A stretch of DNA of 56,685 nucleotides, counting the filler, from Bipalium vagum (lineage: Eukaryota), in the NCBI GenBank assembly GCA_037834085.1. It is 3 parts of 3 records of this genome, joined end to end, with 100 filler letters (N's around TTAATTAATTAA, not from the genome) between each part and the next. Parts side by side here need not be neighbours in the genome. Positions count along the whole stretch, not along the records: positions 38,921 to 56,685 come from JBBMKC010052512.1; 2 more parts are not named here. One strand, given 5' to 3'. Shown here one piece after another: positions 1 through 56,685 of this stretch (its first letter is position 1; each line of letters starts with the position of its first letter). A model generated the notes under the pieces. It made no database searches. It was not told the DNA's origin and saw only the letters and a program-made list of their open reading frames with translations. The translations under genes and the position numbers were made by a program.

Positions 1-1610
1 TTCATTGTAAATTGATTTGTAATTTGATATCGATCTGAATATACGTATTAAACTAAAAATCGTTTTCTCAGTGAACTTTAATTAAAGCGAACACGTATAA
101 AAGCAACCTTCAACCGTTAAGACCTGAGAGATTTTTGAGCTCCGAACTTTAACATCCTTTTTACCCATCAAATACCAGGATCTTAACAATATTGATATTC
201 ATTGTTATTTGTTCAAAAATATAAATAACTGTCAAAATTTTTATGTCAATTCTCTTGTATTCTACCTTGCGTATCTTGGTTTGGCACCTGAAGCGTACTT
301 AGTTGAGAGGCTTGTATATCCTAAACAAACATTGGTAATATTTTTATACTGTAAAATAAGTAGAATTTACTTTAATCTTAATCCTCTTCCAACCGTTTTT
401 ATGCTTTGGTATGTACATGAACAAATTAGATATCATAATGAAGCTCTGAATAAATTCTTTAAACTGAATACAAGAGTGATTGATCGGGAATTCACTATTA
501 CAAGGCAGCAAAATAATGATGATCAGGAATAATGATATATCGTCAATGAGATGATTCTAACTTTTAAAATAATTCTCTTGTACATTAAAGAGATTTCAAA
601 AAAAGTACACAATCTCTTTAAATCTAATCGACTCATCTCTCAACTCTTAGATCAAGGAAATCCGTGTAAATTCTTCGAAGGACACCTCCCTCCATTGATT
701 CCACAACATTCAACTCTGCGCTAAAAGATCTGCCATGTTTATTATTTTTTAGGGAACAACAACTGTTATATTCTGCTGCCATTACATTAATTCTCTGGAT
801 GTCACTGTCACCTATTCAATAATATCCAAAGCTTGGGTCACCAAATTTCTTGAATGTATTAAAACATATTTGATACTGAAAATGTTCAGACAAAACCCTG
901 ATCTTCTTTTCGTACTTTGACACATTAAACATTGTTGGATTCTATTCGTCTGCGATGTTTTATTGAATCAATATACATCTTGATCCATATCCTCATTGGG
1001 ATGAAAGGAGTGAACTTTTAAAATTTATCTCCATTATTTCGACTATCTTGTATTTCCTTCTCAGGTAAATTATGTTTAAAATATCAAAATAGGACCAGTT
1101 CAGAAAATGAGATCTCCGTCCGAAAGCGTTCCACTAATATGTTGATATATCATAAATATTCAATTTTCTGGAGCAAATCATCAAACTTAATGAACTGCAA
1201 TAAAATCAAAAAAGCACTGCACAACTCATAAGAAAGCAAATAAAAGACATTAGATTAAGACCACATGTACATTTAAATTAAACATGTACATTTACAGAAT
1301 ACTTCTCGCTACTAAACTCCTAGATAATATGAAATAATTAAAATCTTCAAACAATGAAGCTGAGAATAAAATTGTTTTTTATTATCCACTCGATTCGTCC
1401 AATAAAGGGAAAACTATTGTTTCTGGGACAATCAACAATAAAAAGATCAGTAACAGATTACAATATTCGAAGTGCTCATTCAAAGCTACGTGTGACTTCA
1501 GTAGCTGACTGCAATTCGTCTATATACAGCATCTACAATTATTATAATAAAAAGTCAACCTTTTCAACTCCAGTTGACCGGCATCATTCAGATCTCAGAA
1601 ATTTAATAAA

Positions 1611-2390
1611 ATGGAGCCTTACTTCGACTTTTATCCATTCTCATCTCGTGAATTTCCTTGGATAATTAATGGTGTTAAGAATAACGCTGGAGGCATGAGT
1701 AATATATCCTATTCGGATATAAAATACTGTGATCCGATCTACGAACTTCATTTCTTTTTACTAAACATCATCTTGGAAATCACGCAACTTATTCTATATA
1801 ATGACAAACTCATGGCGTCAAATAGGTTATCTAGAATGCTCCTACAAAATTTTTGCTTCTGCGCTTTGTCGCTAAATATCAGGCTAGCTCACCAAAAACA
1901 ATCCGCTGCATCCGATGCAAAAAATGTCTCGGTCCATTTAATGGTTACACAGAACACAACTTTGTACTCCCTTCAATATTAGACTGCCACCGAAGATTAT
2001 TCAACTCGCCCTTGCACATCACATTTTTAGACGTGATTTTCGGCAATATTAGGCTAGATACATCAGTGAATGTCTTTCTCGAATGAAAATCGGACCCAAA
2101 TCTTGCAAATTGATAGAAAATCTCTACCATGACTGTCAATCATACTTTGCCTGCGGTAATATTATTAACAATCCCATTAATGTCAATTTAGAAGTTCGAC
2201 AAAGCTGTCAACTTTCTATGTTTCTGTTTAAAAGTGGTATAAAACTAATATTGAATGGTTTAGACTAAGTACTGTGTGGTGGTACTATGATAAGCTAATT
2301 CAGATTGACTTGTTTTGCTTATGCAGATAATCTCATCCTTCTAAGCACAAGTCAATCTTTTATGCAAAATCTAATAGACCGAGCGGTGGA
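1611..2390 (+). mobile_element. Decayed reverse transcriptase of an RLE-clade (R2/NeSL-like) non-LTR retrotransposon
   Basis: RT motifs appear in order across frameshifts: PFSSREF..KNNAGGMSNISYSDIKYCDP (cf. NTAPGPDGI), YKIFASAL, PFNGYTEHNFVL (cf. GFLPxxGCxEHNF), HITFLD..FGNI, VRQSCQLSMFLF (cf. GVRQGCPLSPLLF), CFAYADNLILL (cf. YADD). The less AT-rich DNA upstream (1-1600) may be the 5' part of the element. Confidence 0.8.
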
Positions 2391-3559
2391 AAAATTTGTT
2401 CTTTTCAAAATTTTAAAATAGTTCCAAAAAATATATTATCTGCAAATATTATGTCAAACAATATTATTGTGTGAAGATGTATAGAAAAAATTAAGTAGTG
2501 TTGAACAAAATATAAATTATTGATTTACACTTAGGAAAAATTATTACCGTTATTTAAAATTCAATTATAAATTTAAATATACATTTAACAAAATAAATTT
2601 TCTGAGTATATTAATTTTCTTGATAAATTTAACATTTTATGTTGATGATTCTTTAAATAACCTTGGTTTTAATAAATTTTAATTATCTTAAACAATTATG
2701 TTTTAGTTCGATAATTTTAAAATAAAAAACATTTATAATTATATTTAATAATTTTTAAAATAATTTAAATAAATCTATTTACTTAAAAAATTGGTTTTAA
2801 AGAAAAAATTATAAAAATATTAGGAAATATATTTCTACGTTGGCAAGGAGATTTATAAACATTATTATTTTATCGATTTAAATGAAGACAGTACTCTTAA
2901 TATGCGTTCTATATTTATTGATGAATTCTATTCATCTTCATGAAGTCAGCCAAACTTTCAAATGGAGATTAAACTATCCGTTATTCTCTTCTTTACTCCA
3001 GTTTGCCTATTTATTGGCGAATGATGATTTAGATAACCTAGTTTTAAGCCTGAACGCAAATAATTCAACATATGTTCCGATAAATTCTGGTAATATTGTG
3101 AATTCCTATATTATCTAATGACCTCTGTTATGAATTAAATTCCTATTGATCTTCTTGTTTTATGAAACCATTGATTCTCTTTTGTAATTTAAGATTGAAA
3201 TGTTAATTTTTTAGAAACTAGGAAAAAATTAATCAATAGTTTTCTATTACGTTCAAACAAATCTTATTACTTTGGTTTTTGGACTTAATTAAAACTAAAA
3301 TTGTATTCATTTTTATTATATTTCATAATTTTTAAAAGTATCTGAATTTATCTTTATTTATTTTGACTAAAAGCTCAGGTAAATTAGAACCTAATGGAAA
3401 ACTTAAAAATTTTAATAACACACATATATATAACCAAATATGAAAAAATGAAGTGATTTCTAAAATTTAATTAAAATATAGAGATTTTTCAAACATTCTT
3501 TTTATTTAAGCTAAAATCAAAATTACTTAGATGGATATTTAAAATGAAGCTAACCATTC

Positions 3560-4190
3560 AAAAACTATATGTACTATTTAATTTCAGTATTGAATGAAAG
3601 GCCCGTTTTCTTGGACATCGATCGTAAAAGATGAAAATCAGTTTGAACTAGGTCCAGAGAACATGCATGATATGTAAGAATCTTCAAATCAAGCTTTGGG
3701 AAGACAGGTTTGATACGGTTAACTATCTGCGGTCAAGCGTTATCATGGTTTGATAACTTCGGCTCAAGTCTAAAAAAACCACTCATCCCTTCCTTTGCCT
3801 GAAATTAAAATAATCATAATTTCTCATTTCCCTTAACTATTCTGTTGAGAAATCGTTCTTTGTGATAATCTAATTCCTGGTGTTGATCGAGATGTTGAGC
3901 AGCAATCACCAGACGACCATGTTCTTGTTTTGAGGTGAGATGACGAGGCACCCGAGTTCCAAGCTTTTCGGAAAATTTCATTGATCGAAGATAGATGGAA
4001 GTTCACTGCTGTGTGTTTTGAAGTTCGAAATTTCCTTTTTTGAATTTTGTGTACGATTCTTCAGCAGTGCGCCCATCAATTGCACCTTCACACAACACAG
4101 ATATCTTGGACTTGGTAACTTTCAGGCCTTTTTTAAAAGCAAATAAAATTAAATGTCGAAAAGGTTGTTTTTTATCCACTTAACGGACAC
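3560..4190 (-). mobile_element. Decayed mariner transposase, N-terminal part
   Basis: Minus strand reads KQPFRHLILFAFKKGLK..EGAIDGRTAEESYTKFKKGNFEL, the mariner HTH region, with stops and frameshifts. Confidence 0.65.
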
Positions 4191-5268
4191 TGAATATAAT
4201 TAATATTGTTTTGTAGGGTTGAAAAAGATGATTCAAAAATATATACAAATAACGATAAATAAAAACAAATGAATAAAATCACGGGAATTTATGTTACAGC
4301 TCAATATGTAAATATTTATAATCAATTAAAATCTTTTAAAGTTGAAATTGTCTAAATTAAAAAATTAAATGGATTTCGGAAAATTTAGTATGAAAAATCA
4401 ATAGAGCAAAATTATAAAAATTCTAATCAAAATTGTACAAAATAAAAAAATTGATCAAAACTAGACAGAATTTTCAAAAAAATTGCTTGAATGAACTTAG
4501 GGCACTGGAACAGCAACAAATTAGACAAAAATATTATCCTAAACTCTATCAAAAACAACAATGGTGAACCCCTGTCCAAGTTATTTTATCAATAAAAAGT
4601 TTTCCTGAAAACAATTTATCTCTGAACCCAGAGTTTTATCGTGCCAGTTATAATCCAAAACACGAATAAAATAAAATACACTACCGATAATTAATGTCTA
4701 CTTTATGAATGTCAAAAACTAATATGTAGATAATGCCAATGACATCGTTTTCATCGTGTTGTGTGAATGTAGAAGAGTAGTTTTTGTTATCAATAATATG
4801 GTCATGATTAAAGAATTGATGGATTCGACAGACTTTTTTAAATTTTTAATTGAATATAATTGTGAGGAATTATAAATTCAACTCATTTAATTATCTCCAT
4901 TAAAATTTTTAATAAAAAAGTTCCCAAAGACTGATTGTGGATCTGTGCTTTTTCAATTTTCATTTTAATCTTATATGATATTTCTGGAAACGTGTCAGGA
5001 TATTAGTTTTATCATTTAATATAAATGAATTAATTGATCATTATGAGGCACTCATCTGAAAGAACAATATAAGAATAATCCATATTTATTTTTTATTGAT
5101 CATATTGATAACGACACGTGGATTAGATTAACTCAAAATATAATTGATTTACAGTTATATCATACAGACTATTACATTGTGACAATAAATTTATAAGATC
5201 ACCGATTTTCAAAAATTAAATGAAAATTTTCAAATATATATATTTTAATAAAATAAAGATAATTAAAG

Positions 5269-6501
5269 TCACGAACAAAAGAATTTCATGATAATTCCAA
5301 ATATGATTGCAATACGTAGGCTTTCTGACCAGAAGGGTTTCTCGGCATCTAATAGGCGACCAATTTGAAGTAGAGTAAATAAAATCATACCAGCACTAAT
5401 TATTAAGATGTTATTAGTTAATGACTTTTCAAAAGCCAATAATATCGAGAAACTAAGATTAGTAGCTATAAAATTAATAAAACAATATATAAATATGGAT
5501 GAAGAGACTTCCTTTTTATAATATTCAACAGGTTTTTCAGGTTCTGAAATACTGTCAACTGAACCCAATCTACTTTGATCTTTTTCCCACCCTGGACCGT
5601 AGAAAATAGCCTTGCATTTTTCTAGAACACCCGTTTGATTCGATACTTTGTGATACAAATGTTTCAAATAAATGATTTGAATTTTTAAAGGGTTCCATGT
5701 TTTAATGGGTTGAACTATTCCGTAAATAACATTATCTTCTTCCTTTTGGAAGGTACCAAAAAGTCTATCAAATATTATTAGAGTTCCACCATAGTTTTTG
5801 TCAATACAATATTTATTTCTTCCATGATGCACTCTGTGATGACTGGGAGTATTGAAAATCCACTCAATAGGACCTAATTTATTAATGACCTCTGTATGAA
5901 TCCAAAATTGATATAATAGATTAAATTGTAAATGGACAACAAATACTGTTGGTGGCAAGAATAAAGCCAATGGTAGGTAAAACATCCAGGCAAAATATCT
6001 TTGTAGTAAACCTTGACGAAGAGCAGTACTTAGATTATATCTTTGAGAACTATGATGGGCCTGGTGAGTTGACCAGAAAAGTGAGATTTCATGACCAGCT
6101 CTATGTACCCAATAATATCCAAAATCAACTCCAATCATTCCACCAAACCAAACAGCTGGAGAATTTTGATCTACTTCAATTATGCGATAATGTTTATGAA
6201 CCCAAATAAAAATCAAAATTTCTGCAGACTTGAAAAAAAATAACGGGACTTGAGATATGATTCCAGCACTGATTGAGCTAATGGAATCACTCCAATCTAT
6301 TCCGGTATATTTTGATTTTTTCCTAAAAATGATTGAAAATTCTATAATAAGCAATAATAAAAAGAATGGAATCGCCTCTGCAACAAAATTTGGAATCGAT
6401 TCCAACGATTTGTAGGTGGTTTCAGCTGGTGTGACAAAATAAAACATCCTTCTTAAAGGTAAAAGCATTTTACTTACATACGTATAATCCATATGGTGCA
6501 A
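5269..6501 (-). CDS. AGMO: Alkylglycerol monooxygenase (TMEM195; fatty acid hydroxylase superfamily), single exon
   Basis: 410-aa ORF with the histidine boxes YYWVHRAGHE, HQAHHSS, QFWIHTE and PSHHRVHHGRNKYCIDKNYGGTLIIFDRLFGTF, which are characteristic of AGMO. Confidence 0.95.
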   Translation of the reverse strand: MHHMDYTYVSKMLLPLRRMFYFVTPAETTYKSLESIPNFVAEAIPFFLLLLIIEFSIIFRKKSKYTGIDWSDSISSISAGIISQVPLFFFKSAEILIFIWVHKHYRIIEVDQNSPAVWFGGMIGVDFGYYWVHRAGHEISLFWSTHQAHHSSQRYNLSTALRQGLLQRYFAWMFYLPLALFLPPTVFVVHLQFNLLYQFWIHTEVINKLGPIEWIFNTPSHHRVHHGRNKYCIDKNYGGTLIIFDRLFGTFQKEEDNVIYGIVQPIKTWNPLKIQIIYLKHLYHKVSNQTGVLEKCKAIFYGPGWEKDQSRLGSVDSISEPEKPVEYYKKEVSSSIFIYCFINFIATNLSFSILLAFEKSLTNNILIISAGMILFTLLQIGRLLDAEKPFWSESLRIAIIFGIIMKFFCS

Positions 6502-6654
6502 TTAAAAAGTAAAGTAAATTATCTCTTATAAAATATCATCACATGATTAGAATTAACATCAATACTAATCGGTGAAAGTCTATTTTGAGGTAATATTAGA
6601 ATATACATAGAGAACTTCGACATATAGACCTTATTAAGTGTTCTTACATTTCAA

Positions 6655-6690
6655 ATTATTATTATTATTTATTTTTTTTTATTATTATTA

Positions 6691-6727
<37 letters not shown>
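6655..6727. repeat. Imperfect (ATT)n microsatellite
   Basis: Directly visible tandem ATT units. Confidence 0.85.
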
Positions 6728-7139
6728 CTTTATTAAAAATATTATAATTATTAAAATTATTATTATTGATTAATTTATAATTCAGATTTTTATCAAGAAA
6801 TTATTTCAGATAATTATTTTTTTATGAAATTTGAGCACTTTTTAATTTTTTTTTCAACTCACATACTTACTTTTCATTATTATTTCACTAGAACTATCTT
6901 TTATTCGTCATCTCTACATAATCTGATTTTAGATTTTATATCAGATATAATTTGCAAAAATAATGTCTCTAAAAATTATGATCTACTGATTTTCTTAAAA
7001 TTTCTTAAAGCAATTTAAAATAATATTCTTTAATAAAATCAGGTTTTCACGTTTTATTTAAGATAATATTTTTGATTTTTTGTTAATTGATGTTATTTAG
7101 TATAAATTAGGATCTATTTTGATTTATGTGTCGCATTTT

Positions 7140-7367
7140 CTGAACAAATCTGATGACATGAAGATGTTACCCGGTACGCATACTGGTATATCCGACAAAC
7201 CTGTCGACGGCTCAGATACGACGACGCTACGGGAACATAAAGTCGGGGATTAATGCCAACAGATTTCATATCCCTGTTACAAAGGAACATCAGCCTCACT
7301 GATTCAATCCCGCTGTCTAAGATACGGAACGTCACAGAGTGGCGACAGTTAATCAAATTTCAACCTA
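7140..7367 (+). mobile_element. 3' remnant of an RTE-like LINE
   Basis: GC-richer island translating RYAYWYIRQ..GT*SRGLMPTDFISLLQRNI..RNVTEWRQLI, resembling the RTE C-terminus (GHxxR..GxRxRGRP..DRxxWR). Confidence 0.5.
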
Positions 7368-8876
7368 TTAATTGATTTTATTTTATTCTTTTTATATGGC
7401 ATGAATAATCAAGAACTTTTAATGCAAGCAGATTTAAATAGTAGCGATTAACAAATGCGTTCTACAATGTCACTTCATTTATAAAACTATTTCATTATAA
7501 AACTTTTGCTTAATTTCTCCTTCATGGAATCAAAATATCTAAGAATAACAACATTAACTTTTGATAAGAACAAAATCTTTCCCAAACTAAGAAATATTGG
7601 ATTAATCGGAACAGATTTTGTTTTTAAAATGAAATACAGAGATGGTTTTGAGGAAATCAAAGTTCCTAATCTGACTGGTATATATAGCACAATATAATTT
7701 ATTTGAGAATATATTGTGTTATTTTATGCTTTTTGAAAATAAAACCAAATTAATGGGTTATTTAAATAAACCGCAAGTCTCACATTATTTCTTTTTTTCC
7801 ATAATAAGAATAAAATTTTTTTATGATACTGGATAAAGTTAAAGGCAGAAAGGTTTAGAGAACCATAGAGTAGTTTATATATTTGAAAAGAGAAATAGAT
7901 TAAAAAAAAAATATATATATATTAAAGAAAGTAAAGGTAATTTCAAGTTATATTGCATAAAATGTAAGAGAGAAAAGGTTTAAAAATTTTAAAATAAAGA
8001 TAAATTTAAAAATTTTAATTCTGAACCAAAAATATCAATCAATATTTTAAGAATAATATAAATTGGATTCACACAATTTTATATTACAAAATATATAATA
8101 GACATCTTTACAACATCCTTAAAGATGTCAAACTTAGCGAAAAAATTCTAAATTAGATTAAAGTACTGTTATTATCATTTGTTGACAAATAATATTTTAA
8201 TATTAATTTTAAGCATTGTCATTTTTATATATTTTTATATTTATTTATATTTATATTTGCGGAAAGTAATATTGATTTTTTAATTAAAAATATGTAAAAA
8301 GAAAATTCTTAAATCTACATAAGCGATTTCGAAAGAATTTGTCAAAATAGTTGATATATAAAAATCTTCCAAGAAAGGAAGCTATTTATTATTATATTTA
8401 ATAATAATAATAATAATATTGCATATGAAAATATCTAAAGCAATTAAGAATCTTTTCGTTGGTTTTCTTAAATCTAAAAAAGCACTTTTCCTGATTATGA
8501 TCAATAATCGAATTAAAAAGACAGTTTTTAAAAAGTGTTTTCTTAATATTATAAAAAAAATCGATAAAAATTATAATGGAAAATTAAATTATTGATTGAA
8601 AAATTTCTCATTCGAATTTTCTACTTATTATTTCATTTATAACAATAACCCTTTGCTAGTGTGTATTACAAATATCTAGAAAAACATTAACTACTATCCT
8701 GATGGAAGCTGTGTGATGCCAATAATAAATGATATAAGTAATGAGAACAATTGCACTGAACAAGCTCTTGTGTACCTTGTTTGTGTGCTATTTGATATTG
8801 TTTCAGTGATAAATATTTATTTAAAGAAATTTTTGTTCACAATGAAAAATAATTTTTAAAAAAATTATCCAGAAGA

Positions 8877-11800
8877 ATGGTAGTGCAGGTCGAGCCAATC
8901 CCGACCTACATGAAATTTATAATCGGAGCATCATCAGGGTAAAGTATTATTTTTTTATGATTTTTAGGAAATGTTTAACTTGAACTTTGATGAAGAATGT
9001 TAACTACTCTGATTGTTCAACCCTTCGATTTCCTTAAAACCCGAATGCAAATAACTGGTTTCATAAATTTACTGTATATTTCCTTGTTACTATCATAGAA
9101 TAGGTCAAGATGAGCAACGTCAATGCTATAGAAGTAGTTGTGATGCTGCCAAACAGATCATACGAGATGAAGGAATAATGATAATTTACTCGGGGTATTT
9201 TCAAAATTATTTTTATTTATTACAAACTTCTAATTTGTACTTTTAGTAATGTGTTCAACATGTGTCATTTACAAATTTTAACATAGTTTATTAATAATAA
9301 GCTATTAATAATTAATAATTAATATTATTATATTAATAATTAATAATATTTTTTACTGCTATTATTATATCTGCAATATAATAATTGTTTTATTTTTTGT
9401 TCTTTTCTTTCATATTTAAAATAAATTAATTAGTATAATACTGTTTTCAACTTTAGCAAGGTAGCTATAATTTGGAAGATCAAGATGGAATACAACTAAA
9501 ATAGTTTTATTAAAAAATTATATTATATTAAAAAATTATATTATTATATTAAAAAAATATATTATATTACTCATTTTATATTTTTAATTTACCCATTATT
9601 ATATTTTATATTTATTATTATTTATTTTATTATATTTACTCATTATTATAGTATTAAAATATATTACTCTAAACATTTTCTGTATTCTGGCTACCAAGAA
9701 AGTTCAATAAAATAAACAATTACCCAGTGGGTACAGTCCACGTAATACTTTCAATAGTATTATACTTTTAAAAAGAATATTGCCATTCTTCGTAATTTTA
9801 ACATTATGAAAACATTATTAAAAGGGCGTCATCAATTATATTTTTATTGAATAAGGAAATTACTGTAGACAAATAATAATAATAATAAATTCATTTGATT
9901 TTAGTTGCTGTCATAACAACCTGAAGAAATGAAAGAAATTAAAATTGCAGAAAAATTTTATTAAAATAACAAGAAAGTACATTTTAGATATTATATAATT
10001 TTTGTTTCAATTGAATCTCATAATAAAAAATATTTTCTGATTATTATTTTAAAAAAACCTCTTAGCTTAACTGCCGCACTGTTTCGTCAAGCCACATATA
10101 CTGCATCAAAATTGGGGATATATACTATGCTTTATGAACAATTTACTATAAAAAACAAACCGCCAAGCTTCATGATAAAGATTTTGATAGCATTTATATC
10201 CGGAGTCATAGGATCATGTATTGGTACACCTTCTGACATTGCCTTAATCAGAATGACAGCAGACGGAATGTATTTATAATAAAATATTGAAAATATTGAA
10301 ATAATAAATTTTTAGATTACCAATTGAACAAAAACGAAATTATAGAAATGTTTTTCATGCTTTTTATTGTATTACTAAAGAAGACGGGATTCTAGGTTTA
10401 TGGAAAGTAAACTTTGATTTTAAAAAAGATGCAAAAAATCAGATTTTTAGTCAGCTTTTCCTTCAATGAGTCGTGGAGTTGTGGTTACATTGGTCCAGCT
10501 AGCTTCATATTCACAAACGAAACAAATGATGATTGAGAAAAGTATACTTTTTAAAATTTTACTTTTTAAAAACTTTGAATGAGAAGGAAATATTTTATTT
10601 CGTCTATTATCAAAACTTTATTTGACATGACTTATGAATTGAGTAAAATCTGGGAGAATGATATCTCTAAAAGAATTACAAGAACTAATTTTCATGTAAT
10701 ATCATCAGTAGTTAAAATGTCTTGGGTCTCCAGCGATGTACGAATCTTTGAAATAAAAAAATCATTGAAACAGCTATTAAATAATTTAATGATTATGTTC
10801 AGTCTTTTTTCTATGACCTGAGACTAAATCTCTTTTATTGAAAAGTTTACTATTCAAAGAAGTTTGTGTTGAACTAAATAAATGATAATATGATAGTGCT
10901 GTCTTGAATGCAAAGCAGATTAGTGACAAGAAATGTGTGTGATTGTACTGGTGGATTCAGTACCATTTATATTTTGCCATTTTTTTTGAATTTCATTGCT
11001 CAGTTAGATTATCTTGGAATATACCTAAATACTGAACTGATAACCACTTACTTTTAACTGTCATTAACTTCGATTGTAATTTGTGCTGCTTCATTTTTAT
11101 TTGTCACCAATTATTATCAATATTAATTCTGTTTCTACCACATATACCGAGATTATTTAAAAACGATCTTAAAATTGACTTCTTGAACTAAAAATCAAAA
11201 AGATAAAGAAAAATAATTATATGAATAAAATATATTTTTTACCTAAACCAAAGTAAAATAAATAAAGATATATTCATAAAATTAATGTAACGAAATTGAA
11301 AAGTGAATTTAAAAAATAATTGACAGATATAACATTCTGGTGGTAATTTTATATTGATTTAGCCATATTTACTAAAATTATACTTTATATACACTCTTTG
11401 AAAAAATTATTTGCCCATTGTATATTAGAATGAATATTACTTTATATTTTGTCATCATTATGCGTCATAATAAAACAAAGATATTTAACACAAAAATACT
11501 TTATTTAATCAAATATACATTATGACATTACGAACATTCCAATGCATCTCCAATGACTGAAATATCGACCTTCATTAACATCAAAATTTAATCAATTACA
11601 ATAATATATAATATACAGATATATGTAATGGACAAATAATTTTGTCAAAGAGTGTATATTGTATAAGTATATATAAGTCATTTTTATTTCATATTTAAAA
11701 TAGATGTGTTCAAAATATTTATCTATAAACTTATATTTCTAATTTTAATCTACCGTCTTGGGAAAAATTTAAAGAAAAGTATAATTAATTTCAGCATTTC

Positions 11801-13652
11801 ACAATTATAAAAAGGTTAATATAACAATTAATACAAATAATTGTTCAATCAATACTTTATTGCACATCTCTTATACTTAATGATCATCTGCGAACGTTTT
11901 GACATAGAATGTATTGGATTTTGAAAGTATTCAACATTGATAACTATGAAATTGTGAAAATGTAAATCTTCTCTGTTATAAACTTTCTATTGACGAATAA
12001 ATCTTTTCAATTTGCATCAGACTTTTTCAATTGGATTTATGTCCGGCGACTAGGCAGGTAAAGGTATCAGTAAAGAAAAAATGCTGAGTTTAAACCACGT
12101 TTTATGACATTAGGCCGGTGACAAGAGGCGTTATATTGAAATTTGAAATCGTCGTTTATGTACTATTTACTATCAGCTGGTAGCAATCTGTCTTTTAGAA
12201 TATTTTGGTACCATAGAACATTCATTCTCTCTTTCGGCTCAAAAATTACTAATCTTTTGATCCAAGTACTCATGCAGCCTCAAGCGAAAAAAAAGAAGGA
12301 TGTTTAAAAGCAAAAATTGTCTTACAAATTGACACCTATATATCGGATTGATCAAAAAAGAAAACTCGTACCTAAAGATAACTTTTTCCAATCTTCTATT
12401 ATCCAGTCTTTAAAACACAGAAAATTGCAGGCGCTTGATTCGATGCTGATGATCCCATATTGATTTAAGAGCAACACCCGTTTCTTAAACCTATATTTTA
12501 CCAGTAGTTTACAAACTTTGGATGCACTTCTAAGTATTCTTGAGTATTTAAATCACAAACTGCTTAGTTCTTTAGATCCAATAAATGAGGTCTTTTTCAT
12601 AATTCGAAATAACATCCTTTGATTTCGTTAATTACTTTATGAGGGTCCTCCAGATATGGGCTTAACTTTTATATTACCGGTGTCTGTGAATCACTTGACA
12701 ATCGTTCCAACTGCCGAAATTTTGTAAATTATTTTACTAGCATTGTACCATGCAATAATTGCACTTTCAGCTTTTTTTGTTCATATCCTAAAAATAAAAT
12801 TCACATGTGAATAATTTCATGGAGATAAATATAAAAAATTCTTCATTATCTTTAATTATTACTTATCAATGTTATCATCGATTTATTAATATTAATCCAA
12901 GTTAAACTATTTTAATGTTAAAAATAAATGTGCTTAATATTTTGTGCTATCTTTAAACTTTTTACCGAGGGTGTATTTAGTTCAAAAATCTTTAAAAATA
13001 TTAAATTAATCATCTTTTACAACATTAAAATCAAAAAATATCTTTTCAAAATAAAGAAAAATATAAAATTTTTACTATGTATTGCTGATAAAATAAATAT
13101 AAAGAGTAATATTTGTGAAAACCTTGTTCTCAAAAATTTTTAAACTGTTTCACAATGAAACATTGATTAATTGAGAGTATTTTTAAATTATAAAGAAAAA
13201 TTCTAATGTTGCTTTTAAAGTATTTTCCTTCTTATTTAAGCTGATTGGGATTTATGAATTGGAAATATGTGATTAATTTTACTGTCAATACAAAAATGTG
13301 TAATTAGATGGGCTAGAAGAAGGAGTGGTTTTACATTTTTTTGCCAGCATAATCAGTTCTTTAACCACAGCAATATTGTCCATGCCAATAGACATTGTGA
13401 AAACAAGAATTCAAAATATGAGAACTTTAAATGGAAAACCAGAATATTCAAGTTGTTGGGTATGATGACCTTAAAAATTTTTCGGAATAATTTTTCGTTC
13501 AGAACGTTTTCTATAGTATTTATAAAAACGAAGGACTACTGAGTCTGTGGAAAGGTTTTATTCCATATCTTCTCAAAATAGGATCGCATACAGTACTGAT
13601 GTTTATAATTTTTGAGCAAATGAGTTCTGCATATCAGTCCTTTTATTATTAA
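8877..13652 (+). CDS. SLC25A11: Mitochondrial 2-oxoglutarate/malate carrier-like (SLC25), 8 exons
   Basis: Manually spliced GT-AG exons: 8877-8938, 8996-9057, 9104-9194, 10066-10269, 10316-10406, 10451-10541, 13308-13459, 13503-13652(TAA). Three carrier signatures (QPFDFLKTRMQ, TPSDIALIRMTADG, MPIDIVKTRIQNM) plus RQATYT, QLASYSQTKQ and HTVLMFIIFEQM follow the OGC sequence. Confidence 0.92.
11392..11654. mobile_element. Tc1-type MITE (263 bp) in SLC25A11 intron 6
   Basis: 28-bp TIRs CACTCTTTGAAAAAATTATTTGCCCATT / AATGGACAAATAATTTTGTCAAAGAGTG (2 mismatches), TA on both flanks, no coding capacity. Confidence 0.85.
11752..12973 (-). mobile_element. Decayed Tc1-like transposon in SLC25A11 intron 6
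   Basis: Minus strand FKFQYNASCHR (cf. FQQDNAPCH) and PA*SPDINPIEKV* (cf. WPAQSPDLNPIENLW). TIR-like end ...TTTTACCGAGGGTG-TA at ~12960-12975; the left end is degenerate. Confidence 0.75.
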
Positions 13653-14319
13653 AAAAAATAGATCAATATTTTCAATTTTTTATTAAAACTCTCAGTAAGC
13701 TTTTATTATATTGAAAGTGTAACTTGACACCCCAATAAAAAAATAAATACCAGTTTAACTTATTAAATATAAAATGAAAGCAAATACATTGGTTGTTTTT
13801 TCACAATATCCATTCTATTATTAATACTTACAAATGCAACCAACTTTTAAAAAAAGGTTATGAAAAATAAAATAAAAATGTTCTGGATTTATTTTAGCAA
13901 CATTTAACGGTTATTGACTTTCAATTATTAAGGTTTCTAGACTTCAAAGCTTGTGTGTTTAAATGAATTTTTTCTGACAAACGAAAATATAAAAAGATTT
14001 ATTATACTGCAATACCACATTTTCAAAAGTGGTATTTGTAAAAATTTATATTTAAATTGAAATATTTCTGATAAAATGTCTGAGTTTTTTATTTCTAATT
14101 TTCTCTGTCAGATAAAATAGTTAATAATCTGCAAATTGCTAATAAAAATTTGTTCTATTAAAATTTTAAATCAGAACTTTATAAATATTTATAAATTTAA
14201 TAAATTGGTATTATCTGAAGACAGAAATTCAGAGAAATAGATTACCCAGTATATTATTATATCAAAATATCTCTGAATATATAAATAGTAAAATAATTAT
14301 TTTACTAGCAATAATAACT

Positions 14320-14470
14320 GAGGAGGAAAAAAGAGTCAGGAAATTGTCAAGCTATTACCACTCAGAAATAGAAAATTTAAAAGCACTCAAAATGGTTGAC
14401 TGAAAGATATATATAAGATAAAGGAAAATCGTCCGTAAGTCACAGTGAGGTAGCTGAGATTTGTAAGAAA
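14320..14470 (+). mobile_element. Possible pogo/Tigger CENP-B HTH remnant
   Basis: KFKSTQNG*LK resembles FKASNGWL; heavily decayed. Confidence 0.3.
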
Positions 14471-15394
14471 TGATTTTATATTTCTAACAAGAATCATTAG
14501 AACATAATGAACCTAGTAAAAATGTTAGAATCAAATTTATTTCAAGCATTATATTGTAATATATTGTACGTCTGTATTAAAGTAGAGGGAAGAGACGATT
14601 GGCATTGAATAGCAATGTGTACTTAACCTCACACGGTCAATAAATAAGATATAGCGCAAATGTAATTAAAATGAATTACAGAAAACATGGATAAAAAATA
14701 ATAGTAACCTTAGAAATCACTACAACATAAATCAAGACAAACTAAAACAAATTAAAGCTGTTTAAGGAACCACTAAAGGTACTTCAGAAGCTGTCCATTA
14801 TCAAAACTTACAATTGTAATTTTTAAAATAGTGGTAATTAGTTTTATTACGTATAATGGGTTTTAATATCTCTTGTTTAATTCTTACTTATGTTCCGTGT
14901 TTATAATAAAATAATAAAAGAAAAATAACAAAGTAAACACCATAGTTTCGACTCGGTCAATAATCGAATTAAATTTCCTGACTTCCGATCTTGTTTTATT
15001 TTTAATCTAGGTCATAATTAGTGAATATAAAGTAATACTATTACTCAATATTTTTATGTATAAATTAAAAATTTTATATTTTGTGATCTTCGATTTATTA
15101 GGTATAAGCAAAGGTATTATATATTTCTTGTTTAGTTTTCTAAAAACAATATACTAGATGAAATTTACATCACATCAAAGTTGAAACATTTCGAGTTATT
15201 TCTCTCAGGCTTATATATGCTGAATTGAATTATCCAAATGAAAATGGTATTAAATGTTCAAATATATTTTAAAGCGTTCTTATTAAATGTAATCTTGAAT
15301 ATTCATTTTTTTAAAAAAAATTTTATTTGAAGCATTTTATCGGTTTGTTTAGTTAATCTATATCTAAACTTAATATTTAAGATCTAGAAACTGT

Positions 15395-15960
15395 GAATGA
15401 CTAAATCTTTATTCGGTGCTGCATTCGCAATGAATTTCATCAGGGAAAATCAGTTGAAACTGTTTATGCATTGATATGTTCCGTACTTGGAGATAATGTT
15501 GTTTCCAGAAGTCCTTGTGAAGTTTAATCTCGCAAATTTCGGGTAGGAAATTTAGACACGAACAATTATGAGCGTGTTGAAGCACCTTCTGAGGTCAAAT
15601 CTATAGATTCTCAAGTTTTTATAGATATAAATTTATTATATATGCAATAAAAACACTGAAAACATTGATGTAACTCAAACAATGATTTCCAATCAATTGT
15701 GTGCCATAAGAAAAATTTTAAAAATTAGAAAGTGGATATCGCATACATTTAGTCGGAAAATAAAGATTACAGTATCACCATGTGTTCTGATCTCCTTAAT
15801 AAACAGAATGTACATCAAAACGCCGAGTTTATTGCAGAAATGGTTATTTTGTGAAGGTAGTAGAATAACAAGGACGTCCTGTATGATGAACTACGCCAAC
15901 CTGATGACCTTTATAAAGACCAGTTAACACGGATTGAATGTAAGCAGGACTGGTATCCAG
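15395..15960 (+). mobile_element. Decayed mariner transposase, 5' half
   Basis: FIRCCIRNEFHQGKSVETVYALICSVLGDNVVSRSPCEV*SRKFRVGNLD, followed by KWISHTF (cf. WVPHEL). Confidence 0.8.
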
Positions 15961-16050
15961 TAAATTGCTTCATGATGAAGTTAGACATTACATCACAAGA
16001 TTAGTCAAGGATATATTACTAAAACTTAAGTTTTGCAACATCCGGCATAT

Positions 16051-16790
16051 ATTTGGTTGTCCGGAAAGTTCATTCCGAATTTTAATTACAAATTAAAACG
16101 TAAGGCAATGAAATTTTAAATACATTTATTAAAATACAATTGTTCCATCAGGCAAGTTGAATATTCCATCCTTCCTTAATTTGTTAGATTTTTCATCGAA
16201 AGAATTATCCAAGAGATTGTTGATATCGTCCAAGGAGATAAAGTTTTTTCCATTAAGTGAATTTTGCAATGACCTGAATAAATGGAAATCGGTGGGTGCA
16301 AGGTCTGGTGAATATGGCGGATGAAGTAGCATTTCCCACCCAGATATAAACACTTTCTTGGTGGTGAAAGACATGTGGGGACTCGCATTATCTTGATGAA
16401 ACACCAGTGCTGGGCGTTTTCTTTCAAGTTGTTTGTTATAATTCGTCCAACTGCGAGCCATAGTTTTCAGAAAATTTTTTTCCGTTGGACATTATTATAA
16501 ATGATCCATTTCTCATCTCATGCCATCAATTGCTTCAAAAATGGTGTTACCTTGTTGCGCTTATAATTTAAGTCGCAGACGTTAATGCGATTCATTAGGT
16601 TATTTTCACTTAGAACATATGGAATCCATTTTAAACGATTAATAAAACTAAGCTTCAAAAAATTCTCATGTATGGTGGATTTTGGGATACATAATATCTC
16701 TTCTAATTCCCGTGTGGTATGGCGTGAAATTTTCTCAAGAAGCGCGGTAATTAATACATCTTCAATATGTAATGTTTGTTCTGATTGTAA
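16051..16790 (-). mobile_element. Decayed mariner (DD34D), 3' part with TIR
   Basis: ORF 16129-16461: HQDNASPH..WEMLLHPPYSPDLAPTDFHLFRSLQNSLNGK. TIR-like TTTGGTTGTCCGGAAAGTTC at ~16052. Confidence 0.9.
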
Positions 16791-16916
16791 ATTTTTTTCT
16801 AATCTTGTAAATAATTTACTACTTCATCTTTTTTACATAAAGGAAAACAACCATGTCCTGAATAAATTAAAGGATGTAAAGGTGTCAGTTTAACATAATA
16901 ATAATAATTATTATTA

Positions 16917-17610
16917 CAGTAAAATCTCGTTACTATGCCACCCATCGGGACCGAGCAAAAGTGGCATAATAGCGAGGGTTTGTAAAAAAGACTATTTTTT
17001 AAAGTTACTATCAGGTCAATGCGCGCTGGGCTTCCTCGAAAGAAACAATTTCCTCCTCGACAGTTATTACTTTTATTATCTTTGTTTTCCACCGGTTCCT
17101 CGCTGCACAGTACCTCTTCCGCAATCTCTTCTAACTTAAATGATCCACCAGTCGCAAGGCGCTCGTCAGCATTAAGAAAATCCAACAACTCAATCTATTC
17201 GTTTTCATGCATTTTTTCTTCTGCCGGCAGAGATTCCCAAATCTCGAGCAGCTCAGTATCCTCTGGCTCAGTTTGGATTTCTGCTTTACAGAACTTGGCC
17301 TTTGCAAAACAGTTCCTAATTTCCAATTTGGTGACTTGCTCCCAATCACCTCGAATGACATGTAGAGCGTCAAGCAATGTAAACTTAAACTCCTTTCCTT
17401 CATTCATTGCTTCAAGTCGACGACACAGCAAAAGCTTTTTGTAGTTACGTTTGAGAATCTCTATAATTCCCTAATCCATTGGTTGAGAATTGGCTGTTAT
17501 GTTGGGTGGGAAAAAAACTTGTTGGATGTTTTTCAGCTGAAGCTCTTGAGGGTGACCAGAAAAGTTATCAAGGCAAATCAATACTTTACGACCTTGTTGG
17601 CCAAGTCGTC
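16917..17610 (-). mobile_element. pogo/Tigger (DDE_1) transposon, 3' part
   Basis: LDNFSGH..FFPPNITANSQPMD*GII..LLDALHVIRGDWEQVTKLEIRNCFAKAKF. Terminus TA|CAGTAAAATCTCG with a subterminal palindrome (CTCGTTACTATGCCAC..GTGGCATAATAGCGAG). Confidence 0.9.
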
Positions 17611-17774
17611 TGTAAATTTGAAAAAAATGAATTAAATTTGAAAAAAAGAATTTAAAAAATTGAATTAATCAGTTAACTGCGGAGTTTATTTTTGAAGGGT
17701 TTTTTAAAAATGCATAATTAGACAAAGCAATGACTGATATGCACATTTTTAGTAGTAAAATATAATTTAAATTA

Positions 17775-17874
17775 NNNNNNNNNNNNNNNNNNNNNNNNNN
17801 NNNNNNNNNNNNNNNNNNTTAATTAATTAANNNNNNNNNNNNNNNNNNNNNNNNNNNNNNNNNNNNNNNNNNNN
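17775..17874. other. Artificial contig-joining spacer
   Basis: N44 + TTAATTAATTAA (stops in all six frames) + N44, 100 nt in total. Confidence 0.95.

Positions 17875-17943
<69 letters not shown>
17875..17943. repeat. (TAT)n microsatellite at contig edge
   Basis: Perfect trinucleotide run. Confidence 0.95.
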
Positions 17944-17944
<1 letters not shown>

Positions 17945-19421
17945 AATATTTCATTTCTGAACCTTTTGCTGTCTTCCTAATTAATTTATTAATATAATAA
18001 ATATACTAGATCCTTTAATGGTCTTCAAAAGATAAACTAAAAGGGTGCGCCCTTGGCTAAACCAACATATTGAATGGCTTGCAGTTAGACAGCGTTGTAT
18101 CAGTAGTATTTTGTCTTTGAAGAAATCAATGGTAGTTGAGTTGAATATAAAAGTAGTCAGAAAAGCAGAATAACTCAATCTTTTGTTTAAAGTTTTCAAA
18201 GATTATGGAAATCGTACTAAGATTGACAATTCATAAAATAGGCAACTTATCGATTTATTGAATATACTGAAAAAGTAATGTTTTCCCTTGTAAGCTTTTA
18301 AAATTTGGTAAAAATAAAAAACATAAAATTAGATTTAAGAATAAACAGTATTATATAACTAAAATAAAATTTACCAGAAATTCGTATTAGTTTATATATT
18401 TTGTTGAAGATGGATTGAATTTTAAATAAATATTCTTGAACAGCTGAATGGCCCATGTTTATGATTGAGACATGAGATAATTTTCTTGAAAATCAGTTTC
18501 AAAATTTTTAAAGTGATATTTTTTCATGATTTTTTCGCAAAAATTCGGAAGGTCCGTAAATATTGATGATCTAGATCAGATGTCAACAGAGTGGAGACGA
18601 GTTTATCATAAACCCATTTGATTTCTTATTTTCTGACAAGGAATCAGAAATTTTATTTATAACATAAAAATCTTTGATGGAAAATTTTGTATAAAGTCAC
18701 GTATATGAGACAGGGATAAAAGAATTAATTAAAAAGAATAAAATGGGAGGAAAATAGAGACGTAATTAAAAGAAAATGGAATAAAAAGTGACCCACATAA
18801 GAAATATACATCACAAAGATATTTAAAAATAAAAAATACATATAAAGATATCTAAGGGTTACCATCTTCCGATTAGACTAAGTAGTTAAATAAACTGAAA
18901 AAGATAAAAAGAAAACGTTATTTATTTTCTTAATTCATCTCCGACTGCTCAGACATGTCTTAAAACATTTCAATTATTTATTTGATTAATTAGTCCGAAT
19001 TTGACCCAGAAAATATTAATGTACACATTTAAACAAAAAATTGATTTAAATATTTTAACTCAACTGTCTAACGAAGTTATTTATTTTATCCTAAACATTG
19101 TAACATTCTGAAACATTTCTCATTTATTATCCCTCTATAAAATAAAGTTAATTTATTTTGTTTGAATGAACCTTAATTAAATATAACATAATAATATAAT
19201 TTACGATCATGTTTTCGCTTTTCCATGTTGAGATATATTCATTTTGGATTCTTAAAGATTTCTACTCACCGAATTATTGGTTCATTAATTACAATAAATT
19301 AATATTAATTGGATGTAATTATTTTGTTCCGAAAACAGTTTGAGATTTTATTATTGAAACAAAAATATGTCGGACATGATAAATATATATATAATTTATA
19401 TAAATATTTGCCAACTAAAGT

Positions 19422-19600
19422 ATTGGGTGATCCGGAAAGTTTTTTCGTTTGTTTAAAATGATATGCAAAAGTTCCGAATTTTTAAAATACATTTATTAAA
19501 TCCAAAATATAAATACCTCTTTCCATCTATTTGGAGGAGAAAATATTCCGGATTTCCAAAAATCCTTTTTCCTGGAATTTAAAAATTCTTCCAGAAAAAC
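19422..19600 (-). mobile_element. Mariner terminal fragment
   Basis: TA-TTGGGTGATCCGGAAAGTT, similar to the TIR at 16052. Confidence 0.5.
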
Positions 19601-19699
19601 ATAATTTTACCTTTTATTTAATTTGTGATTAATTTTCTAAAAAAAATTATATCTAGGTTTTGTTTTGTTTTAATTGTCGCATTTTATGAATATTTTCTG

Positions 19700-20110
19700 A
19701 CCACCATGAGATGTTGCATATATCTGCCATATTCACATTACAATCTACGTGGAGACCTATCGATCAAGTGGCTAAAGGTTTCGATCCGGAGACCGGCAAC
19801 GACGGTCTTAGAGGAAAAAGTCTTGTCGGAATAACACCGGGATTCCCTATCTATCATACCAGGAACATCAATTTATGACAAATGCAGCTGCAATGATACG
19901 ATATGACTGCTTAAAGTTTTCGAACATCATAAAACCGCGCGGTCAATTAAATGTATATTAACTGTCTAGACAAGTCGTAGTAGAGTGTCTGCATAGAACG
20001 TCAAAGTCTCAAGATTTTGAGAATTAAAAAGAACTCATACATGCGATAGTTAAATCATATCTCAACCGATATATAAACAAGGTGTTTGATTAATGACTTC
20101 ACAATGTTAA
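19700..20110 (+). mobile_element. Possible R4/Dong-like RLE retrotransposon C-terminal remnant
   Basis: GC-richer island with degraded motifs in order: DLSIKWLK..PET, IYDKCSC.DTI (CCHC-like), HISTDI and CLINDFT (PD..D endonuclease-like). Confidence 0.35.
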
Positions 20111-20192
20111 CCTTTGTAAATATGACAATTCCAAAACCGACAATCTATGTTTATTATGTTTATCTATATTGCTGAAAATGAAAGAGTACAAC

Positions 20193-20340
20193 GTTATAAA
20201 GTGTGTTCAACATGATGTCCATCATTAATCTGTTGAAAGCAGGAACTGAGAAATAAGGTTTTACACCAAACCGTCAAAATTAATTCATTTATTTCTTGGC
20301 AGACGTCCACAATTCTTTGCTTCAACTCATCACTGCTGTA
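20193..20340 (-). mobile_element. IS630-Tc1-mariner (DD37D/DD41D-like) transposase C-terminal remnant
   Basis: Minus strand DELKQRIVDVCQEI..QQINDGHHVEHTL*. Confidence 0.55.
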
Positions 20341-21934
20341 TGTAGAGATTTGGTTCAAAAATGTAAAAATGTGGTTTTAATTTCTTTTGTAGTCCACATA
20401 ACTGAAACTTTTAAATTTATCTTTTTAATCTCTTTTAATTTCTTCCCAAATATATAATTTTTTCCAAATTAAAATAAAATTTCTACCACTATTTTTAAAA
20501 TGTTACCTCCTTGTCAGTTAAAATTGAATGTGATAATTCAGAATGAGAACAGGTGTTACATGAAAGTTTGATAGTCGTCACGAATATTTTTGAAAATAAA
20601 ATAAAAAATTATAATCGAAAGTCAAATTTTTCAGGTCAATAATAAAAAAAACTGAACGTGTGTGTTCAATAGTGAAAATAAAGGTACAAAAATTGATACC
20701 TATTTCATGAGCTTATAATCAATAGGTTTTTGGAGAAGACTTTCAAATATTTCGTACATTAAAATATATCTTCGTTGAAACTAGAAAAGTAACCCTTACA
20801 GTTGAACTCAGCTTAATTTATAACGTAATTTTCTTTAACTAATTAAAATTATCTTGAGGATCAGCAAACGCTCCTTAACATTACTTGACCTCTGACCATT
20901 TATACAAAACTACAATTACTTTGTAGAGATCAAACATGACGGTTGGAAATCATACTTAAACACTGACTCAATAAACTACGATCAAATAGATAAACGATCA
21001 AATAAAAATAAAAACCCACTAACTTTCTTTCAATTTTTAATAATTCTAAATCGTTTCTCTGCAGCACGAGAGATTCTAAGACATAATTAGACATTTTTTT
21101 TACAAAAAATGATTTTAAAAATTAAATTGTTAAGAAATTAAGTACATTTATTTTAATATTTTATGAAAAATCTTTTTTAATTCTTAAAATTAAAAAAATC
21201 TTAAATTAAAAGAAATTTAAAAAATATTTTTAAAAAATAATTTTGAAATTCGATAAATATTAAAAATTCTGTATTTATGATTTTATTGATTTAATGTAAA
21301 TTAAAATATAACCAATTAAACGTTCGAAGCCAGATAAACAGTGGAATGAACAGCAGACAAATATTCAAGCACCAGTGTAATTTATATCAAAATAAAGTAA
21401 AAGAAGCATAGATCGAAATATTATAACATAAATCACTTCTCTTTTATTATATCTCAAAATATCTGTCACTGTTGCCATACTTTTTTGCCTTTGAAAAAAA
21501 GGGGTACTGATTAAAATTGTTAATGATTTCACTTATTATAATATTTCCGGTGTCACAAGCATGTCTTGATTTTTCTCATCCAAAGAAAATGATCTTCTGT
21601 CTTTAAAGTACCCAATGTCACGATATATAGTTGTCAGTGAAGAGGAATTATCTTTAAGCCAATCTAATTCTTAAAAAATTGAAGTGGAGTTTAAATATCT
21701 CTGAAAAAGTAAAATTTAATAAAATATCTCTATTCTAATAATCAACGATTGAGTTTTCGAATTATATTAGGAGAAACTAAGTTTTCTCTTGGTTTTGGTC
21801 TTTAACTATTTTAATTTGCATTTTTAGGCAATACATAAGTTAGAAATTCAATTTTAATAAATTTATTAGTAAACGCAAATCTTCAGAATGAATATTTAGG
21901 GAAAATTATTTTAAAATCATTATTTTAAAATCAT

Positions 21935-22645
21935 AAAGGATGCCCAGGTCTTCCTTCTAAATTTGAAAAACATGATTTAAAAAATTTATTTGATCAAGAG
22001 GACTGTCAATCGCAAAATCAACTTACCATAAGATTAGGTGTTACCCCTCAAGCAATAAGCTCGCGCTTACATGATATGGGTAATATTTTAAGGGAAGGAA
22101 AATGGGTGCCTTATCAATTGAATGAAAGACAAGTAAAAACTGAAAAGTAATCAGTGACATGCTCTTACAACGGCACGAATGAAAGTCTTTCTTTCATCGA
22201 CTATTAACAGGAGATAAAATTTTATTTATTTTGAAAATCCAAAACAAACAGCATAACCAGACTGCTTCGGAATGAAAAAAATTACTCTACGTTTCAACAC
22301 TTCTCAAACTATGTGAAAGTGTTAATTCGGTCAGATACCAAAACCAAATAGCCCAGCTGAATCAATCTTTAATAGCTAAACGTCCAGAATGAGTCAATAA
22401 ATATGGTAAAGTAATTCTTCTACATGAAAACGCAAAGCCTCACACTTCTAAGGCACTTAAAAACATGTTAAAATATATGAAATGGGAAGCCTCACCCACC
22501 AGATCTTGCTCCTTTCGATTTTCACCTGCTCCGTTCAATTGCACATTGACTTGGTGAGGACCAATTCAAATCGTACGAAGATGTCCAAAATTAGGTCTCT
22601 GGATGGTTCGCCTTGAAACTAAAAAAGTTTTTTTTTGGATGGCAT
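21935..22645 (+). mobile_element. Decayed Mos1/mauritiana-like mariner
   Basis: PGLPSKFEKHDLKNLFDQEDCQSQNQL..GVTPQAISSRLHDMG..EGKWVPYQLNERQ; LLHENAKPH; DLAPFDFHLLRS. Confidence 0.85.
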
Positions 22646-23835
22646 GTAGTTATTAATTCCAAATTTTAATATCAACAGAAGTTATAATTGGACATTAAAG
22701 TTTTATTCTTGAATTGTTCGAATTCATTTAAAATTGTTTTTTAATAAGATTCTTTCAGGAGAAAAGGAATAAAAAAAATCTCATTTATCAAACTGGCATT
22801 AATCTTGATAATGAAAAGAAATCTACGAGATATTAAGAATATATTATTATGATATTCATTGAAAAATCATGAACCCATTTACAAAATCAGATATATTTTA
22901 ATAAATTTTTCATTAACAACAAAAAATATTTATTTGCTGTGTACATATGTACAAGGAGACTTAATTTTGTCACGATTTTATTTTCGCAGATATTTTATCG
23001 TTTAATAAATTTTTGAAGATATAAATATTATAAACATTCTGAAATTTTCCTTATGAAAAATTAGCATTTTTTTTATAAGATACATCAGAAAAAATTGTAG
23101 ATTACATTTTCGTGCGCTTTTTGCATTTTCACATTAAAGATGCAAAATTGAAATTTTAAATTAAATTTTGTTTAATGTTTCTCATTATTTTGTTTTGATA
23201 GATAAGACATTGTCGTTAATCATTAAAATATTTGATAAAATATTTATTTTTGTCTTCTTCACTGAACAATGTATTTATTCACATAATTTTTTTTTAATAA
23301 TTAATAAAGTAAAAATTATTATGAAAAAATATTAGTATGAAAATAATGAAAGAAAATGATTCCTTTTCACCTCTTTTCATTAATTAATTGAATATCATAA
23401 ATAATTAATTATTATTACAGACAAATTGAAAAATATAATGATACTCTGCTCACTTTGATTAATTACTGGTTAGTAATTTAATTCGACCATCGGTTATAAA
23501 CATTATAAAAATAATTATTCTCAATTATTAATATTTAATATTAATATTTTAAAATTTAGAAAATTATTAATAATATAATAATATATATATATATATATTA
23601 TTGTCTTTCAAATAATTAATTTTATAAAATTACTATTTTTTTTAATAAAGATGAATGCATCCATTTATTCAACATTACTGTCAAATCATGTTGTATGGTA
23701 AATCAAAAAAAAAATTTTTTTTGAGAACTGTATAATGATTGGTTAAAAAATCAGCCAATGAAAAAATTATTAATATTAAAATTATATGTATATATAAAAA
23801 ATTAAAATTAAAAAAAGTAAAATAATTCATTCGAA

Positions 23836-24306
23836 ATGGATTTTTACATCAGTTTTAATAATGAAAAACATTTAACAAAAATTGATTATATAGATTATTT
23901 ACAAAATATATTCCTGGATAAAAATACAAATATTTCAATGTACAAAATGGTATATAAGCAACTAATGAAATTAGTTCCTGTAGAGAATAATACATTGGAA
24001 TTTATTGAAATGATAACGAATTTGTATAATAATCGTCTGAGTGAAGAAAGATTTGATATGGAGATCAAGTATTTGATAAGCATTTGGATGCTCATTTTTG
24101 TGGTGGGTGTCGTTAGTAACATCTATGTCATTGCGGTTCTTAGCAAAGTCCGACAGAAGATTGTTTACGAGATCTTTTGCATAGGACTGGCAGTTACAGA
24201 CCTCAGTATATTATTCTTTGCTGTCCCCATAACCACTTTACATTATGGAATGAGAACGTGGATTTTTGGGGATGTTATTTGTAGAATGGTGAACTTTCTC
24301 GTTTAC
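23836..24306 (+). CDS. Class A neuropeptide GPCR (galanin/allatostatin-A-like), exon covering N-terminus to start of TM3
   Basis: TM1 IFVVGVVSNIYVI, TM2 LAVTDLSILFFAVPITT, ECL1-TM3 WIFGDVICRMVNFLVY, then a GTAAGT donor at 24307. No later exons were recognised before the gap at 38821. Confidence 0.85.
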
Positions 24307-24779
24307 GTAAGTTTCATCTGTAATTTATTGCATGTATACTATACTCCAAAGGTAAATATATTTATCCTACAAGAAATAAGTTTATACTATTGAATAATAA
24401 TAACAATGACGATAATAATATAATAATAAAAATAATAAAAATAAACGTTTAAAAGATTTTTTTTCAATTATAATTTTGATAAGTTTTTATATTATTTGTG
24501 ATAATGTTACCAAGAATTTAAACAAAAACGATAACAAGCATGATCTATGCTTTCAGTCAAATGACAAAAATTTATAAAGTCCTATTTTTTACTAAAGACA
24601 GACATATTCACAAAAAGTATACTAAGGACTTAAATATCTAGAATTTAAAATGAACAAAAATATTTAATATCCGAATTTCTTTAGAAAGAAATATAATTTT
24701 CACTAATAATATTAATTATTATATACTTAAAAATTATAATTTTATTATTTATCATAATTAATATTATATTATATTATTA

Positions 24780-25520
24780 TTGAGTTGTAAAGTTCAAAAT
24801 CCAACTAATACAATTTATTTAAAAAAAAAGAATTTTTAAATAGATAAAACAAGAAACTTAACAAAAGTAATTTCCATTGTTATCTATGATCTTTTGCCAC
24901 CTTATAGGTAAATCAATGATTCCTTCCTCATAAAAACTGGTGGACTTAGACATAAAGAAATTGTCCACAGCGTTTTTGATATCGACCTCTTTAGAAAATT
25001 CTTTTCCATTCAGATAATTTTGAAGAGACCTGAACAGATGATAATCTGAAGGCGCGATATCAGGTGAGTACGCCGGATGAGGAAGAACTTCCCATTCTAA
25101 TGCCTTTAATTTTTCCTGTACGATTTTTGAAATATGGGGTCTGGTATTGTCATGTTGAATGATGACATTCTTTCTGTTTATCAATCCTGGTCTGGATTTT
25201 TTAATTCCAACTCAAGTCTCCCTAATTGATCACGATAAACGTGTCCTGTGATAGTTATGTTACATGGTAAAAGATCGTAATATATTATTCCACGAAAATC
25301 CCACCAAACAGATATCATAATTCATGCCTAATTCATGAAGATGAGTGGCAATGGTAGTGTGGGAGACCTGAATGTGATCTCCCAAATGACGCCTTGTACA
25401 CATAAGATCTCCCTCGATAAGAGATAGAAGAACATTGTTATCCAAATTTGATGAACTTCCTCCTCTTCTTTCGGAAATATCAAAATTTCCGCCTTTAAAT
25501 CTTCTAAACCATAATTATAG
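24780..25520 (-). mobile_element. Internally deleted mariner, same family as 54475-55664
   Basis: ORF 24858-25184: QHDNTRPH..WEVLPHPAYSPDIAPSDYHLFRSLQN. TIR TTGAGTTGTAAAGTTCAAAATCCAAC matches TTAGGTTGTAACATTCAAAATCCAAC at ~54475. Confidence 0.92.
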
Positions 25521-27719
25521 TTAATTGTGAGCTCAATAAATCATTTTAACACAAATTTATTGTGTCAACCCAATGAAATTGTACAGCTACACTATCCAGA
25601 ATTTCGATTATAAAAATATCATGGATACCTTGATATAAAATCTATTTAATTTGGTCTATTTTAAATGCTTATTTTATATTTTATAATATAGCTGCATTTT
25701 TCAATTAGCATTAGTGTGACGGTAATTTTCCTTTAATTTTTAGATAATTATTTTCGCACTTCTTTTAATAAAAGTAAAATAATAAAATTATAAATTTAAT
25801 TATGAAAACGAGAACACCGTTAATGGAATAAAATTTATTAACGGAAATTTTAAAATTAATTTTCAATGATTAAAATCATAAAAATATTTCAGTTTTCTTC
25901 TTTTGAAGTAAATAAGTGTATTTTATGCAGAAAAAGATGAGGAGAAAGATAGATTTTCTTTTAGGGAAGTCAATAATTAATTCTTTAATTATGTTTTACA
26001 AAATAACAATCATGTTTATTGAGAATTTGAGGATAAATAAAATTTCAATTAAATTAACTAAAGAAGAAGAAAATTTGTAAATAAATAAATAAATAAATAC
26101 TTATGATGAAAATAATATAAAATTTTCAATATTTAAATCATTAATTTTAATATTAAATAATATTAAAAGATTATCTTGAGATAGGTTATGTAGAAGTAGA
26201 AAAAAGTAAAAAAAACCATGATTAAAATTTTATTTTCTGACAATTCCCGCAAGAATATGACATTTTCATGATTTAAATTCAATTGATAAATTTTGTTTTA
26301 ATTATCAATAAATACATAAAGGAACATTTTTTCTTCAAAATTAAATTTGAGTCTCAACACGTGGTCAATAAATTAATATTTGATCTTTTGTTTTTCTTTA
26401 TTTTTTCAAAACTTATTCTTTTAATTGTTTTTATATTTTCTGTAAGTATATATCCTTTTTAAAAAAATATTTTTCTTCTATCAAATATATTTGAAATATT
26501 TTATTAAAATCTACAACAAAAAAAAAAATAAAAAAAAAAAAAATAAAAAATAATATTGAAAATAAATTTCTTTTATATTTTACAAAATATCTATTTAAAT
26601 GTTTATTTATTTTTTATAAATAATAAAATATATTTTACATAAAAAAGTTATTTTAATTGAATGAAGAAAATTAATATTTAAAAATATTGAATAAATCTAA
26701 ACTCTTTTCCCGCTAAGTATAACTTAAATAAATTAAATAAACTAATCATTTTTAATTATCGTCATCACTTCTGATCGACACAATTTTCATTATTAAACAC
26801 ATCGCATTGTGAATAACAAGGTTTTGATAATAAATTAAAGGTTTTAAAACGAATCTTTCTATATCTTTCCCCAGACTCTCGGGAAAATTTATTATCTTTT
26901 TTTCCAATATTTTGTTTTCGAAGAATGTCATTTTTATCAAACTTGATAAGTGATAAGACAGAAAAAGTGTTTCATTAATTATCGGCAATTTTCTAAATAA
27001 GTACAATATATAAGTAAGAATTTATAAAATATGTGTGAGTATATTGTTTTCCGAAAATAATAAATAATATATTTAATTTTCAAAGGAGAACTTTTCCATA
27101 AATTGAAGTTTCATTGAATCAATAGAAAATCGGACTTCACTTTTCCATAAGTTGTGACTTCACCCAATGTGGAATCGGATCACTTTCATTTAGGATAAAT
27201 CATTAAAATATCCGCCCTTTATAAATGCATTAAGTAGCTCTAAGTAAATTGTTCCTGTATATATTATCTATTAAGAAAAGATGAGAATAATAGGTTGGAA
27301 ATAATGGAAACTTATTTTAGTGATACTTAATTTTCTTCTTTTAATTTTCAAAGAAAATTATAACTATAATGATATTATTAATAATAATTATAAAAAAAGA
27401 GAAAATATAATAATGGTAAGGAAAAGTGTAAAAATGAGAAAGAAAATAATAAGAATTGTAAGGATCAAATTTAAAATAAATGTAAAAATTAAAATCTTTT
27501 TTTAATATTTATGAAATAATTAATAAAGTGTAATTGTAAATGTAAAATTACTGAATTTTAAAGTTAGACAATTTAAAACAAATTAAATTAAATTAAAACA
27601 AAACTTATGGCTTTTTAAATGACGCACAAGTTATGCAAGAAATAAATTTAAAAATATAGATCTAACAGAAATATTTATTGTTGAACAACAGAAAAAAATA
27701 ACATCGGGTTAAAGTAGAT

Positions 27720-27945
27720 CCTAGAGCAAATTTCGAATTGTATCGCCTTTAATCTGCATAACTCATTCAAATCTGTTTGGTAGACTGATTCTTTACCTTT
27801 TCATCTTGATTGATATTTCCTATCACTTCAACTATTCAAAACTTCAGTTTGTCAAAGTCTCTTGGTGTAAAATTATGATAAACTTTGTCTTTCAAAATAC
27901 TCCAAAATACTTGTCCAGTGGAGTTAGGTCTGGCTACTCATTGAT
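27720..27945 (-). mobile_element. DD37D/DD41D-like transposase 3' remnant
   Basis: PDLTPLD..FWSILKDKVYHN..SLPNRFE. Confidence 0.65.
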
Positions 27946-29404
27946 TATTATTTTGATTTTTCGGAAAATAGTTGTCGTACTGAGAAGATCGTCTTGTAAT
28001 TTGCGTAGAGTTTTGTATACACAATGTGCAATAGCTGCAGATTTACTAATTTCAAAATATAATTCTACTAATTTGATACGTGTCAGAAAACCCATATCTA
28101 TATTAAATATGAATCGATTACATTAAATAAAACCCGAACATATTCAATATATATTCATGAAATTAAATCTATCAATTTTCATGTATACAATTAATATTCA
28201 AACTTTTATTTCTTTAGTGAATTATGGGTAACCAATTAATTAATTAAATTAATATCAATAGAAATTTTATTAAAATATTTTCAGTTAATAAATTTGTTTA
28301 AATATTAAATAAAAGAGTACAACTTTTCAAACATTTAATTATTTTCGTGAAATAAATATTACGTTTAATTTGGATTTAATGAGTTCAAACAGTAACGATA
28401 ATGTGACAGTAGCTGAACGAGAATAATAATAAAATAAAATAAAGAGTATAATTTTCATGAAACATTTCAAAAATATTTCTTAATAAAAATTTTATTTCTG
28501 CAAACATTGTATCAGTTTACGTGATTAAAAATCGAAAATTTTTAATTATTAAAAGAAATATAATATAATATATTATATTTCATATTTACTTACAGATTTA
28601 ATATGTTTGAAGATCACTATTCGCATACCATAGGGTAAATATTTTGGAAAAAATCAATTTATAATATAATCCAAATTAATATAAATATTTGTTTATTGTT
28701 CTAGAACAATTTCTTATTAATTTTTCAACATTTTAATTTCATTTTTCATCAATTTATGAAAATGAAATTCCACAGAAAATTCAATCAGCATTTTTATGTA
28801 ATAAACAAAGCAAATAATGTCACTTATATTAGAGTTGAATGACATTTGTTTTTAATTACAAAAAATAAAATAGTAATTTTAAAAATAAATCAATAAAAGA
28901 GAAAAATAAATATGGCCATAATAATGAAACGACTGTCTCATTAAAAACGGAAATCTTGTTTTTCGTTGAAAGAAATTATTTGAAAGAAAATGTTTAAACG
29001 AATTTTAATTTTTTTTGGGGGAGGGATGGGGTTATAAAACATAATGAGAAAATTTTTTAATTAATTAAGAAAATTTAATTTTTTTAATAAACTTAGGTAA
29101 ATAAAAGTAAATTTATTTTGAAACTTTAAAAAAAATTAAAAAGAAAATTCGGTCCAAAAGATTTTTAAATTATGAAAGAACAGATGGTAAATACCACCAA
29201 CGTGGGATATGTTGAATCATAAAATATTTGACAAAAAAGTCGCAATAGAATTTCATAATAAAATTATTAATTAATTATAAGAAATCCTTAAAAATAAATA
29301 ATAACACCCTATAAATAAAAAATGGAACATTTTTAATGTTTAATAAATAATAAATGGACCAAGCACAGAAAATAGAATGGAAACAAATAAAGAAGAAAAA
29401 ACTA

Positions 29405-29955
29405 ACTAAACCAATACTTTTTCTTCATACTTGGACTTTAATTGATGTTAATCATGAGTGGTCTTCACTTCATTCGAATAATAGTGCCGATTTCCAGCTA
29501 GTTTATTGTTGGATGACGTCAAATAAGATTTGTAATCTAAAATAAAATTTTTGTAGGTATTGTAAAGATTTCGGCCTCATTTGTTTCAGCTGTAATGGTG
29601 ATGGTTCGGTCTTTTTTAACAAATCGGATCTATGTATGTTTCTTTAACATTATTGAACCGTACAGCTGAAAATATTTCATAATCTTAGCAACCGATTTTT
29701 GATCAATTATAAAGGTATTGTTCAATTTTTTTTAAACAATTTCAGGTTAGATTTTGTCTTAATTTTGGATTGAAAACCACTTTTTTTCACTGTTATCATC
29801 ATTTTCAGTACATGATATTAGCCGGAAACAGTTGACTTGGGTATGTCTTCATCAATGAAATGCCAAGCAATAACATTTTCCCTAAATATTTTTATTGCAA
29901 ACATTTAAAATACGATTCTTGAGAGTGTGTAAATAATTTAATAATATTGACATGT
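29405..29955 (-). mobile_element. Decayed DD37E-like Tc1-related transposase, 5' part
   Basis: WHFIDEDIPKSTV..SKIKTKSNLK; NFILDYKSYLTSSNNKLAGNRHYYSNE..KSKYEEKVLV (cf. DDESYF..GN..YY..K.KF..KVLVW). The subfamily label is tentative. Confidence 0.6.
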
Positions 29956-30984
29956 TTATCTGACTTCTATATATCATTTTAAAGATCTTCATTTGCTTAA
30001 TAATTTAACATAGGTCATTTAAACAATTTGTAGACTACATTAAAGTTATTTAAGTTTTAAAAATATCCTATTTCTTATTTATAGTGTGTTAATCGATATG
30101 AAAGATTTTACTAAGACTGAAATTTGATAAGATTTTTGAGGTCAGGTTATATTGGAGAGTAAAATATTGATTTACTTTGTTGATTTATTTTGTCTTGTAA
30201 TTAAATTATTACATAATGACATTGGCATTTTGCGGAAAAAACTGTTGTGAAAAAATTTCAAAATCGGTCATAAATCAAAATTAAATAATTCATAAATATT
30301 TTTTTTGTTTTTAAGATTATTCTCAAAAATTATTCTGCTTTATTAAAATAGAAATGAATACTCAATTGTGTTCAATTATGATTTCTGGCATACGTTTCCA
30401 CTAATTGAATGTTTCCATTTTTCCGAGATTTTTGAATTTTTAATTAATGCTTTTTGGTTTTTCCAATATCAAATGGAATTATTATCTTTCCCTTGACATG
30501 AACAAGCCATTTTCAAGTTGTAAATTCATTGTTGAGAATGTTTCCATTGAATTGGCATCTGACAGTTGGATAATGAATTAATTAATTTATTAATTAACTA
30601 AAGATATTTTAATCCAATTAAAATATTTCAAACGTTTTAATAGACTACAGATTGACAAGTTTTAAATCCAAAAAAATTTTCCCTTTGTCACGATAGAATA
30701 TCAAATATATAATTGACGGGAAATATTAAATTATATTTATTTTAGTTTATGAGGAATTAGTGAAAAAAGAATATTGAATATTTTATAAATTGATTTATTT
30801 GTTGTCCAGAACATTCTCGATAAGAAAATTCATTATTTATTTTTAAAAATTTTCAATAGATTTTATACCTTTGATATCATTTTAAATGTTTTATTTTTAA
30901 GATGAGATAATTTAAAATCTTGTTATTGCATCACAGATGGATATGTTACGCATTCGCGAACTAGGAAAAATATAGTCGTGAACA

Positions 30985-31230
30985 GATAACGGGTGTTCAA
31001 TATATAATGATACTCATGTTTAAATTTAAAATTTCTTAAAAAATTTATCAAATATTTTTAAGTAAAAGAAAATGTCTAGTAAAATTTGGTATCTGTTTTT
31101 CTTCCTGGTGGCTTCAGTTCAATAGAACCATTTTCCATGATCATTTTGCACCATCGTTTGATGGTTAGAAGTAAAAAGACTTTTTATTTGAATGGGATAT
31201 TTCCATTTTGGTGCTTGTTAAAAAATATTT
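30985..31230 (-). mobile_element. Tc1/mariner-superfamily N-terminal remnant
   Basis: LTIKRWCKMIMENGSIELKPPGRK, an HTH plus GRPR-like motif. Confidence 0.45.
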
Positions 31231-31559
31231 TGTATTTCTAACGATTTCATCTCTAAAAATCTATAAAATTTAAATTTAAAAATAATCTTTTGCTTACCTG
31301 TACTACATGACAAGCCTTTCAGTTAATCCTGTCTAGATTTTGGTAAAATATAATTATTTGGTTTTACCAGACATAAAAAGGACAGTTTCATTATATGTGT
31401 GACACCCGTTAATTGTAAACATTTTAACAAATCAGTATTTATTAAATAAATTTATATAAAATATGTAAATTACGTCATTATTTTTTAATAATCTGAAAGG
31501 TAGTCAAATAAATATATTGTATTGGTAACTTTTTAAAAATACTTTATTTATCAAAATAC

Positions 31560-32180
31560 AAACAAAGGCAAAAATTTAACCGATTTTCACCGCGGACAAA
31601 TGAATTTCTTGAAATTCAATGTTGGATGGAGCTACACAAGAATCAAAAGTCATTTACAGCTCCATCGAAGCACAGTTGTGAGATGCTGACAACGATTGAG
31701 AAACAATGGCTATCTTTAACATAGTTTAAGAGGATTGTGCGGCAATATAAAATAACAGTAACTGTGTCAAAGTTACACGTTTATAACATAAGTACAAATA
31801 CGGAGTCAATTTCTGCCAAATATTTCTGCTAGCCAGTTCAAGGAAAACTAATATGAAGTGGACTATTAATTTATTCACCAAAAGTAAGACCAAAATTGAA
31901 TGACAGAATACGGAAACTATGAAACCAATCATAAGCACTGTACCATAGATGATTGGGCCAATGTGGTATTTAGTGATAAGCTCTTTTCCGTAAATACCCG
32001 CAACAGTATATTCGTCGATCTATGGGAAAAAGATATCCTGAAAGATGTCTTGGTATGTGGCAGAATGGAATTCAAGCCAACTGTGTGATTCGTGTTGCTT
32101 TCTCCATTAACACTATTTAGCACTCTGCAGAGTGCAATGTGGAACGTTGAACTCAGAGTGATATCAAATACTGCTATAAA
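31560..32180 (+). mobile_element. Decayed Tc1 transposase, 5' part
   Basis: GKNLTDFHRGQM; HKHCTIDDWANVVFSDK (cf. W..V.FSDE); FKPTV. Confidence 0.7.
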
Positions 32181-33012
32181 TATTCTCCTGCCTTCTTTAC
32201 ATATTTTACTTATGAAATATTTTACTTTATTTATATCTATCTTTAATTGATTTTCATAATTTCTTCTCCGAGAAATTAGGCTCACACATTTTTTAGTGTA
32301 AGAAAACCACTTCATGAACCGATCATTTTTTCAACTATTTCAATTTAATACAAAATTTAAACAAACATTGAAAAATTGGCGTACGAAATTAAAAGTGGCG
32401 AGAAAATCTCTGTAAGTATTTCAATCTTCTTTAAAGATATGATTTATTTAAAGTTTTACAATAATTCAATGGATTATTTTGTTTTATTGGGTAGTTCAAT
32501 GATGATTTTTATTCCGCAATTATGGTCAGAGGATCAGAGAATACAGCAGTCCATAACTGTCTAAGTTGAAACGTTAAATATATTCTGAAAATTATAATTT
32601 ATTCCAATTTTTGAAAGACTGCAGCAGAAAATCTAATTATTTCTAAAGGAATTGCTTAGACAACATTAGAAAAACTTCAAAATTGACTCAAAATAAATAT
32701 TCCACCAATTCTGTAATTTCGGAGAAAATATCTCGGGACGATAAAATTGGGATTGGCAACGAGAGAATTAAATTAACTAAAATTGTACAATTTCCGTAGT
32801 AAACTTATAATAATTAATAAAAATATTAAAAAAAGATCATTTTAATGAGAATTTACTGACGATTTCTGTGAATTAAAACAATATTTTTTAGTCATAATCA
32901 CAATAAGACAATAAAATTTCTTTCTGATAATATTATTGTTGCCTTTGAACCACCATTTTTTTATTATTTTGGATTTGTCAAATGCAACACAAAGTTTAAG
33001 AGAAACTCATCT

Positions 33013-33013
<1 letters not shown>

Positions 33014-33074
<61 letters not shown>
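33014..33074. repeat. (AAT)n microsatellite
   Basis: Perfect trinucleotide run. Confidence 0.95.
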
Positions 33075-33076
<2 letters not shown>

Positions 33077-34299
33077 TTGTGTTACAATTAAATTTAAGTA
33101 ATCATTGTGTTAAAGCTGTCTGGTCTATGTATTTTTAGTTTTTAAAATATATTAATCTTAACCAGAACTCTTAACCAACTTTGAAAATTATATTTTTTTT
33201 GTAATTTCTAAATAAAGTTCATGGTTGTTAAAAACTTATTGGTCTAAACAAATGTATTAAAACAATTATTTTTTAAACTAAATTACAAAACTTACGCCAT
33301 TTCTGAAACTTCAGGATAGCTTGGATGACCCAGTCAATACTGCCTTAACATATAATAAAGGTTTTCTGTCCATTAAATTGCGTTGATAATTGAAAGGTGA
33401 TTTATAAAAAAAGTCATTTTGGTAAATGTTAATCAAGATGTCCTAGTTTTTTGGATTTTATTGGTTTCCTGTAATTAAGAATATTTAAGAAACCAATATT
33501 AAACATTAACCTATAGGAATTTTATATATAATTTTACTGTTATAAAAATGATGATGTTAAATTTTTTATCTTATTCAGGGATGAAGACATTCTGATAAGC
33601 TTATCAAGATAGTGAAAAAAGATGTTTTTAATAATGAGAGTGATCCTTTCAACTGTATTATTTAGATCACATTTTTAATACTCGTTTTAAAAACATTTGA
33701 ACATCCTCCACGATATTGGGTACAAGTAATGGATTAATATAAATATTCCATCATTAATATTAGCATCATCTGGATATTAATCCTACGAATGCCTTATAAT
33801 CGGGTTAAGGAAAACCAATGATAATTTAATACAAACAATGAGAATGTGGAGAAATAAATAATAGCGAAAAGATAAATCTTTATTAAGTAAAAGATAAATC
33901 TTTATTTAGTAAAAGATAATGTAATATTTTAAATGAATTTTGAATTGTTACAACTTCATTCAAAGGATGAGATATTTTATCACAACAAATTGTCCTTGAT
34001 TTCAGAAAACTGGGAGTGAATAAAACTTATATTTAAGAACCTTCAATAGACAAGAGGATTGGCTCCTGAAGAAATTGTAGGAACTTTGTAATATAAAATT
34101 TTGAAAAATTGTTTGAATTAAAATTCTCATATAAAAAATTATATTATATTAAATATTATGTTTATTAATTGAAAGTGAGTCTTTTTTTACAATATTATTT
34201 TTTTATTTAATAATTAATATAAATATTAAGTACACATAAAACGAAAAAGATATTTTATACAAAATATTTTCAATTGTTATTAATAACTTTCTCCAATTT

Positions 34300-34920
34300 T
34301 TCAGAAAGCTGGTGAATTCCTCAATAAAAGAAATTAATATCGTTGGTGACTGTTAAATCAAATATCCATTATTCAAGAGAATGTGCCATAGACCGAAACA
34401 AGTGATAGTCAAGAGGTAGTATCGAAGTACCTCTAATGTTTCCTGCACTCATCTGTTGACATGTGGCCGGGCGTTGTCATGCAATAAAATTACTTTAAGC
34501 TGCCTTTTCTAATATTCTGATTCTTTTTCGAACAATGCCTGTTCAGACTTGTTAATTTCACTTGTTACTTGTCTCTTTCCATGTCTTTCACCTTGAGCGC
34601 GTGTGGTACCCATTTTCTTATTTTGTATACGTTTTCCATAAGTTTTAGAAGTCAGTTAATTGAAAATTGATAAGCATTTAATGATTTAGCAAGATCAATT
34701 TTAGCTTGGAACTTCAACAACCAATGCTCCCAGATCCTTGGCGCTCTTTATTTTCTACAATAAAATCGACCTTACAGATACGTGCTAACCATATTTTGAA
34801 AGCGGCTTTTGATAGACCATTTTTTCTGTAAGCCCCGAGAAGAATTTTCTAAGGTTTAGTTGCCGATTTGTAAAGCAAAATGAAATAACATCATTTCGTA
34901 CAAATGTTGTCTATTTGTAA
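34300..34920 (-). mobile_element. Decayed mariner
   Basis: Minus strand KWVPHAL and a QHLYEMMLF N-terminus; HDNARPH-like motif at ~34465-34485. Confidence 0.75.
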
Positions 34921-37900
34921 AAAAAAACAGCCATCTAAAAAAGGATACAAAAAAAATCTAGTTAAAGATATAAGAATATGTTTTTATAGATTATTTTTGA
35001 AAAATCCATATTAATAATAGATATATTAAGATAGTTTATTTAAACAAATCAATAAATTACTTTATAACTGCTTTTTGAAAAAGGGTCATTTTCAATGCAT
35101 ATATCTAATAAATATCTGACTTAGAATTCCTTTTAATAATGCAAAAAAATATAATAATCTTTACAATTATCTTTTTTTGGAACTTATGTGGAAATAAAAC
35201 AATAATATTTAATTAATATTGTTTGAATTTCTGTGAAATCGGTGATATCAAAAGCCATCAGATATTTCAATGAATTAAAATGATATCAGCGATCGTTGCT
35301 GAAATAGATGGTCGGCCATTGTAAATTATCCCCACAAACGGAAAACCCTTTCTAATTTTAATTTATGTTTTATTTACTCTTATTAAATAAAAAGAAATAT
35401 AAGTATGATCTCTTTATTATTTTCACAATCACAATAAACATCTACTCTCGAGTTACTTTTATACATATTGTCATGGAATTCACAGTAGTGCAAATCTTTG
35501 TTTAAAATTAATAATAAATGGTTTAAATTCTACATACCATACCTTTTGCTTCGAGTTTGAGAAACATATTCAACATTTTGAGGACATAGATGAATAAAAA
35601 CATGCTCCAATTGAGAATTTTCTATTCTCTCAAATGATCCCCTAACCTCTTTGGTGAGATAAAACTTGTTTGAACCTTTTTAATATTTATATATTTCATA
35701 AATATTTCGTGTAACGTAACAATTTTGAATATATACAAATGAATTACTGATGATGTTAAGATTTTAAGTAATGTTCAATTATGAACATATGGCCCCTGTC
35801 ATTTTGACTGACGAAAACAGCGGTGATTTATCTTTATGATAAAATTATTCTTCATTTTTACGAATAATGTGAATTTAACTCATTTGAATAAAAGAAAATC
35901 TACAAAATCTACAAAGCAAGTAGAGGGAATCTGGTTTTTTATTATTTTAAAATAAGAAAGGAAGAAAATAAGTAATATATTAAAAACAGAAAGTGCTAAT
36001 TAAAATCAGTGCTATTGTAAATATAAACTGCTCAGTTTTAAGTTTTTATAGTTAATATGAAACATTTATTATTTATATTAAATTTAATAATTTTTAAAGA
36101 ATTCAAACAAAGTGTTTAGTGTTTTCCAAATAGGTTTTTTCTCACAAAATGATAATATTTTATCAATAAATTGTACACACACCGCTTCTTTGAAATCGAA
36201 AATATTTTTTGTTGATATTGGTTTTGTGTATTTTATCAATTGTAAAATTTATGGAATGAGTTCAGTGTTACTATTTTTTTCTCATTTATAAAAATTTAAA
36301 ATAAGTTTTAATTTTAAAGATTAATTTATTTTATTAAATTTAATTTATTAAAAATCTATATTCATTTATTAATTCTTTTACAATATATTTATGATTAATA
36401 ATCGATGAATTATTTAATAATATTAAGACAAATAATAAATAATAATCTGCTTTTTTTAATTTTACAGATATTCAAAACTGAATTTAATTTGAACGTGAAA
36501 ATATGCCGAATTTCTGAATATTTTTAATGGCTTGAGATTAAATATCCCACACAGACAATTTTAATAGGACTAATAACATATTATCTAAATAAATATTTCA
36601 TATTAAAACTGAATAAGACTTTTTATTTATTTTATTGTACATAAGCCTATTTTAAGAAAAAAGAACAGAGTTTTTGTTTAAGACAAAATTACAGTTATTA
36701 ACTTGGAAATTTTTGAACAGTTGAGAAGGACATCCTTTGTAATCAATAATATTTTTGTCGAATATCTTTAAATCCCAGAGGACCTTTATTTGTCATTTTT
36801 AAACACTTTCTTATGATTTGGTTATGATAAATCTTAATATCCATCAATCTGGATGAAGTCTTGTATAAACTATTTTTAAAAATGTTAAGCAATTATAGTT
36901 TTAACTTTATTCACTGTTAATGAATTGGAGTATTTTATCCTCTGACTTCCTTATTTGTTAATTATCTAATTATATTTTTTCATTTCAGAAATTATAATAA
37001 GCTTAAGTAATGACTCATCAACAACTTGTCTACTTATTTAAACTATACATCTGCTCTCAACTTTTTATGATTAGTCGAATAAATTCTATGAAATTAATGT
37101 TACAATTTTTAATGAATAGTTTAGGATAATAAAAAAATTCCTCAACTTTTTAGTAGAATTATTAAATATCCTCCAGTGCTTTGCAGGGGACTATTTTGAT
37201 ACCAGACCGTATTTCTGGATACAAAGAACAAATATTACTTTTTCAATATTATTGAAATCTAGAAATTTATAGAAGCAGCCTCTTTATGACACGAATTTTG
37301 CAAATTGATCTTCCTGAATCCATTACTTTTCAAATTTCAATCAAAATATTTCCTGAGAAATTATGCAGGTCTTATTAATCAGTTAATGTAAATATCAAGA
37401 TACAATTTCAAGATACAAAGCACAAACGTCTAAGATAATTTTCTTTTACTGGTTTATGAATTGCTTTCCACAACTTTCGTCAATGTCGGGAATCAAGCTA
37501 ACATGGTGTACCGATACTTGGCCCATGCACCAGGTTAAAATCATCACCTGTAGCGCTTTTGTTGATGGTCTATTACCCCTTGTCTTTCAAAATATTTTGA
37601 ATAGCGTCAGCCGCACTATGATTGAATTGGAACTCTTAAAATTAGAATTCTAGAGCAAGATTAACAAATTGTTGGACGTGTTTTGCTTACCTGTTTTACA
37701 CCTATGAAAGGAAAATGAATAATTTTATCCAATAATGAAAAGAAGCGAATCAAGAAGTTTAAATTACAACATTCAAAACAAACGCAAGATGAGTTAGCCA
37801 AACTGTTTTTGCAAAAGTTCTATAAAAGTTACCTGGCTTTTCAATTTTGCTTAGGATATTAATTGATTTCAAATGCCAATATGCTTAATATTTTATATAA

Positions 37901-38249
37901 AAAATAAAAAACGCCAACACCTGAAATATTGCAGCAAATATCGTATTAAAATCATAATTTAAATGTCATGGGTGTAACAGCCTATACATAGAGACACAGC
38001 GTCACCTCAGAACACGTATTAGTGAACATTCGCAATTAAGTAGAATAGTTTTAGATAATTCTTTGAATTTTGGTGCGAAAAAAGGTAAAGTTAGCGCTGA
38101 AGAATTTCTAGTAATTATATATAACATATAATGTATAATTATTTATATTTGTCTTTGTTAAGTTTGAAATGGTTTTATTCCTAAATTTTAAAATAATTCC
38201 TATTTAAAATATTCAAATGAAATATTTCTTAGCATATTTTAAATAAAAG

Positions 38250-38650
38250 GGTTATGTTTTATAAATAGAAAATGAAACCGAAATTGAATCGATTTTTATA
38301 TAGTGCCTAAGGAATGACATGTTTGTTTTTATGTAACGGAAGCAACGCATAAAATATTCTTGTTAAGTGTCGATAATATTTGTTTAAACGATTTAGAGAA
38401 AATGAGCCGAAATTGGAAAAGAATTCAGTATAGGAGTACGTACTGAATTGAATGTATCAATCGCCCTTACAATATTTTATGAAGCCTTAAGTCATCCACC
38501 TTTTTTGTCACCTCCAATCGTTAGATTATTACTTATTCAATCATATGGATGTATTTGGAACTAATGTCTCGACCATAATGTAGTCCAGAATTGTAGTGAT
38601 CAGATTTTTGAAACCAAAGTTCCCATATTTCACCGAAACTATATCGATAA
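38250..38650 (+). mobile_element. Mariner 3' remnant
   Basis: EALSHPPF..SP..DYYLFNHMD. Confidence 0.5.
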
Positions 38651-38820
38651 ATATTTTTTTACTTATAACAGAAATATTTTCAGAATTTAAAATTTTACTT
38701 TTCAATTCTTAAGAATCTGAAATAATTTTAAACAACCTAAGATTTATTTATTTTAAGTTATCAATTTTTGTTACTGTTAATTAATTTGTTTAATGATGAA
38801 GGATTTTTAAATTATTTTGG

Positions 38821-38920
38821 NNNNNNNNNNNNNNNNNNNNNNNNNNNNNNNNNNNNNNNNNNNNTTAATTAATTAANNNNNNNNNNNNNNNNNNNNNNNN
38901 NNNNNNNNNNNNNNNNNNNN
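38821..38920. other. Artificial contig-joining spacer
   Basis: Identical N44-TTAATTAATTAA-N44. Confidence 0.95.
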
Positions 38921-39282
38921 CGATCTTTTAAATCTTTTGATATGTATTTTACGTCATGTTTCATTGCTGCTGCATCAACTCTGTTTATTGGTATTGAGTC
39001 AGGTTTAGGAATTAGGGGAACATTTAGATTTCCTGTTTCATTATAATTATTTACTATTTCTTCATAAATTTCTAATCTTTTATTAATATGCGAGCCTGGT
39101 CCCGTATATTGGTGAGTTGGATTTGTTTTATTAAAAGAATTTAAAAATTTTAAATGAAATTCACCAGGATATTTTTCTGTTGTAAATTTATTTAAAAATT
39201 TGTTGTTTGTTATAGCTGATTGAATATCTCCACCTGTTTTTATAAAGAAGGATTGATATTTTTCTAGAATATTTTTAATTTT
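38921..39282 (-). CDS. Parvovirus-type phospholipase A2 domain (PLA2X-like), partial
   Basis: Stop-free 120 codons absent from the ORF track: KTGGDIQ..YPGEFHL..HQYTGPGSHINKRL..PINRVDAAAMKHDVKYISKDLKD. Contains the YxGxG Ca2+ loop and the HDxxY catalytic motif. Confidence 0.88.
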
Positions 39283-39379
39283 TCAATGGTCATTGTTTTT
39301 TTTTTTGGTTGTTGTTTTTTTTCTCTCCTCCTCTCTCTCTCCTTTTCCCCTCTTCTCCTCTCTCCTCTAACTCTTTCTC

Positions 39380-39486
39380 TAATATATTTTCTTTATGAAT
39401 ATTTGAGTTTTCATGACGGTTTCTATTTTTTTTAAAAGAGACTTTTGACAATATATACAAAAATAATCTTCTTTATTTTGATTCAT
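39380..39486 (-). pseudogene. C2H2-type zinc-finger remnant upstream of the PLA2 domain
   Basis: MNQNKEDYFCIYCQKSL, then a frameshift in a T-homopolymer, then KNRNRHENSNIH (C-x2-C..H-x5-H). Confidence 0.5.
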
Positions 39487-39766
39487 ATTTTTTAAAGAAA
39501 AAATTTGATTTTTTATCTTTTTCAAGTTTAGTTATTTTTTACTTTTTTACTATTTTTTTTATAATTTTTTTATTTATTTTTACTTAGTTTTTTTACTTAT
39601 TCTTATTTATGTATTTTTTTTACTTATTTTTATCCTCATTTTTTAACAGAAACGAAAATCCTGCTTGCGGAATTTTCGGTACTCTTAACTACTATCCTTT
39701 AACATATCCTATTAAATATATATAATTATTCAAATCTTCTACACTATAATCTTTTTGTCCATTTAT

Positions 39767-40265
39767 TTAAAAAATATTAGCATAATGTTCAGCTTCAATT
39801 AATGATTTTGAACCTTCTGATAATATTCTTGATTTTGGCTCATTTTGTTTTGGAAAATTAATGTCATTACCAATTTTAAAAAACTCAAAAGAAATTATAT
39901 TTATTGTTGAAATATTTTTTCCATTGATGGTAATTGGTAATTCAAGATTAATACGAAAAAAGTTTTTAAAATTAACATCTTCATATTTAGAAAGCTTATC
40001 AATTTTGTTTATTGAAAATCTAATTAAAATTTTTAACCTTACCTTCATGTAAAGCAATTAAATTCTTAGTTTTATTATTTACTTTTTCATTTATTTCTGC
40101 AAGCTCTCCTTGCACATCGCCTGTGCCAGAGCCTTCGGCTAGCTTAGGTCGATCGATCGTATCTACTACTGGTTTATGAAAAGTTGTTAAATATTCTTGT
40201 AATACTCTTTGTGATTTCCGTTGATTAACTACTTTATTATTAAAATATTCTTCTAAAGCTATCAA
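39767..40265 (-). pseudogene. Frameshifted hypothetical viral ORF
   Basis: Overlapping ORFs 40020-40265 and 39767-40057 lie on the same strand as PLA2, are intronless and contain LTTFHKPVVD. No function assigned. Confidence 0.4.
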
Positions 40266-40824
40266 TTTTATTAATATTTAAATTTCATTTTTATTACAAT
40301 TACATTTATTCGTAAAAAAATTGAAAAATAGATTCCCTTCTTAAATTATTTTTATAAATTATAAATATGATGTTTAAAAAATATATATAAATGTCCCCAC
40401 TAAAATTTTATTTTTATAAAATTATTTTTTATTTTATAAAATGAATATCCAAGAATATTTCGAAGAGTACTATAAGAATTATTCACCTTAATATTCAGAA
40501 ATCAATAATGTAAAACTTATAATAAATCCTACAAGTTTCCAAGTATTAGATGAATTAAACCAAGAATTAGATAGTTCATTTGATTTAACCAACCTCAATT
40601 TCATAAGAGCTGTATATTATCAAGTAATTGTTTAGATTTCAAATAAATAATAACTGTTTTTCTCTTGAATCATTTATTGTATATTATAATTTTTTTAATG
40701 TAAATAAAAATAAAAGTATTTATGAACTTATTGAAAATATTATTAAATTTATATTTTAAAAAATAAGAAAATGTTAATCATCAACATAATATGATTTAGC
40801 AAGAAAAATAAAATTATAAAAGAA

Positions 40825-41128
40825 AATGAAGCGGGTGGAAAAATTTAGTAAATGTAGTGTTTTTAAAAATCCGGATTGATTTTATACAGGAAGAAAGTAC
40901 TGTAAAAAATTTCATGATAAAATTGTTAATTATAAGTTATATATATATATATAAGTTATAACATTCAATTTGCACAAAATGAATTACCTATTAATTCTTA
41001 TAAGCAATGTAATTATTGTAATCTTTCTAAACCTTTGTCTGAATTTAAAATTAGAAAAAAATGTAAAGAATGTAGAAATAGTGATAAAAGAAATAGACAT
41101 CAAAATTATTATTTTTCATATTTCTTAA
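40825..41128 (+). pseudogene. Viral-type CxxC zinc-finger repeat remnant
   Basis: KQCNYCNLSKPLSEFKIRKKCKECRN, preceded by a degraded copy (KCSVFKNPD*FYTGRKYCKK). Confidence 0.55.
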
Positions 41129-41147
41129 GGATAAAAAATTTATAATA

Positions 41148-41194
41148 ATGTCCCCACTACACTTTATATTTAAAAATAATTGTGGTGGGGACAT
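41148..41194. promoter_or_regulatory. 14-bp-stem hairpin in the viral block
   Basis: ATGTCCCCACTACA - 19-nt loop - TGTGGTGGGGACAT (one G:T pair). A third copy, ATGTCCCCACTA, lies at 40391-40402. Function is inferred only. Confidence 0.5.
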
Positions 41195-41465
41195 AAATAC
41201 TTTTTTGTACCACCCTGAAAGCATGTGCCATTTTTAAGTGATTCAGTAAATGATAAAAATTGTGTTCTAAACTTTTCATATTTTTTATCGTTTTATTTTA
41301 TCTTTGATATAATTAGCTTCTTCAGGTTTAAGTTTTAATAATTGGCTCTCAAATTTTTCTATTTTTTGTATGTCTTATTTTTTTCTTCAATTATTTTAAT
41401 TGATTTTGAATATTAAATAAAAGAGAATTATTTGTTTTACTAATTGCATTAAATAAATAGTCGGA

Positions 41466-41741
41466 TTAAATCCTCATGAAACCTTGTTTCATATACTTTA
41501 AATTTACAATATCATTATCATTAATAGGATCAGGAGTATTTATTAATTCATTATTATTCATATTTAAAATTCCTTTCATAGAATCCACGGTAACATTTAA
41601 AAATTTATTTTTACTTTCATCTCTAATAAAATCAATTTCTTCTCTAACGTCATTTTCATTATTAAAATTAAACTGAAAAGGTGATTTTGAATAAATATAT
41701 TCTCCATTTTTAACAATATTAACAAATACTTGATCACTCAT
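41466..41741 (-). CDS. Small ORF with a fibre/adhesin neck-like motif
   Basis: 91 aa containing DSMKGILNMNNNELINTPDPINDNDIVNLKY, which fits the GxLxMxxxxIxNxxxPxxxxDAxxxxY motif of tail-fibre and trimeric adhesin proteins. Confidence 0.55.
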   Translation of the reverse strand: MSDQVFVNIVKNGEYIYSKSPFQFNFNNENDVREEIDFIRDESKNKFLNVTVDSMKGILNMNNNELINTPDPINDNDIVNLKYMKQGFMRI

Positions 41742-41944
41742 TTTTAATTTTAAAAAATATTGGAGAAATTACAGAGGGTAGTTCTCGTTTATGAATTTGC
41801 TAAAATTTTATATTTGAAAAATCTGTACCCATTAGATGAAGCATATTTAAATACATTGCAAGAAATTTATAATAATTTGATAATGAGAATCTTTTATATT
41901 TCCTTAGGATGATTTATAATCTAATGTGCGAAGCTTCGATTTTT

Positions 41945-42171
41945 CTAAAATAGCAATCTAATTCTTCTAAAATATCTTCAAATGTTTTTCATGTATAAAG
42001 ATTATATAAAACATATAAGTTTAATTGTCCACACTAATCTAATTCGGTATCAGATTTGTTAAATGTTAATTTAATTTCTTTAACATGTTTTTCTAAATCC
42101 TTAAATTGAGGCAAACCATAAGAATCAATGTAAAAATTTTTATAATATCCAGCACAATGAATTCCTGCAGT
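41945..42171 (-). pseudogene. Adenain-like (Polinton C5-type) cysteine protease relic
   Basis: One frame: AGIHCAGYYKNFYIDSYGLPQFKDLEKHVKEIKLTFNKSDTELD*CGQLNLYVLYNLYT*KTFEDILEEL. Matches the pattern GxHW..Y.DS[FY]GLP..CG...LY.L, with catalytic H, D and C in order. Confidence 0.78.
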
Positions 42172-45100
42172 TCATTCCCATAAAATCGTCCTAATATTTT
42201 TTTCCATTTTTATCTATAATTCCATAAACAATTAGTTCAAAACTAAATTTTATTATAAATATTATACTGTTTTGTTATAATGCAAATTAAAGAAAATTTG
42301 ATTAACTCAATAAAACAAAAGGGATCCCAACCATAGTTTCTCCAAAATTTTTATTACATTCAATACAAAATAAATTCTCTGATTTTATTGATATTTATAA
42401 TTATAAAATGTTTATTACGTATAAATAGTGAGTTACTAAATTTAAAAATGTATAAAAATCAAGAAATTTATAAAATTAATATAAAACATATTGTAAAATC
42501 AATGAAATACTTTTATTAAATACTTCATAAAAATTTTTTAAAAAATAAAACAATAGATTTATGGATATTGTATTACAATCATAAGTTTTAAAATTCAAAG
42601 AATTAAAACACTAAAATCAAAAAATTGATACAAAGGAAAATCAATAACAAAAAGTAATTAATGAAAATTTTGATGGTAGTGAGGAAACTGCTAATTGCGC
42701 TGCTATTCAATTTTCGATATTCAGTATTCATAAAATTGAAATAATCAAAACTAAATTTGGCTTATTTGATATTATAGCTTGGGTGTTGATCGTAATTACC
42801 AGTTTCCCCACTACTCATGTGTTATCGTATTTTCATGACATTTTTTCATAGATGTATTTTAAAATAATAAAAATAGAGGTGTACAAGTAGAGGAAAAATG
42901 AAGAGTGAAGATACTCAAGTAGATTGATTTTCTTTCATATTTGTAGTAGGAAAACTCAAAATAAATCGACTCCGTAGCTCTAAAATATAAATTAGAAAAT
43001 GACATTTTAGTCAGAATTTATTCATTTTTTAGGCTTAAAAGGTTGAATTTTAATTTAGGCTGTGGTAAAATTGCTAAAAAGATTGTTATCCAGCCGAAAT
43101 TTTAAAAATCGCAGATTCTTCAGGTTTTGTGCTATTTTTAATCATTTTACCACCACTGGCAATTTTTTCGACTTGAATAACGAATTCATTTTAATTTCCT
43201 TTATTTTAATTTCAGGTAACGACTAACAATTGTAAAGAAGTTGAATAATTCTCCAGTATTGAATACAAGATATTGGAAGTGGAAAAATATTTTTTCTTTT
43301 ATTATTATTTTAATTTTACAAAGAATAGACAAATTCAGAGATGGTTGAAAACTTTGAAAATATTTTTATCTTACGGTGTAGTTTGAGACATTTATTGAGT
43401 AAAAAGTTTGTCTTGTACATAATAACTAAATAAACTTTCTAAAATTATACATTTATTTTACTTATTTCAAAACCAATATTCTTGAATTAATCTTAGGTTG
43501 AGAATGGATAATATGATATTTTTATTATTTATTATATTGTTCTAATATATTTTGATAACAAAACTATCACAAGTCAAAAAATCAAAATATAAACCATTTC
43601 AATTTTATTCGAATTATATTATTACAAATTACATTAGTAAAACATAAAAAATTATAACGTGATTAATATATAGTTATCAAAATTTTTATTTTGTTACATA
43701 ATATAAATAAAAAACCGTGATTTCTATACTGACTAGTGCTCTAATGAGTACTTTCATACACCAAAGGCCTTTGGAAAACATTGGTATAGATTTAAGTTTG
43801 GAAGTATTTTCTTATATTACTTGAAAGGTATAAAATATATTGTTCAAATATAAATCTCATTAAAACTAAAATCAATTAATTTTTATCAAATTAGAAAGCT
43901 GCAAAAATACATTCTAAAATATAAAATTATTTTAATAGCATAATAACAATATTTAATAAAGAAAATAATGATAGCTAATAATAGTAATAAAATATAAGAA
44001 ATTAAAACACTTACTATCACAAAATTGTCATGAATAACTTTAGATCCAAAAGCCTATTAAAATGTATTATATTTCTGAGAAACTTTAGTTAATCAATAGC
44101 ATGCAATAAAATGGGTTAAGTAAAAAATAAAATAATCTTCCATTAACCTAAAACTACAACAATTACGACAAGTATAGAAAAAACTGACCTTAAAGATGTG
44201 TAGCTTCTTCTTCTATATTTTAATTGAATAACTTAATTAAGTGTAATAAATTGACTGTAAATTAACAATTGCAGAAATAAAGTTTATAATATTTCGGAAA
44301 TAATGAACTTAATATGAAATTAATTCATTATAGAATCTTTATTAAAAGTAAAGCTGTTTACAACAAAAATTAAGATCTACACGATTTTAAAATAAATAAC
44401 TCTAAAGAACTATTTATTATAATGGTAATATGTAGATTGTAGGAGCTTTGTTTAATCTAGTACTTAAAAAAACAAACAAGCCAAAAAATATTTTTCCAAG
44501 ACAAAATACTTGTATGCAATCGAACCAGTTTATAAAGAATTTTTTATATCTAAAGTTAGAACTTCAGATACGAATACTCAAAATTTTGTAGGTGCTTCAT
44601 ACGTCTGAAAGAGCTCAACACTTAATTTTTTATGGCTGGGAACAAAAAGATGTGAATACAAAAAAAGATGAATATAGCGTATTAATTAATGTGTCATTAT
44701 TTCTACATTTTTAGTGACTGCTAAGTCGATTGTATGAGACATATTGAAGAATAGTTTTTCGATTATTCTCTATAATTTTGGAAACCACCTTTAGTACACA
44801 AACCTTTGTATACTATTGCCATTGACAGCTCTTTTATTCTCTAAGTTCTTTTAAAACGATGATTCACCATTGAATACAAAAACAATAGACTGTTCCTTAC
44901 TGTAAGGCTCTTATAAAAAACGTCAACGTTTCATTAAAAATTACCACTGTAGTAAAATAAAAATTGAAGGATTCTTATTAAATTATTTTATTTAATTACC
45001 ATAAATAATAAAAAAAAATAGTAGCACTAATTTATTTTCTACTTGCTTTATGGTATTTTTATGGAGGACTTTAACTTTTATTTCAGAGTTAATTACTTAC

Positions 45101-45213
45101 TGATAATATAATACTTGTAACACTCTGATTCTGCTTAAATACAATATTATGTTCTAACAAAATTAATTTTAATTTTAAACTAAAGGTAAATATAAAATTG
45201 TTTAAATTAAGTA

Positions 45214-46451
45214 TCAGATTGTCTAATAATTTTGTTTGTTCTCTTCAAACAAGGTACACAATAGGAACATTTATTTTTTGAAACAGATTAATAATAATCA
45301 ATATTAACAGATTAACAATAATTAATATGTTCTCCGCTATTGTTTATGATTCCACCCAAGGACTTGCTTGAAAAGCTTAACGGGTTTAAATGCGAACCAA
45401 TCACGAAGCCAATTTTCCAGTTTATCTTCATTATCAAACGAAATTTCCTTTAAAGCACGAGAAAAAGATTGATAGAGATGGAAAACGAAAAGAGCGAGGT
45501 CAGCTGAGTAGGCCGAGAGAGGAATGACCTCCAATCCAACAGAAATCTTGGGGCGGGCATTGTCGTGTTGAAGAAAAACATAATATATTGATGATCTGGA
45601 TGATTTTGAATAATTGAGTTGTTAATACGATGCAACTGTGCACTGCGGCTATGATTGTTTGACACCTTGCAAGCATTTCATGGTGAATAATGCCTGTCAT
45701 ATCCCACCATATGCATAGCATTAACTTCCTTGGATAAAGACAGCTGGTGATGCCTGTTCTAACCCATTCTTTCTTTGTTTGATATTAAGATTAGACAGTA
45801 CTTTTCATCCCCTCTAACCATTGAGCTCAAAAACGCCTGATGTTGATCATGGGTCAGGCGATATCGAGCGAGTAAAGAGATGTATATATAACTGTTTGAT
45901 CTTTGTTTTAACACTTTAATTTTTGTGACACCAACGAGCCATATTTTTGCAATTTTTCAACTGCATTTAGTACGGTTTGTGGTTACAAACCAATTTTGGC
46001 ATATACTCTCTTTTTTGTCTAGATATTTTAAGGAAACCTTCCAAACCTTTTACGAAAACCTTAGGACGCCACCATGAAGCCGGTTTTTTTAAGCTCAAAT
46101 TTCTCTTCTTTGAAGAGGACAATCCATTTTTGAGCTTTTCGTTGTCCTATAAAATCTACCATAAACCTCACAAGTCTTTCGAGCAATCTCAATAGCTTTT
46201 CGTAGTTCGCCGTTCTTCTTAATAGTAAAATTGAACTCTTAAAGAAATACTTATCGGAGATGTTCATTTTTTTCACTTGCATATCCATACAAAATATCCA
46301 AAATTTTTAAATATAAACACAAACAAAATATTAAAATAAGTTTGAAAGAAGATAACCATAGCTATAAAATAATAAATATTTAAATGATCTAATTAAATAA
46401 GTCTTAAAAATAAATGTATTTAAAAACGAACGAAATTATTGGACAACCTGT
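45214..46451 (-). mobile_element. Near full-length decayed mariner (~1.24 kb)
   Basis: TIR pair CAGATTGTCTAATAATTTTGTTTG / CGAACGAAATTATTGGACAACCTG; MLCIWWDMTGIIHHEML; QHDNARP; SAYSADLA. Confidence 0.88.
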
Positions 46452-46501
46452 ATAATTGAAATTTATCACAGTTTTTCTATAGTAGATAAATCTTAATTAT
46501 T

Positions 46502-49500
46502 CTATTTAGAATTTTTATTACCATTTGATAAGGAATTTGAGAATGATCTAAATTTTTCTTGATCATTTTTGTCTCCTGATATAACGGATGATTTACGACG
46601 AGGAGGAATGGGAGGAATTGACCCAATTGAAGAATATGGTGGAGGTAGAATATGTCTCCTTTGGGATCCAGATGGGTCCAAGTATTGTAATTGACCAGAA
46701 AGTACTGTTTACATTATTTAAATATTAAAAATATAAAAAATATTGATTCATACTGTTACACGCGTTTGTCTTATTAATTATTTTTGAGTTTAATCGATAA
46801 CTATTGTGATTTGTAAATTCGGAAAATTGTTCCGAGCCACTTGAGTAAGTAGTTTGACTAGATTCTTTTGAAGAAATTGATCCACCAGTTGAATTCCGTA
46901 TACTTACAATATCTTCTATCGAAAATATAAAAACATCATTATAAAGTAATTCTTTCCTAAAATAATTTCAAATTTTAAAAATCATATAAACTACTAGAAT
47001 CGAAAAAAATATATTTGACATTTTTTTGTAATGTCAATATTAATAATAAACTTATTTCAGATAATATTTTATTGATTATTAAACAAATTTTTGATTTTGT
47101 TCACTTGACTCAATAACTGAAAGATTTAAATTTTTATGATCTTACTTAATATTAAGTGGGTTACACTGTAAAAAAACTTGAGCATTCAGTATTTACTTTA
47201 TCACCTTTCAAAACAGCCAAACATGAAGCGATACAAATACCCTAATCCTTATAACCCAATAACCCGTAAACAATTTAAAGAAGTGTTCCGGGAACGCTTT
47301 GAGTTCCTGAATCAACTTTGTATTTACATTCTCAATAAACTGGAAAAAGTTTCCTTGCAGTTATGGAAATAGAAAAAATTCAAGAAGTGTATGGACCTTT
47401 TCGAATGTTATTTATTTTTTTATGACCATGAATTTCCTTTCCAAAATCTTACGACGAATATTATATTACGAATTATTATATTACGAATCGCTGAATAATA
47501 TGGATATTGAATGATAAATAGATTGTTCTTAAATTTTGTTCTGTACTTGAGAAGAGTACATTTAACTAATTTACATTTAATAGAATCCTATGGACTTAAA
47601 TACTCAATAATCCAATCTACTACCGATGACTGGCAAAGAAGAGCTGACAAACCTTCGGAAAGAAACCAAAAAATGATTTAAACGAATTGAACACGTTAAA
47701 AAATCCGACTAAGATGGTCAGCGTGTTTCATAAAATAAATGTTGCTTTAGTTTTCTGTAAATTTTATAACAGAATGTAATTTTTACAATTCTGAATGAAA
47801 ATGAAAAAATAATTAAGAATTACATACCTTTTTCATAACTATTAACGGTACTGGCTGAAAAAATACCTGCATTAGTAGACCTGGATACATTTGGAGTTAA
47901 GCCAGTCATTTCACAACGTGGTTCACATTTATAAGACATTGATAACAAGAGAGCATCATCTCTTTCCATTTGCTCAACTTTGCTAATAAAATGTTTGACT
48001 CTAAGACGAATAATTTCATTTTCATATATTTTCTTCTGGTTTACACAATTTGATTTTCTTTTGTTTAAATGACTCTGACTGGTTGATAAGCTTTTAGAGT
48101 TCACTAATTTTAAACATAAATTATTTAAGATTGTTTAAATAAAATTCTAAAAATTAGTAATAAGAATAAAAATATTTAAATATTAATAATAAATACAAAT
48201 TCTAGCAAGACTAATTTTTAATTCATTAAAAATATAAATTAATAATTTTATTTGAGTATTTTAAATTATATCAATAAACAAAAATATAAAATACAGAGGG
48301 AGAGAATTTGAATTTATTGTTATTTAAATGAATTCAAAAATATCTCAATTTAAACAAAGTTATTTGAAAAAAGCTGGCTTATCTGAATTATTTAGTTAAT
48401 AATAATATTTATGTAAATTTCATATAAATTTATTTTATATTTGTTTAAATATTTCTATCTTTTACAAAACTATTCAAATATCTTACTTAAAATTAAAGAA
48501 TCATAAATATTAATTACAATTGACAATTACCAAAGAAATTTTTAGAAGTATAATATGCCAAATAAGAAAACCAAAAATTCGTTTAACTTTTACAGAAGGA
48601 GCCGATGTTCTCAAATTACTGGATAATAAATTGAAGACACAGTTGATATTGTATAAAAGATTTCTATTTGGAATAGAAAAAAGAAATTGAAAATGGTATA
48701 TTTAAAGTTTAGGAATGATCAATCGGAAGTTTTTAAAGAAAGCACCTAGAGTTGGAAAAGATTATTTTGGAATTCGTCAAATTAATGAGAAATAATAAAC
48801 TTTCTATTAATACCGATATAAAATTAATACAAAAATATTGCAAGAAGTTTAAATATCTATGATTTTAAAGGTAGTGATGGGTGGGTATTCTGGATTTCAG
48901 AAAAGATAGAAGCAAAGAAAAATCTAAGCTAACAATTGATCTATACATTCCTCTTTCGATCGATAGAGGTGATCCAGACATCATGGACGAGTTTAGTATG
49001 AGATAATTATTGGAATTTAGTACGAAACAGCAAATGATATGCACAAAGAGGGAGGTACTAATCGATCACCATTAAGACCAACGTTAGCTTCTTTACTTGT
49101 TTTGAATAATAATGACTTTAATTATTTTCAAAATGTTTTCTTTAAGCGTCTTCTCAACGACCAGGAACAGAAAAAACATCAAATCGATTTACAGACTGTT
49201 TCATTTAAAGCATTACATTCATTTGGTTGTTCTTGCAATGGTTCATCTATCTTTTCATCTGAAAAATCAACCACTTTTTAATGTATGAAAGACACACATT
49301 TTCAGTAATTTGTTAAATATTGTAGTCACCGTTGCAGTTAATGTATAATGAATATTTTATTTCAATTTAACGATTTTGACCCACCCGTCTGTCAATGCCT
49401 GAAAAATGAAGCATAATCTAAAATAAAAATTATTATATTAACTATTTTAAATATTATGTCAACCAACATGTGGTAATATTCCAGTTAAATAAAACTAAAT

Positions 49501-52500
49501 ATTCTAAGATTTATTAAACTACTATTTTAAAATTTAATGATTTAATAAGTTATAAAAAATAGTTGGTTTATGAAATTATGTACTGAAATTTGCGAAAAAA
49601 CCTTACAGACATGGATTCCTCGAATTATGAGAAACAATTCAATTTTTGTGATACGAAGAGTAGAAGATTAAACTTGGTTGTAGATTTCATTAATTAATTT
49701 TGAAAATTTCTCGTCAATTGTTTTATTACAGATACTTAGATTAAAATCAGGAATTTGTGATATTTAAAATATATGTAATACGAAATTTCGTTTATATCTG
49801 ATTATTATATCTGACTTGAAATGCGAGCAATGTTTTTAAGGAATTAATTCAACAGTAAAGACAAAACCTATTAAAGAAAAAAAATTCACCTTTATGATCA
49901 ATTTTATCTAACATTTCTCTAAAGAACACATTCTGAGATGATTCATCATTTTCTAAATGTTGCCAGGTTTCTTCACCTTCACAGCCATAAAGAAGGTTTT
50001 TAAAGGATCGAGCACGATTTGCCATTATTCGTAATTTATCAAAATTTATTAAATATTCACTGTCGGATTTTTGATCATTTTCTGGTCCATCAGCATTAAC
50101 CTTTGTTGGATGGACTTCGTTAATGGTTGTTAAGTCTTTCGTTACGAGAGCAGCCATTGGTATAACCGGAGATTTACATGATTTGTGAAGACTTCGTAAC
50201 AGTCGCATGTTACCAGACACATCCAATAATTGCTGCATCTGACGATACATTTTTAATTCTTTATTCGGTACTTTTTCCCAAGTTGCACGAAGACGACTAA
50301 TCTCCACTGAAATATTTTTTTAAAAATTCATCTCTAAATAAATAACTAAATGAACTTATTCTTATTTTACAAAAAAATTATCGGAAAATAGATAATTTTA
50401 AATCATAAAAATAAAATTAGTGTATTAATGTGATTTTTGATCAATCGGTACAAATTAAAATAATAATAAGTAATAAAATAATTTTCTAACTAACTAAAAA
50501 ATTATAAGTTTAGAGCACATAAGTAGAGATTTTTTTAAATATAAAATTAAAATTCATAATCATTTAATGTCAAAAAATAAAAACTGAGTTAAGTTAAATA
50601 AGTATTTATTGAATCACTTCGAGAAAAGTGATTAAAATAAATACGGAAAGTAAAACAAAGTTATTAAATATCAAAATTAATAATAAGAGAATTGCTTACG
50701 CTTAGTAGCACATTAATAATTATTGATAATAATAATATATTAATAACTTGAGAAATGCTATCTGGTAGAGACTTTAACAGATCTTACAATGTTCTCTTCT
50801 TGTGTCCTCCAAAGAACGGGTGATAGAAGATTTCAGTTTTATGATGGACTGGAATTGTCTTCTATCTTCAAAAATTGTGTACAGACAATTCTCATAAATT
50901 TTATATAGGACTAATGAGGCCAGGTTGGATCCATCAGGTGGAATCAAATAAAAGAAATTGATCAGCGAGCTAAAGATTTCAATGAAGAAAATTAACAAGG
51001 ATGCAACTGTGGACAATTTATAATCCTGGTATCGTCGATCGTATCACATTTGAAAAGGTAAGAGTAAATATATTTTTTGATGTTCAAAAATAAGTTTATT
51101 CTAGAAAGTTTCTTTTACTTAAAATATATTTGAAGTTCAATTTATTTTAAAAATTTTGAAATTTAAACATGAGTATCATTATATGTTGAACACCGTTATA
51201 ATTTGGTCATCTTATTTAGTAAAAATATGTTAAACTTTTTAGTAAATTAAGAAATCAGATTTAAATTATCAATTATTTAAAAATCAAACAAGAGGATATA
51301 AAAAAATATTACTGATAATAATAATAAAAATGTCTCAAATATATAATTTAAAATTTATATAATTCAAATTCATTAACATACCTCTGTCTAAACCATTCAT
51401 CAGTGAAAAGAAAATTTCAATATTACCGAGCTCCTTGCAAAGTCGAGCTAGTCTTATTAATCGTTTTAAAATTTTACTGCGTCTTGTGGTACTTTGACTT
51501 TCAATGCAAACGACATTGACAACAAAATATATATACTTTTCCCCGAGCTTAAGATATTCCTGGAAATTATTAAGAATTTCAGTTTTCATATCTCGAGTTT
51601 CGTTATTAGCTTCATTTAAAAATTTTCGATCATTTTGATCAGGTTTTGATTTTCCGATCAAACCCTCTTTTCTTGATTTTCCAGTAACAAAATCAATTAT
51701 TTCCGACAAATTTATCCTTTTGAAAGAATTATAACTCTCAACGAAAATCTGAATGGCCAACTCACAAACAGGAAGATCGAGAAATGATACATTCATTTGA
51801 GAATTAATTTCTTCAATATCAGAATTATCAATTAATTGTCCAGAGAAGTCTCGTCGTTTTAAATAGAACCGGGTGTTCAGTTTTAGGCTGTAAATAATAT
51901 TTTCATGAAGAAAAAGGAAAGAGTAAAAATAATTTTGATCTTATTAAATTTTTTTAATAGAAAATGATTATTATATTATAGAAAAAAATTATATTATAGA
52001 TTATAATAGAAAATGAAATGACATAAATTATTTTATTATAAGATAATTTTCTGTGACTTTATTAGTTTATTGTAAATTATCATTGTCCGGTATTAGTATG
52101 TTTATGATTACAAAGATTGTTCCATTTTAAGGATTATCATATTGATATCATATTAAACTTTTCCCTTACAGCAGAAAGTGATTTCAAGCGATTAATAAAT
52201 ATTCAATTCAGCAACTTCATCTTAGAGCAATTAACGAAAAAAATTATGAAAGATCTTCGACGATTGTTCTTCAAAATCAATAGTATTTTTCCGACGAATT
52301 TGAAATATTTCATATTATTATATTATATTTGATTGTCAGTTATGAAAAAATACGTGATAATAATCGATGAGGTGTAATTAAAAAATCATATGAAATATGT
52401 GCACATGAAAAAGTGTAAAATTAAATTATTTATAATTTTTAATAGATTAAATTAAAGACGTAGACTGATAAATTTCAATAAAAAAGATTCAACTACGAAA

Positions 52501-55500
52501 TTTTAGCTGATAACCATTTAAGTTAGACTGATACGGTTAAATAAATTCATAATACCTTTTTATAAACATACTTTCATTAACTATAGAACATTATGGGTAT
52601 TTTATAATAATGTGGAAGACATGGAGAAGCCACACAGTTTTATGTATACCTGATTTATTGAATTCTTGTATAATTATATGAACATGTTAGTGGAAAAGGG
52701 TGATAAATAAAGATTATAACACATGCATTACATATTATTCATTAACTTATTATTTAAAAAAATTTCTAAATAAATATTAAAAGATTACTGGAAATTATGC
52801 AATAACAAAATACAATGCCATCCATATGTTTGGAACCATCCCTGTAATTTACAGTCGGCGCTCAGTTATTTGAACTCTTAGTTATTTGAACTTTCAGTTA
52901 TTTGAATAATTTTTTGAAAAATGAAGACATGTCTATTCAAACAAAGCTGGAAGATCATGGATTTGTTTTAAAATAAATTTTATTTGTAATTGAGTTATTT
53001 CAATAATTGAGTTTTTTGAACTTTTTTGAAATCCCCCCGAGTTCAAATAACTGAGCGCCGACTGTACATAAAATTATGGAAACATAATTATGAGCACTTT
53101 TATGTACATAACGGTCCATAAAATATTTAAACCTTAAAATTTTCAACAATTTAGTATTTAAACTGCTATAAAACAAACAATTTTTAAGATAATCAAAAAC
53201 GGTTTATTGCATGTTATGGAATATTTATTTACCAATTCAATACATTAAGAATATTTTCATTCATTTGTAGATCCTCCGACCAATTTGATTACTTCCTTCA
53301 AAAGAATAGGTATACTCCAAATCAGGTTATTGATGAATTCTCGTAGAATTGCTTCCAATTCTGACCTAACCAGTTCCCAGAGATCTTGTTTTATGCTAAT
53401 ACCTTTTCCATGAATCCTTCTATCAATATAGTCCCATATATCTTCAATCGGGTTTAAATCGGAAGATTTTGGTGGGCAATCCGGGATATAAGTATCGATT
53501 TTTGTTCCAGCTACATTTTCACCGATTTCGCTTTATGACGGCGCATTTCTTCTTGAAATAGATATTCATCATCTGGATGCACTCTAGAAATAGATTGAAG
53601 CAAACCATTCTTCAAAAACTCTTGGCAACATACAGTATTCATCTTCATGCCTGTGACATTTACCAGCAATCCACACCTTGACGGCTAAAGCAGCCCAAAA
53701 CCATAATCCCATCATTAAATTTCGATGGTTTTGTAAGACATTCCTGTAGGGTTACATTTGATCTTCTGATACACATTTCTGGTCGATCTGACAAAAGACA
53801 AAACCCAGGTTCGTCAAACCAAATCACTGATCTCCAATACTCAAATGTTTCATTTTCATATTTCTTATCCCATGCAAATCTTTTTTGAATATTAGCAGAT
53901 AACATCGGTTTAAAAATAATCTTCAGAACAGCAATATGGGAAACAGATAACTGATACTTTTCCAACATCATCCTATTTACCTGTCCATAGGAAAACCCTG
54001 AATCACAAAAAGGGGATATCTTTGAACGGCATTCATTTGATAATTGATGGCCACGTGTGGAATTCATTACTGTGTATCTCTTAACCATAAGATAAAGATA
54101 CTTTATGATGAATTTTAAAAATATCTTCAGTATTATTTGAATTTGCAATTTTCAAACCAAATAATTTGAAATTTGAAAGAATTTCATTTTGATGTATAAT
54201 TAAACAACATTATTAAACTTGTTTGAATTATACTTCATCTAAAATCTTTAACCTTTAATAAATACTTAAAGTAATATGATTATTCCTGCGGCCAACTAAA
54301 CAAAAAACACACCTTTAATTAAAAGCTGTATCCCAACAATATTCTACATGACATTAAATTTTAAATTTCTGTACTGGCTTTAGTTACTAATGTTCTAAAA
54401 CATGCAAAAAACCGTTTCTGATTATCTTTTTTTGTAGAGAAAAGAATTTTTCAAAAATATGATTTTGTTAGTTATTAGGTTGTAACATTCAAAATCCAAC
54501 TTATTATACACTAATTTTTGAGACCATATTTCTCAACAATAAATAAAAAAAATTTATAATTACTATTTATTTAAAATGTTAGTAACATGTTGTTTTACTG
54601 ATTAGTTTGATTTAATAATTTTACAAAATTTTAAATAATTAGATAAAATTAATTTTAGATGAATACTTTAGAAATTCATATCAGGAATTGTTTGATATAT
54701 GAATTTAGAAAGGGATCAACCAGCTTAAATGCATTAAAAACATATCACCAATCTATTCTGAATGTAATCTGTCACTAGATAAATGTCAAAGATGGTTTAG
54801 AAGATTTAAAGGCAGAAATTTTGATATTTCCGAAAGAAGAGGATGAAGTTCATCAAATTTGGATAATAATGTTCTTCTATCTCTTATCGAGGGAGGTCCT
54901 ATGTGTACAACGCGTCATTTGGGAGATCACCTTCAGGTCTCCCACACTACCATTGCCACTCATCTTTATGAACTAGGCAAAGTCCATAAGCGAAGGTTAT
55001 GGATTCCTTATTGCTTAAGTGAAAGCAACAAAAATAACAGTGTTGACTTTTTCTTCTCTTCTCCAAAGATTCCATAACGATATTTTTTTAAAAAGAATTG
55101 TAACAGGAGATGAGAAGTGAGTGTACCACGTCAACATGAAAAGAAAAAAGCAATGACTTAAGCCTGGCCAGAAGCCGATACCCACTACCAAACCAGACCT
55201 TCATCCTCGCCGAATTATGATGTCTGTTTGGTGGGATTATCGTGGAATAATATATTACGATTTTTTACCACGTAACATAATTATCACAGGACATGTTTAT
55301 TATGACCAATTAGAAAGACTTGAGGTGTAATTAAAAAATCCAGACCAGGATTGATAAACAGAAAGAATGTCATCATTCAACATGACAATGCCAAACCCCA
55401 TATTTCAAAAATCGTACAGGAAAAATTAAAAGCATTAGAATGGGAAGTAACATTAGAATGCCTAATCCGGCGTACTCACCTGATATTGCGCCTTCAGATT

Positions 55501-56407
55501 ATCATCTGTTCAGGTCTGTTCAAAATTATCTGAATGGAAAAGAATTTTCTAAAGAGGTTGATATCAAAAACGCCTTGGACAATTTCTTTATGTCTAAGTC
55601 CACCAGTTTTTATGAGGAAGGAATCATGAATTTACCTATAAGATGGCAAAAGATTGTCTTTTGAATTGTCTATCATTATATAAAAACATTTTTAGAATCG
55701 AAAAACTTCTTTCGACACCCGACTGATATTTTTGAAGCATATCATAAAGTTCCTGGGAATTTCATTTCAATATAATTCCATAATTACCTTTATTTAGTTT
55801 TTCTCTAACCTCTTTTCAATAAACATCTACAGTTCAACAAAAAACATGTCTGAACACACAACAAACACTTACAACAGAAACAACAAAAGATGCTTTCATG
55901 TGAAATTGAAAATTCGTCCAGATATTTTTTTGTAATTTCTTGAGTCTTACTCATTAGAGATTTTGCAATTTTCGGCATTTTAAATATATAATTATTATTA
56001 TTAAAATATACTTTATTATTAAAACAATTTAAATTTTATTGCATTAATTGAATTATTATTATGTATTTATAATAAATTAATTAAAATAAAAAAATAATTT
56101 AATTGACGAACAAAGCTAACTTTGATATTAAATTTGAAGAATTTTCCTTAATTATCTTTTGCTTGACAATTGAGTCTGACTCTACCGAGACTTCACACAA
56201 GCAAAATTCAGAATTCGATGTGCAATTTAAATTTAACTCTACAAGACTTTTCACAATGACTTCAAGAGCTTCTATCTCCTTGTTGATAATCAAATATACA
56301 AATCTCACATTGAGCTTCCCAGAAGTCGATGAATCACTTGGATCTTTATAATGTACCTTGATAACAGATTCATATGGACTGATTGACAATTCGCCATTAG
56401 AAGAACT
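46502..56407 (-). CDS. PDZ-GEF (RAPGEF2/RAPGEF6-like) Rap guanine nucleotide exchange factor, last six exons; 5' end outside the window
   Basis: Phase-consistent GT-AG exons: 56407-56121, 51887-51382, 50306-49890, 48103-47828, 46915-46754, 46704-46502(TAG). RA domain (FCLCEVSVESDSIVKQK..RFYLK), CDC25/RasGEF domain (ISRLRATWEKVP, VIPMAALVTKDL, LINFDKLRIMA, KKIYE..MSYKCEP) and a C-terminal PPPY motif. Confidence 0.9.
48590..49100 (+). mobile_element. pogo/Tigger remnant in PDZ-GEF intron
   Basis: FKGSDGW (CENP-B HTH) followed by IMDE-like sequence. Confidence 0.5.
50770..50960 (-). mobile_element. Tc1-like 3' remnant
   Basis: RRQFQSIIKLKSSI, similar to Tc1/Tc3 C-termini. Confidence 0.35.
52852..53064. 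mobile_element. pogo/Tigger-type MITE (213 bp)
   Basis: Perfect 26-bp TIRs CAGTCGGCGCTCAGTTATTTGAACTC, TA on both flanks, three tandem AGTTATTTGAA units at the left end. Confidence 0.93.
53240..54090 (-). mobile_element. Decayed Tc1 transposase
   Basis: YWRSVIWFDEPGF, GIMVLGCFSRQGV, DCPPKSSDLNPIEDIWDYIDRRI. Confidence 0.88.
54475..55664 (+). mobile_element. Decayed mariner with left TIR and nearly complete transposase
   Basis: HIRNCLIYEFRKG, LWIPYCL, IVTGDEK*V, MMSVWWD, QHDNAKPH, YSPDIAPSDYHLF. Confidence 0.93.
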
Positions 56408-56613
56408 CTGATGAAATTTTAAATGATCACAATTATTTTCATTGTTATTTTATTAAATTTAAAATAATAAATTTGTGAAAACATGCTATGTTATAACTAG
56501 GGCAATTTTTTTTTAACCTAAAAAAATTTTTTTAACTTTATTTTTAAAAATTTTAACCGTATTTTAATATTTAGCGTACCTATTAAGGCAAAATATTTTT
56601 AAAAACTTTATTA

Positions 56614-56685
56614 CAGTGTAACCCGTTTAATATCACCTCGCTTAATATCACGACCTGTTTAATATCACGGTACAACGAAAAACAT
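56614..56685. mobile_element. pogo/Tigger-type terminus running off the window
   Basis: TA|CAGTGTAACCC followed by three TTAATATCAC repeats. A related inverted end (GGGTTACACTG|TA) lies at 47158-47168. Confidence 0.7.

Follow-up and report, generated by a model that had tools for sequence, protein, structure and literature searches.

In the stretch of Bipalium vagum DNA analyzed here (the window, 56,685 nucleotides at full length, filler included), the relic that begins at position 38921 belongs with the group 2 Mavericks (alpha adintoviruses). We consider it reasonably probable that it represents a decayed group 2 Maverick repeat family, likely present as pieces of two neighbouring copies, in which a zinc finger-PLA2-integrase polyprotein would be cut by the protease of the element. 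The element is of a known kind, and the locus is a single dead copy out of very many. The point of interest is the architecture that it exposes: the PLA2-integrase fusion is widespread and has glycine motifs conserved at each of the two domain borders, which bears on the route by which the integrase reaches the incoming genome.

The parvovirus-type PLA2 domain lies on the minus strand at 38921-39282, in the ORF 38923-39282, which stays open into a 100-base placeholder assembly gap (38821-38920; 44 N, a 12-base linker and 44 N). It matches PF08398 with an E-value of 0.0024, which falls below Pfam's cut-off. Its catalytic parts are intact, with the YTGPG Ca-loop at 39094-39108 and the His-Asp (HD) dyad at 38953-38958, a GG motif is located at 39229-39234, and eight relatives show 57-73% identity. 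By this evidence the PLA2 domain, a group 2 or alpha adintovirus feature proposed from the sequence alone, is real. A frameshifted C2H2 (U1-like) zinc finger on the same strand (39350-39486; 27.5 bits, 0 of 100 shuffles as good) is the N-terminus of the PLA2-bearing gene, and the same order of zinc finger and PLA2 is found in the relative loci L001 and L002. The C2H2 itself spans 39350-39471, and a stop as well as a microsatellite rich in GA (about 39320-39380) part it from the PLA2 frame; the relatives' proteins P0011-P0013, as called, start at GG and lack the zinc finger.

PF08398 is the parvoviral PLA2 family, and parvoviral VP1 rows, all below significance, appear among the fold-search results for the PLA2 model, two points that favour a VP1 fragment of an endogenous densovirus, or a PLA2 of the host, lying beside chance motifs. 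None of the 62 scanned hits, however, carries a parvoviral capsid or cellular PLA2 family, the relatives are located in Maverick gene arrays, and the protease, integrase tail and zinc finger described here each score better than 100 of 100 shuffles. The kinship with cellular PLA2 or densoviral VP1 that would have told against a viral element of Polinton type was thus not found; this alternative is already largely refuted, and its probability is very small. Neither of the features of an endogenous parvovirus, a jelly-roll VP capsid behind the PLA2 and a nearby NS1, was found, the nearest full-length relatives continuing into integrase instead. Fold searches with the truncated window PLA2 model yielded no significant match (best Z 2.4), nor did the PLA2 profile against the PDB, and viral-contig scans for relatives of the stretch found none.

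The C-terminus of the window PLA2 gene falls in the gap, a place where three full-length members of its clade carry integrase and not pX. In a search restricted to proteins of at least 276 residues, which favours fusions, the top three among the 21 longer relatives, at 65-69% identity, have PLA2 fused to an rve integrase, and PF00665 is present in 20 of the 21. A quick tree (114 rows, 125 columns) places the window PLA2 in a clade with the PLA2-rve fusions at 100% SH-aLRT, and all three full-length members of this clade are such fusions. Among 69 related loci in 29 groups, 16 are fused, 44 have integrase directly behind PLA2, 5 are cut by a contig end and 4 are without it. Because integrase comes straight after PLA2 in 60 of the 64 assessable loci, the integrase core very probably sits in the gap. 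These comparisons suggest that the window PLA2 likely forms the first domain encoded by a PLA2-rve integrase gene and is no separate entry protein.

Stand-alone PLA2 genes are known in alpha adintoviruses and insect Mavericks, according to the available parts of the sources (PMC8502044; PMC5803895), and the locus might accordingly be a single element of full size, with an independent PLA2 protein of the PLA2X type that serves virion entry and with the core genes past the gap. The separate frames of PLA2 and integrase in 44 of the 69 loci are consistent with this, the split forms being more numerous than the 16 fused ones, as is the absence of rve from most of the scanned PLA2 representatives (present in only 2 of 62, many of which are short or partial). 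On the other hand, 3 of 3 full-length clade members are integrase fusions, no match to pX (a separate gene in the relatives L003 and L004) was found in the element, and a single full-size element would not need an integrase tail at its far end. We regard this arrangement as improbable. The sequence-only reading had described a virion entry and maturation module; the viral genes in it are real, but the PLA2 is likely the head of an integrase, and the module likely consists of pieces of two copies.

The junctions between PLA2 and integrase were parsed in 18 cases from the 44 loci, of which 8 are in frame and 10 split (5 at -1, 4 at +1 and 1 with an in-frame stop). In 8 of the 10 split junctions the integrase frame has no Met, and in the other 2 it has its own. 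The split junctions mix -1, +1 and stop, and do not support programmed -1 frameshifting from PLA2 into integrase. An AlphaFold model of P0012 places PLA2 at residues 15-145, followed by a low-confidence linker from G147 and then an integrase fold that matches the foamy-virus intasome (E = 5e-15) and a MELD-virus integrase (E = 2e-18). G-x-G or GG occurs at the PLA2/integrase border in 23 of 26 fusions; when 73 windows of twelve residues are compared, counts this high are confined to the border, the Ca-loop and the GG at the N-terminus. Four tested acidic residues are conserved in 25-26 of the 26 fusions. The border motif suggests that the fusion may be processed by a protease. G-x-G is also found at the end of stand-alone PLA2 ORFs, and it may have a structural role instead of marking cleavage. 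Many of the sites depart from the adenain cleavage consensus at P4.

These sequence patterns permit a tentative scheme for the active element, to which we give slightly less than an even chance. The fusion would be packed into virions, and the adenain-like protease would cut it at both glycine borders, that is, at GG before PLA2 and at G-x-G after it. The released PLA2 would breach the membrane for entry, and a ready-made integrase would arrive together with the genome, comparable to retroviral Gag-Pol. The fusion thus predicts that the integrase is a virion protein freed by the maturation protease. No Maverick virion has been observed so far, according to the available part of a recent preprint (bioRxiv 10.64898/2026.06.19.733378). 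In the literature on Mavericks and adintoviruses, as partly accessible, no earlier description of a PLA2-integrase fusion was found.

The right piece of the relic, also on the minus strand, contains the C-terminal half of an adenain-like cysteine protease at 41959-42165, a Maverick/Polinton feature that is broken in the window copy. Its His-Asp-Cys residues are present, about 60 N-terminal residues are absent and two stops interrupt the frame. A profile of 16 Maverick proteases finds it with an E-value of 4.6e-7 when the whole window is searched, and hhalign gives 95.6% (E = 1.3e-8), so this part of the sequence-only reading holds; as sole query, the relic has no match in the PDB, Pfam or the protein collection. 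The Maverick protease family to which it belongs matches ASFV pS273R and adenain, which, together with the Maverick gene arrays around the PLA2 relatives, bears out the proposed Polinton/adintovirus origin. Seven of ten proteases from relatives match Peptidase_C5 and one matches C48. Directly adjoining the half-deleted protease at 42165 is a frameshifted C-terminal remnant of an rve integrase (42165-42232; 32.4 bits versus 21.1 for the next best in the window in a frameshift-aware test, 0 of 100 shuffles as good). The match is short and in plain HMMER, which does not handle frameshifts, is not significant (E = 2.2). An assignment of 42165-42203 to the protease N-terminus was dropped after the frameshift-aware test. 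Integrase had been reported as unseen; its tail is present in the window, where the catalytic core is not seen, and the zinc finger stands at the head of its gene. This remnant and the hairpin described below are additions to the earlier inventory of features.

The order of integrase and protease recurs in L008, L010, L031-L034 and L042, and in L008, L033 and L034 a fibre-like gene then follows the protease. The corresponding fibre-like ORF in the window (41466-41768, minus strand) has a single copy of the repeat type that follows the protease in relatives. The earlier assignment of this ORF is backed by a tblastn match to a relative's ORF (E = 1e-4) and by a repeat profile (42 bits versus 17.7 for the next best), the pattern of which was partly shaped by eye from the same ORF. 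Relatives of the PLA2 adjoin an A32 ATPase, a double-jelly-roll capsid, an adenain-like protease and integrase, with pPolB in one group. The A32/FtsK packaging ATPase is found in 47 of the 69 related loci (16 of 29 groups), capsid in 17 (6 groups) and pPolB in 5, all of one group. Within the window, where a gap cuts the element, no match to pPolB, ATPase, capsid or pX was found, the pPolB profiles being partial and from one distant group; the missing pPolB, packaging ATPase and capsid had been noted before.

The middle of the stretch begins with two overlapping ORF remnants of 96 and 85 aa (39767-40277, minus strand). Their assignment to the coiled-coil gene adjacent to integrase in relatives was abandoned, as the likeness was by eye and not significant; this gene ranked second of 102 queries, with unrelated queries scoring alike. 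The plus strand carries a first copy of the motif ATGTCCCCAC at 40391-40400, a short interrupted ORF at 40441-40635 and zinc-ribbon remnants at 40820-41145. A part of the latter (40936-41145) resembles endonuclease VII/HNH ribbons (phrog_1035, E = 5.6e-6), whereas a CxxC-like remnant at 40820-40951 was recognised by eye only. With the C2H2 finger, this ribbon accounts for both of the zinc-finger remnants noted in the sequence-only reading. A hairpin with a 14-bp stem follows at 41148-41194, formed by two inverted motif copies (-13.6 kcal/mol, z -5.2, 0 of 200 shuffles), and is possibly two element ends back to back. Similarity around it stops after about 25 bp, with no long terminal repeat there, while the relative L018 has a 224-bp inverted repeat. 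No 6-bp target duplication could be placed in the stretch.

The integrase head and tail flank this hairpin in permuted order, at a distance of 3 kb from each other, and are therefore likely pieces of two copies. The right piece, with integrase tail, deleted protease and fibre, is probably the end of one copy, and the left piece part of a second. Should two ends meet at the hairpin, one of them is 2.2 kb away from the integrase head and the other about 1 kb away from the tail, distances too short to accommodate pPolB, capsid and ATPase. This would fit a short Maverick derivative (about 4.5-5 kb) lacking polymerase and capsid, arranged head to tail here in the order end, zinc ribbons, unknown ORFs, PLA2-integrase, protease, fibre, other end, a unit that would supply the integrase for its movement and depend on a helper for replication and capsids. 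The very many copies in the run, the absence of core genes from the window and the left hairpin arm, which in its inner reading starts AGTGTAGT, close to the AGTAGT start of three related loci with unrelated flanks, are also in its favour. However, both pieces are decayed, one with a clear internal deletion, so that private deletions can account for the short distances. In addition, the inverted repeat is no longer than about 25 bp, the third motif copy at 40391 is left without explanation, and close loci carry core genes (ATPase in L004, capsid in L005). We consider such a derivative unlikely, though worth keeping in view. Its extended form is rather improbable: hundreds of copies of a satellite of about 5 kb without polymerase or capsid, whose integrase would be made within a zinc finger-PLA2-integrase polyprotein, processed by the protease of the satellite and carried in helper virions with PLA2 as the integrase's packaging handle, so that a DNA virus would follow the logic of Gag-Pol. 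If a short helper-dependent family were true, it would be a satellite of Mavericks.

The permuted order could also be an artefact of collapsed-repeat assembly, which the high repetition of the family and the gap at which the piece stops would favour. Alternatively, an unrelated small transposon could have inserted as the middle 800 bp (40392-41193), which start TGT, end ACA and have TAAA on both sides; TGT ends and duplications of 4 bp are features of Ginger elements, as stated in the available part of PMC2836005. Yet a 4-base match is weak in 78% AT sequence, an inserted middle leaves two integrase pieces still to account for, and pairing is better for the inner motif copy at 41148 than for the outer one. 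As to an artefact, 0.69 of the stretch's sampled words are present in the only run found, although this run may be the source itself. These explanations are very improbable, and pieces of two copies remain the preferred reading.

The family in this run is large and diverged: 1145 contigs cover 600 bp, 962 of them less than 95% alike, a count that applies to these 600 bp alone. In run X1, 21 contigs extend past the edge at the gap. Of the variable places listed (40 of 71), 26 of the 40 are at third codon positions (p = 4e-5). The window copy is dead, since none of its zinc finger, protease and integrase tail is intact. No RNA dataset is listed among the matches to the stretch.

Among known systems, Ginger DNA transposons share an rve-type integrase with accessory domains, and have TGT ends and 4-bp duplications similar to what is seen at the middle 800 bp. 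Their transposases carry an H2C2 finger, and PLA2, adenain and fibre are not described in the accessible portion of PMC2836005. Ginger terminal repeats are 40-270 bp, versus only about 10 bp at 40392-41193 with no longer similarity found, and the relatives of the relic lie among capsid genes, unlike Ginger. The unique region of parvoviral and densoviral VP1 has the same PLA2 family, with Ca-loop and His-Asp dyad, but no capsid lies behind the PLA2 of the relic. Parvoviruses are not known to have a protease or an integrase. Retroviral Gag-Pol is comparable in its working only: the integrase fold is common to both, and the integrase is likely synthesised jointly with a virion protein, from which a viral protease releases it, whereas the relic derives from a DNA element with a cysteine protease, no reverse transcriptase and no consistent programmed frameshift. 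The closest likeness is to group 2 Maverick-Polintons or alpha adintoviruses (class Polintoviricetes), which have PLA2, adenain-like protease, rve integrase and a fibre-like gene in common with the relic, although the window copy shows no pPolB, ATPase or capsids. Phospholipase is common in group 2 Mavericks (bioRxiv 10.64898/2026.06.19.733378) and PLA2 is characteristic of alpha adintovirus virion modules (PMC8502044), as far as the available parts of these sources state. Spodoptera Mavericks 1 and 2 ('CAP' ORF) combine PLA2, protease and integrase in one element, as here, but in them a small ORF of its own begins with PLA2, and another ORF encodes the integrase together with a chromo domain (PMC5803895, in the part available). 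The described alpha adintovirus PLA2X likewise has a C-terminal pX and lies apart from integrase, whereas the PLA2 of the window clade is fused to it.

The minus-strand ORF at 38923–39282, whose frame is open up to the gap at 38821–38920, carries a Ca-loop and a His-Asp dyad of the parvovirus type and matches PF08398 (E 0.0024), bearing out the PLA2 proposed in the sequence-only reading. Eight unnamed proteins, out of 13 candidates, match it at 57–73%. When 62 of 104 PLA2 representatives were scanned for families, PF08398 was found in 58, and neither the cellular PLA2 family nor the parvoviral capsid family, the affiliations against which that reading had been set, occurred in any of the 62. 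Only two of them contain rve, which counts against the generality of a fusion. Precomputed Pfam annotation already shows a PLA2-rve domain pair. A search for longer proteins with the window's PLA2, using a length filter that favours fusions, gave 21 matches, 20 of them with rve; the best three of the 21 share 65–69% identity with the window's domain, and a quick tree placed the window and these three within one clade of ten (100% support). Among 69 PLA2 loci, the rve integrase is fused in 16 and lies directly behind in 44, five are ended by the contig edge and four lack an integrase. Because frameshift directions are mixed and the integrase Met is absent in 8/10 split forms, broken fusions or A-run errors appear to fit these better than recoding. 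The window's PLA2 is thus read as the likely front domain of a PLA2-rve integrase.

In the AlphaFold model of a natural fusion (P0012), the PLA2 domain is followed by a low-confidence linker from G147 and then the integrase. The border carries G-x-G or GG in 23/26 fusions, and GG precedes PLA2 in 22/26; adenain-type proteases cleave after such glycines. The polyprotein may bring the integrase into the virion and be cut during maturation. The border motif also terminates stand-alone PLA2 ORFs and may be structural. For PLV and Polinton lipases, virion packaging that aids entry has been proposed (PMC4642659).

The 69 metagenome loci with related PLA2, sorted into 29 groups and checked by Pfam, are Maverick arrays. 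Polinton core genes are linked to the homologues: ATPase in 47, capsid in 17 and pPolB in 5, with protease in 22. Within one group, AGTAGT is the common start of three loci whose flanks are unrelated. L031 (6005 bp) has a PLA2-integrase-protease-ATPase-fragment unit in head-to-tail repeats with a 2.6-kb period; its permuted layout resembles the window's and may be an amplification chimera. A matrixin metalloprotease lies near the element end in one Maverick family (L011, L013, L018, L022, L029, L043, L052), of which L018, with a 224-bp inverted repeat, is apparently near-complete. The element at L061:1328-14205 has PLA2, ATPase, protease, capsid, a separate integrase and an 830-aa ORF without Pfam match. 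In the protein P0068 (522 aa), a DNA adenine methylase domain is joined to a PLA2-like domain.

The 3.3 kb right of the gap has 22% GC and only short ORFs. Used alone as query, the protease relic gave no match; proteases of related loci searched against the whole window matched it (E 4.6e-7; hhalign 95.6%), at 42165–41959 on the minus strand. Their family has matches to ASFV pS273R (E 6e-7) and to adenain (E 2e-4), and 7/10 members hit Peptidase_C5, which supports the adenain-like assignment. The proposed fibre-like ORF and both types of zinc finger are likewise supported; the C2H2 finger (39471–39350, minus) matches the N-termini of four related loci (L001, L002, L004, L005). Abutting the protease half, a frameshift-aware profile search located an integrase C-terminal remnant at 42232–42165 (minus), scoring 32.4 bits (null 14.8 +/- 1.9, 0/100 shuffles) against 21.1 for the runner-up in the window; plain HMMER gave only E 2.2. 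The earlier statement that core genes are not seen holds for ATPase, capsid and pPolB, whose profiles, like that of pX, have no match within the element, but not for integrase, whose tail is present.

From the positions of the integrase remnant, protease half and C2H2 finger, the minus strand runs from the integrase tail through the half protease and the fibre to a middle part, and on through the zinc finger and the PLA2 to the gap. In three related loci (L008, L033, L034), integrase, protease and fibre follow one another in that order. Integrase head and tail are permuted in the relic, which points to pieces of two copies. Between them lie three copies of ATGTCCCCAC, found nowhere else in the window; any such repeated 10-mer occurred in 0/200 shuffles and 0/28 other windows. 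Two copies pair into a hairpin (14-bp stem, z -5.2), around which similarity ends after ~25 bp. The hairpin may be where two element ends meet back to back, or it may close a small transposon that inserted here; it may also be a signal in transcription, lying between genes that converge.

One public run, which may itself be the source of the window, contains 0.69 of the sampled words. Its contigs placed on 600 bp number 1145, with 57 at 99% identity or more, 126 at 95–99, 394 at 90–95 and 568 below 90; contig depth in the run does not equal copy number. The element's family is large and diverged, which accounts for the gap at 38821–38920; 21 contigs of the run extend past its edge. Like that at 17775–17874, this gap is a 100-base placeholder with a TTAATTAATTAA linker, and its length need not be the true size. 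Third codon positions hold 26 of the 40 variable places listed out of 71 (p 4e-5): protein-level constraint acted while family lineages diverged, before the window's copy decayed.

The host is an animal, as marked by its rhodopsin-family GPCR (23821–24393, plus), RasGEF with RA domain (49849–56449, minus) and mitochondrial carrier (9965–10279, plus). An alkylglycerol monooxygenase-like gene at 5269–6501 (minus) is one 410-codon open frame, apparently without introns. A mariner-like pair (24889–25512 and 54792–55654), 93–95% alike, lies 30 kb apart in opposite orientation, and other mariner, Tc1 and pogo remnants occur at ~16100–17500, 45300–45800 (PF01359, E 3e-8) and 53250–54150. By eye, 37958–38131 (plus) looks like what is left of the GIY-YIG endonuclease from a Penelope-type element; a Pfam search of it gave no match.

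A PLA2-integrase fusion was not found in searches of openly accessible papers, nor in passages of PMC3671162, PMC5803895, bioRxiv 10.64898/2026.06.19.733378, PMC11296320, PMC11161782, PMC11131425, PMC4642659, PMC2836005, PMC10045372 and the text of PMC8502044 (section 3.1), whose supplementary figures or protein files may show it. As a locus this is ordinary; interest lies with the fused integrase and with the short satellite form that the family may have. The relic is real and dead, and the Polinton/adintovirus origin first proposed holds. In its workings it resembles a group 2 Maverick, and it probably belongs to that group, whose PLA2 is already described as PLA2X with a C-terminal pX domain (PMC8502044) and as CAP, the PLA2-headed ORF of Spodoptera Mavericks (PMC5803895).
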